64,000 nt of DNA from Diadema antillarum (lineage: Eukaryota). Position numbers and translations under genes: made by a program. Below, piece after piece: positions 1 through 64,000 of this stretch (within the stretch, counting starts at the first letter, position 1; every line of letters begins with the position of its first letter). The stretch spans positions 1,240,001 to 1,304,000 of the forward strand of contig NW_027271368.1 of NCBI RefSeq assembly GCF_040938485.1. The letters run 5' to 3'. The notes beneath the pieces were generated by a model that saw only the letters and a program-made list of their open reading frames with translations, did not search any database and was not told where the DNA came from.

Positions 1-392
1 CCCCCAATAAGCCCTCCACACGTTTCACACACGTGTAGTAATCACGCGTACTAGTACACGTATTCAATTAAAGATCAGGGAGGTTTAATCACTTTCCTGA
101 TTTGATCGAGGGCGCGTACCCTCGATTAATGTGTAGCCAAGTGATCAGCGCATTCCATTCATTCCACAATCTTGACGGTTTGTTTTTTTTGAAAAAAAAA
201 TGTTTTAATTAGACCTGTATTGTCTACTTCACGCATCTCACTTCCATCTTATTTTATTGATGTCAATTAAATGTTATGTTATTATATTAAACAGTCATCA
301 AGTTACGATGTACTTTGAAATTAAAACACCTGCAAGTTCTCTGAGCAATGAACGCGATTAGTTTGTCTCGGAGATTCCATTCTGAGGCTTTG

Positions 393-980
393 TAAAGGGC
401 TTTTTACACTTGTGTTTCTTAACCCCGGACTTTCTCTGACCCAGGACTATCGTTAGTCCCGTACCAATTTTTTCAGCTTTTTACACTCGCCAATTAGTCC
501 CGTACTATCTCTTGTCCGGGGCTAAGGAGAAAACTGACCTTTTTACACTCGTATTTCTTAGCCCCGGACTTTCCAAACCACATGAATATTCATAATTACG
601 CTGTGTACTGTACACGTACACGCACGCACCGGCAGCACTCGATTACCTCGTTTCTGATTGGTCAGTGAGGGTCGGACTTCGTCTCCGTCGCTTAGCCCAG
701 GATTATTTTTTCGTTCTGTTTACACTCACTTGCTTGGCACCGCAATTGCGGCGCACCGCAATTGCGGTGCTAGCACCGCAATTGCGGTGCTAACCCCTGC
801 TATTTTGCAGGGCCAGATAGTACCGTACTATCGGTGGGGCTAGCCCACTTTGGCAAAAACGAGTGTAAACAGAAAGTGGGCTAAGGATAGTCCCGTACCA
901 ACGGTGGGGCTAAGGCCCCCCCTTAGCCCCACCGTTGGTCCGGGGCTAAGCAAAATTTTACAGGTGTAAAAAGCCCTTTA
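393..980. mobile_element. Non-autonomous TIR DNA transposon (MITE)
   Basis: TAAAGGGCTTTTTACAC (393-409) is the exact reverse complement of GTGTAAAAAGCCCTTTA (964-980); the outer TA may be the TSD. Internal repeated motifs (TTAGCCCCGGAC/GTCCGGGGCTAAG, GTCCCGTACC). No coding capacity. Superfamily not assigned. Confidence 0.7.
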
Positions 981-2048
981 ATGTCGAAAGTTCATGGGGC
1001 GCGCATTCAACAACAGTTCATTCGCATAGTGTTGAAGTTGGAGAAAGGCAGCTTGTGTGAACCAGGCTGGTGTGTGATATTTCATAAATGCGCGGGACTT
1101 GGACGTTGTAACATTTTTGTTTTGTTTGTTTTTGTTGTGTGTTTTTACCTGTATCACTATTAGTATTTTGTATGATCGTGCTTGATTTCTTTCCTCTTTT
1201 TTTTTTTTTTTTTTTTTTTGGTAACATACTACAGTGTATTCAAATATACTTTGCCTTGAGAGTTTCTCGTTAAAACTATGGGCAGGGGTGACTCCAAAAG
1301 AATTATTTTACTATTCACTGAAGGGCGCAGCCCCAAAGTGATCCAGTTCTTTTGGAGGCACCGAGGCCTATAATAGTTTGAACAAGAAACTCGAAATTAG
1401 GCAAAGTATCTTTGTTTTATGTTTTGGATCAAAACTTCAAACAAAAGAAAGGGAAATGGGGGAAATACAAAACGAGAGATGGTGGATGCGATCTTGTGAA
1501 GGGATCCGACGTTGACTACTAGCATGCAGCAGCGCCCAATGTCAGAACTGAGTTGTGATGTTTGTACTACACTTTTGACAAGCGCAACGCGTGGTGCGAA
1601 GCAATGCGCAATGTCGGAATTGTTTTTATGACGCCACAATCGTTTTATTAGAAATTGATACATTTCACAGAGTGACGGCACGAGCTCTAGCTGCAGCAAT
1701 GCGCAATGTCAAAATTGATTTGTGATGTCACAATTGTCTGTTAAAAATGTTACATTACACAGAGTGACGGATGCAAAGCTGCGCACAATTTCAGAATTGC
1801 TTTGGGACACCATTTTGCAAACAATTTAAGAATATTGCTTTGTGACACCATTTTGCAAATAGTACTTCATGGAGTGTCAACTTTCTGACATAGCTGAAAA
1901 TAAATGATAATAATCACGTGAACTCTTTCAACCAATCACCAGAGGATACACGTTAATGTAATGGGCCCTAGAGCCCTATCTGAAAGAATATTTGCGGTGT
2001 AGACCTACCTTAAAAAAAATAACAATAAATTAGAGACCATAGAGACAA

Positions 2049-4350
2049 TCTGCCACTTTAATAGATAATATTTTTTGTAATGTAAACCCTTTTCCTGATT
2101 CTGCTATTATACTTACGGATATATCTGATCATTATGCTATTTATATGTGTTCATCTTTACAGTTAAAGACGAAAATACCTCAGAATTATGAAAGAAGGCG
2201 TAAGTTTACACCTCAGAATATAGCCCAGTTTCAGGAATCTTTGATGGAAATTGACTGGTCTGACTTATATGTGGTGCAAGATACGAATGTAGCTTATGAA
2301 ATTTTTATAAATAAGATTGTTATTTTGTTAGATACACATATTCCATTAGTTAAAAAGAAGTTGGGTAGTTATAAACGTGATCCAAGATTGCCATGGGTGT
2401 CAAAGTCATTATTACGTTCAATTAATCGTAAAAATAATTTGTATTATGTAAGTAAGGCTAAAAAAACACAGCAATCTCGTGATAAGTATACTGCATATAA
2501 AAATACTCTCACTATGGTATTGCGTAAAGAAAAAAGGAATTATTATATGAGAAAATTAGATTTGTTTAAAAATGATATGCGCAATACTTGGAAATTGATA
2601 AATGAAACATTGAATAAGCATAAGGAAAGAAATGTTATTTCTAAAATTAAGAATGATGGATTTGAAATAAAAGATTTACGTATGATAGCAGAAATATTTA
2701 ATTCACATTTTTCAACTGTTGGCCAGAATCTTTGTGCAAATATTCCGTTGTCTACTAAAGAATTTTATGATTATCTGGATGTAGGTAATCAAAATTCAAT
2801 CTTTTTTTCCCCTGTAACAGTATATGAGATTTTAGATATTGTTCATAATTTACCTTCTAAAAGAAGTTCTGGTTATGATGATATTGATAATATACTGTTA
2901 AAAAATATAATACCTTATATTGTTGATCCTTTGTTTCACATTTTTAATCTATCAATATCACAAGGGCAGGTACCAGATGTTATGAAAATATCAAAAATAG
3001 TTCCAATTTTTAAAAAGGGTAATAGGGAAGAATTGAATAATTACAGACCTATTTCTCTTTTGCCTAATATATCTAAAATATTAGAAAAGATAATATATTC
3101 TCGAGTTATAGATTTTTTTAATAGAAATGACATTTTGTCAAAATATCAATTTGGATTTCGCAAGAAACATAGCACAGCACATGCAATATTATCTTTCACT
3201 GAAAAAGTATCTCGAGCAATTGATAAGTTTCAACATACTGCAGGAATCTTCCTGGACCTCTCCAAGGCCTTCGACACGATTAACCACGACATTCTTCTTT
3301 ATAAACTTAATCATTATGGTATACGTGGGAAGGCCTTGGAGTGGTTCAGAAGTTATTTGAAAGACAGAAAACAATTTGTTTGTATAAACAATGAAAAATC
3401 TTCTTTGCGCTCAGTTGATTGTGGAGTTCCACAAGGAAGTATACTAGGGCCGTTACTTTTTATTATCTACATCAATGATTTTCCCAAATCTTCAAATGTT
3501 CTTTCTTTTATATTATTTGCAGATGATTCTAATCTTTTCTTTTCTCATTCAAATCCTCATACATTAGTTGATGTCATGAATATAGAATTGAACAAGATAA
3601 TGCAATGGCTAAGAACAAATAGATTATCGCTTAATTTGCAGAAAACAAATGTGATGTTGTTTAGTAATACCCTTGATAAATTGCCACATGATATAATTTT
3701 TGAAAATGAAGTGATAAAACAGGTTTATTCTGTTAGATTTCTTGGTGTAACTGTAGATAGTAAGCTTTCTTGGAAACAGCATATAGATTGTATATGCCGC
3801 ACTATTTCCAGTAACATAGGTGTAATTAATAAAGTAAAGTTTTGTTTTTCTGTTAAAAAGTTGCTAATGTTATATTCAACGTTAATTTTACCTTATTTAA
3901 CGTATGGAATTATAGTATGGGGAAATACACATTCAACTTACTTGGATAAATTATTATTGTTACAAAAAAAAAGCACTTCGAGTAATATGTAATACCTCCA
4001 AATATTCTCATACTGACGGATTATTTGTGGAGAATAAGGTTTTAAAAGTAAGGGATTTGTATTATTATTACCTTGGTCAATTTATGTACAGTTTGTATAA
4101 TAAGTCACTTCCTTCAGTTTTTGAGAATATGTTTAATAAGAATAAAAATATTCATAAATACCCCACTCGTCAAACAGATGAATATCATTTGCCCCTTACC
4201 CGAACTCTATTTACAAAATCCACGTTTATCTACAGTGGCCCAAAATTTTGGAATTCCCTTGAGAAAAATATAAAAGATTCCATTAGTTTGAAATCATTCT
4301 CTAGTAATTTAAAGAAATATTTGATTAGCTCATATGTACCCCATGATTAG
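2049..4350 (+). pseudogene. LINE ORF2 (APE fragment + reverse transcriptase), one frameshift
   Basis: ORF 2145-3992 has the RT motifs YRPISLL, QFGFR, FLDLSKAFD, GVPQGSILGP and FADD. An A9 run (3964-3972) shifts the frame; removing one A gives LQKKALRVICNTSKYSH..., continuous with ORF 4027-4350 (HKYPTR, YSGPKFWN). Confidence 0.85.
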
Positions 4351-4469
4351 TTTGACTGTTTGGAATTGTTGTTCTTTTTCTTCACCCTGTATCGAGAATG
4401 TTGACCTGCCCTTCGCTCTCTCTACTCCCCCTCTCCCCCTCCCGCCCTCTCTTTCCCTACTCTCTTCTG

Positions 4470-4566
4470 TGTGTGCACAATGTATGTGGATGCATACATG
4501 TGTGTGTACGTGCGTGTGTGTGCATATGTGTATGTGGGTACGTCTGTGTGCTTGTGTGTATGTGTA

Positions 4567-4605
<39 letters not shown>

Positions 4606-4650
4606 CTATGTCTATGTCTATGTCTATGTGTATGTGTATACATGTGAAAG
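4470..4650 (+). repeat. Compound (TG)n/(TGTA)n/(TGTCTA)n microsatellite in LINE 3' UTR
   Basis: Directly visible; it generates the spurious VYVY/HTHT ORFs in the track. Confidence 0.9.
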
Positions 4651-5123
4651 CGTATACACTGTACTTCATGTAACCATCCGATTTGATTGAATGAAAACTG
4701 TATACTTTCAATGATTAGCTTGTACGGTACATGTATCGTTGTATTGTGTTATAAAGTCATATATAATTAATGTATTGTAGTAATGTAACGTAAGTGAGGG
4801 GACTGCAATCTACAAGTTCGCTTTTTAGCAGCCCCTCAATTTCCATTTCCATGAAGTTCTTTTAAGAACCAATATGTATTATTATGTTCCAATATATGTA
4901 ATCATGTCAAAGTGTATTACCTGTGTTTGATTGGAAATGAAAATAAAAAAACATGCATGTGAACATGCATGTGTGAAATGAAATGAAATAGAGACCATGA
5001 AGGTCACTGAAATATCACTTTAGGAATCATGTATGAATTAAGGACCCCAGAAATTACTGAAAGTTCATTAAAACATAATTATCATTGAGACTTGAGAGAT
5101 CTGGTATTTTTTACGGTCTTTTG

Positions 5124-5532
5124 TGTGGCAGCAGTCCCCAGGTTGCTGCCATGGCAACAGTTACTCTTCCTGGCGGTATTGTTAGATGCGCGTATTGCCC
5201 TAGAATACGCTAGGCGGTATGCTTTGATTATTGTATGCGCGCAGGCGCTTCCCTTTGATCTTGTAATGGTAACCAAATAGTAGAATGATTTTATACGCTC
5301 AGATCAGTTTCACGTCTGTATAGCTACTACAGAAAACATCGAAGGTACATTCAGCAACGAAATCTTTAAAGGAAAAGGAATAAAAGTCAACGAACCATAA
5401 ACAAGCTGCTTATATTATGTGATATAATGTTCACCAAAGAGTTTCACGGGTACGACCGTTGAGAATAAATATCTGACCGTTTCCAACTACGTCCCGTTTG
5501 TCAACTGGTAATTTATCGCATGGGCAGCTACA
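5124..5532 (+). repeat. 5' LTR of BEL element
   Basis: TGTGGCAGC...GCAGCTACA. Matches 20461-20869 except one T/C site by eye. TATA-like TATATTAT at 5411; AATAAA at 5379 and 5464. Confidence 0.97.
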
Positions 5533-5545
5533 GTGAAACTCTTTG
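5533..5545 (+). promoter_or_regulatory. Primer-binding site, non-tRNA type (complementary to LTR 5435-5447)
   Basis: GTGAAACTCTTTG directly abuts the LTR end and lacks the TGG that pairs with tRNA CCA. Its reverse complement CAAAGAGTTTCAC is present at 5435-5447 and 20772-20784. Confidence 0.75.
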
Positions 5546-6358
5546 AACATCGTTCCTGTTCAACGACAAGTCGATGATCGTCATACCAATCTGATGAGCC
5601 ATTCGATGTCAACCAGCGCATTCGTCCCATCGGCGTTCACCACATCGTAAAGTCGGGTGCAACGCAGGGAATTAGGCAACTGATTGACGGCTTGAATTCG
5701 TGGTAAAGGTCTTCGAACAAGTGTCATCGGAACTGAACTTGAACTTTGAACTTCGATACATGAATGCTGATACTTCCAGTGCTGATATAGACTATAAGAC
5801 AGCTCAGCCCATCATCGATTCCTCATCCGTGACTTCTGTAACAGTCTCCTGGTTGTGGATACATCGTGATCGTGTGGTATTGATATTGTAATCTCGTACA
5901 AGCTGTATTAGATATTAAAGTACAGTTTATTTCGCTCTGTAGGAAGAGAACTAGAGCAAGAAAGGAGTGCGTGACATAAATCATATGTAACTAGACTATA
6001 TAGCTTTGTAAGAACAGTGAATGTGATTGAGCTATATAATTTGAACTAGATATAGAGCTATATATATAGACTTACTCGAATTCAGAAGTAAATATCGCGT
6101 ATTAACTATATCCTTAGTGTTATACACGTGATATACTATCTGGACAGAATGTGATGTGTATTTACTCTTCGTAAAGAAAAATTGTATTCGCTATAGTACA
6201 ATATTTCAAATCTGTGTTACGAAAGAAAACATTTTCTTTCTCTTTGCCTAGAAATGAAGCGAAGGAAGTGAAAATTAGACACTGTTGACATGGTTGATGT
6301 ATAATAACGATCTCATAGAACTGTTGACGTTAATGCAAAGAGTGTGTTATCTGTCAAT

Positions 6359-9300
6359 ATGGAAGAGTATCAAAGTAATACTACCGATGGTCTTGAAGAT
6401 AACGTAAATACAAGCACTAAGAAAGAAACAATCGATAGCATGTCTGCCAAAAATGTGCGGCGTTCTACCCGTACAAAGAAACTTACAGAAAAGGCTAGAC
6501 AGAACAAAGTAGAAGAGTTAGAAGAACAATTCTATTCAGAACATTTTGACATTCTAACAGTCTTGAAGGACTCTGAGAAAATGCTGTCCTCAGTTTCCGT
6601 AAACTGCGATGACCTGTCAGAAAGAAAATCTGACATCTCTGCTAGATTCGGTTCACTGCAACAAGTAGCAGATGAGCTAGAAGAAGTTCTAGGGGAAAGG
6701 GATGAAGAGATAGCTAAGAATTTAGACAAGCTCTCCCCAATTGTTGTTGATATGATTTCGAAAATCGTAACCACTGTTTCTAAGAAGCAATTCGATACTA
6801 AGGAACCATCTATCACAAGGAAGTCGACTGGTTCCAAGATCTCGAAAGCATCTACAATCTCGTCGAAGAGGTTGGTTGTTGCAGCTGAGACTGCAGCTCT
6901 GCAAGAGAAACTTGCTGCACAAAAGCGTCAGAACGAACGTCGGAAGGAGTTAGAGCGTCTTGAGTTGGAAGAAGATGCTCGTAGGAAGGAAGCTTCTTTT
7001 AAGATGGCGCAATTACGCAGAGAACTCGAGGAAGAACGTCTAGAAGGTCAACTGAAGGCACAAGAGGCAATGATGAGAGTGTATGAAGAGGACGATACTG
7101 CATCCTCCATCACAGTGAGATCATCTAAGCAGCTGGTTGGATCATCTCAGAAGGAAAAAAGTGCAACAATCGTGAAAGAAATGTCACGGGAGAAAAGCAT
7201 TCCTAGAGCTGATGATCATCCACTCCCTTCAAACCAGAAGTCGTCGAAGACAGAGGCCCTAAATCCTGAGTCACCAGTCTTCTATCCAGCTTCCTATCGC
7301 TCAGATGCCAAGGAAAGTGATGCTCTTACCGAGGCGCTTGCTCGAGCAATGACGCTTACCAGACTGCCTATTCCTGAGCCTCCTGTATTCATGGGTGATC
7401 CTCTACAGTACCCTGACTGGCTGTCAGCCTTCACAACTTTAATCGAGTGTCGAGGAATCCCAGCTGGTGAAAGAATTCACTACCTCAGAAGATACCTTGG
7501 AGGATCTGCTAGAGATGCTGTCAGTGGCTTCTTCTTGCTGAGGTCAGAGAATGCCTTCGATCAGGCCAAGGCGGTGCTTGAGAAACGCTTTGGTAACCCC
7601 TTCACAATTTCAGAAGCCTTTCGATCTAAACTTGATGCATGGCCAAGAATCGCCAATAAGGACCACAACGGTCTCCAAAATCTCTCAGACTTCCTGCGAC
7701 AATGTCTGGTGGCCTCTTCAGAAATCAAAGACTTGCAGATCTTGAATGACATGCGAGAGATTGGCAAGATTTGCACGAAACTTCCTGACTACATCGTACA
7801 CAGGTGGAATCGCACAGTAGCGACGCTCAAGAAGAGTAGTGGACGATATCCATCCTTTGAAGAATTTGTCTTGTTTCTGACAGAGGAAGCTGACATCGCA
7901 AACGATCCTTACGTGACGTATGAGACTGCAAAGACTGGAAAAGACCGGAACCAACACGTCAGTCAGACACAGGAAGTAAACAAGAAGTCTGCAATTCGGC
8001 AACAAAGGATGACTTATTCGACAGCTAGCAAACCAAATGTGGCCAAGAAAAGCTGCATCTTCTGCGAACGACAGAACCATGGCTTAGAAGAATGCCGGGA
8101 ATTCAGTAGAAAACCAGTGGAGCAGAAAAGAGAGTTTGTGAAGAAGGAAGGACTGTGCTATGGGTGTCTTAGCAAAGGTCATATGTCGAAGCAATGTCCA
8201 AAGAGGAGTGAATGTAAAATATGCAGTAAGCGTCATCCAACCTGTATGCACTACGACACATTCAAACAGTCAACTGCAGAAGGAAAACGAGAAAACAAGG
8301 AAGAACAAGAAACGCAGTCTACCAAGGCCAAGGAGACTCCCAAAGAAAAAGAAGCAAATTGCCACAAAGCCATATCAGGTACAGACGCTTCTCTCACATC
8401 AATGGTTCTGCCGGTATACCTGTCAAGTCTGGACAGTCCCGAGAAAGAGATACTGGTCTACGCTCTGTTAGACACAATGTCAGACACAACCTTCATTGCA
8501 GATAGTGTTGGAGAAGAACTGCAGGTACCATCACATGCTGCTACATTGAGGTTGACAACTATGACAGACAACTGTACGAATATTCCATGTAGGAGATATG
8601 AGAACCTTGTAGTTCGTGGTTTCAAGTCGGCCGAAAAGATACCACTTCCTGCTGCATACTCCAGGAACTCAATTCCACTTGATGAAGCTCACATCCCTAC
8701 ACCAGAGACAGCAATCCAGTGGCCTCACCTAAACTGTCTCGCAGACCAACTCGCACCAAAGCAAGACTGCCCTGTAGGTCTGCTCATTGGATACAATTGT
8801 GCTCGAGCTCTCGCCCCAAAGAACTGTATCTCTGGAAACAATGATGAGCCCTTCGCAGTAGAAACAGAATTAGGATGGAGCATTGTTGGTGGCTCTCAGA
8901 CGTACTCTACAGACAACTTTGATGCATTCGGGCAATCATATCGTACTGTCAGCATGAAGGTAGAAGCTCCTATTTTGACTGACAGTCAATCAGACGTGAA
9001 GTATGTCTACAAGACACAGCTAAAAGATGTCACGACTGCAGACTTCCTTCAGATGATGGAAAAGGACTTTCATGAAGTCGAAGGAACAGATGTAATGTCT
9101 CAGGATGACAAGAAATTTCTGCAGATCGTCAGAGATGGAATCAACCAAAGGGATGATGGATACTATGAAATGCCCCTCCCCTTCAAGAATGGTGAACCCA
9201 CTCTACCGAACAATCGACAAGCTGCCATAAGTCGACTCAAAGGATTGAAGAGTCAGTTCCAGAAACGACCTCAGTACAAAGAACACTACATGACATTCAT

Positions 9301-10946
9301 GAACGAAATTCTTCAGCGAGGTGATGCAGAAAAGGTTCCTGCGGAAGAATTGTCAGTTGAGAACAAGTGGTACATACCACATCATGGGGTATATCACCCA
9401 AAGAAGCCGAACAAAGTGAGAGTCGTTTTCGACTGCAGTGCTCGTTACCAAGGAACCAGTCTAAACGATCATCTCCTACAGGGCCCCGACCTCATCAACC
9501 CTCTGATTGGAGTCCTGTGTAGATTTCGCCAAGGACCCATTGCTTTCACGTGCGATGTGGAAAAGATGTACCATCAGTTCCGCGTCATGAGACAGCATCA
9601 GAACTACCTTCGTTTCTTGTGGTGGGAAGATGGAGATCTTTCCAAGACTCCAGTGGACTATCGAATGAAGGTCCATCTCTTCGGCGCCACTTCCTCCCCA
9701 GGATGTGCCAACTTTGGACTAAAGCAAATCGCGAAGGACCATAAGGAGCTCAGCATGGAAGCTGCTGACTTTCTTACAAGAAACTTCTACGTCGATGACG
9801 GTCTAAAGTGTGAATCTTCTGAAGCAGAAGCCATTGACCTCATTCAGAAGACAGTGAGCATGTGTGCCAAAGGTAACTTGCGTTTGCACAAGTTCGTTAG
9901 CAACAGTCCAGAAGTCACAAGCAGTATCCCTGAGTCTGAACGTGCTGCTGTTGCCAAGACTAGTCTTGAACTCGGCCAGCAAGACGCTACGCCCATTGAA
10001 CGAGCACTCGGCCTACACTGGTGCATCGACTCTGATGAGTTCTGTTTCAGACTTACCCTCAAAGACCGTCCCTTGACAAGACGTGGGATTCTTGCAACAG
10101 TTGCCTCCGTCTACGATCCACTCGGTCTGATTGCACCCTTGGTTCTAGTTGGGAGACAGATTCTCCAGGAGATGTGTAGAAGCAAGATGGACTGGGATCA
10201 TCCTGTTCCTGACGAGCTCCGTCCACGATGGGAAAAGTGGAGACAGGAGATGTTGAAACTCGACAAAGTTAAAATCCCCCGTTGCTTCCAACCACAAGAC
10301 TTTGGAACTCCCAAGGAAGTTGAGCTGCACCACTTCTCAGATGCATCATTGACAGGATATGGTCAGTGTTCCTACGTGCGTCTAAAGAATGAAAGCGGTC
10401 GCGTCCATTGCTCCTTGGTTATGGCAAAGGCACGAGTATGTCCTCTAAAGCCAACAACGATCCCAAGACTAGAACTCCAAGCAGCTACTTGTTCAGTGAA
10501 AATTGCCAATATCCTGGACAATGAACTCGATTATAGTTCTGCCACACACCACTTCTGGACCGACTCACAAGTTGTTCTTGGCTACATACACAATGAGACA
10601 AAGCGCTTCCACATGTACGTTGCCAATCGCGTCGAACGCATCCGTCAGACCTCGCGTCCAGAACAATGGAACTATGTAGCCAGTGCAGAAAATCCTGCAG
10701 ATCATGCATCTAGAGGATTGACGACAGAAGAAATGCTGGCATCAAACTGGCTCACAGGACCCAAGTTTCTTTGGGAGAATGAGATTCCTCCTCAAGACGT
10801 TACTGCAGAAGTCTCTCCAGATGATGTTGAAGTGAAATCTGCCACTGTTCACGCAACACAAGCAAAGACTTTTACGTCCTTCGAAGAAAGGCTGACGCGG
10901 TTCTCCAGCCTTGAAAATGCACTGAAAGCAGTAGCAGTCATAGTAA
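6359..10946 (+). CDS. BEL gag-pol polyprotein, N-terminal part (Gag, protease, RT, RNase H)
   Basis: ORF 6344-10987, first ATG at 6359. Cys/His knuckles (CIFCERQNH, CYGCLSKGHMSKQC, CKICSKRHPTCMH), protease YALLDTMSDTTFI, RT WYIPHHGV/VRVVFDCSA/FYVDD, and RNase H HHFSDAS, IPRLEL, WTDSQVVL, NPADHASRG. The last residues (TQVEIPIETSRNQ) are read-through into the inserted TIR. Confidence 0.95.
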
Positions 10947-11464
10947 CCCAGGTCGAAATTCCCATAGAAACCAGTAGAAACCAGTAGAGACCTTCTACTG
11001 GTTTCTAATGGTTTCCGGATTTGAGTGGTTTCTATGGGAATTTCCAGAGGGTTCCAGTAGGACTCCCATAGAGACCATTAGATTCAACTGGTCAAAAGAC
11101 CAGAACAAACCAATAAAAACCAGTAGAGTCTACTGGTTTTCAAATGGAGTGTTAAATTCAAAGTTAGACCAGTAGAATCCAGAAGAAATCAGTACTGTTT
11201 AATGGTTTCAAGTGGAGAGGGAAACCTGTAGAGAACAGTACAAACCAGAAGAGTCGACTGGTTTCAAAACTGGGTTGAAAAAAGACAAGTCAGACCAGTA
11301 GAAACCAATACAAACCAGCATTTTTTTTTATGCATGTTAAGACATTACTTGTTAACCAGTAAAAACCAACAGGTACCCGTGCAGCCTACTGGTTTGAAGA
11401 TGGCTTTAAAAGAAGGGAAAACCAGTATGAACCAGTACAGACCAGTCACTTTTCTGCATGTATA

Positions 11465-13190
11465 AACAAGAATTAAATCAAACCAGTAGAAACCAACAGG
11501 TACCAGTAGTAATGGCTGGAAGAGGGTCATACAATTGTGATGAAGTAATACCAGCATAAACCAATAGAAACCAGAATATTCTACTGGCTTAAAATGGGGG
11601 TGTCGAAATATCAAGTCAAACCAGTGGTAACCAGTACAAACCAGTCAATCTCCTGTACATGTAGAAACAAATAAGTCAAACCAGTAGAAACCAACAGGTA
11701 CCTGTAGAAGTCTACTGGTTTGAAGAGGGTTGTAGAAGTGTGAAGTTATACCAGTAGAAACCGACAAAAACCAGTAGAATCCACTGGCTTTAAAGTGGGG
11801 TGTCAAAATATCAAGTGAAACCAGCGGAAACCAGTACAAACCAGTCAATCTCCTATACATGTAAAACAAATAAGTCAAACCAGTAGAAACCAACAGGTAC
11901 CTGTAGATAGTCTACTGGTTTGAAGAGGGTTGTAGAAGTGTGAAGTTATACCAGTAGAAACCGACAGAAACCAGTAGATTCCACTGGCTTGAAATGGGGT
12001 GTCAAAATATTAAGTCAAACCAGTGGTAACCAGTACAAACCAGTCAATCTCCTATACATAGAAAAACAAATAAGTCAAACCAGTAGAAACCAACAGGTAC
12101 CTGTAGATAGTCTACTGGTTTGAAGAGGGTTGTAGAAGTGTGAAGTTATACCAGTAGAAACCGACAGAAACCAGTAGTTTCCACTGGCTTGAAATGGGGT
12201 GTCAAAATATTAAGTCAAACCAGTGGTAACCAGTACAAACCAGTCAATCTCCTATGCATGTAAAACAAATAAGTCAAACCAGTAGAAACCAACAGGTACC
12301 TGTAGATAGTCTACTGGTTTGAAGAGGGTTGTAGAAGTGTGAAGTTATACCAGTAGAAACCGACAGAAACCAGTAGATTCCACTGGCTTGAAATGGGTGT
12401 CAAAATATTAAGTCAAACCAGTGGTAACCAGTACAAACCAGTCAATCTCCTATACATGGAAAAACAAATAAGTCAAACCAGTAGAAACCAGCAGGTACCT
12501 GTAGATAGTCTACTGGTTTGAAGAGGGTTGTAGAAGTGTGAAGTTATACCAGTAGAAACCGACAGAAACCAGTAGTTTCCACTGGTTTGAAATGGGGTGT
12601 CAAAATATTAAGTCAAACCAGTGGTAACCAGTACAAACCAGTCAATCTCCTATACATGGAAAATCAAATAACCAGTAGAAACCAACAGGTACTGTAGATA
12701 GTCTACTGGTAAGAAAAGGATTAGTAGAAGTGTGAAGTTATACCAGTAGAAAGTGACAGAAACCAGTAGATTCCACTAGCTTAAAATGGGGTGTCGAAAT
12801 ATCATGTCAAACCAGTGGTAACCAGTACAAACCAGTCATCTCCTATACATGTAAAAGCAAACAAGTCAAACCAGTAGAAACCAACAGGTACCTGTAGATA
12901 GTCTACTGGTTTGAAGAGGGTTGTAGAAGTGTGGAGTTATACCAGTAGAAACCGACAGAAACCAGTAGATTCCACTGGCTTGAAATGGGATGTAAAAATA
13001 TCAAGTCAAACCAGCGGAAACCAACGAGTACCTGTGGAGTCTACCGGTTTGAAGAGGGTTGTAAACTTGTGAAGTAATACTAGTAGAAACCGACAGAAAT
13101 CAGTAGATTCTACTGGTTTAAAATGGGGTGTCAAAATACTTCTAACAAGTCAAACCAGTAGAAACCAACCGAGTGCCTGCAGAAACCAAT
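11465..13190 (+). repeat. Tandem array, ~199-200-bp unit, ~8-9 copies (left subterminal arm)
   Basis: The CAGGTAC marker occurs at 11695, 11894, 12094, 12293, 12492, 12686 and 12885 (spacings 199, 200, 199, 199, 194, 199); copies at both edges are degenerate. Confidence 0.95.
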
Positions 13191-13419
13191 AGAAACCGGT
13201 GGATTCTACTGGAAGTTGTCAAACAACAGAACGTCGTTACAATGAACAACTTTTACGGAAAATTTTGTTAATTTTGTTATCATGTGGATATTAACAATTG
13301 CAAAAAAAAAATAAAAATATAAGTCATATATTTTGAAATAAAATTATACTTATGTAATTGTTATAACCTAATTGTCTTTAAACTCGTTATGCTCATCAAT
13401 AAATCCCTGGGTCTCAAAC

Positions 13420-13545
13420 GGCAACATGACGTCATACTACCGCGTAGCTAGCCGTTATGCAAACGAGCTACTTTTGGCGGGCAGCGCAATCCGCCGTCCG
13501 CTCCCCAGCCCTGCGCTGGCTGGCTGGCCGGCCGGCCGCCACCGC
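13420..13545 (+). promoter_or_regulatory. CpG-rich promoter-like segment inside the nested element
   Basis: CRE palindrome TGACGTCA (13427-13434) and E2F-type TTTGGCGGG (13473-13481) lie in a GC/CpG-rich island within AT-rich DNA. Confidence 0.4.
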
Positions 13546-14310
13546 ATTCATATTTGAGCTGTACGTCGGTACTGCGCTGTCGTACACACATCAACGCACC
13601 CATCGCAATCTGTTCAACTCTGTCATCCAGCAGCCAATTATACCGAGAAAACTCCACTTACGATTGCATTTGTGTTTCGGAATGAGAATCTTCAATGAGC
13701 TCAGGAATCTAAGGTTTAGTTAGCGGTAAACATTGACGTTTTATTTCATTTGAGAGTGACTTTGATGTCGAGTTTGCTTCCAGGCCGTATTCAACCATAG
13801 CTGATCATACTAGGTGACGATCGGAATCGAAGCCGTACGTTTGAACGCTACGTTTTTTTCGGTGTACTAGTACGCCCTACGGTATGTTTCAGAAATGTCG
13901 TACACCATACTACATGTATGTTCAAACGATTTGAAATGTGCAAGCTAGTGACATCGTGAAAATTGGCGAAACAATCCACTGTGAATCCAAACTGTATCTG
14001 GTACTACCGTTGTGGTGGTGGTACGTGTCGGAGACTGACAATGCCCGATAATGGACTGTGAGACACTGGAACAGCTACAGCCACCAGTACGCAGTAGGTT
14101 CACTGATATGCATAGCCATGCTGTACTCGTCTGCAGTGCAAGTGTATGAGGAACCCGACTGAGACAAACCGAGCACCAGTGTTGGCCAGTTAGTGAGTGT
14201 TTTGCCTTAGACCTCTTGTTAGCCTAGATTTAAAGTATTATTAACGCTAACTACAAAGTTGGATTTAAGTTAGCTCTTTATCACTCAATATCAGTTTGTG
14301 TGCCATGATG

Positions 14311-14457
14311 GAAACATTCTGTTTGCCACATTAGACACCAACAAAATAGTGATGATTTGAGAATACATGTACATTCAGTTTTTCTCATCTAACCGAAACA
14401 TTCTGTTTGCCACATTAGACACCAACAAAATAGTGATGATTTGAGAATACATGTACA
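14311..14457 (+). repeat. Direct duplication of ~63 bp (spacing 84 bp)
   Basis: GAAACATTCTGTTTGCCACATTAGACACCAACAAAATAGTGATGATTTGAGAATACATGTACA occurs twice. Confidence 0.85.
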
Positions 14458-15098
14458 GCTATGTATTTAACTTGTAGATTTATGTTGAATTGTATTTTGG
14501 ACATGCAGTGAGCAAAGTTGTAGAAAAAAATGCCAAGCTTTGCTTTCATGTGTGTGTGTAAATTGTATGACAAATCTGTGACCATTTAAGCGTACAAAAA
14601 GCCAGTATATTATAACAACAGTTCGTAGGGAACACCGCTTGCTAGTCAATCACCAAGTAAAATACAGGCTATACAGTATGTACCGGTTACCCGGTACATT
14701 GTAAGTGAGAGAAATGGAATTGCCAGAAACACTGTCTACCCTGTGCTAGTGATTTATCAATCGGTGGGGGCGGGTTTGTGCATTGAGCAGAATATGTGAA
14801 GTTAACTATAACACGCCCTTGACAGAGTCAGGTGTGGAAACGTAACATATGTTGTACATTAATCATACATGTATGTATAAAGAGTTCAAACTGAAACACT
14901 AGTTGACCATAATGATATGATTGTTGAATGTTGATCTCCAATGAAGAAGAAAAATGTGCTGATTTTTTAAACAAATGTTCTCAATTTGGCAAAATTTACG
15001 TACAACGTGTAGTACAATATATCACTTTAACATCAAACATTGAAAATTGATTGATTACTCAAAGTTCTCTTTCTGTTTGTTTTATCTTTAAGTATTAG

Positions 15099-16313
15099 GA
15101 GACGATGAAGACTAGAGGAAGCCAGCTAAGATCGACTTGCGGAGCTCCGCTATGCCACGTACCTGGTATTTTGACTGCCACGAGTGGGCCCTACATCTTC
15201 CCTTGCCTTCTTCAGAGAATGATGACCTCACTGAGAGTTTGGGCCTTCAGCATTTTGAAATCGTCATACAAGCACCAGATGGGCCCAACCAGGGAGGCCT
15301 GGCCAAATATTTGCCCTTACAAAAAGTGTATGTTGTCAGCTTGTCATTTCAGGAAAATTTCAAGATATTTTCACTCTAGTGAAAGAATTATGTGAGCGAA
15401 AGAAATGTAAAACTGAGAGAACCATCATATTCAGCCAGACTCATCATCATCAGTGCAGAGATTTGTTAGCGACAATGTACTTTAAAGATTGACTGGAGGA
15501 AAAGGAGTGTCACTATGTCCTGTGTTATTCCATCACTGGTGACAGCTTAAATGAGGAAATACTTGAACAGTACCGTAATGTACAATGTACAAGTTTAGTA
15601 CATACATGTATGTCAGAACCAGATGACTGGGCTTGGGTGATCTTCTGTGCTACAGTGTATCTTTACGTTCATGATGGGTACAAGTATAAACTGCAAGAAA
15701 GTCAGCATATACTTAGTTCATGTACAGTATTTTATCATTTTGCACAAGAGAGTTGCTGTGCTGGTCGAGGAGGGGAAGATTCCTGCGCTGTACTGATGGC
15801 AAAGGATTAGGTGAGGACTAACTTGGACAATAACACAGTATAGCTGTACTTGCTATCGGATAAAAAGACTAACGGGTGTGAGCTTGAAGTGCAAAACCTG
15901 CCGCGTCCATGCTGTGTTGTTTGTGCTCAAAGTTGTGTAATTGAATCATGCAACGGTGTACATTGTATTTTTTTCTTTTTTATTTTAAATGGTCAAATGG
16001 GTAATGTTCAGTTTGATGCATTTTCTTTCTTTTTTTTTAAATTAAATTAGTGTAACCTTGCAACTTGCAGACCTGCCGGTTTGCAAATGATAATGATTTT
16101 ATCAGGTCCCAGGTGAAGACTCTTGACTTATTGTGAAAAATCTATGACTACTATTAGACATTAGACCTCACAGATTGTGCATACCACTTTCCAGCTGACA
16201 GAACAAGGACCTATTATAGAAAGAAACTAGCCCAACCAAATGCTGTGTGCAGCAAAGGGACAGGGCTGTGTATAATTACAATATAGTAAGAAAGGTGATA
16301 TGCACTCAAACAG
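15099..16313 (+). pseudogene. Decayed exon-like coding segments of unknown identity inside the nested element
   Basis: Higher-GC blocks with AG/GT boundaries and stop-interrupted frames (e.g. ORF 15137-15379; LTDCAYHFPADRTRTYYRKKL near 16170-16240). Possibly remnants of an accessory or captured gene; no family recognised with confidence. Confidence 0.25.
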
Positions 16314-17689
16314 GTAATTAAAGGTGAATCGTGGTATTTAGGTCCTTGACATGAGGTTCTCTTATGTTTTTGAAAGGCTGTTAACTAACATAAAATGAGC
16401 TGCCAAGCATGCGTGAGCATTTTGGTAATTGAAATCTATTCTGTAAACTTACATTCAGATGTGACTATGAATTTGTTTATTTGTTTATTTTCCTCTTCTT
16501 TTTTTTTTTACTCATTGCCTCTTACCTACAATATCCAATCCCATTTTGGTGCCGCTTTTTTTAACTCTATCTATGATCGATGCTGTTAGTGTTATCTGTG
16601 TATGTACCGTAGATGTATGTACCTGGATGATGCCAGCAAGACAGCATGGTTTATTTTACATACATAATTATGAATATCTATTCTTTGCCAACCACCAATG
16701 CTGTATTTTGTTTTGTCAAGTGAAGTTTTGTTTGTCATGCCATCAGTTTAATATCTTTATTATTAAGTTTGTTTGTGTACGTATGAGTTTTGCATCCTTT
16801 CAGATGAACATTTTCTATGATTAGGGTAATCATCTTTAAGTTATCGCTTTAACAAACAAATGGGGCATATGGAAAGTGCTCAATGACAGGAATGTAAACC
16901 TTGTATTTTTGATGTAATACAAATTTACATGTTTTTTTTTTTCAAATACCTGTCGAGGCCTTATTTGTCTTTCAAAAACAAAAATTCCTGTCACATAATC
17001 AGTTGAACGAATTTGTTAACTGAAATAAAAATTCTTTGGCTTGGCAAAACAACATGGTGAAAAAAAAAGTAATCTGAATAATGAATACTTTGAAATGTAA
17101 TGTACTCATGTAATATGATTATCATCCATTGACCTGTAATAAAATTTCCTCAACTTAAGACTGTATTTACTCCAGACTTACAGTGTGTGATAGAAGTCTC
17201 ATGTTTTGATTAATGTATGCATACAAATGCAGTGTGAATTTGTGTGGCATGTGTTGTGTACATGTATGCATTCTTAATTTTGAACATTCAGGTGTGTCTC
17301 ATTCAGTCGAAAATTGGTTAGTACTGTACATTAGTTGATGTCTGGTGGCACCATTACAAATAGGTTTTTTGTTTGTTTGTTAGTTTTTTGCTGATTTGAA
17401 GAAGAATTTGTACTACTAGTGCACATCCATTATATTGGACATGGTTCTATGGAAACTTTTTTGCAATGTATCAAAAAAGTAAAAAATCAGGTCCTTAAAT
17501 TACCTGTATTTACAACTGTACTACATTTACAATGTTCTTTCTTGCATTGTTGAGCTGTAACAACATTTTAATGTAACAAAAAGAAAACTGTCGGTCCTGA
17601 AGATGTCGTCATAATGGGAGTCACTTGAAGTGCAAGTTCTTCTTCCAAATGCATTGGTACATGCTGTTACTGGTTCAGTAGGAATTTCT

Positions 17690-18620
17690 TCTGGTTTCTA
17701 CTGGGGCCAGTACAACATCTACTGGTATTCTGTTGGTTTCTTCTGGTTTCAGTAAGGAATCTACTGGCATTCTTCTGGTTCCAGTAGAAATTCCTACTGG
17801 TTTCTACTGGTTCCAGTAAGAAATCCTGCTGGTTTCTACTGGTTCCAGTAAGAAATCCTGCTGGTTTCTACTGGTTCCAGAAGAAATCCTGCTGGTTTCT
17901 ACTGGTTCCAGTAAGAAATCCTGCTGGTTTCTACTGGTTCCAGTAGGAAATCATGCTGGTTTCTACTGGTTCCAGTAAGAAATTCAGCTGGTTTCTACTG
18001 GTTCCAGAAAGAAATCCTGCTGGTTTCTACTGGTTCCAGTAAGAAATCATGCTGGTTTCTACTGGTTCCAGTAAGAAATCCTGCTGGTTTCTACTGGTTC
18101 CAGTAAGAAATCCTGCTGGTTTCTACTGGTTCCAGTAAGAAATCCTGCTGGTTTCTACTGGTTCCAGTAAGAAATCCTGCTGGTTTCTACTGGTTTTCTA
18201 CTGGTTTTGTTAAGATTTCTACTGGTTTTGTTAAGATTTCTACTGGTTTTGTTGAGATTTCTACTGGTTCCAGTAAGAAATCATGCTGGTTTCTACTGGT
18301 TTTGTTGAGATTTCTACTGGTTTTGTTGAGATTTCTACTGGTTCCAGTAAAAAAATCCTGCTGGTTTCTACTGGTTTTCTACTGGTTTTGTTAAGATTTC
18401 TACTGGTTTTGTTGAGATTTCTACTGGTTTTGTTGAGATTTCTACTGGTTTTGTTGAGATTTCTACTGGTTTTGTTGAGATTTCTACTGGTTCCAGTAAA
18501 AAAATCCTGCTGGTTTCTACTGGTTTTCTACTGGTTTTGTTAAGATTTCTACTGGTTTTGTTGAGATTTCTACTGGTTTCATTGAGAGTTTTCATTGGTC
18601 TTCAGTGGATTCTACTGGTT
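17690..18620 (+). repeat. Right subterminal arrays: 32-bp unit then 21-bp unit
   Basis: TTTCTACTGGTTCCAGTAAGAAATCCTGCTGG (32 bp, ~17790-18190) and TTTCTACTGGTTTTGTTGAGA (21 bp, ~18190-18580, interspersed with 32-bp units). Confidence 0.93.
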
Positions 18621-18838
18621 TAAATCAAGCATTTCTACTGGTTTCTACTGGTTCCAATAAGAATTCTTACTGGTCTGCTACTGGTTCCAGTACAAATTTC
18701 CTACTGGTTTTCTACTGGTTTTATTTCACTTTCCATATTGAAACCAGTAGAAAATCGGTCTCCACTGAACCCGTACAAACCAGTAGAATTCTACTGGTTT
18801 TAGCTCTACTGGTTTCTATGGGAATTTCGACCTGGGAA

Positions 18839-20286
18839 AGTGCTCTTACAGGAAAAGGGGTCTGAGCATTGACAAAGTCGAAGCCAAACAAGTAGCAGAG
18901 AGGAATCTCATCTGCGCAATCCAGAAGGAAGCCTTTCGTGAAGAAAGAAAGCAACTCGACAAATCAGATTCCCTAGCCACTTCGAAGTCCAACTCACTGA
19001 GACAGCTTGACCCGTTCCTAGATGACCACGATCTGCTACGGGTGGGAGGTCGGTTGAAGAAGGCAGAAATGATGTATGGTGAAAAACATCCTGTCATCCT
19101 ACCAAAGGATAGCCACCTCTCTAAACTTGTCGCCTTACACTACCATCGAAGAACGGCACATCAAGGAAGGAATCTAACCATCAATGCTATTCGCTCTGGT
19201 GGTTATTGGATCACTGGTTGCAGACGCATTGTCTCTTCTCTTATCAGCAAGTGTGTTCACTGCATCAGATTCCGAGGCAAGCCAAGAGGACAGATGAAAG
19301 CCAATCTACCACAAGACAGAGTAGAACCTTCACCTCCTTTCACATACTGTGGACTCGACTGTTTTGGTCCCTTCACCATCAAGGAAGGGAGAAAGGAGTT
19401 GAAGCGATATGGACTCATTCTTACCTGCATGTCAATGAGGGCTGTACACATAGAAGTGCTAGATGACATGTCTACTGACGGATTCCTCAATAGTTTGAGA
19501 TGTTTCATTGCAATCCGAGGAAACGTTCGCCTCATTCGTTGTGACCAAGGATCAAATTTCATGGGTGCAAAGCACGAACTAAACAAGGGCCTTTCTGAAC
19601 TGGATGAAAATCAAATAGCTACCCAGTTACTGAAGATCAACTGTGAGTTCAGGATGAACCCGCCGGCTTCGAGCCACATGGGAGGAGTCTGGGAGCGGCA
19701 AATCAGGAATGTCAGGAACGTCCTGAATGGTATACTTGATCCGTCGGGCACTCTACTCTCAACTTCTTCTCTGCGAACGTTCCTGTATGAAGCGATGGCA
19801 ATCATCAACAGTAGACCTCTGACCGTCGAAGATCTGGAGTGTCCAGATGGTCCACTCCCATTGACTCCCAATCATGTCCTGACAATGAAATCAGGTCTCG
19901 TATTACCCCCTCCAGGACAATTCGTGAAAGAAGATCTCTATCTCCGAAAGAGGTGGAGGCGTGTCCAATACTTAGTCAACCTCTTTTGGGCACGCTGGAA
20001 GAAAGAGTATCTTCACACCCTACAAGCAAGAAAGACTTCGTCACAGCCACAGCCAAACATTGAAGCAAACGACATTGTCATCTTGCAAAACGAGAGTCTC
20101 TGCAGAACGGACTGGAGAATTGCCAAGGTCATTGAGACCATCTCCAGTGATGATGGTTTGGTTCGAAGAGCGACTCTCCTCATGGCAACTCCAGATCTAG
20201 ACGAGCAAGGCAAACCACTCCACAAAAGAAGTGTAATCGAACGACCTGTTCACAAACTGATCGTTCTCATCAAAAGCTCAGAATAG
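18839..20286 (+). CDS. BEL pol C-terminal part (integrase)
   Basis: Open from 18839 in the same frame as ORF 19042-20286: KCSYRKRGLS...IQKEAF...LDPFLDDHDLLRVGGRL, zinc motif HYH..AHQG..CVHC, DDE core GLDCFGP/RCDQGSNF/GGVWER, C-terminal ERPVHKL. Confidence 0.95.
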
Positions 20287-20460
20287 TTACTGACTATGTT
20301 ATATTTTTTGAAGGTTTTCACAGTACTTTGCTGTGGCATATTGATTATTATTGTGATATACTTCGCTATTGGTTTGGTATCAAACCTTTGTTTACACAAA
20401 ATTAAATGTATAATAAAGTGATTAATGTGAAATAAAATCATAGATGATTTTGGGTGGGAG

Positions 20461-20869
20461 TGTGGCAGCAGTCCCCAGGTTGCTGCCATGGCAACAGTTA
20501 CTCTCCCTGGCGGTATTGTTAGATGCGCGTATTGCCCTAGAATACGCTAGGCGGTATGCTTTGATTATTGTATGCGCGCAGGCGCTTCCCTTTGATCTTG
20601 TAATGGTAACCAAATAGTAGAATGATTTTATACGCTCAGATCAGTTTCACGTCTGTATAGCTACTACAGAAAACATCGAAGGTACATTCAGCAACGAAAT
20701 CTTTAAAGGAAAAGGAATAAAAGTCAACGAACCATAAACAAGCTGCTTATATTATGTGATATAATGTTCACCAAAGAGTTTCACGGGTACGACCGTTGAG
20801 AATAAATATCTGACCGTTTCCAACTACGTCCCGTTTGTCAACTGGTAATTTATCGCATGGGCAGCTACA
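20461..20869 (+). repeat. 3' LTR of BEL element
   Basis: 409 bp, preceded by the PPT and followed by the TSD CTTTTG. Confidence 0.97.
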
Positions 20870-21385
20870 CTTTTGTGATCTTGAAGGTCTTGCCCTGTAC
20901 TTAAATTAGCATTGCTTAGTACTAGTCCAAATGTGCTTGTGAGATGGCGGTCGTTATACAATGTACAGGCCTACAGTCTCGAGCCCAGGGGCCGCAGAAT
21001 GGTTCAAAGTGTAGGGACTTCGACTGTTATGTATGATAGTAGCACCGTCCACCGGGTTTGGGCACGGATCAATTCCCCCCTACCCTCCCACTCCCCTTCA
21101 AAGAATCTTAGCGTTCCACAGCCCCTGTATTGTGTGGGACCTAGATGGCGCACTTTTTGGTTGTGATCAAGGATTCGCGCTCTCACGCACGCAAGGACTT
21201 GCGACAAAAGTTTTTTTTTTTTCCAATGTTGCTGACGTCAGAGATAATTAAAATACATAATAAAAATTATTATAATTTAATTTGTCGATGATAGGCTTCG
21301 CGCGTTTTGATGTCCGGTTATTACACATATAATGCCAGAGTAATCAAATAAGTTTTTATAATTAGCTTTTGTTTTATTTATGATT

Positions 21386-21815
21386 GGAATCAGCGTGTGG
21401 TTGGTCGGGCGGTCGGGCGGTCGGGCGGTCCGTTGCAAATCTTGCGTCGCGAACTCCTCTTACAATTTTGAAGCAATTTTGATGAAACTTTGGGTGCATG
21501 ATGACATTGAGGTGTAGATGTGTAAGATATGTTTTTTGAGTTTATCGGAGAAAGCGTTGTTATGATAACCAAAATTTCCCATGTGGAGTGAATCATACTT
21601 CCACAGTATCTAAACAATTTATTTCAAATTTGGCATGTATAATGATTTATAGGTGTAGTTATTATTATTTTATGGGAAAATCTTGTGGAATTAATTACTT
21701 CTACAATTTGGGAGTAATTGAACTTAAGTTTGGTGTACATGATGATATTGAGGTGTAGATGTGTAAGATATGTTTTTTGTGTTATAATAGTCAGAGAAAG
21801 CGTTGCCATGGTAAC
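21386..21815 (+). mobile_element. Partial HINE/DINE-1-like (Helentron-associated) element
   Basis: GGAATCAGC, (GGTCGGGC)n microsatellite and the body GTTGCAAATCTTGCGTCGCGAACT are shared with the complete copy at 27798-29459. Confidence 0.65.
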
Positions 21816-22071
21816 CACAATTATTATTACTATTATTATGAAATTGTATTGAGATATGGTGTTTAATTAAAAGATGTTTGATAAGTTTTGGTATTTGGTG
21901 AAGTTAGATAAGGTTAAATGTTATGAGGTCAATGAAAACTATGTATTGGAAGATACTAAATTTGGATAGGTGAGATATTGTTTGATGTATAAAGTAAGAA
22001 TGCAGAAAGGATATTAATGAATGTATGAGCTGAATAATCGTATAAAAGTGATATAGTTTTTGTATAGTAAT

Positions 22072-22316
22072 GAAGAGTTTGTTCGCAAAAACCGATAAGT
22101 CCATATTTGCCAAATGGAGATATTTGCGATTAAAGGTCAAGAAAAATAAAAAGAATAAGGAAATTTTTGCTTCTTTTGACCATAACTTCAGAAATGTAGC
22201 TTTATATGTAGTGACCAATATATCATTTAAAAGGTATTACTTTGTACTTTATTAAAGAGACCATACTTCAAAATCTTAAAAAATGGACTTATCGGTTTTT
22301 GCAAACAAACCCTTTA
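22072..22316. mobile_element. MITE with ~32-bp imperfect TIRs
   Basis: AAGAGTTTGTTCGCAAAAACCGATAAGTCCAT ... ATGGACTTATCGGTTTTTGCAAACAAACCCTT. Confidence 0.7.
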
Positions 22317-23766
22317 GTTGTAGTCGGGTTATGTATTATGTTGGTGTATTATGTTGCTGTATGTTGATATGAGTTAGTTTCATTCGACTTTTTGTGATAT
22401 GCCTGTGGTGTACCTGTGATGTATTTAATGTTTATTTTGTTGTGATATCCAATGTACAAAGAATTTCCAGAGTGGAAAATAAAGTAATGAATCAATTACC
22501 ATGCATGCCGTATATAGGTTGCCTAAGGAGTTTGTTATAGGCTTACCCTGGCCTTGTCCACCAGCAGCACTGTCTGCGTAACAGTGCATTAGTTTGCCAC
22601 GCCCACCACTCTATTCTATTAAAGCGTCCTCTCTTCGAAATACATCTTTCAATCGAAAGTAATAAAATCAAGTGGTAATATTTACCAATCTATTTGCAGG
22701 CATCAATAGGCTGTCGACAGACCAATTTAGACTTGTCATGAAAATCGACGAGAATGACCACGCATTTTAATATACGTAGGATAGGGTATCCTTAGTGCCT
22801 ACGTTCAGCACAGTCATGTAGGGGTCTATGTGGTGTGTAGATGTTCGTATATTCTGTGTGCAGCGCACTGCCATAATTATGACCTTAAAGAAATATAATC
22901 GCGCTTTCGGCATTGATAACTTTCAATATTGTGAAACAATCTGAATTATTTGTTTCAGAGTATCAAACTATAACTTGTCTCCAACATCTTGCAGAACATC
23001 CCATGCAATCCGGTCCAGTGGTCACGGAGAAATGTGAGATCTTTATAAAACTTATCACGGGGCCATTTCTACCTAGATTGACCTTCATGACATTCATTGA
23101 TGAATAAAAATATTGTGGTCATTATACTATCTAGGAGATGTATTTAAGGAAAAAAGCCTAAATATAAATGCGGATAGCGTGAAAGCAGCAATATTAGCAG
23201 ATAACACATCAGAGAAAGTTTGATGAAAATGGAACAGGGTTCAAAAGTTATTAATAATATTGTAAGTTTAGGGCTACTTCACTTCATGACGACCTTGTGA
23301 TCCAGTGGTTATAGGCTATTCTTGGCCCCGTCTTATAAAAACTTTTGATTGATTCAAATCAATCCCAATTTTACGATTGAATGCAAATCCATCTCATAAA
23401 AAAACACACACAATTGACACCTTAATTATTCCTTTGTATTATGCAAAAAGTGGACCCTGTATATTGCTGCTTTCACCCAATCCAATCCACGTTTGTGCTT
23501 TTCTAACGAACGGGTCTGCACAGTATACAATATTTGCTTTTACTAGTAGTCGTCTGTTATGACTACTCGATACCAAACCTCTTTGCTCAATGCCAATACG
23601 GTCTTGCGCCACCTGCTGGTGCCATAGATAAAGGCTGCACTTACGTAAAACTAAGACTATACAATGTGTAGTATAAGAGGCTCACTACATAGGTAGGTGG
23701 ATCGAGTACAGTGGTCAATAATCGTACATTCGTCTAGACAGCCAGCTGTCAGAACAGTGCTCAAAG

Positions 23767-26700
23767 ATGTCGCAAAAAGTGGTGTTGGTAAGTATAACGA
23801 TTTTCGTCTTCGGAGATATGTGAAGTAGGGAAGAGTAGTTATGGTTCGTTGAGAACGACTTCGTCGAACATAGATCATAATCAAAATTTAACCTCACGCG
23901 CTTGGACCTACCCGTTCTGTACGTAACTCAGGTACGACTAACTGCTATTGGTACATAAATCCAGGGACCAGGGTAGAGAGGAATTGGTGGGTGGGATCAG
24001 GGAGGTGAGACTCGCCTCCCTGGTGGGATCGCGCTCACATCCCGGTACGGTGGTACAACGTGGAGCTGCAGCAACTGTTAACCGCAGTTTGCAGCTCCAC
24101 TCAAGAAGGGAAGTTTTGCTCCATGGAATAGCCTAGCCATCATTTTTTGATATTGCTCATGTGAACAGTCTGACCAGGCAGGGTGAGGTACAGTACCAGG
24201 CGACAGAGCTTAAGCCTAGCACTCCCTTCCCATTGTTTGTAAAAACTGCCCAGTCATCATGCCAGTCATGCACATTGAATAGCAAAGTTTGTTGAACCTA
24301 AGTTGAATAGAGTTGTCACCTCTGCTGCTTTGTACTCCGTGCAATGGTTGAAGGGATGGTACATAGGCCTAAAGACAGTAAACTGTTCTTCTAACGTTAG
24401 GCCTATTGGTTGAGGTGAGGTGTCAGCTTCTAACTTTTTGCGAGATACTTAGAAACCAAGTGCTTTGATTTAAGAAATGTTAAGAGCATACAATTCTAAG
24501 AGGAATTCAAGTTTATCCACTGACAAACAGTTTTGCAAGTTAAAAATATTAAAGATCATACATTTCTAAGAGGAATTCAAAGTTTGTGTATATAAATGAA
24601 AATTGTTTTACAAATGGCTGAGATATCCAAAAACAAATTAAGACTAAGCAATCTTGATATAAGGTGGGTCCCACTTTTTATTAGGATTACTTTGTTTTTG
24701 ATAGATATCTTAGCCATTTTAAAACCAATTTTAACCAAATAAACAATGAATTACTCTAGAATTATATGTTCTTTCATATTTCATGAGAGGTTTCTCATTA
24801 TCTCAAAAAGTCATCATCAACACGAAACCTGAAGCCCTATCTCAACTGAAACTGTGCCATCCCTTCAAGCAGTATTTTAGTAGGTTTACTGTTCCCAATA
24901 TCACTGATCATGAAAACATGAAACTACAAACAAATCTTGTTTCTTTGTTTAATATCTGATTGCAATTGGATGTTTTCTGTTTCTGTTCATCTGATTTTAG
25001 TTTTACAGAATGTATTAGATAACCATGCGTCAGCACATGTAGGTTTGCTTTGCCAAATGTCATTCTACGTCAAAACAATACCTACCTACAGCCTTTTCAA
25101 GGTATAATCTCTACTGCATGACTAATCCCCTCAGTCTCTCTAATCACTGAAAGAAAATAAAGCTCACTCAGATAGGTGATTTATGGTGGTGCTGGGAGTT
25201 TGTCTGTGTAATGCAACTGAAGAAAAACCCTTAATGTGTTAGAATTGTCTTACTGCTAAGAGTTATTCTCGGTGAGCAAACAATACTTTATTCTCTGCAC
25301 TGCAAATGGATTCCATTTGCTTTGATAGGGAGAACCAATGCCAACATTCTGTACAAATTCTTTGATTCAGCTGTAAAAAAGTATGAAAAAAAACCCCAGC
25401 TGAAACAAATGACTGCATTACATACTTCAAAAAGAATAATGCACTCCTGTATATTTCTGTTTCCTTTACTAGCTATGAAATGAACATCGTGAAAATAAAA
25501 GCCACATGCAAGTTGTGTGTATTATTGACAGACATGGCATAATACCCAAGGAGAATATCAAAGTTTTGATAGTGTTGAAACAGACGCAGATCACGGGATG
25601 TTGGCTGGGCTGGATTAGACAGTAGAATAGACCAAGCTAAAGTGTTCTTTTAAAGATGAGTTGCATTGTTGTGATTGCTTTTTTCTTTGGATTTGTTGTT
25701 AGGTTACCGGCAGCAACACAGGGATCGGCCTGTCTATAGTCCGTTCTCTCTGCAAACATTTTGGTGAGAATGGCATCGTCTACCTCACCGCCAGGAATGA
25801 AGGGCGGGGCCGGGAAGCCATAGACACCCTGGAGAAAGAGGGACTCCACCCTCGTTTCCACCTGCTGGATGTGGGCAAGATGGCGAGCATGGAGGCGATG
25901 CGAGACTTTATCAAAGCAGAGCACGGAGGACTGGACATCTTGATCAATAATGCAGGCATTGCCTACAAGGTATGACTGGTCTCAGTCACTTTGATCGAAT
26001 ATTCCTTGCTCTAAGAGTGTTGAAGACATGAGAATTTCAACCCTCATTGAGCAAGGACAAAAGTGTTATGAACAGGATAGTTCATTTACTGTTAGATATC
26101 AGACTTGTAATGTGTAGACAGGTATAATCAATGAAATATCCTAGATTTTAGATTAAATTTATTCCAAAGGAAAAAAAACCAACAACACATAAATACTGTT
26201 AAAAACCGGTATTATTGGCACCTTGACTCTTCAGTCTGTGATTTACATGTATAGGCCCCCCCCCCCCCCCCCCCCCCCCCCGTGGCCCATAGTGGCCACT
26301 TACTGTTAAAGGAGGAATGTTCCTGTGCATGTTAATTTTGCGCATTTCATGAGAGCCAGGATTCACGAAATTAAAACGCACCTGAAAGTTCTTTCCTACA
26401 CTATATGCATTGAATGTTAAGGCAACTCGAAAAAATGTCATGCCGCCAAAAAGGCTGTTGGCCCCAAATTCCCAAAAATGTTCTGCGAAAATATTGTGTT
26501 TTACAGTATACAGTGCACTCCCGTTATAACGAACACGGTTATAACGAAATTTCGTTATAACGAAGTAACTCTTCTGGTCCCAAAATTATCACCATTAAAG
26601 TCTATGGTAAAAAATTCGCTTATAACGAACACGGTTATAGCGAAATTTCCGTTATAACGAAGTCTTTTCCGAGCGCCACAGACAAAGAAAAACAAAAGAA

Positions 26701-29700
26701 ATGTGCTCCGCTATAACGAAATGCGAATTGCTTTCGAAAATACGTAGCGGAACAAGCATTTATAGCGTCTCTGCATGGGTGAACGCTTCACACCACTGTG
26801 TGTTCGCTCTTTGTGTCACGCACAGTTTCTGAGGGGAACTTGCATTTACTATTGTGATACAGTTATTCCATCACATTTCACATAGCTTTCCGGTGTATAA
26901 TGAGTATTCAGCAAACAAAATATGATATATATACGTGGTTTCCTTGTTTTCGTTATATATTGTATTTGTTCGGTTATATATTGTATTTGTTCGGTTATAA
27001 CGAAATTTCGTTATAACGAAAGAAAACGGCTGGTCTAGAGCATTTCGTTATAACGGGAGTGCACTGTACCTCTAAATCTGATATTTTGGTTGCCCAAAAG
27101 AGTGATGGCCTGAAATAAAAGCATATGAAAATCTGTTTTGAAACTCACTTGCTTGATTGGGTCTCCAAAAGAGAACTTTTTTTTTGAAATTTGATGACAT
27201 CAGTTCATTTCTGGTGAGCCCTGGTATAGGCATTGTAGCATTTTTCATGTTGCAACATCTGTATAAGTGTAGAACACTTCAATAAAATGTAATGATATCT
27301 GAGTTGTTGTCACACACAGAAAAGGGAATGGTGTGAACTCTATGTTTTCTTCCACAGTCAAATTTAAGGTTGAATATTGCCATTATCTGTCTCTAGCTCT
27401 GCTTTAAATCTGTTGTGGTAACAAGAAATAAAATACAAAATGCATTTGTAATGTAGCTGAAAAAAAAATGATGGTTGTTAATGCTTTGAAAGACATTCAG
27501 TTTTAATCTGTTCAGCCAAAATATGTTTCTGGACATCCACTTACAATTCAATTTTTCATTCAAGTCTTTTGTTCAATAAAATATTTTTCATGTACGCCTT
27601 TGGTACATTGTATGTCTCAGTATTTAGAATTTTTACCCAGATTTCTTGATTGCTTGCCCAATAGAGCTCTGCTCTATGGAAAGATTTAGATTTCACTGGT
27701 TTAAAATAACAAAAATATTCACAGCTGATATTCAGGCATTAGATCCTCAAAATCAACAAGGAGATACTCTGCCGATAACAATTTGGAAATACCCATCTTT
27801 ATACCCCCGCCAAACGAAGTTTGAAGGGGGTGTATAGGAATCAGCGGACGGTCGGTCGGGCGGTCGGTCGGGCGGTCGGGCGGTCGGGCGGTCGGTCGGG
27901 CGGTCGGTCGGGCGGTCGGTCGGGCGGTCGGTCCGTTGCAAATCTTGCGTCGCGAACTACTTCCTCAGTTTTCAACCGATTCCCATAAAACTTGGCATAG
28001 ATGTGTGCCTTGGGTTGTAGATGTGCAAGACGTATTTTTTGACAGTACCCAAAAGTACGTTGCCATGGTAACGGCATATTATGGGCAAAAATGGGTACAA
28101 ATCTTGCGTCGCGAACTCCTCCCACAGTTTTTGATCAATTTTTATGAAATTAGGTACAGATGTTCATCTGAATATGTTAATGTGCAAGACACATATTTCC
28201 GCAGTGGCAAAAAGTGCGTTGCCATGGTAACGGCATGTTATTGGTAAAATATAGGGCAAAATGCTTCATGGCAAAACTGCTTCATCAGTGTTCTTCCAAT
28301 TCTCATGGAATTCATATTGAATGTTTGTCTTAGGATATAGGTCAGCATGACACATTTCTTGACAGTGACAAAAAGTATGTTGCCATGGTAACAGCTCCCA
28401 TATTATGAGCCAAAATGATGGAAAATTTTGTGTTGCAAACTACTTCCTCAGTTTTTGCCCAATTTCCATGAAATTTGGTACAGATGTGTGCCTTTGGTTG
28501 TAGATGTGCAAGACGCATTTTTCGACAGTACCCGAAAGTACGTTGCCATGGTAACGGCATATTAACCCTAACCAGGCCGGGCTTTTTTGGGTGTTCTGTG
28601 GCCGGGGAGGGGTTGATTCAACCCCCCCTGAGATCTCGGCCGTCGATCGCAAAATCGCCATGATATTTGGCACATGCATTACCTGTGGCGTAATCTACGA
28701 AGCTATACAAAAAGAAATGGAAATTTTCGTCATAATAATTAATTATGCTAATATATGCATAAAATCATACATTTTGCTCTAAATCAGAAATTAAAGCTCC
28801 TAGAATCCTAATTTTTGGTGAAAACATTCTTTGTAGCATTCCTAACAATGTACTTGAAAAAAAAATTTGGTATCAAAATCAATTTCTTATGTATTTTATT
28901 GTTTTATGAATTTCTTATGTATTTCCATGTTTTTTCGACCTTTGGTTTTATCATTTTTTTTCCGCAAAATTTATGACAGAACCTATATCAAGCATAATTA
29001 TGCTAAAATTGATTAGTTTCAGCCTATAAAAGTGAAAATAATCATATCTTTATGAATAAGAAGAGAAAACTCAATTTGCATAGACTTTACACACAAAATC
29101 ACGTTTTTGAGCCATTATCGGTCTGACAGGCATGTATAAAACGTTATGCAGCGTCGTAACGGTATGCAAGATTTTCGCAAAAATGGTGTCAAAAGATGCG
29201 CGAGACTTGAAAGTAAAAAGTCAGCGGACGGCGCGGTCAAAAAATTTCGCGCGGTGGAGTAGTCATGAAAAATGTCGAGGGGGGGGGGGGGGGTTGATTC
29301 AACCCCCCCCCCCCCCCCCCCCCGGCCTTTTTAGGGTTAACGGCAGAAGATCAAGGAAAGATCTTGCGGATTTAACTACTTCCTCAGTTTTTTGACCAAA
29401 GCTTATGAAATGTTGTTTGGCGGGGGTATAACCAGTCGCTGTAGCGACATTTCTAGTTTGTTTTAGAATCCCTCAAGGTGTATACACCTCTGAAGGAAGA
29501 AAGCTCTTATAGAAACTGAATTCAAATGAATCAGGCAGTGAGCTTCTGATTTGTGTTTCTGTAATGCATCGTGCCATCTTCTGTTTCCCAGGGAAACGAT
29601 ACTCCAATGTCTGAACAGGCCAGGGGAACCATTGACATCAACTTCTATGGAGTTCTCCACATGACAAACTTGTTTCTCCCTCTAATCCGGAATGGTGGAA

Positions 29701-32045
29701 GGTAATGTGTCTCTACAATTAATAAATCTACTGTGACCTATCAGTCATTGAAACGCACATTGATTTCAGAGTCTATGTGCTCGATGTGTGTGTGTGTGGG
29801 GGGGGGGGGGGGATCACTCACGAGGGGAAGAATCACATAGTATTGTCACCAGAATACTTTGTCTTTTGCTTTGATATTTGGCATGCCAATCTGACATTAC
29901 AGTACATGTGTAATATTTGTAGTTTTAGCAGTGACAACTGCTATGTGATACAGTAATGATATGACTTTTTTTTTTCCAGTACAAGAGTGAAGGGTATTTA
30001 CTGTCACCAACTGTAACCATTATCACTGAAATATTTAAGTTTGCAAGCTTATGAATTATTAACTATTCCGAGAAGAATTACACTCTAGTCACATGAAATG
30101 GATGGTCAGTTGATCAGAATTGCATAAGTAGTGTATCGTGTTCCTTTCATTAAGGGGTGACACAAAGAGATAAAGAACAAACTCTTGAACATTTTGTCTA
30201 ACAGTTGTCATAATTCCCCCAAAGCAATGTACTCATAACAGATTAGAGTGGGTATTTAGCAATATAGCAATTGTGCAGCCTGGCAGAAAGATACTTCACA
30301 TAGAATACCAGTCACAATTTTTTTTTTTATCATCCGAGCGTAAAGATTGATTTGAAATGACATTATGTGGCATTTGTGCAGCATTCTTTCCTTAGCCCTG
30401 ACAAGTGCAGGATGTGTTGCAATGAAGTCCAGCAGAGTCTAACCTTATCCTTGTCTCCCATATTTGTATCAGGATTGTCCAAGTAGCCAGCATGGTGGCA
30501 CCGATGTCCTACTATCGCTGCAATGAAGACCTGCAAAAGAAGTTCAAGGAAGTGTCGACGGAGCAAGGGGTCATTGACCTCATGGAAGAATTTGTGAAGT
30601 ATGGTTCTGACAGCTGTTTTCTGAATAGTATAATGTGTCAATTCTATTTTTGTTATTGTATTTTGATATGTATTTGATTCATCAGAAACACTCTTTTGAC
30701 ATCTTTTATACATTCTGTGCACGATGCCAAACCTTGAAAGTGAAGATCATGATTAACAGATCTGTATAAGACGAGATTTTTATTGACAAGATTTGGAAAT
30801 GTGCTTCTTAAAGAATAATTGGTATCAAAAAAATTGTCAGGGTCAAGGGACCTGTATGTGAGTGCTTCTGTGTTGCCTTCATGATCATGTTGATAACACA
30901 AACACACAGGCATGCACATGTGCAAAGTAGAACTACGAACCGGTCTGCTGTGCTCCACTGATCTGTCCACCCCTATGCACACGTCTGCTTTCCTTCTGAA
31001 GTGCTCTGACTTTGTTGATATCACAGCAGAGGGAATGAGTTGTACCAGCTAGATGTGCTTACCGTCATGTCACACTGGCATCTTTCCTTCTTTTTTTTTT
31101 CCTGGTGAAATGACATATCCTCCTGCACCAATTGCTTGGGTCGTATTTGCTCCAAGGGATTAGGGTTAGTGATATGATAGGATTTTAGGGTTAGTCCTTT
31201 GTGAGGATTAGGATTAGGTTGAGGGTTATATTTTTGGTTAGAATTTATGCTTGGCTTAGCGTAAAGTTGATTTCATGGGAGCAATTGTCGAGAAAGCAAA
31301 TGTCATGGAACGTAGCTACAATCTTTTTCATCTAATGCTTCAAGAGAAACATGCATGAATACCTCTCCCCATTCCTGCTTCACATTCTCTTTTCCTTGAT
31401 GTTTCTTAAAATCCATCGTGTGGACTGTGCAGAGCGACAGGAACAGGGAACCACGTGGACCAAGGATGGCCTGACTGGGCCTATGGAGTCAGCAAGCTGG
31501 GTGTCGTTGCTCTCACCCGCATCCAAGGCCAGGCCGTTGCTAAGGATACCACCAAGGAGGATGTTCTCCTCAACTGCGTGAGTTTTAACATCAAAATACA
31601 AAGGTTTACTTATACTCAAGGGGTCATAACATTGTTTCAAGCAGATGTTTTGATAATGGTAATGGTGGTAATGGTAAGATTATTAGAAGTCAGATAATGG
31701 TGATGGTATTATTGATGATTGTGATGAAGATTACCACATAAATGGAATAAGGAATTAGAGTTGTTGCCAATGCTACACTGAAATTCTCCATTTGTCCAAA
31801 TCTAACAACATCTGGCTCCACTTCTTGCCTCTCTGCAGTGCTGTCCTGGCTATGTCATGTCTAATATGACGGCCCATCACAAGTCTGCCATGGCCGCCAA
31901 TCGGATTCCCACGGACGAAGGAGCCGTCAATCCCGTCTACCTAGCCCTCCTTCCTCCTGGAACCAAGGACCTCCAAGGCATCTTGATCTCCAAGAAGACA
32001 GTCAAGGACTTCTGGAACAACGATATTCGCCCAATCTCATTCTGA
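23767..32045 (+). CDS. CBR1: Carbonyl reductase [NADPH] 1-like (classical SDR), copy A, 6 exons, 291 aa
   Basis: Exons 23767-23787, 25703-25969, 29592-29701, 30473-30598, 31433-31577, 31839-32045; all GT-AG and phase-consistent (876 nt). Motifs: VTGSNTGIG, TARNEGRG, LINNAGI, VAS (catalytic Ser), YGVSK, CCPG, EGAVNPVYLALLPP. The symbol denotes family resemblance (CBR1/CBR3); orthology is untested. Confidence 0.92.
24352..24864. mobile_element. Degenerate Kolobok-like MITE (family shared with 42903-43283 and 57654-58040)
   Basis: Ends AGGGATGGTAC...TTGGTTGAG / CTCAACTGAAACTGTGCCATCCCT; body similar to the other two copies. Confidence 0.55.
26301..26508. mobile_element. TA-flanked MITE (TACTGT...ACAGTA family)
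   Basis: Homologous to 62552-62762; short TIR TACTGTTAAA/TTTTACAGTA. Confidence 0.65.
26511..27066. mobile_element. Tc1/mariner(pogo/Tigger)-type MITE
   Basis: TIR CAGTGCACTCCCGTTATAACGAA, TA TSD on both sides, internal GTTATAACGAA repeats; near-identical copy at 33434-33967. Confidence 0.88.
27798..29459 (+). mobile_element. HINE/DINE-1-like non-autonomous Helentron element
   Basis: 5' subTIR TATACCCCCGCCAAAC (27800-27815), (GGTC/GGGC)n microsatellite, inverted subTIR (29415-29430), 3' hairpin GTCGCT-GT-AGCGAC (29435-29448), T-rich ends and no TSD. Confidence 0.8.
28566..29336. mobile_element. piggyBac-type MITE nested in the HINE
   Basis: TTAA TSD at 28562-65 and 29337-40; termini CCCTAACCAGGCCGGG / CCCGGCCTTTTTAGGG. 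Confidence 0.8.
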
Positions 32046-33433
32046 TTCCCCCTCCCCTACCTCAAAATCCACACATCTTTTTTTCCACTCAGCAGAGGCT
32101 TAGCTGCCAGTGTGCTTTTGTCAGGTTTAATGTTTTCGTCTCTACTGTATAATGTGTTTGTATGTATTTGTGTGTAAAAATCCTTACGTACGTATGTATA
32201 ATGTCAGTCTCATTGTCTTTCTGTTGTTTCTTGAGGGGCCTTGTAACGTTTTGACTTCAGATTTTTATATTCAAAGACTCGTTCAGAGCTTTATATTTAG
32301 GTCTTCGGTCAATCGGTTTGTTATAAAAGGTTAGGATCGAGGTTTAAGATAAAATCTCACATTCAAAGAAGTTATTTGATAGAAGTTCAAAAGTGTTAAA
32401 TTACAGGACATTACCCTTGGTTGATTGTTCAGTGGATATGATGAATTGTCAGAAACAGGTTGAGATGAAGTTTTGATACATTTCCCTCTCCATTCCCTTT
32501 CCCCTTTTAGAATGAAATAAACGTGGTTACATTTTGTGATAATCACCTATGATCAAAAAGCAGTTGGTTTGGAGCATTTTCTTTCTTTTAATATCAATAG
32601 ATGTTAAGATTGAAAGAAAGTTGTCCTAAGGTTTTTGAGATTAAATAAAATTACACATGAAACTCGGACCTTAGTTATGTACTGGTGTGTGCTATGATAG
32701 AGCATGTCAGTATGCATTTTGAACTACTAAATTTCTCTGGGGTCAGGGGTCAAGGGCCAGAGGCAAATTCAAGTGAGATCACAGTGCATGCAATTGTGAT
32801 TGATGGCAATGGAAAATTAAGGTCCATTGATGTCAGATATTACATCATCAAGAAAGCAAGGCACCACAGACCTGGGCATGAAAAACATGCAACGTACTTG
32901 TAGAACTGCATGGCCTATGATGTTTTCAGTGGGAATCAGAGAGTGTGTGCAGATTCCTCATTCCAAGCAAAAGGGTGGCTGCTGCCTCATACCTGATTGA
33001 ATTCACATCAATAGTAAAGTACATTGTAGAAATCCTTCGTGATGTCAACCTTTGAAATATCTCTGCTTATTGTATGAGGGCTTTCTAGCCAAATATTGTG
33101 TATGTTTGTCTGTGTATTTTTGTTCTTTTTTTTACCTGTATTATATCCATGAAAGAATTCAACCTATGCATTATTCTTGGTACAAGCAACAGCAATCCGA
33201 AGAGTAGTTGATGAGACAGAACCCATGTGAATGTTACTGTATGACTACACTTTGTCACAATTTATCCACTTTTTCTGTGTTTTGAAATGGCTATGGTTTG
33301 CTTTAATGCAAAGATTGTCATGTATCGATCAGTTCATCATTGGTGATACAATCCTTAAGTCCTTTGACAGTCAGTGAGTCCATGTTCTGAGTGTAGGTCT
33401 TCAAGAACAGTGACACTCATGTTCAGTGCTATA

Positions 33434-33967
33434 CAGTGCACTCCCGTTACAACGAACACGGTTATAACGAAATTTCGTTATAACGAAGTAAATCTTCTGG
33501 TCCCAAAATTATCACCATTAAAGTCTATGGTACAAAATTCGCTTATAACGAACACGGTTATAGCGAAATTTCCGTTATAACGAAGTCTTTTCCGAGCGCC
33601 ACAGACAAAGAAAAACAAAAGAAATGTGCTCCGTTATAACGAAATGCGAATTGCTTTCGAAAATACGTAGCGGAACAAGCATTTATAGCGTCTCTGCATG
33701 GGTGAACGCTTCACACCACTGTGTGTTCGCTCCTTGTGTCACGCACAGTTTCTGAGGGGAACTTGCGTTTATTATTGTGATACAGTTATCCCATCACAGT
33801 TCACATAGCTTTCCAGTGTATGATGAGTATTCAGCAAACATAATATGATATATATACATGGTTCCTTGTTTTTGTTATATATTGTATTTGTTTGGTTATA
33901 ACGAAATTTCGTTATAACGAAAGAAAACTGCCGGTCCCGAGCATTTCGTTATAACGGGAGTGCACTG
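33434..33967. mobile_element. Tc1/mariner-type MITE, second copy
   Basis: Same TIRs and TA TSD as 26511-27066. Confidence 0.88.
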
Positions 33968-35975
33968 TATACTGTTGTATTTCTTGACTTTTGTTTGATT
34001 CAGGATTTTCTGGAACAGTGCACATAGTGTAAAATGTCCTAAATTTTGTAAGTCCTGCGTTGGTATTCTGACGTTTTTGAGACAGGGGTGTTAAAGGTAT
34101 TGTTTACCATTGGAAGCTGTAATTTACAAAATGTTCGAGTTGTGTATCATCTTCGATGCATATGTGTAGGTCAGATATATCACAAACATCCTACCATATA
34201 AAAGTTTTGCAATCAAGCCTGAAGTAATGTGATTTATGACTATTTTTCTCAATAGACCATAACTGTAGATTGTTTATCGTGGAAAAATTCATTAATAAAC
34301 TACATGTATTCACATTTTGTATACTTAACAATACTTAAATTTGATTATACTGATTAACATTTTTTACATTGGTTTTTTCTATCCCTAACTCACATTTTAG
34401 AATTATTTTGAAGCACTAAAGCTGGGGTTTTGTTTCATCTGCAAATGGTATATAATGCCATTAAAGTGAATACAGCCCTTATAAATTGACACATTCTAGA
34501 TGCAGTTAATGTTCCAAACCTTTGCATTCCCGTACAGAAGAGAATGCTTGTCAAGCCCCATTGCATTATGCATTTTATGCTTTGATGGCTAAGATGGCAT
34601 ACATACATCTATGTACTGCATATACGATCTTATCAGGCAGTAATATTAAAGTAATTATGGAATACGAGGTATACATGTCATGCTACAAAGTCTTCTTTAT
34701 CAGTGTGAATGTTACTGAGCAGTTAAAAACTGTTGAAAGTCAAATGTCCATGAAATTGACTCAATGATCATGCAATGGAAATGTATCCTGTGATTAAATG
34801 TCTAACAAAGAAATTTTTGCCTACATGATTATTTTTTTTTCTTCTTTTGGTTGGTTGATAAATGAGACGTGTCATGAAAAGGAGATGCACTAGTCAGAAA
34901 GGAAGATTGGGAGAGAAAACATGAGAAAGAAAATAATGAGTACTACGTTTGTATATTGTACTGGAAATGATGAAGATCAAAAAACGACCAGAGTTATGTA
35001 CAGTATTTCTGCAACAATGGAGCAATAGGCCTATTCCATGAACAGATTGAATTGAAGATATTATCAACATTTCACATAGGCCTATTCATATTCATACTCA
35101 ATGTTTATGTCATAATCATAATGATCTTCAATTCTTGACTCTATGTGGAATATAGCATGAGCATTGTATGAAATAGGCCAAGATGCAGCAATGTAAAAAC
35201 CTTGACCATAAACGGTGATAGCTTCCAGCACGAATTGAAACATGGATGTAACACTTTACTAGTGAAATTTTCATTTTTGCTGAATCGTTGAATTCATCGG
35301 CTGTAAAAAAACAAACAAATTTATATATTCTTTGTTTCCTTGTACATGTATCTCCTAAAATAGAGAAATTTCACTAATTTCAAAGAAAGTCTAATAAAAT
35401 ACACTTACCTGAAAATTGTTTGCACTAATGTATATGAGAGCCTACATTATATCGAAATGTCGTTACAACCAAACAAGAAACATTTAAGGTACATGTATAA
35501 TCTTAGGGCGTGAATTTTTTGTTTTAATCGGAATTTTGTGATAACCGTATTATTTATCACGGAAGTGCAGTATACAGGCATAGTAGAATGTTCTAGATGA
35601 TTGGGAGGCAAGTTTGTCATGATCAGAATACTGTGATTATCCCATAACAGGTGGTGGTTTCTATTGTTCTGAATACAAAGGTCCTAACATGCCCAGTCCG
35701 ACAGAGAGTTCTCTGCGAGAATTCTAAGCGTTTTTCCTGCGATCTTAAACCGTTCCCGTTACCCAACTTCTTTGCTGGAGATTTCACACAACTCGAGTGT
35801 ATTTTCAAGTTGACTTTCAATGTTTGCAGTATAATACTTGATGAACAGAATGGTAGAAATTTCTCCAAAAGAAACACAAAAAAACCTTCTACGTATGCAA
35901 AATGGTGTAAAAATTATCGTGGTTGCATCTATATGGCCACCACAAACAACCCTGTCATCAGAGAAGTTAGGGTAA

Positions 35976-36472
35976 NNNNNNNNNNNNNNNNNNNNNNNNN
36001 NNNNNNNNNNNNNNNNNNNNNNNNNNNNNNNNNNNNNNNNNNNNNNNNNNNNNNNNNNNNNNNNNNNNNNNNNNNNNNNNNNNNNNNNNNNNNNNNNNNN
36101 NNNNNNNNNNNNNNGTTCACTCGGTTGACAGCAGGTTCATCCGTATTTTATTGCTACTCGGAGTTTCATGCCACCTGGGATGTATTTAATCATTGACTGA
36201 TGATTGCTGTCAACCGAGTGAACTTGTTCCAATACTTCTGTCTAAAGCTCTTCCTTTGAGGATATCGAGCACTCTTCATAGANNNNNNNNNNNNNNNNNN
36301 NNNNNNNNNNNNNNNNNNNNNNNNNNNNNNNNNNNNNNNNNNNNNNNNNNNNNNNNNNNNNNNNNNNNNNNNNNNNNNNNNNNNNNNNNNNNNNNNNNNN
36401 NNNNNNNNNNNNNNNNNNNNNNNNNNNNNNNNNNNNNNNNNNNNNNNNNNNNNNNNNNNNNNNNNNNNNNNN
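35976..36472. other. Two assembly gaps (35976-36114, 36283-36472) near the tandem-duplication junction
   Basis: Runs of N. Confidence 1.
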
Positions 36473-37292
36473 ATAATATCTTCTAAAATTAAGATTCAGG
36501 CAGCGGTCTGATACTCTTCCTCCCCTGGACCTATTTTGGCTATAATTATTTACAGATAAACTCGGCCGGTCTACCCCATATTACTGCACCCCTTCAACGC
36601 GTCCATTTTCCAGAATACTGCGGCAGTCTAGACCAGTGGATTCAGAAATTCCGTAAATGGGGGGGGGGGGGGGGGGGGGGGGGGGGCGCACGCACCCCGT
36701 TTTTTCCTTTTTAATTCTTTTGTTTAAAAAAAAATTTCTTTGTTTGAACAGAAGAACTACAATCTGTAAATCTATGATTTACGGTGAACCTACTACAAAC
36801 TATAGACAAAGATAAACAGAACTGTCACTATGGTGATGGTAGAATGCGAATGTTCTGGTATCGTCTCGTTAATGGGAAATCAGCTAAATCTGAAAGTATC
36901 GGTGAATTTACAGCTTTGAATTTTTCTCTTTTTCGAAAGGGGATAATCAGATGGTTTGGACTCTCAATGTGAAGAATATATCTGGATAGCTTTTAGGCCT
37001 TTCTGACTTGCGGAAAAGTCAAGCCAGTAACCTGACTTTCCACTACATCAAAAGCAGAGATTGTTTTACGCAGCCGATATGCGCTATACAGTTTATCTAT
37101 ACTCAGTGCATGGCGGCGCCCTATTCTATTCCATGTACGAATTTCGGTGTTTCATTAATCGCTCTATTATAATAATATTAATATGCAGTGTCCAGTTTTC
37201 CCTCCGTGTATAGTCTGTGATATAGCATAGACTCGTCGATATTGTGTTATAGGTCTGTAATAAGTCCTACTATACGTTACGAGATATTGCTC

Positions 37293-38188
37293 ATGATGTC
37301 GCGAAAAGTGGTATTGGTGAGTATAACGAATCGATTTTGGAGGTATTTGAAGAAGGAAAGAGTAGTCATTGTTCGTTTAGAAGGATTTCGTCGAACATGA
37401 TCAGAATTAATCTCACGCGCTCTAGAACGTTGAGTTCAGGGGTAATAACCCCTGGGTGCTGTAGACCTAAACACGTAACAGAACGTGGTCGTGGTGAGAT
37501 CATCGGTGTGATTTTCTCAGGAGTAGTATGACGTATATCCAAGGGAAGCTTTGTGAGAGAACTCTTGTCCGTCCTTTTTTTTTAATTTTATGAAGTACTA
37601 TGAAAACACATGTAACATTTGCTTTTGTTGAAATGTAATATGGTATCATGTGTAGGCCTATCTGTACATTTATGATGTAGAGATCAGGTACCGGTGCAAT
37701 TGCAAAGCTGAAGCCATGACTTTGCGATTTTGGCTTCTCTGTATACCAGTAGTGCAATGTATACGTAAAACTACAGAGGTGCGTAACTTTTCTCACATAA
37801 TGCCTCTGATAGATCTACTCCATGCAAAGTTCAATCTTCTGCAAAGCGTGCCAGTAATATTCAATGTCAAAAGAAGTGTGGGCAATGTCGGAGCTGTGTT
37901 TGCACTGTCTTTCAGTCCTGGGATAAAACAAACAATCTTATCCAGAATTAGCTCGAGAATCATCTTTCATATCTTGTTTGTCAAGGTAAGGCTTTGCAGT
38001 AGCCATATCTTTATATCGCATTATTTCTATCCATAATAGTAATATTTTCCCCACCCCATCGTTTTCTATGTTCTGTGGGATCATTTCTTATACACTTTCA
38101 ATATCCGCACGGGGGGGGGGGGGGGGGTCACTAAGATGTACCTACAGTTTGACTTCGATTGCACTTAAGCTCCTGTATGAATATACTT

Positions 38189-38235
<47 letters not shown>

Positions 38236-41200
38236 AAAAAAGCGATCAGAGTATACACGGTATATAAGCAAGAAGTGAAGCATACTATAAAGAATACAGT
38301 ACTTTTATAATGCCCAAAAAGAAATAGGTTATACATTGCATAGTCCCAAAAAGGAAATTATGTTTTGATAGCCTTGATTGGTTCAGACAGTGTAATATTA
38401 TTTTAGATTGAGCTATAATCATGCCCTTTCAAGAATGTTGCATTGTGGTGGTGGTTTTGTTTTGTTGTTTATTTTTAATAATCTTGTTGTTAGGTTACTG
38501 GCAGCAACACAGGGATCGGCCTGTCTATAGTCCGATCTCTCTGTAAGCATTTTGGAGAGAATGGCATCGTCTACCTCACCGCCAGGAACGAAGGGCGGGG
38601 CCGGGAAGCCATGGAAACCTTGGAGAAAGAGGGACTCCACCCTCGTTTCCACCTGCTGGATGTGGGCAAGATGGCGAGCATGGAGGCGATGCGAGATTTC
38701 ATCAAGGCAGAGCACGGGGGACTGGACATCTTGATCAATAATGCAGGCATTGTCTACAAGGTAATAATTAGTCTCGGTCACTTAGATGTGCTTCGTTGTT
38801 AACATCTTTATTCCAAGAGTGTTGAATTTCAACCCATCTGGAGCAAGGTCAAAACTCTTTTAAACATGAGTCATTCAATGTAGATATCGGGTATATACTG
38901 CAAGAGGCCTATCTAAGAATCATCCTGGATTTTATCCCCTCGTTTACCATCTTCTCAGGAAAGAGTATGCAAAAATGCACCAAGGGGAAATTTGCAAGAA
39001 TCTTGCAAGACCCCCCCCCCCTCCTCGTCTCTTGTTGTTGGTGTTGTTGTTGTTGTTGTTTTCAAACCTTTTAAAGACTTCAGTTGCACGTTCAATATCA
39101 AGTGAATCGTCAGTCATAGAATTTAGATGAATAGTTGTATATTAACGCGGGCCTTCAGATCTCACAATATTGTTATGAATTTGAGTCTGGAAAAAAAAAA
39201 TCAATTTTAGCCCTTCATTCTCTTCCTTGAGTACACTCCTCTGTTTATGATTACAAAATGCAATTTTATGCTGGATTTAGCAATGAAAATTGTACTTTTA
39301 TACAGTATTTCTGCGTTTTTGCTCAGATGCCTTTTGAGCTCTGGGCTATGGAAATATTCATAATATATGTGTATTCCATTGGTTCACGAAAATATTCACA
39401 GCTGTTATGCATTGAAAATAGATCTATCAAAAAGATTCTTACAGTCTTCAAGAATCTTCAGCTTATTGAAGGAGCAGACTTAACCAGAAGGAGAAGAAGA
39501 AACAAAAAAGCAAGGAGACATTCAGCAGATAACAACTCTAATATATTCATTTGCAGTTTTAGCATACACCCATATAGACAGAAAGCTCTCGCAGAACAAA
39601 AACAGGCAAAAAGCTAATAATTGCCTGTGTCTTCGTTCTATATTGCATAATGCCATCGTCCGTTTTCCAGGGAAATGATACTCCAATGTCTGAACAGGCC
39701 AGGGGAACCATTGACATCAACTTCTACGGAGTTCTCCACATGACAAACTTGTTTCTCCCTCTAATCCGGAATGGTGGAAGGTATACTGTGTCTTCATAAT
39801 GAAGTACTTTATACATGTATATCAGTGCACTCCCAATATAACGAATACTCGGGACTGGCGGTTTACAATACTAGTTTCCCGAAATTTTGTTATACAGCCG
39901 AACAGTCAAGTACGTGGAGATGTCATTCATATATGATAATTTTGGGATCTTACTTTTTACTTCGCTGTAATCAGAATTTTCTTATAACCGTATTTCTTGT
40001 AACGGGGTGAACTGTGCATATGACCATTTCAACTCTTCTTTCAGTGTAGCATAGGGCCTATCATGATTCCATAGTCCATTTGCTCGATGTGCATATACAT
40101 GTAAGTGCAGTTGGGAAAAAGAAAACGATTCACATATATGCTGTCAACAGAATAAGTGTTTTGCTTTGATGCTACCATTCGAAAGTGTTTAGCTTTAACA
40201 TTATTTTGACATGCCAGTCTATCATTATGATGAATAATCATTCACAGTTTTTGCAATATCATTAAGTGCTACGTGTGACCCAGTACTAACAATGTTAGTA
40301 CTGGGTCACACGTAGCACTTAATAATATTGCTAAAAAGTGTACAGCATTTTTGCAGTATTACAGTGCAGGGTAGAAGTACTTAACGTGTCGTGAAAAAGA
40401 AAAGGGCTGCAAAATATTTGTCACAACTATCACTGAAATATTCAAGTTTGCAAACATATTATGAATGATCTGTTCAGAAGAAAAATACCCTTTTTACGTG
40501 TGTGTTACTTGGGTGTCTTCTCTTGTGGCTGACAAGACAGCCACAAGACACCCAAGTAACACACACATCTGCTTAGCAGACAATATAGCTGAAGAAGACC
40601 GAAGGTCGAAAGCTTCCCACCAGCCGGCTTCCTGCAATATCTTTTGTCATTATTACATTGTCGTGACAATATATGTATATATATATATATATACTCCTAG
40701 ATGGGTCATTTGGAAGACATTTCCATTTGTTTTATATGCAAATTTTAAAATACATGTTCAATGGCAATTTACGCAATGGAGACACGAAAATTGTCTCCCT
40801 AATGACCAGTTGTCTCCCTAATGAAGACACTTCCCCCCAATATGTCTCNNNNNNNNNNNNNNNNNNNNNNNNNNNNNNNNNNNNNNNNNNNNNNNNNNNN
40901 NNNNNNNNNNNNNNNNNNNNNNNNNNNNNNNNNNNNNNNNNNNNNNNNNNNNNNNNNNNNNNNNNNNNNNNNNNNNNNNNNNNNNNNNNNNNNNNNNNNN
41001 NNNNNNNNNNNAACTCTGTCTGTTAAATCTCTGTCGACATCAAAAAGAATCACGTTTGGGGGCATTGGAGGCTCTAGGTGAATTGCAGGAGAAAAGAGTT
41101 AAGATAGCAGTATGTGACATTATTTTGTGTAGCCATTCATTCCTCAACCCTATACGCGTATAAAATTATACAGGGTGTATCGCAGTGAAGTCCAACATAA

Positions 41201-44034
41201 GTCAAATCCTATCTTTGTCTCCCATGCTTGTATCAGGATTGTCCAAGTAGCCAGCATGGTGGCACCGATGGCCTACTATCGTTGCAGTGAGGACCTGCAA
41301 AAGAGATTTAAGGAAGTGTCAACGGAGCAAGGGGTCATTAACCTCATGGAAGAATTTGTCGGGTATGGTTTCAACATTACTTTCATAATAAAAGGCCCTT
41401 AAAACTAAATAGAGATGTGTTTCCATTAATCTTTGTTGTTGTTATTTGTTGTTGCATGCGTGAGTATTCCAGCTGTCAACAAAAGCACTCTTCATGATAC
41501 CTACGACATGCTGACACGACATTTGCTCTTGTGACAAAATTATGCTCCGGTGTTATTTTCTCCAATTAAGGACATAGGATTATAGGGTTAGGGTTCGATG
41601 TGATAGGGTTTTTAGGTTTGATGTACACTATATAAATACTAGAGGATTACGGTGTGAGTTATTTCTGTGAGTATAATCTATGTTTGGCTTAGCGTACAGA
41701 TATTTCATGCATAACGGGACTCAATTATTGTCGTAGGAGCAAATGTCATGAAACCATCTAACTTTTTTTTTCTTTTCTTTTTTCACGATGCCAAGCCGTG
41801 GTAAGGAAAATGCGTTATCAACCCGTTTACCGGTATCAAGTGAGATTTCTTCGACAATCTTGTGGAAATTTGTTTTTTCAAGAAAATATTGTAATTGGCA
41901 TCCAAAATTGGGCTAGGGAAAATTTTCCTCTGGCTGCCGGGCACTTCTGGGTTGCTTTCATGATCATTTATTGTTGATAACACACACGCACACGAACATA
42001 AGTGACCATACTCTAGAGTGAGTGAAAAAGAGTTCAATGTACTGGGTTTGTTTACCCATTTGCAGGACGGATCTTCATATTGTTCTATGTTGCTAAAAAT
42101 GATCGTAGTTTATTACAGGAAGTGGGAAAGTTGGTGGATCATTATGTAGTGATGAGGAAGTGACCAATGTCAGTTGAGGGATAATGTACATTTTCAAAAA
42201 AAAATGTTTCAGAAATTGTTCGATATGAAATGTAGGGATGGCAACTCATGAATGATTGGCAAAGTTGGTGGATCATTAGGTAGTGATGAGGAAGTGACCA
42301 ATGTCAGCTGAGGGATAATGCACATTTTCAACAAAATGTTTCAGAAATTGTTCGATATGAAATGTAGGGATGGCAACTCATGGATGGTCACCAATAAGCA
42401 CTGAATTGATCAGTGTTTTAGTAGTAGCCATAATAGAAAAAAAAATCATGACGTACCTACTCGAGCAGGATTCGAACCTACGACCTCCTGATCACCGGAC
42501 AGAAGGCATATCCAATAGACCACTGATCAATTCAGTACTTATTTACGTCGACGCAGGGCAATTTGCCAATAAGTTGCAATTAAGACATCTCGACGGAAGA
42601 ATTTCATGAATTTGAATAATAAAGCAGTATACCCGCTGCATGCTATAAGGATTAGAACCAACACTTGCTGTCGGGCGAAAGCTTGGTGGTCTAGTGGAGA
42701 TGATGCCTGTCCGGTGATCAGGAGGTCGTAGGTTCGATCCTGTTCGAGTATGTACGCCCATGATTTTTTAATATGGCCATACTACTAATACACTGACCAA
42801 TTCAGTGCTTATTTACGTCGATGCAGGGCAATTTGTCAATCAGTTGCAATGAATTCATCTCGACAGAAGAATTTCATGAATTTGAGCTTATTTTGTGCTT
42901 AAAGGGATAGTACAGTATTGGTTGAGATGAGAATTGGGCTTTTAAATTTTTGCAAGATACCAAGAAAACACTTATAACATAGTACAAAGGATACCATTTT
43001 AATAGGAATTCAACGTTTATTTTATGAAAATCGGGTTTTGAATAACTGAATCATTCAAAAACAAAGTAAAACAAAGCGATCGTTACAAAGTGTGGGTCCC
43101 ACACTTTATTAGAATCGATCTTTTTGGATATCTCAGCTATTTCAAAACCAATTTTTATCAAATAAGCGTTGAATTCCTCAATGAATTGCATGCCCTTTCA
43201 TATTTTATATGACATTTCTCATTATCTCACCTTAAAATATTAGAAACCTGAAATTAGGTCTCAACCAGAACTGTACGATCCCTTTAAATAGCTCTCCCTA
43301 TTCCTGATTCTCATTTTCATTCTCTTGATGCTCCGTGGTACAATCCTGTATATGTTGCCCTGCACAGAGCAACAGGAACAGGGAATCATGTTCAGCAAGG
43401 TTGGCCTGACTGGGCCTATGGAGTCAGCAAGCTGGGTGCCGTTGCTCTCACCCGTATCCAAGGCCAGGCTGTTGCTAAGGATACCACCAAGGAGGATGTT
43501 CTCCTCAACTCCGTGAGTTTCAGCCTCAACTTCAAGACACGAGTGTTTTACCCATACACCAGGTGTCATAACAGTATGTTCGTCCTCAGGTTTTAATTAT
43601 CATGATTATGGAATGTCCAATGGTAAAATTGTTGGAATTCAGATGATGGTGATGATGCTTTTGGTTATTTTGTGATTGTAGTCACAATGACGAGTGCACT
43701 AATTGAATGTATGTATAGTTTTGAAGACATTTTTTTTTTTTGACACAACATTGTAGTTTGTTGCCATAGCTACACTGACATTCTCCAATTGTTGAAAGCT
43801 ACCAACGCTTCCATCACACTCCTTGCATCTCTGCAGTGCTGTCCTGGCTACGTCCTGTCTAACATGACGGCCCATCACACGTCATCCAACATGATTTCCA
43901 CGGAAGAAGGAGCCGTCAATCCGGTCTACCTAGCCCTTCTTCCTCCTGGAACCAAAGACCTCCAAGGCGTCTTGATCTCCAAGAAGACGGTCAAAGATTT
44001 CTGGAACAACGATATTCGCCCAATCTCAATTTGA
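37293..44034 (+). CDS. CBR1: Carbonyl reductase [NADPH] 1-like (classical SDR), copy B, 6 exons, 288-289 aa
   Basis: Exons 37293(or 37296)-37316, 38494-38760, 39671-39780, 41237-41362, 43368-43512, 43837-44034. Same exon sizes and phases as copy A except a 9-nt deletion in exon 6; all catalytic motifs intact. Intron 3 contains a gap (40849-41011). Confidence 0.92.
39823..40014. mobile_element. Short degenerate relative of the CAGTGCACTCCC MITE
   Basis: CAGTGCACTCCCAATATAACGAA ... TTGTAACGGGGTGAACTG. Confidence 0.6.
40261..40323. repeat. Near-perfect palindrome, 31-bp arms, 1-nt spacer
   Basis: ATTAAGTGCTACGTGTGACCCAGTACTAACA-A-TGTTAGTACTGGGTCACACGTAGCACTTAAT. Confidence 0.95.
42127..42386 (+). 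repeat. Tandem duplication, ~134-bp unit
   Basis: AAAGTTGGTGGATCATT...AGGGATGGCAACTCATG starts at 42127 and again at 42261. Confidence 0.9.
42392..42520 (-). mobile_element. tRNA-derived SINE head and body, minus strand
   Basis: The reverse complement reads AGTGGTCTATTGG...GGTCGTAGGTTCGAATCC (A/B boxes) and continues into the same body as the plus copy at 42681. Confidence 0.65.
42681..42885 (+). mobile_element. tRNA-derived SINE
   Basis: Pol III A box TGGTCTAGTGG (42687-42697) and B box GGTTCGATCC (42731-42740); no clean cloverleaf; tRNA-unrelated body follows. Confidence 0.7.
42903..43283. mobile_element. Kolobok-like MITE
   Basis: TTAA on both sides; TIR AGGGATAGTACAGTATTGGTTGAGA vs inverted TCTCAACCAGAACTGTACGATCCCT. 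Confidence 0.78.
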
Positions 44035-44600
44035 TTCCCTTCTATACCTCAATGTCATTTTCACATTCAGCAGCGACTTTGCTACATCGTACCTGTTTGC
44101 TTCTGTCAGGTTTAGTGTTTATTATGCCTTTGCGCTATACCACATGTGGATGTATATTTCTCATAAACGCCTTCAATCAGGGATCGAGTAGTAATTTACT
44201 CCAGGCACCTGGGAATACATTTCACGTCGAGGATATTCCCGTTTGTCCAGAGTATTTAACAGCTGTTTAAACTCAATGAAAAAGCAACATATTTGTGGCC
44301 CTATAGGGCTACCGTAGGGGTAGCAAGGCACCTGCCCATTCCGCAAAGTTATATGCCTAGAACTGCATGCATATAAGTGAACAGTACTTCACACAGTACA
44401 AATGGGGAAATTCAAAATAATTTTACACATGTCCTCGATTGTTTTGTATGTTCCTGTACACTCTATATGAAACCTGATTTTTTTACCTTAAACTGAATTT
44501 TGCTTCTAAGTTTGCCAATGTCAATTTAATAGTTTATCGTGATGAAGATATACAGTGTATATGATATATATGCAAATATATATATATATATATATATATA

Positions 44601-44636
<36 letters not shown>

Positions 44637-47334
44637 TTTATATCAGAAGCAAAAGAATAAAACTGAAACATACTCTGTTACCTTGAGCAACCAAAGTCAT
44701 ATCCCCAGTTGAAGCATCTAATGAGAATGTGTCTATGTGTGTCTGTCATTGATGTTTTTTACACTGTTTTTAGGGGCCTTGATAAGATAATGACTTCAGA
44801 TAGTTCATATTCAACGACTCTTCCAAAAGATTCATCTAGATTTACGGTCAGGGTCTATAGATCAAGGACAAGGTAAAAAAAATAAATCGCATGTAAAGAA
44901 TTATTTGATAAAACTTTAAATATAAAGTACATTAAGTCATATCCAATTTATTTCCAGGTTGATTGGATTTGGTGAGTTGGCAGTCATACGTTGAGATAAA
45001 GTTCTGATATACATGACATATTTCCTTTTTTCCCTTTTCCTTTAATGACAAAATAAACATGATTAAATTTGTGACCATGACAGATGATAACAGAGTATAT
45101 AATAGGAAACATTTTCTCTCTTTTTTTGTATATTTGTTGTTACTGACATGCTGGTTTTTGGAAAGTAATTGAAATTGTACATGAAAGTCAGTCAACTTAT
45201 GCACTGGTGTGTGCAATGACAAATAGAGCACTCGTGTTGTACGTGAGTGTCTATTGTTAGATGTACATGATATAGATCTATCTGGGGTCACGGGGCGGAG
45301 GATCATATTTAAATCTTGAGATCGCGGTACACTCAATAATAATTGATAGCCTCATATAAGAATGGATGTGAGATTATACATCGCCAAGAAAGCAAGACAC
45401 AACAGGGCACCGTTTCCTTAAATTTGTCAGCCTAACAAGTTGCTAGTACTATAAGTACTCGGTGAAATCATTGGTTTTCATTGGCTGAGAAGCTCCGGGC
45501 ACTGACTGTATAATGATATGGTAATTGTAAGAAATTGACAACTTGTCAGGACCGATAACTTCCATGAAGCTGTTGCCAGACCTGTTTATGCTCATGCAGT
45601 AAAGTGAAACATAGAACTGGTCTGTGGTACACTGTATTTGAATGTGGAAGTCGAGTTCATACACATATCTTTTTATCACTGTGAGCGAAGAGCTTGATGC
45701 TGCCTCGTAGTACGCCTGATATAATTCGCATCAATGAAGTGGAAGTCCTTCGTGATGTTAAGTGATGTTAACCTTTGCAATATATCTGGCCATTTTGCTA
45801 AGATTGTGTAGCCTAATATTGTGTGCATGTCTCTATGTGTAGTTTTTTTTTTGTCATAAAGTATGATGTCCAGGAGTTCAATTTAACCTATTCTTGATAC
45901 AATAACAATCCAAAAAGTAATCAATGAGACAGAATATACATGCGAGTGATACGACTATAATATTTTCACCATTTGTGTACTTTTTGTGTATTTTGAAATA
46001 GCTCTAGTGTGTTTTAATGTTTGTCATGTAGAGCATACCAGCAGGTGCTGGTACATGCAATCTTATATTAATGCAAGAATGTTGAACTAATCTTGGCCTT
46101 TAATGTAGATGTTATGTAAGAAGTCCTCTTTATCTTGATATGGTGACTGCTGAGCAAATAAAAGCTGTCGAAAATAAATGTGTATGAAATGATGCTTTCA
46201 ATAGAATGAGATAATGATTGTACGATATATTGAATGATCATACTATAGAAATGTGCCCTAAGATTAAATTTCTTAGAGAGGGGGCACACCGGGCGCGCGC
46301 TCCCTTAATTTTTTTTTTCATAAAGAGAAATAAAAAGAAAAAAAAAAACAACTGGAAATGGGCGTGCGCGCCCCCTTTCATTTTGTTCACCAGAAAATTG
46401 AAGCCCTTTTTCTTTTGTACGCGGGAGCTGTTTTATTTTCGTTTTTATAAATTACTTGTCAGCTGATTAAATTCCTGGATCCGCCGCGGAAGGAAGAGTG
46501 GGTGAGAAAGTGTGAGAAAAAAGATGAGTGTTGGATATACAGATGAAAGAGTAAAGGAAGAAAAAGGAACCAAAGTTATACTCCTGCAACAATGGAACAA
46601 TAGGCATTTTCCGTAAACACAATGAACAGATTTAATTGAAGACATGATTAATTTACCAATCTCTGCCTTAATTAGCAGTATAAACGTCAAAATCATCATG
46701 ATCATCTCACTTCTTGATTCTGTGTGGTATAAAATATAGCATACATATCATTCATGGAATAAGCCAAGGTATATGGAACAATATCAGAACCAATGCAGAC
46801 CAAAGGCATTGATAGCTTCCAACATGAAAAGTGAAACATGGACAATAAACTTCAAGAGTATAAGATTTTTCTTTTTTTGAAGCAATTGATTGGTTCATAT
46901 ATTATGATTGCCTTTTCCATGTATGAAAATATATGTAGGACCTACATTTATTCTCCGTTCCCTTAGTATCTGGCCAAAAAACAACAACTAAACAACAACA
47001 ATAAACAAGTTTCAGCAATTTCAAAGCAAGCAAAACAGAAGACTTGTCTGAAAATAATTGTACGCACGTGAGTGTATCAGGACCTACATTTCAAGACGAT
47101 AAGTATTGTTGAAGTATTGTACGGATTGCTTATAGTTTGCTGTAGAATTTGGCAAAGGCCACTGCAGTAATACTCATTGCACATTGTAAAATTGGAAACT
47201 GCTGGTGTGAAACCAATCTATTTTCTTAACTCTTTGTATGCTCTGTATGCCGATTGGCACAGAAAACCCCATAACATTCCACGCACTGTCCAAAGTCTAT
47301 GGTACCGAAGAGGTTACAAAGACAATCTCTGTAT

Positions 47335-47803
47335 TATATAGATGATGACTGGCGGGGGAGGGAACATACCGAATGTTCCACCCGAAGGGTTTGAAATGCT
47401 ATTGAGGGAGGTTATACGTTATACTTATAGCCACCCGAAATAGCATTTCAAACCCTGCTGAGGGTGGAACGTTTGGTGCATGTTCCCGACAACAAAAGTC
47501 ATCATCTGTTATATTATATTAGATGGGTTAGTCAAATACCATCATCTGTTTTGGGTTATGCCGTACCTCAGCGTAGAAAATACGAAAAAATGACATAGTG
47601 CAGCGGGGGACTTCTGTTCGATCATAATGTGATCGTTCAATCGTTTGGTATCGTTTGTCATTTGTTACTTGAAAATGTTTTCCCGTGCTTTGAGAACATT
47701 ATAAAAAAATTCTGTCCATGGGCGAACATAACCAATGTGTCTCCATCACGTGACTGTGTTTAGCCAATCACTAACGGGTATTTGACTTACCCATTTAATA
47801 TAC
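47335..47803. mobile_element. Two adjacent inverted-repeat (MITE-like) elements
   Basis: TATAGATGATGACT...AGTCATCATCTGTTATA (~47335-47512) and TATATTAGATGGGTTAGTCAAATACC...GGTATTTGACTTACCCATTTAATATA (~47515-47803). Confidence 0.55.
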
Positions 47804-50320
47804 TATATTGTTACAGGCTCAGAGGAGTGTTTTTGAAGATAAGTCATAAACAATCATGTTCGTCAGAATACTTCCGAGTATCCCATCACAGACTGATTAT
47901 GGTTTCTGTTGTTTTGAATACACATATATCATATTAGATACAGAAAGTTTTACAGACAGTTAAAGTTCAACAGGAATGTACCTGAAAGCAGCAATCCCTA
48001 TCGTTATGCTGAAAAGGGAAACATTATCTTAGTATCAGACGGTAGTTCTAGGGGCTGGGAGGGGACCAAAAGAGAAGCAACAATTACTGGCTGATAGCTT
48101 CAACGTACATTGCAATAGGGAAATAAAATTGTAAATACTAACAAATGCAAATGTGTACTTTTATTATTTCGAGGAAATTTACTGAGCATCACACTTTGAA
48201 GAACCTGGCAAAGCACTTAATTTTTTAATTTGATGTTATGCCAGTGTCCGCAAAAGGATTCATACGCGATCGGAAGTCGTCATCAAAATTCTGAATGAAA
48301 ACAAGGCGCGTGGTGATCGAGGGACACAATCTGATCATCGGGCCTAATACTGTTGACTACTGGCTCAGTGCTCTCATTGAAGTCATACGGTCAATTGGAG
48401 GGGGGGGGGGTGGGGGTGATCGGCGTGAGCACGAGTATAAGTCCATGATACGCGATGTGTATATGTAAATGAAATGAAATGAAATAAAATAGATGGTTAT
48501 TATGCTTGTTATTGCTGTGTATGTCGTACACTGATTCTTATTTCCTTATTTTTATAGGATTTCTGAATTTTCTTGAATTAAGAGTCCATTAAAACAATCA
48601 CCCACAGGGGAGTTGATCCATTTGAATGATGGGTCGGGGGAGAGGAAGGGGAGGGCAAAAGTCGGAAGATTATTATGTGCGAGGGAGCGGAGGAGGGTGT
48701 GGGAGATTTTGCATTTCAGCCTGTAATTCAGAGATGAGTGCCCACATTTGGTGAAATATTCGATTTTTGTTTCTATCATGTCTATCGAAAAAGAGGAAGA
48801 AACATTCATATTTAGTGAAATGTGTGTGTGTGTGTGGGGGGGGGATAGACACCCCCTCCCCACTTGAGAGAGATTTTGCATTTTCAGAACTGAAATTCAA
48901 CAATTTTTTATCTGGTGCACACTTTGGATTAAATGTTTGGACACTTTTCTGTCAATAAATGCAAGAAAAAAAATTTCCACCACACATCACGGAATTATTG
49001 GGGGGGGGGGACGACAACATGATATAATGTCCCCCCCCCCCCACGAAGATTGACGCCCCTAACTGCCCCTTGCACCCGTAGGATCGACGCCCCTGATCAT
49101 CCCTGTGTACCCCCCTCCCCCCTTGATGAATAATGACTGAAACATCATCGTTTGCTCAATAATTAAAGAATGGGGGGGGGGGGGGAGTCAATTCTGGCGG
49201 TTTTTGTCTTGTGTTGTTGTTGTTTTTCGTACGTAATTTGTAGATGGTCCCGAGATGCGTTTTCAACATCTGCGAGCGAGCGAAGAGAGCGAGCCTTAAG
49301 GAAATTTTGTATGCAAATCATTTGTTCAGCTCTCACTAGGCTGACTTCCAAACGTCGTGCAATATGCCGAATAACATATTGACACAATCTCATTTCTTCT
49401 CCTTCCATCATTCCATCTATTTTTTTTTTCAATTTCAGGGGGATGTTTGTACAGGCCTTCCCCCTTCTCCATGAGTTGTGGGGGGGGGGATGCATCCCCC
49501 TCCCCATGCATTCTGGTACACATGCCCCGAGTGAAGTACATGTATGTATTGTGGGGTGATGGGAACGCCAGCTGCAACAAAAAGAAGATGACCACGATGA
49601 TGTAATCTCGGGAATTCCCCTTTGTTGTTGCCGTTTTAAACATTACTGTATTTATCATACATAATCCTATCATGTAATTTAGAAATTGATAATGTATGAA
49701 AAATGTAACCATCAATAGAATTTAAAGTTTATTTTGTGACCAAAAATATACATTTTTTAATATTTAATAGATAAAATTAGAAAACTTCTCTACTTTTTCT
49801 TATCTAATTTCGTACGTCAGCCCAGTGCAGGTTCTCGCAAAGAGCATAGGCGCACGACGTACTTCTACTACTGGATGAGTTCTACAGTAGTCAGTGCAGG
49901 CCTCTCCTCTAAATACCAACTACACACACTTACGTACGTGCTGACTGGTATTTTTTATTCCAAAGGCATGATGCATGCTAGCTGGCCGAGTCGTCGATGG
50001 ACGGGAATAGCCTCAGCAACACTATTTACTCACTGAACTGAATTGTCCTGACTGGTACTACTGCTACATGCTGGGACGTATGAAGACAAACACATCAGAT
50101 ATGTGCTTAGAGGGTATAAGTAGATTGTTCTACATGTCTGTACTGTTATTTGACGCCAAATGAATAGGAGGTGATGTTGATACTCTTCATCTAACTTCAT
50201 GAGGCAATCATGAGGAAGTTGGGATAAACTGACCTGGCCTGGTACTGTGGTAGAACCAAATTTAACCCGGAAAGTTCGTTGAATTGAACGTGTGTGAGAG
50301 TTTTGGTTCGATACTTTGCA

Positions 50321-50768
50321 ATGGCTGCAAGCAGTGATGTCAACAGCAGATCTAACTGCAACACAGAAAAGAAGCTAAGATCTGTCGAACGCTGCGAGGA
50401 AATATACCTGCATGTGAAAAATAAATTGAGTAAAACGGACTTCCAGCATTTGCTCTTTTTAAATCAGGAGCATTTGTCAACAAGCGACTATGAACAGTTT
50501 GAAAAAGAATTTTCAGTCTTGCCTTTCATCCTTGCGATGATCAAATGCAACAGGTACCAAAAGGATGATTTCCAATGCCTATGTAAAGATCTTGAAGCGA
50601 TTGAGTTATTCAAGCTTTCCAAGGAAGTAAAGGAGAAGGTTGAGTTACTCAAGCTTTCCAAGGAAGTAAAGGAAAAGGTAACTGCGTCCAGCCCCAACGC
50701 TACGTGTTGGGGCTCAAGCAGTATATCTATGACTGTGTACAAGGAGCGCCCCGCGGTTAAGGAAAAGG
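50321..50768 (+). CDS. Exon encoding a death-effector-domain-like fold (putative first exon of the RLR)
   Basis: YLHVKNKLSKTDFQHLLFL...SVLPFILAM...DDFQCLCKDLEAIELFKLSKEV follows the DED hydrophobic pattern (LS..D...L.FL; L...L..I....L...V). The donor G|GTGAGT is phase 1, matching the acceptor at 52965. Confidence 0.6.
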
Positions 50769-53700
50769 GTGAGTATTTCATGGGAGTCTGGGTCCTAGGT
50801 ACAATTTGAAAGAGTGAGTCTTTCATTGCAAATTTCAATAAACTTTCAATTACAGATTGTCTTAATTTGTGCTTGTATCATCTTTTTAGAGACTTGAGAC
50901 TCTCTTTGAGTCGTTGAGGAAAATTAAAATCATATGTTCTACTAGCCTGACCAGACACTGTGCTGCGCACAGGGTCTGACATGTGTTAGTGTTTCAACGT
51001 TGTAAACGACCGTCACTATTGACGGCAAAATCACATAAAATACCTTTTATTTTGTATGATTTTAAGAGTAATATAATTTGCAACACTTACCTACAGCGTA
51101 TTTTCCTGATGGTTGAGTTGAATTCGGCGTTTTGTTGGTATCCAGACCTTATTGTTGAATTTTTCGGAGTAGATCGTGCGGTTGCATCTTCTCCTTCGAG
51201 AGCTTCACAAAAGCAACAAACTACCACGCATGCGCATTCAGAAGTGGTTGCTTTTTACGTACGCCCGTGCGCCCGTGCGTTTCATGTGTTACGTAAAGCT
51301 TGTAGTAGATCCGCGCGTGCTGCACCGGCAATGATTTGAACTTTTTTAGTCGGGGTCATCCGACTATCTCATCACTTCCGCCCCGACTACCTACGTTGTA
51401 GTATACGAGAGTGAATGCCATTCATATAACACGCAGATGAGGAGTGAAGCAGTAAGGACGTTTACAGACCTGATTTCAGCCATAGATTTCGGTAAGTTTT
51501 AGACGTAATTAAACAAAAAATCGCATACCGGTTATTGAATGATGGTCATAGATTACGATAATTCCTTATATTTTAGTTTTCCACGATTAATAAAGATATT
51601 CATGAAGGAAACAGTGAACGATAACAACGTCCGCGAAGGAATAGAGGTGCAGCGCTGTCGCTTCGCGACAGCGCTGCGTGTAGTTAATGTTCTACTATTA
51701 ATTTTAATACTAACCGCACCAGCGACCCCAACACATTTGTGTAACTGGTTACAGCGGCCCGTGCTGGGGTTAATAAAGGCATAATTCACCATTTGCAGAT
51801 GAAGCAAAAACCCAGCATAGAATGCTCAAAGTGTTTTAAAAAAGTTGTAAAATGTTAGTTGGGGATGGAAAACAACCACTGTAAAAATTTGAATCAGTAA
51901 AAGCGATGTTAAGTATTTTTAAATTAACTATACACAGCCCAGTCGCTGTACGGTCGGGCTATTTTAAATGTGCAAAATGCGAATGAAGAATAGGCCTAGT
52001 TATAATCTGTACAATGTTTCCAGACTAAACCATCTACACTTTAGAACAGTTAGTGGAAAGACTTCCTTTTGAGACAGCCACCCCAATTACACTAGTAGTA
52101 TTACCATAGGGCTCCTACTAAATCAGTGCAGATCTATACAACTCTACCTAGCCTAACCTTGCTTGCGATACGCATGGATGCACGCACTCACTTTTTGGTG
52201 GCTGTCTCAAAAGGAACTCTTGCCCAGTTAGTGAGTAACGGTTTATAGAGAAAAATTGATTGATTCAAGCCCGGAATTTCAACTTTTACAAGCCTGTATG
52301 ACGTCATATTGAGTCTGATTGACTTGAAACTGGGTAGAATTATTCCTTGACATTTAAGACATCCAATCCATGTAAAAATAAAACATAACATTTCTAATAT
52401 TGCATACGAGCTACGCGTGCACATTGGGCAGATCTGCGCGCGCGCGTACGCGTCCGTCAATTTTTTTATCAAATGCTCCAAATGGCCTGAAACGTGTGCA
52501 AAACAATGTTGAGCTCGATCAGAGCATGTTAAAATTTCGATGGGCACTTAAGTTCTAAGAGAGGAGATGGATTTTGAGTAAATGAATAGATAGAGCTTGA
52601 TTTGAGCTATAGGAAAATTTTCATTCGGCTAGCTCTAGATGAATGAGTTGTGATTTGAGATAATGACATCATACTGACATCACACTTGACTTAGCACAAT
52701 GAAACATTAGATCTGTCGTCCTTAGGACATTCATGATACATACAATGTATATGGTATAAGTTTGTTATTGATAGTCAAAGAACTTTTTGAGTTAACCTCT
52801 GCACAAGATGTTTGGGGAAAGAAATAAAGAATAAAGAATTTTGTACATCTATACAGAAGGTGATCAGAGTGGATACTCAGATCACCTATTAAATCTCTGG
52901 AAGGAATGACTTCAATATTCAGTTTATATAAAGTAAAGGTAAATTATTTCATTCTTTCATCCAGCTCAAGAGCTCTCATTGACCGGCCTGGTTCCAAAGG
53001 TTGAGAAACTGACCCTCCAGGAACCTCCAGAGTCATCTGTTCCAGGTCCTCTCCACAGCAAAGACCCTCAGCATGCTCAGCAGGCAGATAAAGCAGATCA
53101 ACTATTCCTACCAGTCCTCAATTTGCCCCCAGAATCTCAGATGAGTTTGGAAAGTCATCAGTTTCTAGCTGAGGTAGAAAGACCAGAGCAAATGCAACAT
53201 CATGACTCATCATATCATCCTGAGAGTGGTAGAGAGGGACTGGCATCTTCCCCAAGAGAAAGACAGGTGTCTGCTCAGCTTCCTTGTCGGCCATCGGAAG
53301 CAGTAGTCCAACATCCTGAAGGTGACCAGTCTATTCCAGCAGAAGAGGGTGCCATGTCTTACGCAGGATCACTGAGAAGTGGAGAAATCTTCAACCGTCC
53401 TTCCCAGAATGCTCCTAGCCACAGTCCAGGTACAGATGAAAGAGGGAGTCTACCAGGTGGCGTTATACATCCTTCAAGCCAACAGAGTTCAGCAAACACA
53501 TGTTTGATTGGCAAATCTTCACCTGCTGTCTTGGGAAATCAAACAGCTCTGAGGGAATCTCTTGGAGTGGCTGTACATCCTTCTGATCAAGAGAGTACAC
53601 TGTCAGCAAACCATGGTCATTCACCATATCCTGGAGATGGAAATGTGAGTCATGACAGTCAGCAGATTCCAGGGGTGAGCCTCGGCAGTTGTCAGACAGC

Positions 53701-56700
53701 GTCAACATTTTCAGGACACCACTCAGATCTGAAGAGCACAGGGAATGCTTCAGTGCAAAACCCATCACTGCCAATTTCCCCACAAAAGTCAAGTCCATTT
53801 TTAGCTAATGTGTCTCTTGAACAAATAGAACAGCTTGTAAATGCTAAAAAACGGGAGTACCAAACAAGTGTTAAAATGAGGCAGGAAAGTGAACTAGATT
53901 TTGATGAACCGAGAGAGAAAAAGAAGCCTGGAAGTTTTCTACCCTCAGATGTTGAGAAAGATGCAGTGTCCACCTATTCTGAACCTCTATGGACAGAAAA
54001 GCCCAAAGAAAAAGACAGAGAGCATGATGATGATGATGAGAAGGATGTTTGTGAAAAGAGAGATGATGATGACATGGAAGTTTCTTTTAAAGACGAACCT
54101 CAAAACTTTGAAATTGAAGGAATAGCTGCCCAAAGTGACGTCGTAGAGTGTGAAGATTTGCAGACAAGTGCAGGTTTCCTTGATGAGGAGGAACATTTGC
54201 CGGAGGTGGAAAGTAAAAGCTTTGAAGCAGTGAAAGAAGAGGGAGAATGGCCAGCCCTTGAAGTAGCTAAGGAACTAAATGAAGCCAAAGAAAAGAAGGA
54301 GAAGGAAGAGGCTGCCATCCAATATGATGAAACCACAGGCATAGAGGTGAATCTCTTTGCCAGAATGAAGGCTGACCCTTCTTCTCTCACCAGCAAGGAC
54401 AGGGACCTCATCCAGAAGCAGATGATGAAGCACTTGGAGAGGAAAGCTGCTCCTCCAGAGAGCAAGGAGCCAAAGGTAGAGTTTGATCCCGATAAGAAAC
54501 TGTTGCCATACCAACACGAATTGGCAGCACCGGGATTGATGGGCTTTAACTACATCATGTGTGCCCCTGTTGGAACGGGAAAGGCGCTTACAGCAGCTGC
54601 CATATGCAATCACCAGAGGAAAATTGCTATCGCAAAGAATGAAGAAAAACCTTACAAGTCTTTGTTCGTTTCGAGTGGGCAGTCTGTCAGTGACCGCCAC
54701 AGGGATGCATTTCAGAATATTTTCCCTCCGGGAGCAGTGTTTGTCCTTGAAAGCCCATCCCAGTTCAAGGAAGTCTTTGACCTGCCCAGCGTTCACGTCG
54801 TGATGTTGACAGCTGAGCAGCTTAGCCAAGTCCTGAAGGAAAGACAGATAGCTTTCATTGATTTGACCACTGTGGTCATTGATGAATGTCATCTGATTGC
54901 TACCAAGCATCCCTTCAATGACATCACCAAGTACTACCTGGCTGAGAAGAAGGACTTGCTGGCGAGGAAGGCTCCCCGAGGGGCATGGACTCTGGGAAGA
55001 CCATATGGTGGAATTTCTTTCATCATAGGTAATTTCATCATGTATGATTTTTCTTTTTGAGTGTCTGTACTTTTAGTTTAAAAATGTTCTCTCTATAGCA
55101 CCCATTTATGTGTCACATACTTAAGCGAGCCTACATGTACAGATGAGCAAAAACCCAGCTTTAATGCCTCAATATTGTTGTTAAACGTTAGGGATGAAAA
55201 TAACCGACATCAAAACATTAATCAGTAAAATCAATGTTAACTGTAAAATTTGAACTATGATAATTAGTAAATCCATTTCTAGAATTAGCATCTTCAGTTA
55301 TGTTTTATCAAGAAAATTGGTGATTTCTCCTTCCATTTGCGGCTTTATTGCAAATTTGTATGTTTTGTTAGGATGTTATACAATTTGTAAGTGAACTATA
55401 CATCTACATCAAATGTGATAATTCTAACATTTTTTTTGTAATCACTGCTACCAATGATAAATAATGGCTTTAATACAATTTCTGTGGAGCTTTCAGAGGA
55501 GGTACCCATACATGGAGTATCGAATGTTAGGACTGAACTTCACTCAGATACTATGTCTCATCTTGTGACAAAATTCATGTGGAAAATGGGGTTGGGTTTA
55601 GGTTGATAAGGATTTTAAAAAATGCCTTCCACCCTTGAAAAATCCTGGGTGATTTCTCCTTTTTTTCTTTTCTTTGTGTGGTACTGATTAACACTGCCAA
55701 AAAATTTATTGTTGAAAAAAAAGAATTTTTCTATCCTAAGATACTAGAAACATTGCCTTGAGTAACTTTTAACACATTAAGCCCAATTATGTTTAGATAT
55801 CCCTAAAGATTATTGGCAGCATTGTGAAGGCAATAGACCGAGAATACAAAATCTGTCCTGTTCAATCTTGCTAGGCCTGACACCAAACCTGGGGGCAAAC
55901 TTGCAGTGCTTCACCCGTGAGTTCATGGTCCGGCAGTGCGGTCTCCTGGACAGCAAGGGAATCCGGCGTGTGGAGTCCGTGGACAACCTGCGAGAGATGC
56001 TGAAGGTCAACAAACCACCAGAAGTGGACACTATGCTACTCACGTCACGTGCCCAGTCTACCATCAACAGTGTCTTCAGGTAAGTATATCAACATTTGTT
56101 AGTTTTTTTTTTTTTTTTGGGGGGGGAGGGGAAGGGTTTTTGGTACCAGGGTATGGATTGCTGATGATTATACTAGGTGAGAGGGGTAATATGCATTTTA
56201 TATGAATGGTCTATACACTGTCAGATTCCTTGTGCAAAGACACTTTGGCCCACATTCACGAAGGTGGTACAAATGAAACCATGGTTTAAACCGGCCCATG
56301 GACAAAAACCATGGAGCGCCAAGTGTCGCAAGGAATATTTCGTTACGAAATTGGTCATTTCGTCAACAAAATAACCGTTTTGTTACGAAATCAGTCATTT
56401 CATGGACGAAATGTTCATTTAGTTACAAAATGTTGTCATTTCATTCCAAAATAATAATTTCATCGACGAAATGACTGATTTCGTAACGAAATATTCCAGG
56501 TGACACTTGACGCTCCATGGTTTAAACTATAGTTTCATTTGTGCCACCTTCATGAATTCGGGCCATAGAGAGAAGTTGTTATGGGAGTTACATGTATAGA
56601 TCAGCTGTGCCATGCATTTTAATCAAAACTTACATTTTATTCCGTGGAGATTATGTGGCTACCCAAATATTTGAAGTCATGTCAATACAACTTAACTCAT

Positions 56701-59700
56701 TGTCTTGACTACAGTTTTCTGTTGTTGCCATTTTGAAATGCACACCTTAACCAATAATCGAGTGCATCAATCATATAGGCCCTACATACAAACATATGAG
56801 AGCGATTTCTCAGTGCCTAGCGACAGTGTATAACCAGTGCTTGTAGAAACCTGAAATGTTGGTTGTTAACATTTGTTTGTTTGTTTGTTTGTTTTTTGTA
56901 ACTATCTGTCAGAAGGTAAAACTACTGGCTTAAATTGCATGTTTTGAAGCCCCACAATCAGAGATACGCATCTTACATGGGTAGTGTAGTGATGTCATGT
57001 AACCTTGTATTGGATGTCTCATCATAATGTCCCAAACTACATAGGTCAGTTCTGGAGAAGCTCATGTCTTCCATGGAGGAGCGATACTCTCCAGACGGGG
57101 GCCTCCAGGGGGACACGCCCCGAAAGGGCACCAAGGAGTACCGGGCCTGGATCCAACCCAAGCGCATGCTGGCCAAGCAGCTGGGAGAAGTGGACCGTTA
57201 CTTCCCCGCCACCTACCTGGTCCTGCTGAACGACGCCCTGTGTGTGCACGAGGACCTGCGCTGCAAGGAGGCAATGAAGTTCTTGAGCTCGGAAGATGGG
57301 AAGCTGCAGGCAGAGAAAGGCTTTGCTGCATCAACGGGTGAGAAAATCTTAGTAGCCACTTCCTTTAATGGGCGAGCATTAAATACAAAGAATATTTTGA
57401 ATTCACATTCATTTTGTTTAATGGGATATGTGAATACGGTATTTTCAAATGAATGTACCTACTATGTTGAAATGTTTAATATCATGCAGGGTGTAGCACA
57501 TTTTAACTTCCAAAATTGATATTTTTCCATGCTATGTTTTTATCTGGTGGTTGTCTGTTACACTGTTTGAATGATGTTTAGAAATTACGTGGGACTGAGA
57601 GTCAGGGGAAAATTGATGAGATGAAAGTCAGATGATCAGGGTTTAATAAGTTTAGGGTGTGTACAGTTCTGGTCGAGGTGAAGATTTAGCTTTTAACGTT
57701 TTGCGAGATATTCAGAAACCATTCTATGAGATGTCAAAGAGCATGCAGTTCTAAGGGGTATCAAAAGTTTATTTGATGAAAATCGGTTTTGAAATGGCTG
57801 AGATATCCAAAAACAAGGTGAAACAAAGAGATCCTAATAAAGTTGTGGCATGTCGCCTTTTATTATTAGCACTTTTTTTTGGATATCTCGGCCATTTGAA
57901 AACCAATTTTCATCAAATAAACGTTGAATCCTTCTTGAAATTACATGCTCTTTCATATTTCATAAAAGAGGCTTTCCATTATCTCACTTTGGAATGTTCA
58001 AAACATGAATCCCTACCTCAACCAGTACTGTACAGTCCCTTTAAGGTACTGCAAATACTGTGAGTTGGACCCATGAGTGCTTTCCACATGAGAAGGAAAT
58101 GAAATGGTGTTCAAATTTTGATATCAATACAAAATATTTCTCTCCGAAATTTGTATTAAGATCAAAAGTAAAACACCATTTTTAGTTGAATTTCCCAACA
58201 CAGATGAGCTTCTACGCTATTATGAGAAGGAAATGTTCAGATTGATCTTCTTCTTTTTTTCCCCCAAATTTCCCGGAACATGGGATTTGTTCAGAAGTGA
58301 TAAGAATTTTCTCTCTCTGATTGGTTTTAGGCAAGGACTGCCATAAGATGTTTGAGGAACAGAAGTTTGAGCTGATGAGACTAGTGAAGGAGGACTCTCC
58401 AGGTCTCTCCCCAAAGCTCTGGTGTCTGGCTCAGAAACTGGCTGAGATCTACGACAAGGATGCTCCTGAAGCAGGTAATTGTTAGGATAGCCATTGGAGT
58501 GTTTGTCCCTTGTGTATTGGTTCATCCAAAATGTGACTGACACTTTACTTTTTACGATTTCATGGTATGTCAATGTGTTGCTCCTTGACTTGTTTGTTAG
58601 TATTTTCCCTGTGCTTTGTTAATACTTCCTCGCTTTGCTGCTTTAATTGTTTTCTTTTATTTCATAGGAAGACCATTATTGTCCTCCCATTTGCCCCTTT
58701 AATAGTGTCCTTTACAGCATGTGTGTGAGTGTTTGTGGGGGGATGTTTGTATGTATGTATGTTCTCTTGTCAGTTTGCATTACTGTCATTGTGTCTACTT
58801 GTGACCTGCTATTGCTACAACAAAAGGATTCTAAAGTTGGGGGAAGACAATTTTTTGAAAATGACACATGACATTATTCCCTCACTCTTCTGCTTTAATT
58901 TTGTATGTAACACGACTCGTAGAAGTACTTGGTTGTGGAGATATTGGTGATTTTAAGAGACCATGTTGAGTGGTGTAGGAAATCAACATTTTGAGAATGC
59001 AGCCTTCAAAGTTTTCCTTCTGACGCAATCGTGATCAAGAGGAGGTAAGACAGTTTTCGCCGCTTGACAATAGGTCTGCTCATAGCAACCTCTGCGATGT
59101 TCATTCAGGCTTATCGCCAGCGGTCTATGCACGACCAGTCTGTAACCAGGGTGCCATGCACTGACCAATAAGATCACTCCCTCGTTGCTATGGATGGAGT
59201 CTATCTGCAGCCCTAAATCCAAATCTTCAGACACATTTCTGTTCTGTTGATAGTCAGAAAATCATGGCCCAGAAAAACTCTAATTTCTTGCCTTTCCTTT
59301 GATCATTTAGCTTTTGAAAAAAACAACACCTTAAACTAAAGACAGTACAGTCAGTCCTTCCTTAGTGACCACCTGTCTATAGCATCCACTTGCTGTATGC
59401 GGTCACTGTAATTCTCTTCAAGAGAAAAGACGTGTTACAAACCCTGTGCTTAGTGGCCACCTGTATAATGCGGCCAGCAGCCATCAATTTTGTTTCCTGC
59501 GGTAGGTATTGGCCTTTGTATAGCAATCACAAACCCATACAGAGCCAGAGCAAAGCTGATAATTCAGCAAGTTTTTTGCTTTGCAGCTATGCTGGTTACG
59601 CATAGCAAATAGTTTTAATGATCACCACTTTTGCATTTACTCATCATTCAGGTATCATAATGAACTCACCAGCTTGCTGTTTGCACACTCAGTGTGCAAT

Positions 59701-62276
59701 CGCTCAATCAATAACTTCATTGTTCAATGCGTGAAGCATGTGCATTGGTATGATGCACTTATAGATGTGATGATACATGTACATGTATGCAATACAGACA
59801 AAATGTCAGATAGCCTGTCTATAACAGCTACCCATCTATAATGGCCACTCTTTTTGCCTCCCTTTGGTGGCTGCTATATACAGATTTGACTGTATTTCAG
59901 TTTTAGTTTGGAACATCAAATTTTCCTGTTTGATACTGAACTGTCAATTCTTCTTGATTCAACATGAAGCTGTATGCAAACTTAATGTCCTCACAAAGGC
60001 ATATAAGCTTCCTTGATTTAGAGTCGTAAATATTGGCAGCCCTGCTCATATCTACATGTAATTAATTAAACTCAAAGCATCCCCTGAGGTCTACCAGCTT
60101 TTACCGTTAACATGCATGAATATAAACATTCATCTCATCTAACACACTACCCACTATTTTATTTTTTCATCATGGCAACAGGTATAATCCTTGTCAGATC
60201 CAGTGCCATAGCAACCCTCCTCGTCAACATCATCAATAGCAACAACATCACCTCATCCAAGGGGATCAAGGCAGTCCAGCTGAGCGACCCAGACGAGGGA
60301 GAGATGGAGGATCGAGACTCCGTGGTATCACAGCAGATAAAGATCTTCCAAGACATTCAGCAAGGTAAAGTACTTAAAGTTTACTCATACTACTCAATGT
60401 CTTAACCCGTTGAGGACGAGTCCTGAGTATACTCGGGCAAACGTCTATGGAAAATGCGTGTTGCAGCAAAATCAAACCATCCTGAGCGGGTGAAGACAAA
60501 ACCGCCAAATCAAACCAATCCCCCCCCCCCCCCCCCACCCAAAAAAAAAAAAAAAAACAAACAAAAAAAAACAAAAAAAAAAACATGTTCACTAGCCTTC
60601 ATCTTTATCTTTGGTACCCAGAGTATGATATAAAGTGGTAGAGTATGATTCACAATTTGAACATCAGGGAGAGTTTAACATGCAGGATCATTGTTTAGGG
60701 TTGTGGGCATGCAGTGTAGCTGTGTAGGCATTGGGAAACTCAACAAACTCTTGTGTCTGCTTGCCACCAGTATACCACAAGCCATAGTTTTCTTTTCTGT
60801 ATTTCTTAACCTGTTAAAGATGAGTCCGGAGAATACTCGGGCAGCTGTCTATGGGAAATGCATGTTATAGCAAAATCAGTCCGTCGATCTGTGACAGGTT
60901 ATAGGACAAGTTCACTCACGTTGTGTGGATTGAGTGAATGCAGCAATGTTAGTTGGACATGACAAATTCATTCAAAAGTTACAGGTAGTGTGAGTTTTTC
61001 AAATTGTAGTGCCCCCACCACTGGATGGGAAGACAAAAATGTTGAGGGAATGTGCACTTTTCTTTTAAAAAAAATTCTGAAACTGTCTTTAAATTTTTCT
61101 TTATTAGTTATTCATATATGTATGCAACATCAAAACCTGTCGTAATCCTTAATTTTTCTGTATTTGTTTTACATACATGTATGTGACATCATAAACTGTG
61201 ATAGTCTTCTCATGCAGCAGTGACTGCACAGAAACTTTAAATATTTGTCAGTTTTGAATGAATTGTCTGATTTTCCTCAAACTTTCCATGTTATCAACTA
61301 ACATTACTGCATTCAGTCAGTCCACACATACTGTATGTATGGATGGGTGAATTTATCCGTGAATAATAGTGCCAGTAAGTTGTCCATGTTCTCTTCTTGC
61401 TGTTACAGGGAAAGCCAATTTGATAGTCAGTACTGACTTTGAGCAGACTGGTCTGGAGCTCCCTTCTTGCCACTTTGTGATTCGCTACAACCTGGTCGAG
61501 GAGGAAGTGAGAACGGTGCAGCGTGCAGCGAGGGCTGGAGCTGGGGAAGGCCTGTGCTTCCTGATTGCTGAAAAGTATGCTTTTTATCTTAATTTGCAGG
61601 GGAGTTATGGGCCAAGGGGTGATGAACAGGAGGGGGGGGGGGGGGGGAGAGGGGGAAAGGGGAAAGATGGAGGAGAGATTGGGTTGTTGATCAGTGCTGA
61701 TGTGGTTGATGAATGTGATTTCAGGCAATAGCTCTCAGATCTTTTATAGTGATAAAATGTTACTAACTAGGAGCCTTCTCAAAGTGATTCGGAAGAATTT
61801 TTGTTTCTTTACTAGCCATGACATGCTTCAAACATCTTTTAACCCATTTAGGATGAGTCCCAAGTATACTTGGGCAAGTGTCTATAGGAAATGGGTGTTG
61901 TAGCAAAATCAGCCCATCCTCAATGGGTTAAAAGAGACGATGAAAGTCACTTTGATATGACAGGCTAGGTTGACCCGTACCAGACTGAATTCTGAAATGC
62001 CCATGACTTAATACGCAGGCCACCAGGTTCCCATATGGAACGGGTAAAAAAACACGAATCAATGTTTAAACATATGATTACATACCATGTTACCACATGA
62101 ATAGTGATATAGTGAAATTTTACAGCCTCGACTTTGCTTCCACCATGTGCAGGTACTCAAACTTAGCCTACGAGGAACAGAGGAAGCGAGATAACTTGAA
62201 GAGCTTGGAGGGCAATTTAAAGGTCCTGAATGAGATGGACCCCAAGAAGTGGTACGACTTGGTGGAGGACAAACAG
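50321..62276 (+). CDS. RIG-I-like receptor (DExD/H helicase, RLR family), 3'-incomplete in window
   Basis: Exons 50321-50768 (DED-like; link inferred), 52965-55028, 55875-56079, 57045-57337, 58331-58474, 60182-60364, 61409-61574, 62126-62276; all GT-AG and phase-consistent. RLR hallmarks: PYQHELA Q-motif, IMCAPVGTGK, VVIDECH, IIGLT, Hel2i (GTKEYRAWI...LNDALCVHEDLRCKEAMKFL), SPKLWCL, CHFVIRYN, and a pincer helix. No CTD exon found before 64000. Confidence 0.88.
51227..51384 (+). promoter_or_regulatory. CpG-rich housekeeping-type promoter
   Basis: NRF1-like CGCATGCGCA (51227-51236), ETS CACTTCCG (51373-51380) overlapping GC box CCGCCCC (51378-51384), just upstream of a small exon. Confidence 0.55.
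51437..51491 (+). CDS. Putative alternative short first exon of the RLR (MRSEAVRTFTDLISAIDF)
   Basis: ATG at 51437, 18 codons + G, consensus donor G|GTAAGT, phase 1, compatible with the acceptor at 52965. Confidence 0.5.
56246..56565. mobile_element. Harbinger-like MITE containing a nested ISL2EU-like MITE (56313-56516)
   Basis: Outer TIR TGGCCCACATTCACGAAGGTGGTACAAATGAAAC / inverted copy ending GGGCCA. Inner element GGAGCGCCAAGTGTC...GACACTTGACGCTCC has an AT TSD inside a CCATGG site. Confidence 0.7.
57654..58040. mobile_element. Kolobok-like MITE
   Basis: AGGGTGTGTACAGTTCTGGTCGAGG ... CCTCAACCAGTACTGTACAGTCCCT followed by TTAA; body homologous to 42903-43283. Confidence 0.7.
59348..59892. 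mobile_element. TA-flanked Tc1/mariner-type MITE
   Basis: TA|CAGTCAGTCCT ... AGATTTGACTG|TA with internal GGCCACCTGT-type repeats. Confidence 0.6.
60406..61927. mobile_element. Three copies of an ~85-bp TTAA-flanked mini-MITE (60406-60490, ~60810-60898, 61843-61927)
   Basis: The best copy is TTAA|CCCATTTAGGATG...CATCCTCAATGGG|TTAA; the body GAGTATACTCGGGCA...CTATGGGAAATG...AGCAAAATCAG is shared. Confidence 0.75.
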
Positions 62277-62551
62277 GTATGAGAGAGAAACCAGTCTTTG
62301 TTGGAATCATTTGATGCTTCAATGGCATTCACCATTTGCCGATGAAACAAAAAACCCAGCTTTAGGGCATCAAAATAGTTCTAAAATGTGAGTTAAGGAT
62401 AGAAACAACCAATGCAAAAATTATGATCCTTATACTGTAATTATAACCAATGTTAAGTATTGCTAGATAATTATATAAAGTGTGAACAACAGATATGATA
62501 AAAATATCTCAAGACTATAAACTGTCTATAGTTATGGTTTAATAAGAAAAA

Positions 62552-62762
62552 TACTGTAAAACGAGGAACGTTCGTGTGCATGTTAATTTTGTGAATTTCA
62601 TGAGCGCCTAGATGTGCGAAATTAAATTGCATGCAAAAGTTCTTGTCTACACTATTATGTATTGAATGCCAGTGGTAGTTCGCGAAAATTTCATGCCGCA
62701 AAAAAGGCTGTCGGCTCCAATTCACAAAAAAGTCATGCCGCGAATATATCTGTTTTACAGTA
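62552..62762. mobile_element. TA-flanked MITE (TACTGTAAAA...TTTTACAGTA)
   Basis: Homologous to 26301-26508. Confidence 0.7.
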
Positions 62763-63283
62763 GTGATATCTCCTTATATTTTAGGCTTCACTTTTAATTT
62801 TTTTTTGTATAGTAGGATGTTTTGTGATACAACTGACCTACACATATGCATCAAATGTGATAACTCAAACATTTTTTTTTTAATCACTGCTCCCAAGGGT
62901 AAAGAATACCTTTAACCCCATGTAGACAAGGTAGTGCTGATTGTGTGGAATGATAGGAGGGAAGGGCAGGGTTAGGATCAGAATGCCGGGTGACATTGGA
63001 CCTTGGACATTTGTCCTAACACCATAATGTAGAGCCTTGCTTCTCAATCAGTTGACTGTGAAACTCTCACAGGTGGCCATGATTTTGGCCAGAAATTAAA
63101 TCAAATACATTGGTAGTCAATCATACTGGGTCAATAAAATAGTACCAGGCAAAGTGGGCCTTTGGCTGAAAAAGGTTAAAAAGCACAGATGTAGAAGATG
63201 AACAGTGAACAGTGCTAGTCTATAAATCCATGGATAGTTTGTTTCATCTTTTTTGTTCCTCTTGACCCAAGTGTAAGCTTTAA

Positions 63284-64000
63284 CCCTAACTAGGCCGGGG
63301 GGGGGGCTTCGTGCCCCCCCCCCCTCGACGTTCCGCGCGATGTATCGCAATTGCAAAAGCTATCGCCGCGACGTTTCATGACTTCTTTTTTTCGAGTCTC
63401 CTGCATCTTTTGACACCAAATTTGCGACGCCTGGACGCGTGGTTCCGAAGTTACGCATAGATATGTACATGCATGTCAGACCCAAAATTGCTCAAAAAAC
63501 GTGAATTCGTGTACAATTTCAATGCAAACTGTGCTTACAGGCAAATTTCATAAAAGCTTGACTATTTTGGTGTTTTATTGATTAAAATCAATGAATAACA
63601 TATTTTCTTGTTCGGAGTGATGTCGCGGACAAATTTCATCGAAAAGACAATGAAAAACAAAAAGTAAAAAAAACAGAAAAACATAAGAAATAAAAAAAAA
63701 CAATAAAATACTTAAGAATTTTTTCTGATTATCACACTTTTTTGTTATTACATTTGCTATGGACACTAAAAAGAATATTTACACAAAAAATGTGCCTGTT
63801 TTGAGCTTTATTTTGTGATTTATACAAATAGTCTGATTTCATGCATCATTATGCATAAATTAGCATAATTTAGCATAAATGATAATTTTTTTTTGAAAAA
63901 TTAACTTCAAGGTATTTTAGATTACATCATAGGCAATGTGTGTGCCAATTTTTGTCGCGATCGTGCGGTCGATGGCCGAGATCTGGAGGGGGAACCATTT
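63284..64000 (-). mobile_element. piggyBac-type MITE, inverted relative of 28566-29336, truncated by window end
   Basis: TTAA|CCCTAACTAGGCCGGG; internal segments (GCTCAAAAAACGTGAATT, GGCCGAGATCT) are reverse complements of the copy in the HINE. Confidence 0.7.

What the first reader, a model, noticed from the sequence alone, without database searches (positions are those of the whole stretch)
5435..5545. BEL/Pao retrotransposon with Tf1-like self-priming geometry instead of a tRNA PBS
Seen: the 13 nt immediately after the 5' LTR (GTGAAACTCTTTG, 5533-5545) lack the TGG needed to pair with tRNA CCA, but are the exact reverse complement of CAAAGAGTTTCAC at 5435-5447 inside the LTR. Pairing extends 5-6 bp further across a 3-nt bulge (ATGTTC/GAACAT). 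The duplex ends exactly at the LTR boundary, so the 3' end of the LTR segment would be extended from the LTR's terminal base. The segment lies ~25 nt after a TATA-like box (5411) and before AATAAA (5464), where the transcript 5' end is expected. The chance of a given 13-mer in 409 nt is about 6e-6 at uniform base composition. Established: in Tf1/sushi-type Ty3/gypsy elements the first ~11 nt of the mRNA anneal to the PBS and are cleaved to act as primer. Inference: a BEL/Pao lineage uses the same tRNA-independent priming. I do not know whether this is already reported for this clade.
Basis: partly seen in the sequence, partly recalled or inferred. Interest (0 to 1): 0.85.

Follow-up and report, generated by a model that had tools for sequence, protein, structure and literature searches.

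The report
Spliced self-primer in BEL/Pao retrotransposons
A sea-urchin BEL/Pao retrotransposon has no tRNA primer site; the site next to its LTR instead matches a piece of its own LTR that in most copies is contiguous only after an intron inside the LTR is spliced out, and relatives in other sea urchins, a starfish, a snail and a fish keep this match through compensating changes.

Summary
CAAAGAGTTTCAC (5435-5447, repeated at 20772-20784 in the 3' LTR) is the exact reverse complement of the 13 nt that follow the 5' LTR (5533-5545). A second 5-bp helix lies across a 3-nt bulge.

The main new finding is that the window copy is a processed form. At least 12 other full-length copies in this genome (a Diadema sea urchin) carry a ~340-nt GT..AG intron in both LTRs, exactly between CAAAGAG and TTTCAC. 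The primer-like segment therefore spans an exon-exon junction.

Related BEL/Pao elements have the same layout: an LTR intron (or an intron-less LTR) and a PBS starting at the first base after the LTR that complements the spliced junction. I found this in Lytechinus, S. purpuratus, Patiria, Littorina, a goby and three unnamed-host contigs (46-78% protein identity for the searched relatives). The pairing covaries: all four Watson-Crick pairs occur at one position, and T-runs of 3, 4 and 5 are matched by A-runs.

No tRNA-type PBS and no host match were found. Best reading: tRNA-independent self-priming by a spliced element RNA. TSS, cleavage and priming itself are untested because no RNA data were usable. 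Other first-stage notes of this scan flag similar BEL elements elsewhere in this genome; I did not check them.

The parts
5118..5123 (+). Target-site duplication CTTTTG, 5' copy (3' copy at 20870-20875)
   Evidence: Alignment of the two LTRs with their flanks.
5124..5532 (+). 5' LTR, 409 nt, TGT..ACA, intron-less (processed) form
   Evidence: Other copies have a 751-nt LTR carrying a ~340-nt intron.
5427..5447 (+). Primer-like segment: helix-2 arm ATGTT 5427-5431, bulge CAC 5432-5434, helix-1 arm CAAAGAG|TTTCAC 5435-5447. The exon-exon junction lies between 5441 and 5442.
5448..5532 (+). Predicted template of an 85-nt minus-strand strong-stop DNA. It would run from the putative cleavage site to the LTR end and contains AATAAA at 5464-5469.
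   Evidence: Geometry; inference only, not observed.
5533..5550 (+). Primer-binding site GTGAAACTCTTTG (helix 1) plus AACAT (helix 2). It starts at the first base after the LTR and has no TGG.
   Evidence: The 18-mer occurs exactly only at the PBS of 12 copies of this family in the genome.
6344..10946 (+). gag-pol open frame (DUF1759 gag, Pao peptidase A17 region). It is cut at 10946/10947 by an inserted element; the frame then runs on to a stop at 10987.
10947..18836 (.). 7.9-kb foreign insertion with perfect 32-bp terminal inverted repeats and internal tandem repeats. It is not part of the retrotransposon.
   Evidence: no Pfam hits on its ORFs.
18837..20451 (+). Remainder of pol, with the integrase open frame at 19042-20286 (Integrase_H2C2, rve, DUF5641)
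20452..20460 (+). Polypurine tract GGGTGGGAG abutting the 3' LTR
   Evidence: sequence directly upstream of the 3' LTR; function inferred.
20461..20869 (+). 3' LTR, intron-less, with its copy of the primer-like segment at 20764-20784

Best explanation
This is a recently inserted BEL/Pao LTR retrotransposon of a Diadema sea urchin. It belongs to a widespread BEL/Pao lineage that probably starts reverse transcription without a tRNA.

The sequence that abuts the 5' LTR (the PBS) base-pairs with a segment of the element's own LTR RNA. In the standard element that segment is made of the last 3-7 nt of a short LTR exon and the first 6-8 nt of the next exon, separated by a 212-701-nt spliceosomal-type intron that lies wholly inside the LTR. 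Only spliced RNA carries the contiguous complement.

Proposed steps, all inferred:
1. A spliced element RNA anneals to the PBS. This is most simply the 5' leader of the genomic RNA itself, or possibly a co-packaged spliced RNA acting in trans.
2. The RNA is cut after the last paired base (...UUUCAC / GGG), as RNase H does in Tf1.
3. The new 3' end is extended through U5. This gives an ~85-nt strong-stop DNA that defines the LTR end.
4. After strand transfer, everything upstream of the cut is copied from the 3' LTR. Progeny keep the intron if that copy was unspliced and lose it in both LTRs if it was spliced. The window copy is such an intron-less product.
For: Shown here:
- The duplex is exact, starts at the first base after the LTR and is beyond chance.
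- At least 12 full-length copies carry a ~340-nt GT..AG insert in both LTRs exactly between CAAAGAG and TTTCAC, with an identical PBS. The insert occurs nowhere else in the genome except in related LTRs.
- The intron was lost precisely at least twice. Old intron-less solo LTRs group with old intron-containing ones, and the window LTR pair nests among young intron-containing copies.
- The same architecture appears in Lytechinus variegatus, a metagenome scaffold, S. purpuratus, Littorina saxatilis, Patiria miniata, a goby and contigs of sample ERZ25767047. The pairing is always in register with the LTR end.
- The pairing covaries. Exon-1 position -4 is A-T, C-G, G-C or T-A. Position -3 is G-C or A-T. 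Position 3 from the cut is C-G, T-A or G-C. Exon-2 T-runs of 3, 4 and 5 are matched by PBS A-runs.
- The intron's own last bases do not fit the PBS beyond its final AG.
- PBSs that vary in step with each family's own LTR argue against a conserved host tRNA primer. No Rfam family, no tRNA in the window and no tRNA-like match to the 18-mer in the genome were found.

Established knowledge: Tf1/sushi elements self-prime (as summarised in PMC6317226).
Against: - There is no RNA evidence. The runs that hold the sequence are contigs of unknown kind. They show the intron-less join, but that join also exists as DNA in this genome.
- The TSS is unknown. AT-rich TATA-like motifs lie only about 20-40 nt upstream of the 5' splice site in several families. 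If these are the promoters, exon 1 would be very short or absent from 5' LTR transcripts.
- In several families only 3-5 nt of exon 1 pair.
- Covariation cannot tell spliced pairing from an unspliced three-way junction.
- Cleavage and priming have not been observed.
- One relative (L083) does not fit the scheme cleanly.
- The literature check covers only open-access text.
Confidence: 0.62

Rival explanations
1. Self-priming occurs without splicing. In unspliced genomic RNA the PBS bridges the two exon ends, with exon 2's start on its 5' half and exon 1's end on its 3' half, and the intron is looped out as a three-way junction. Cleavage after TTTCAC then gives the primer.
For: Covariation supports pairing of both exon ends with the PBS but does not require that they be joined. 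Almost all copies keep the intron in both LTRs, which is simplest if unspliced RNA is what gets replicated.
Against: The 3' helix would be only 6-8 bp, closed by a 212-701-nt loop. Intron boundaries have canonical GT, polypyrimidine and AG signals in every family. Precise intron loss recurs, so the intron is in fact spliced. Intron-less families keep the same PBS logic (L085 and the window copy).
Confidence: 0.17
2. The pairing is real but is not the primer. It would be a long-range leader-LTR structure serving packaging, dimerisation, control of LTR splicing or suppression of the 5' poly(A) site. Reverse transcription would be primed by something else, such as a tRNA fragment not recognised here.
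For: Retroviruses have functional U5-leader helices around the PBS (own knowledge). The AATAAA lies 17-30 nt downstream of the pairing segment. No priming product was observed.
Against: In all 10 elements tabulated the duplex begins at the first nucleotide after the LTR, which is the position fixed by the primer's 3' end. There is no TGG and no other candidate PBS next to the LTR. No host sequence matches the PBS.
Confidence: 0.12
3. The complementarity is chance, or a non-functional by-product of aberrant reverse transcription such as a snap-back copy fixed in one family.
For: Aberrant palindromic LTR-PBS-inverted-LTR copies exist in this genome. This shows that the repeat does cause template-switch artefacts.
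Against: 0 of 1992 controls reached 13 nt. The feature is conserved with compensatory changes across echinoderms, a mollusc and a fish, in elements whose proteins are 46-78% identical to the window's.
Confidence: 0.03

Closest known systems
Tf1/sushi-group self-priming (Ty3/gypsy chromoviruses)
   Same: No tRNA PBS. The PBS abuts the 5' LTR and is complementary (10-14 nt) to the element's own LTR-derived RNA about 85-240 nt upstream. The implied cut falls at the end of the duplex and the strong-stop DNA is short.
   Different: The superfamily differs (BEL/Pao). In Tf1 the complement is the first 11 nt of the mRNA. Here it spans an exon-exon junction of an intron inside the LTR, so the RNA 5' end must lie further upstream and splicing is needed to make it contiguous. 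TSS and cleavage are untested.
Predicted self-priming in plant Tcn1 (Ty3/gypsy) and TAR (Ty1/copia) lineages (PMC6317226)
   Same: Self-priming is inferred from PBS-LTR complementarity, and self-priming has arisen in more than one superfamily.
   Different: These are plant lineages. No LTR intron is reported, and nothing is reported for BEL/Pao.
Canonical Belpaoviridae priming (ICTV profile, PMC8742986)
   Same: Same gene content and LTR/PPT layout.
   Different: [quoted passage not shown] This lineage has no such site.
Retroviruses with a splice donor inside R (deltaretroviruses, foamy viruses; own knowledge)
   Same: Splicing signals lie inside the LTR.
   Different: Their introns end far outside the LTR and have no known role in making the primer.
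Internal tRNA-fragment priming (copia, Ty5, plant half-tRNA PBS; PMC6317226)
   Same: The PBS lacks the TGG of a tRNA 3' end.
   Different: Those PBSs match conserved host tRNA segments. Here the PBS varies with each family's own LTR.

Membership tests
BEL/Pao (Belpaoviridae, Semotivirus) | Pol with the Pao-type peptidase A17 / RT region | tested here: met
   PF05380, E = 3.5e-49.
BEL/Pao (Belpaoviridae, Semotivirus) | Gag of the DUF1759 type and integrase with a DUF5641 C-terminal domain | tested here: met
   PF03564 E = 2.6e-10; PF18701 E = 2.4e-22; Integrase_H2C2 and rve are weak. Homologues carry the same set.
BEL/Pao (Belpaoviridae, Semotivirus) | LTRs with TGT..ACA ends and a short target-site duplication | tested here: met
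   (CTTTTG). 5-bp duplications are seen in other copies and species.
BEL/Pao (Belpaoviridae, Semotivirus) | 18-nt PBS complementary to the 3' end of host tRNA-Arg or tRNA-Gly (ICTV description) | tested here: not met
   No TGG after the LTR. The 18-mer complement is found only in the element's own copies. No tRNA or Rfam match. The full host tRNA set could not be scanned.
Tf1/sushi-type self-priming mechanism | PBS adjacent to the 5' LTR and complementary to the element's own LTR RNA | tested here: met
Tf1/sushi-type self-priming mechanism | The complementary bases are the very first nucleotides of the transcript | not testable with these tools
   No RNA reads were available. The LTR intron makes an exact Tf1 geometry unlikely for standard copies.
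Tf1/sushi-type self-priming mechanism | RNase H cut at the end of the duplex releases the primer; the cDNA starts opposite the last LTR base | not testable with these tools
   Needs cDNA intermediates. Only the register of the duplex with the LTR end is shown.
Tf1/sushi-type self-priming mechanism | Element belongs to the Ty3/gypsy chromovirus clade | tested here: not met
   The domains are BEL/Pao. The resemblance is therefore in mechanism, not in family.

The most novel reading that the evidence does not exclude
A major metazoan BEL/Pao lineage makes its reverse-transcription primer by spliceosomal removal of an intron that lies entirely within the LTR. Only RNA that has been spliced can pair with the PBS, so initiation of reverse transcription is licensed by splicing. 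The intron is re-inherited from the unspliced 3' LTR copy.
Probability: 0.5. Interest if true: 0.92.

Novelty: new variant of a known kind. Interest (0 to 1): 0.85.

Why it matters
If this holds, three things follow.

First, the textbook and ICTV statement that Belpaoviridae are tRNA-primed is wrong for a lineage found in echinoderms, molluscs and fish.

Second, a primer assembled across a splice junction would be a new way to start reverse transcription. It would link retroelement replication to the host spliceosome. I found no report of either point in the open-access library.

Third, there are practical consequences. LTR annotation pipelines that look for tRNA-type PBSs will mislabel these elements. 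The two LTR length classes (with and without intron) are processing variants of one family, not separate families.

The system is directly testable with 5' RACE or long-read RNA and with cDNA intermediates in sea urchin material.

Tried and rejected
- **RNA evidence.** Both sequencing-run searches gave only Logan contigs of unknown or DNA kind. Read laying on the intron-containing LTR showed the GT..AG join in two runs. The same join exists as DNA in this genome, and contigs show no transcript ends. This is inconclusive for splicing and for the TSS.
- **Host primer.**
  - The reverse complement of the 18-nt PBS is exact only in the element's own copies.
  - The 1-mismatch hits I fetched lie in GC-rich coding-like repeats or in unrelated sequence.
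  - ARAGORN finds no tRNA in the window and Rfam gives no match on 5000-6400.
  - A full host tRNA set could not be scanned.
- **Other BEL/Pao families of the same genome.** Many exist at 46-59% protein identity.
- **Diverged LTR relatives in the genome** (88% and 66% identity) are solo LTRs, so they have no PBS to compare.
- **Loci without an LTR pair.** Contigs L080, L081 and L089 (Priapulus) showed no LTR pair and no convincing signature.
- **The 1-mismatch match at 54347-54359** lies in coding-like sequence and is chance.
- **TATA-like motifs** were compared by eye between families and gave no consistent TSS prediction.

Full report
**What is in the window.**
- Two 409-nt direct repeats (5124-5532 and 20461-20869) differ at one base, end TGT..ACA and are flanked by CTTTTG on both sides.
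- Between them lie an open frame with DUF1759 (gag) and Pao peptidase A17 (6344-10987) and an integrase frame with Integrase_H2C2, rve and DUF5641 (19042-20286). This is a BEL/Pao LTR retrotransposon.
- Its interior is 7.9 kb longer than in other copies. A foreign element with perfect 32-bp terminal inverted repeats sits in pol at 10947-18836.
- The best protein match (98%) is to Diadema setosum, so the host is a diadematid sea urchin.

**The observation.**
- CAAAGAGTTTCAC occurs at 5435-5447 and 20772-20784. Its reverse complement occupies 5533-5545, beginning at the first base after the 5' LTR.
- ATGTT (5427-5431) pairs with AACAT (5546-5550) across a CAC bulge.
- None of 1992 control 20-mers from the element's interior had a complement of 13 nt or more in the LTR.
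- The RNA fold joins the two segments.
- There is no TGG after the LTR.

**The unexpected part.**
- A search of the whole assembly with 5380-5700 showed that most copies match in two pieces about 340 nt apart.
- Reading one of them (L002) shows ...CAAAGAG|GTAAGC...(~340 nt, AT-rich)...TTTCTTTACAG|TTTCACGGG.... This is a canonical GT, polypyrimidine and AG intron placed exactly inside the 13-mer.
- At least 12 full-length copies carry it in both LTRs and have the same PBS.
- The intron sequence occurs nowhere else in the genome except in related LTRs.
- Only the window copy and two others (on contigs C70 and C95) among the young copies lack it, as does a pair of old solo LTRs.
- In an LTR tree the old intron-less LTRs group with the old intron-containing ones, and the window pair nests among young intron-containing copies.
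- The intron has therefore been removed precisely at least twice. The simple explanation is splicing followed by retrotransposition.

**Relatives elsewhere.** A protein search found relatives at 78% identity and lower. I fetched their loci and located their LTR pairs. In the list below, each PBS starts directly after the LTR's terminal ...CA.

| Element | LTR exon junction and intron | PBS |
|---|---|---|
| Lytechinus variegatus | CGAG\|TTTCAT, 402-nt intron | GTGAAACTCG |
| Metagenome scaffold L088 | CGAG\|TTTCAC, 701-nt intron | GTGAAACTCG |
| S. purpuratus | CGAG\|TTTTCAC, 526-nt intron | GTGAAAACTCG |
| Littorina saxatilis | CGAG\|TTTTAC, 648-nt intron | GTAAAACTCG |
| Contig L084 | AAG\|TTTTTCAC, 584-nt intron | GTGAAAAACTT |
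| Patiria miniata | AGGAG\|TTTTCAC, 242-nt intron | GTGAAAACTCCT |
| Goby (Mugilogobius) | TGAG\|TTCTGAC, 212-nt intron | GTCAGAACTCA |
| Contig L085 (intron-less) | contiguous CAAAGAGTTTTCAC | GTGAAAACTCTTTG |

**Covariation.**
- In all ten tabulated elements the duplex is in register with the LTR end.
- Exon-1 position -4 shows A-T, C-G, G-C and T-A.
- Position -3 shows G-C and A-T.
- Position 3 from the cut shows C-G, T-A and G-C.
- The T-run of exon 2 (3, 4 or 5) is matched by the A-run of the PBS.
- The last bases of the intron do not fit the PBS beyond the shared AG. The partner of the PBS 3' half is therefore exon 1.
- Individually the 10-11-nt split matches are only modestly rare (5-36 of 1992 controls). 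Their homologous position and the compensatory changes together make chance untenable.

**Against a host primer.**
- The PBS changes in step with each family's own LTR, which a conserved tRNA would not allow.
- The 18-nt complement occurs exactly only in the element's own copies, and the near matches I fetched are unrelated repeats or sequence.
- No tRNA gene lies in the window and no Rfam family matches.
- The ICTV profile states that Belpaoviridae have a PBS for tRNA-Arg or tRNA-Gly and are tRNA-primed.
- The two large BEL/Pao surveys in the library do not discuss priming at all.
- No paper in the library combines BEL/Pao with self-priming. Self-priming is described for Tf1/sushi and predicted for plant Tcn1 and TAR.

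**Mechanism (inferred).**
- A spliced element RNA pairs with the PBS. It is then cut after the last paired base and extended through U5, giving an 83-237-nt strong-stop DNA depending on the family.
- After strand transfer, the LTR part upstream of the cut is copied from the 3' LTR region of the template.
- Progeny keep the intron when that 3' copy is unspliced and lose it from both LTRs when it is spliced. This accounts for the mixture of copies seen.
- Only 3-7 nt of the main helix lie in exon 1, so the transcript must start well upstream of the duplex for the intron to be spliced. The strict Tf1 picture (primer = first bases of the mRNA; TSS about 5426-5436) is therefore unlikely for standard copies.
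- I could not locate the TSS. Available runs are contigs of unknown kind. Their GT..AG join also exists as DNA in this genome, so it proves nothing about RNA.
- A three-way junction in unspliced RNA, or a non-priming structural role, remains possible.

**By-products seen in the genome.**
- One full-length copy (L013) has GTG inserted in its PBS. This makes it a perfect 21-nt complement of the spliced segment.
- Another locus (L017) is a complete LTR, the PBS and then the reverse complement of exon 1 and U3 back to LTR position 1, flanked by a 5-bp duplication.
- C95 and C574 carry similar inverted junctions.
- These fit one of two processes. Either plus-strand DNA copies a spliced primer, or the strong-stop DNA's PBS end snaps back onto the complementary LTR segment. 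I cannot tell these apart.
- Either way, the two segments do meet during reverse transcription.

- Other first-stage notes of this scan report similar 'self-priming BEL' signatures, and an LTR exon, on other pieces of this genome. I did not test them and they are not counted as evidence.

Noticed in passing
window 10947-18836: A 7.9-kb non-coding insertion in pol has perfect 32-bp terminal inverted repeats (CCCAGGTCGAAATTCC...), subterminal AAACCAGTAGA motifs and internal tandem arrays (periods of about 199, 32 and 21 nt). It is probably a non-autonomous DNA transposon. No clear target duplication was seen, and its ORFs have no Pfam hits.
   Followed up: partly
L013 (G000 C316), about 1590-1615 on the reverse strand: A full-length copy with intron-containing LTRs has the PBS GTGAAACTCTTTG-GTG-AACAT. 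The 3-nt bulge is filled in, giving a perfect 21-nt complement of the spliced LTR segment.
   Followed up: partly
L017 (G000 C1728) 848-1913: A palindromic insertion consists of a complete LTR with intron, the PBS, and then the reverse complement of exon 1 plus U3 back to LTR position 1. It is flanked by a TTGGG duplication. It is either a fossil of primer copying or a snap-back of plus-strand strong-stop DNA.
   Followed up: partly
L036 (G000 C95) 1052-2935; L035 (G000 C574) 1124-1471: These are aberrant copies. In L036 the LTR is cut exactly after ...CAAAGAGTTTCAC and joined to 19 nt of reverse-complemented U5, then to integrase sequence and a normal intron-less 3' LTR, with a CCAAG duplication. 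C574 has several such inverted LTR pieces.
   Followed up: partly
L083 (ENA ERZ25767047 ctg38221) 3240-4189 and 11219-12022: This related element's 5' LTR carries a ~155-nt palindromic rearrangement that is absent from its 3' LTR. Its PBS (AGTAGAAACACA) matches a contiguous 12-mer in the LTR that is directly followed by GTAACC. A second TTTCTAC sits behind a CCAG acceptor about 92 nt from the LTR end. It does not fit the simple scheme.
   Followed up: partly
L078 (Lytechinus) about 4125-4145 and 4250-4260: The intron's 3' end (TTCAATGT) is complementary to the leader just downstream of the PBS (ACATTGAA). This gives the unspliced RNA an alternative duplex of similar predicted energy. It is not seen in Diadema and may be chance.
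   Followed up: no
L002 700-870 (flank of a Diadema copy): The flank is an extremely abundant short repeat. Summed contig depth is about 2 million in two runs, with A-rich loose ends, so it looks SINE-like.
   Followed up: no
window about 5405-5409, and homologous LTR positions in L034, L037, L079, L088: By eye, a (G)CTGC motif is conserved about 31-37 nt upstream of the LTR 5' splice site in several families. It could mark the promoter or TSS region. This was not computed.
   Followed up: no

What the first reader, a model, noticed from the sequence alone, without database searches (positions are those of the whole stretch)
54500..61545. RIG-I-like helicase with multiple degenerate ATPase motifs: candidate pseudo-helicase or decoy RLR
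Seen: the Q motif (PYQ), Walker A lysine and DECH (54881-54892) are kept. However, motif I is GTGKA (54578-54586; Mg-binding T/S lost), motif III is GLTPN (RLR: GLTAS), motif V is STDFEQTGLE (RIG-I: ATSVADEGID), and motif VI is QRAARAG (61519-61539; RIG-I QTRGRGR, MDA5 QARGRAR), losing two of three arginines. All exons remain open and in phase. Established: these motifs couple ATP hydrolysis to RNA binding in SF2/RLR helicases. Inference: a maintained but ATPase-poor RLR acting as a scaffold, decoy or regulator, i.e. an invertebrate pseudoenzyme immune receptor.
Basis: partly seen in the sequence, partly recalled or inferred. Interest (0 to 1): 0.75.

Follow-up and report, generated by a model that had tools for sequence, protein, structure and literature searches.

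The report
Sea-urchin RNA sensor with degenerate ATPase
A sea-urchin (Diadema antillarum) relative of the antiviral RNA sensor RIG-I has lost several of the near-invariant residues that normally burn ATP, yet has been kept intact by selection across distant sea-urchin lineages, so it is probably a working RNA-binding receptor or regulator that no longer depends on normal ATP hydrolysis.

Summary
The window (Diadema antillarum, contig C480) carries an intact multi-exon RIG-I-like receptor (RLR) gene. It keeps the Q motif, the Walker A Lys and DECH. It has GKA instead of GKT, GLTPN instead of GLTAS, a remodelled motif V and a degenerate motif VI.

The same or similar changes occur in the second haplotype, in D. 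setosum, in Lytechinus pictus, in Strongylocentrotus purpuratus and in one unnamed echinoid-like contig. Among about 142 other RLR-family cluster representatives the Walker A Thr is present in 140.

The gene is not decaying. dN/dS against D. setosum is 0.13 overall and 0.08 for exons 2-9. The AlphaFold model matches RIG-I/MDA5/LGP2 helicase-CTD structures (TM 0.7-0.78), and the four zinc cysteines of the CTD are kept.

It is an echinoid-specific, long-branched sister of canonical death-effector-domain (DED) RLR paralogues. Its Hel2 domain is much less conserved than in those paralogues, while its CTD is equally conserved.

"ATPase-poor" remains an inference. "Decoy" is not favoured over "ATP-independent sensor", because the gene carries an N-terminal DED exon. 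That exon was already noted by the scan on this same window.

Verdict: a new variant of a known kind, of moderate interest.

The parts
50321..50638 (+). First coding exon: ATG plus a death-effector-domain (DED)-like six-helix module. It may extend to 50677 through a 39-bp tandem duplication.
   Evidence: tblastn of P0004. Pfam DED E=7.6e-5, 23 bits, below the cut-off. The S. purpuratus orthologue scores 36 bits, above the cut-off. The AF2 model has six helices and pLDDT 76. Top Foldseek hits are all caspase-8/cFLIP/FADD DEDs, TM up to 0.87 by target, but E-values are weak, at best 0.06.
52965..54238 (+). 5' part of the large exon: about 420 aa of low-complexity, fast-evolving linker with an acidic stretch.
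   Evidence: Open frame from 52943. Alignment to P0004, P0005, P0006 and P0002 shows little conservation. It is 86% identical in DNA to the other haplotype up to about 53613.
54239..54499 (+). Clade-specific conserved pre-helicase segment of about 87 aa (WPALxVA ... YDxxTGIE ... DLIxKQM).
   Evidence: Conserved in Diadema, Lytechinus, Strongylocentrotus and P0002. Absent from the canonical echinoid, sea-star and hemichordate relatives.
54500..55028 (+). Hel1 domain. Q motif 54506-54514; motif I APVGTGKA 54563-54586 (Walker A Thr replaced by Ala); motif II DECH 54881-54892; motif IIa.
   Evidence: Pfam DEAD and ResIII. Alignment to RIG-I and MDA5 chains. Column counts.
55875..56079 (+). Exon with motif III GLTPN (55875-55888 plus the split codon at 55028) and the start of Hel2i.
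57045..57337 (+). Hel2i insertion-domain exon.
   Evidence: Pfam RIG-I_C (PF18119), weak on the exon alone and above the cut-off on the whole protein..
58331..58474 (+). Exon covering the end of Hel2i and the start of Hel2.
60182..60364 (+). Hel2 exon with motifs IV and IVa.
   Evidence: No amino-acid difference from D. setosum against 8 synonymous differences.
61409..61574 (+). Hel2 exon with motif V STDFEQTGLE (61429-61458) and motif VI QRAARAG (61519-61539).
   Evidence: Pfam Helicase_C. Alignment to MDA5. Column counts. pN 0.008 against pS 0.175.
62153..62276 (+). Pincer (bridging helix) exon. The last two coding exons (zinc-binding CTD and acidic/Arg-Gly tail) lie beyond the window at L009:1712-1954 and L009:2586-3089.

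Best explanation
This is an intact, selectively maintained gene for an echinoid-specific paralogue of the DED-type RIG-I-like receptors.

Its layout is: DED, a linker of about 500 aa, a clade-specific pre-helicase segment, Hel1, Hel2i, Hel2, pincer, a zinc CTD and an acidic tail.

After duplication from a canonical DED-RLR in the sea-urchin lineage, the helicase core went through a burst of change. That burst replaced residues that coordinate Mg-ATP and couple hydrolysis to domain closure:
- the Walker A Thr;
- motif III Ala-Ser;
- motif V Glu/Gly/Asp;
- motif VI Gln/Gly/Arg.

The adenine-binding Gln, the P-loop Lys, DECH, the RLR fold and the CTD were kept.

Inferred mechanism: the protein still clamps duplex RNA through the CTD and the helicase ring, and may still bind nucleotide. 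It turns ATP over very slowly or not at all. It would therefore lack the ATP-driven dissociation/proofreading cycle of canonical RLRs and act as a long-dwelling, ATP-independent RNA-binding receptor or regulator. Its output, or its sequestering activity, would go through DED-DED contacts rather than CARD-MAVS.

Shown here: gene structure, motif states, clade distribution, purifying selection, fold. Inferred: reduced ATPase activity, RNA binding, DED signalling.
For: - Motif states and coordinates.
- The same or similar replacements are present in the other haplotype (P0004), D. setosum (P0001), L. pictus (P0005, P0011), S. purpuratus (P0006, P0018) and P0002.
- The lost residues are near-invariant in about 130-145 other RLR representatives. 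Of 58 columns that are at least 85% conserved in the family, 17 are changed in all clade members and 14 in some.
- Canonical paralogues in the same genome keep APTGSGKT.
- dN/dS is 0.13 overall and 0.08 for exons 2-9, at dS 0.12.
- Tree: the clade is sister (SH-aLRT 99) to the canonical echinoid paralogues, inside the DED-RLRs. Its stem branch is 1.51, against 0.12 for the sister stem.
- Across the same Diadema-Lytechinus split, Hel2 is 41% identical in this clade and 73% in the canonical paralogue. Motif VI is 29% against 76%. The CTD is 60% against 61%.
- The AF2 model has pLDDT 85 and matches RNA-bound RIG-I, MDA5, LGP2 and DRH-1 over about 720 columns with TM 0.7-0.78. The lowest-confidence core segments are the motif V and VI loops.
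- The four CTD zinc cysteines are conserved.
- ATPase-deficient RIG-I mutants in motifs I and II remain RNA-binding and signalling-competent (PMC6299088).
Against: - No biochemical or expression data were available.
- The strict retention of Gln, Gly-Lys and D-E-C-H across distant echinoid lineages argues that the nucleotide site is still used. A water or a neighbouring residue could replace the Thr hydroxyl.
- The camarodont orthologues keep Gly-Arg and carry Lys residues in motif VI.
- Motifs I, III and V are remodelled but then conserved within the clade (67-70% identity). That pattern looks like a changed function rather than a lost one.
- In the window's own haplotype, the DED exon's canonical phase-1 splice donor is altered. 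DED coupling in this allele is therefore unproven.
Confidence: 0.6

Rival explanations
1. It is still an active RNA-dependent ATPase/translocase that uses a non-canonical active site. In that case the motif changes alter kinetics or specificity but do not abolish hydrolysis.
For: The Q motif, Gly-Lys of the P-loop and DECH are invariant in every clade member. Motifs I, III and V are conserved within the clade after remodelling. The camarodont motif VI keeps G-R and adds Lys. Purifying selection on the motif-bearing exons is strong.
Against: Several independent hydrolysis determinants are lost together: the Walker A Thr in all members, motif V Glu and Asp in all, and the last Arg of motif VI in all. 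Each is at least 95% conserved elsewhere in the family. The residue replacing the Thr is Val in two lineages, and Val cannot ligate Mg. Hel2 and motif VI have drifted between lineages.
Confidence: 0.25
2. It is a pure decoy or dominant-negative regulator. It would sequester RNA or DED partners without signalling.
For: The ATPase motifs are degenerate. In the window haplotype the DED exon may not splice in frame to the helicase exon, which would give a DED-less, LGP2-like product. NCBI's D. setosum model also starts inside the large exon.
Against: A DED exon precedes the gene in D. antillarum C31, D. setosum, S. purpuratus and on the P0002 contig. Human ATPase-deficient RIG-I variants are hyperactive, not inert. 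Nothing in the sequence separates sequestration from signalling.
Confidence: 0.2
3. The helicase scaffold has been repurposed for a non-RNA role, for example as a protein-binding platform like the vertebrate Dicer helicase domain. In that case RNA sensing is lost too.
For: Several positions conserved across the family outside the ATP site are also changed, including motif Ia-region Gln-Gln and the Pro-Gln before motif III. There is a new conserved pre-helicase segment. Vertebrate Dicer helicase lacks ATP hydrolysis and serves as a docking site (abstracts of PMC10159624 and PMC7384945).
Against: The CTD is as conserved as in the canonical paralogue and keeps its zinc site. The Thr of motif Ic, the Lys-x-His-Pro of motif IIa and the overall RNA-clamp architecture are retained.
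Confidence: 0.1
4. It is a young pseudogene in neutral decay, or the substitutions are sequencing or assembly errors.
For: None beyond the degenerate motifs themselves.
Against: All exons are open. dN/dS is 0.08-0.13 at dS 0.12. The motif states are identical in two haplotype contigs and in D. setosum, and related in three further lineages. The clade predates the Diadema-camarodont split.
Confidence: 0.02

Closest known systems
DED-containing RIG-I-like receptors of invertebrate deuterostomes and lophotrochozoans (orthogroup described by Tassia et al. 2021, PMC8662601; DED-RLRs in PMC8998645)
   Same: N-terminal DED in place of CARDs, a DExH helicase with Hel2i, pincer and zinc CTD. The gene nests inside this group, sister to canonical echinoid members and next to the Asterias, Glandiceps and Branchiostoma DED-RLRs.
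   Different: Those members keep APTGSGKT, GLTAS/GLSAS, ATDIxQEGLD and QxxGRAR. This clade has lost the Walker A Thr and other near-invariant residues. It has a very long stem branch, a linker of about 500 aa, a private pre-helicase segment and an acidic tail.
LGP2 / DHX58 (the name NCBI gives the Diadema proteins)
   Same: RLR helicase plus CTD. A regulatory role for an RLR is conceivable.
   Different: LGP2 has no death-fold domain and keeps canonical ATPase motifs (it appears in the canonical set). This gene is not an LGP2 orthologue (tree).
Human RIG-I Singleton-Merten variants C268F (motif I) and E373A (motif II)
   Same: RLRs with a crippled ATPase site that still bind RNA. This is a functional analogy for an RLR that lacks ATP-driven proofreading (PMC6299088).
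   Different: Those are single pathogenic mutations causing constitutive CARD signalling. Here many motif residues have changed and been fixed over long evolutionary time, the output domain is a DED, and activity is untested.
Vertebrate Dicer helicase domain
   Same: It belongs to the same helicase family as the RLRs and has lost ATP hydrolysis in evolution while being retained (abstract of PMC10159624).
   Different: Dicer lost activity despite well-conserved ATPase motifs. Here the motifs themselves are degenerate.
Pseudohelicases such as Utp25 (PMC9539457) and, from my own knowledge, the C-terminal cassette of Brr2
   Same: An SF2 helicase fold retained under selection with non-canonical catalytic motifs.
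   Different: They belong to unrelated families with roles in ribosome or spliceosome assembly. They are not immune receptors.

Membership tests
RIG-I-like receptors (RLR) | SF2 DExD/H helicase core with Hel1 and Hel2 | tested here: met
   Pfam DEAD, ResIII and Helicase_C are above their cut-offs on the window exons and on P0001/P0004. The best PDB sequence matches are RIG-I and MDA5.
RIG-I-like receptors (RLR) | Hel2i insertion domain between Hel1 and Hel2 | tested here: met
   PF18119 scores 26.5-31.3 bits against a cut-off of 23.2. The AF2 model has a helical insertion, and full-length structural matches give TM 0.7-0.78.
RIG-I-like receptors (RLR) | Pincer plus C-terminal zinc-binding RNA-recognition domain (PF11648) | tested here: met
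   The Pfam score is below the cut-off in Diadema (19.4 against 25.6) and above it in the L. pictus orthologue (27.2). The four zinc cysteines and conserved Gly/Trp/Phe align with canonical CTDs. The model superposes on helicase-CTD structures.
RIG-I-like receptors (RLR) | Canonical ATPase motifs (I GxGKT, III TAS/TAT, V with E-G-x-D, VI QxxGRxR) | tested here: not met
   The gene has GKA, TPN, TDFEQTGLE and QRAARAG. The residues concerned are 95-99% conserved in the rest of the family.
RIG-I-like receptors (RLR) | RNA-stimulated ATPase activity and dsRNA binding | not testable with these tools
   Biochemistry is required.
DED-type RLR orthogroup | N-terminal death effector domain encoded upstream of the helicase | tested here: inconclusive
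   The fold and homology of the exon are supported, and a DED ORF also precedes P0002. In the window haplotype, however, the phase-1 donor used in C31 and D. setosum is altered, and no RNA reads were available to show the join.
DED-type RLR orthogroup | Phylogenetic placement within the group | tested here: met
   The clade is sister to the canonical echinoid paralogues (SH-aLRT 99). Together they are sister to the Asterias DED-RLR (97).
Pseudoenzyme (pseudo-helicase) | Loss of residues essential for catalysis | tested here: inconclusive
   The Mg-ligand Thr, motif V Glu/Asp and the last Arg of motif VI are lost. The P-loop Lys, the Asp-Glu of DECH and the Q-motif Gln are retained.
Pseudoenzyme (pseudo-helicase) | Maintained by purifying selection rather than decaying | tested here: met
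   dN/dS is 0.08-0.13. Orthologues are present across echinoid orders.
Pseudoenzyme (pseudo-helicase) | Measured absence of catalytic activity | not testable with these tools
   An ATPase assay is required.

The most novel reading that the evidence does not exclude
Sea urchins have kept, across their major lineages, an RLR that works without ATP-driven proofreading. RNA clamped by the conserved CTD and helicase ring would be held in a long-lived complex. Selectivity would be supplied by the private pre-helicase segment and by the acidic linker and tail acting as nucleic-acid-mimicking gates. Output would go through DED-DED assembly, as in caspase-8/FADD, directly to cell death. This would be a natural counterpart of the human gain-of-function RIG-I/MDA5 disease alleles, tamed by other means.
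Probability: 0.25. Interest if true: 0.75.

Novelty: new variant of a known kind. Interest (0 to 1): 0.55.

Why it matters
What ATP hydrolysis does in RLRs is still argued: proofreading against self RNA, translocation, filament turnover or signalling. The debate rests mainly on engineered or disease mutants.

A natural RLR lineage under purifying selection with a remodelled ATP site, sitting next to canonical paralogues in the same genomes, offers a ready-made comparison pair for biochemistry.

It also shows that automatic names such as 'DHX58-like' or 'RIG-I-like' hide functionally divergent receptors in the expanded echinoderm immune repertoire. Finally, it links to the proposed, still untested, DED-dependent RLR pathway of invertebrates.

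Tried and rejected
Two haplotype contigs and D. setosum served instead.
Exons were searched by reference, and the database proteins P0001 and P0004 (99% identical in the helicase) stood in for the full-length product. dN/dS was summed over per-exon codon alignments, dropping split codons.
- The DNA of the P0002 contig could not be fetched, so motifs V and VI of that lineage are unknown.
- A PDB sequence search with the pincer/CTD part gave only a marginal MDA5 hit (E=0.014). CTD membership rests on the alignment and the fold.
- Literature searches found no paper on this clade's motif degeneration and none naming LOC592613. Absence from that library does not prove it is undescribed.
- The pseudogene and sequencing-error readings were rejected.
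- I did not use the third word-index protein search. The exhaustive representative search already showed no non-echinoid member between the clade and its canonical sisters.
Full report
**Where the window is from.** The window is G000:C480:1240001-1304000 of a 1.75-Gb, 2963-contig assembly. A near-identical second copy lies on contig C31. The organism is therefore the sea urchin D. antillarum. C480 and C31 are most simply the two haplotypes of an unpurged diploid assembly, because the other RLR loci also come in pairs (C969/C246).

**Observation.** The motifs are read directly, with the frame fixed by exon-by-exon alignment to the D. setosum orthologue.
- PYQ at 54506-54514.
- A-P-V-G-T-G-K-A at 54563-54586.
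- DECH at 54881-54892.
- G-L-T-P-N across the 55028 / 55875-55888 junction.
- S-T-D-F-E-Q-T-G-L-E at 61429-61458.
- Q-R-A-A-R-A-G at 61519-61539.

HMMER alignments to solved structures put these opposite PTGCGKT/PTGSGKT and DECH of RIG-I/MDA5 and opposite ATTVAEEGLD and QARGRAR of MDA5. Pfam finds DEAD/ResIII, the Hel2i domain (PF18119) and Helicase_C on the exons.

**Gene structure.** The gene is larger than the reported span.
- A first exon with the ATG at 50321 encodes a DED-like module.
- A large exon (52965-55028) encodes a disordered linker of about 500 aa and Hel1.
- Six further exons lie in the window: 55875-56079, 57045-57337, 58331-58474, 60182-60364, 61409-61574 and 62153-62276.
- The last two exons (CTD and an acidic/Arg-Gly tail) lie 1.7-3.1 kb beyond the window (L009).

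No exon contains a stop or a frameshift relative to D. setosum.

**How unusual the motif states are.** An exhaustive HMMER search of 1.84 billion cluster representatives gave 846 relatives. I aligned the 154 proteins in hand and counted residues at the motif columns. Outside the focal clade the counts are:
- Walker A Thr: T in 140 of 142.
- Motif III Ala: A in 143 of 145.
- Motif V: Glu 126, Gly 127 and Asp 127, each of 132.
- Motif VI: Gln 130/131, Gly 131/132, last Arg 127/132.

The focal clade departs at all of these. It keeps the Q-motif Gln, Gly-Lys, D-E-C-H, the motif V Thr and the middle Arg of motif VI. Of 58 columns that are at least 85% conserved in the family, 17 are changed in every clade member, 14 in some, and 27 are kept.

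**Who shares it.** These motif states are not peculiar to this assembly.

| Source | Motif I | Motif III | Motif V | Motif VI |
|---|---|---|---|---|
| C31 haplotype (P0004) and D. setosum (P0001) | same as window | same | same, except S/C before T-D-F-E-Q | same |
| L. pictus (P0005, P0011) | SRTGKA | GLTPH | TDFEQVDLE | HWSGRKK |
| S. purpuratus (P0006, P0018) | SRTGKV | GLTPH | TDFEQVDLE | HWSGRRK |
| Unnamed ENA contig (P0002) | TRTGKV | not known | not known | not known |

The Thr is thus lost in all, and the first P-loop Gly is also lost in three lineages. Motifs I, III and V were remodelled and then held. Motif VI differs between Diadema and the camarodonts.

Paralogues in the same D. 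antillarum genome keep APTGSGKT and DECH. These are the tandem RLRs already noted by the scan as s1-224641.

**Selection.** Nei-Gojobori counts were summed over per-exon codon alignments of the window against D. setosum (locus L012). They give dS 0.121 and dN 0.016, so dN/dS is 0.13. For exons 2-9, dN/dS is 0.08. The motif V/VI exon has 1 non-synonymous against 7 synonymous differences, and the motif IV exon has 0 against 8. This excludes a decaying pseudogene.

**Phylogeny and rates.** In an IQ-TREE analysis of 34 helicase-CTD sequences, the clade is sister (SH-aLRT 99) to the canonical echinoid paralogues P0008/P0009/P0010. The two together are sister (97) to the Asterias DED-RLR. The Glandiceps and Branchiostoma relatives also carry strong Pfam DEDs.

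The clade's stem branch is 1.51 substitutions per site, against 0.12 for the sister stem. No non-echinoid protein falls between the clade and its canonical sisters in the exhaustive search.

The history is therefore a duplication in the sea-urchin lineage, then a burst of change, then constraint. From my own knowledge, the diadematoid-camarodont split is of the order of 200 million years or more, which sets a minimum age.

**Where constraint was relaxed.** Identities across the same Diadema-Lytechinus split:

| Region | Focal clade | Canonical paralogue |
|---|---|---|
| Hel1 | 58% | 69% |
| Hel2i | 47% | 57% |
| Hel2 | 41% | 73% |
| Motif VI window | 29% | 76% |
| Pincer | 54% | 47% |
| CTD | 60% | 61% |

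The RNA-end-recognition domain is thus as constrained as in a normal RLR. The domain that supplies the arginine finger and closes on ATP has been freed.

**Fold.** An AlphaFold2 model of P0001:215-930, built with a 51-sequence alignment, has mean pLDDT 85.4 and pTM 0.76. Foldseek's best PDB matches are RNA-bound RIG-I, MDA5, LGP2 and C. elegans DRH-1 helicase-CTD structures, aligned over about 720 columns with TM 0.66-0.78.

The lowest-confidence stretches inside the core are the motif V loop (model residues 474-477, below 50) and the motif VI region (blocks at 55-63). This fits their departure from the family profile, but it is partly a consequence of that profile and should not be over-read.

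The CTD keeps the two Cys pairs of the zinc site, with a six-residue insertion in the second pair, plus conserved Gly, Trp and Phe.

**DED.**
- The first exon scores below Pfam's DED cut-off in Diadema (23 bits). The S. purpuratus orthologue passes (36.0 against 35.9).
- The model is a six-helix bundle. Its top Foldseek hits are all caspase-8/cFLIP/FADD DEDs: rmsd 1.3-1.4 Å over about 80 residues and TM 0.86-0.87 normalised on FADD, though with weak E-values.
- The P0002 contig also has a DED ORF 1.4 kb upstream of the large exon.
- DED-RLRs are a published orthogroup, proposed to signal through DED-dependent apoptosis (PMC8662601; see also PMC8998645).

**Mechanism.** It is established knowledge that the hydroxyl of the Walker A Ser/Thr ligates Mg2+. 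It is also established that motif V/VI residues, including the arginine finger, contact the gamma-phosphate and couple hydrolysis to closure of the two RecA-like domains in SF2 helicases.

In RIG-I, ATP hydrolysis provides kinetic proofreading against self RNA. The motif I and II variants C268F and E373A are ATPase-deficient yet RNA-binding and constitutively signalling. In C268F, K270 pairs with motif V E702 and mimics the ATP-bound state (PMC6299088; PMC4517655 abstract).

In the focal clade the Thr next to that Lys and the motif V Glu are both gone. I therefore infer (about 0.6) an RLR that still clamps RNA, and perhaps nucleotide, but has little or no ATP turnover.

Whether it signals through its DED or acts as a brake cannot be decided from sequence. 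The DED and the precedent of hyperactive ATPase-dead RIG-I make 'decoy' no more likely than 'ATP-independent sensor'.

The main rival (about 0.25) is a still-active enzyme with a non-canonical site. The invariant Gln, Gly-Lys and DECH, and the post-remodelling conservation of motifs I, III and V, argue for that rival.

**Limits.**
P0001 and P0004 were used instead.
- Literature searches found no description of this motif degeneration. That holds only for the library searched.

**Verdict.** This is a new variant of a known kind (DED-type RLRs), worth a biochemical comparison with its canonical paralogue. Interest is moderate.

Noticed in passing
window 50609-50680 and 52943-52975: In this haplotype the DED exon's splice donor differs from C31 and D. 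setosum. They have ATG G|GTGAG (phase 1); the window has AAG G TT GAG. Only phase-0 donors remain (AAG|GTTGAG at 50638/39, or AAG|GTAACT at 50677/78 after a 39-bp tandem duplication). Joined to the acceptor at 52964/65, these would hit a stop after five codons. An in-frame join would need the next AG (exon start 52973). The allele may therefore make a DED-less product.
   Followed up: partly
window 48000-53613 versus G000:C31 (L013): The 5' part of the gene (upstream region, DED exon, first ~650 bp of the large exon) is only 79-87% identical in DNA between the two haplotype contigs, apart from one 70-bp stretch at 93%. The rest of the compared stretch, to 56200, is 97% identical. DED-exon dS between haplotypes is 0.28 with dN/dS 0.3-0.5. 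This suggests very old alleles, or gene conversion, at the signalling end of an immune gene.
   Followed up: partly
window 54239-54499: A segment of about 87 aa just before the helicase (WPALxVA ... YDxxTGIE ... DLIxKQM) is conserved in all members of the degenerate clade and absent from canonical echinoid, sea-star and hemichordate relatives. It has no Pfam match and its function is unknown.
   Followed up: partly
L009:2850-3089 (beyond the window): After the CTD the protein ends in a tail of about 95 aa with a poly-Asp run and Arg-Gly-rich repeats. The tail is also present in the L. pictus orthologue and absent from canonical paralogues. It could act as a nucleic-acid-mimicking autoinhibitory element.
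   Followed up: no
protein P0083 (JGI metagenome contig, 606 aa): This is an unrelated RLR-like representative with an even more degenerate core (GSDKA in motif I, DQCH in motif II, no recognisable motif VI). Loss of ATPase motifs in RLR paralogues may have happened more than once.
   Followed up: no
window 2145-3992, 6344-10987, 19042-20286: Long ORFs upstream of the gene are retrotransposon remnants: reverse transcriptase, Pao/BEL peptidase with DUF1759, and integrase with DUF5641. They were observed only.
   Followed up: partly
window 60400-60495, 60805-60885, 61838-61935: Three diverged copies of a short interspersed repeat (shared core '...gagtcc..g.ata.tcgggca...tctatgg.aaatg.gtgtt..agcaaaatca...') sit in the introns flanking the motif V/VI exon.
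   Followed up: no
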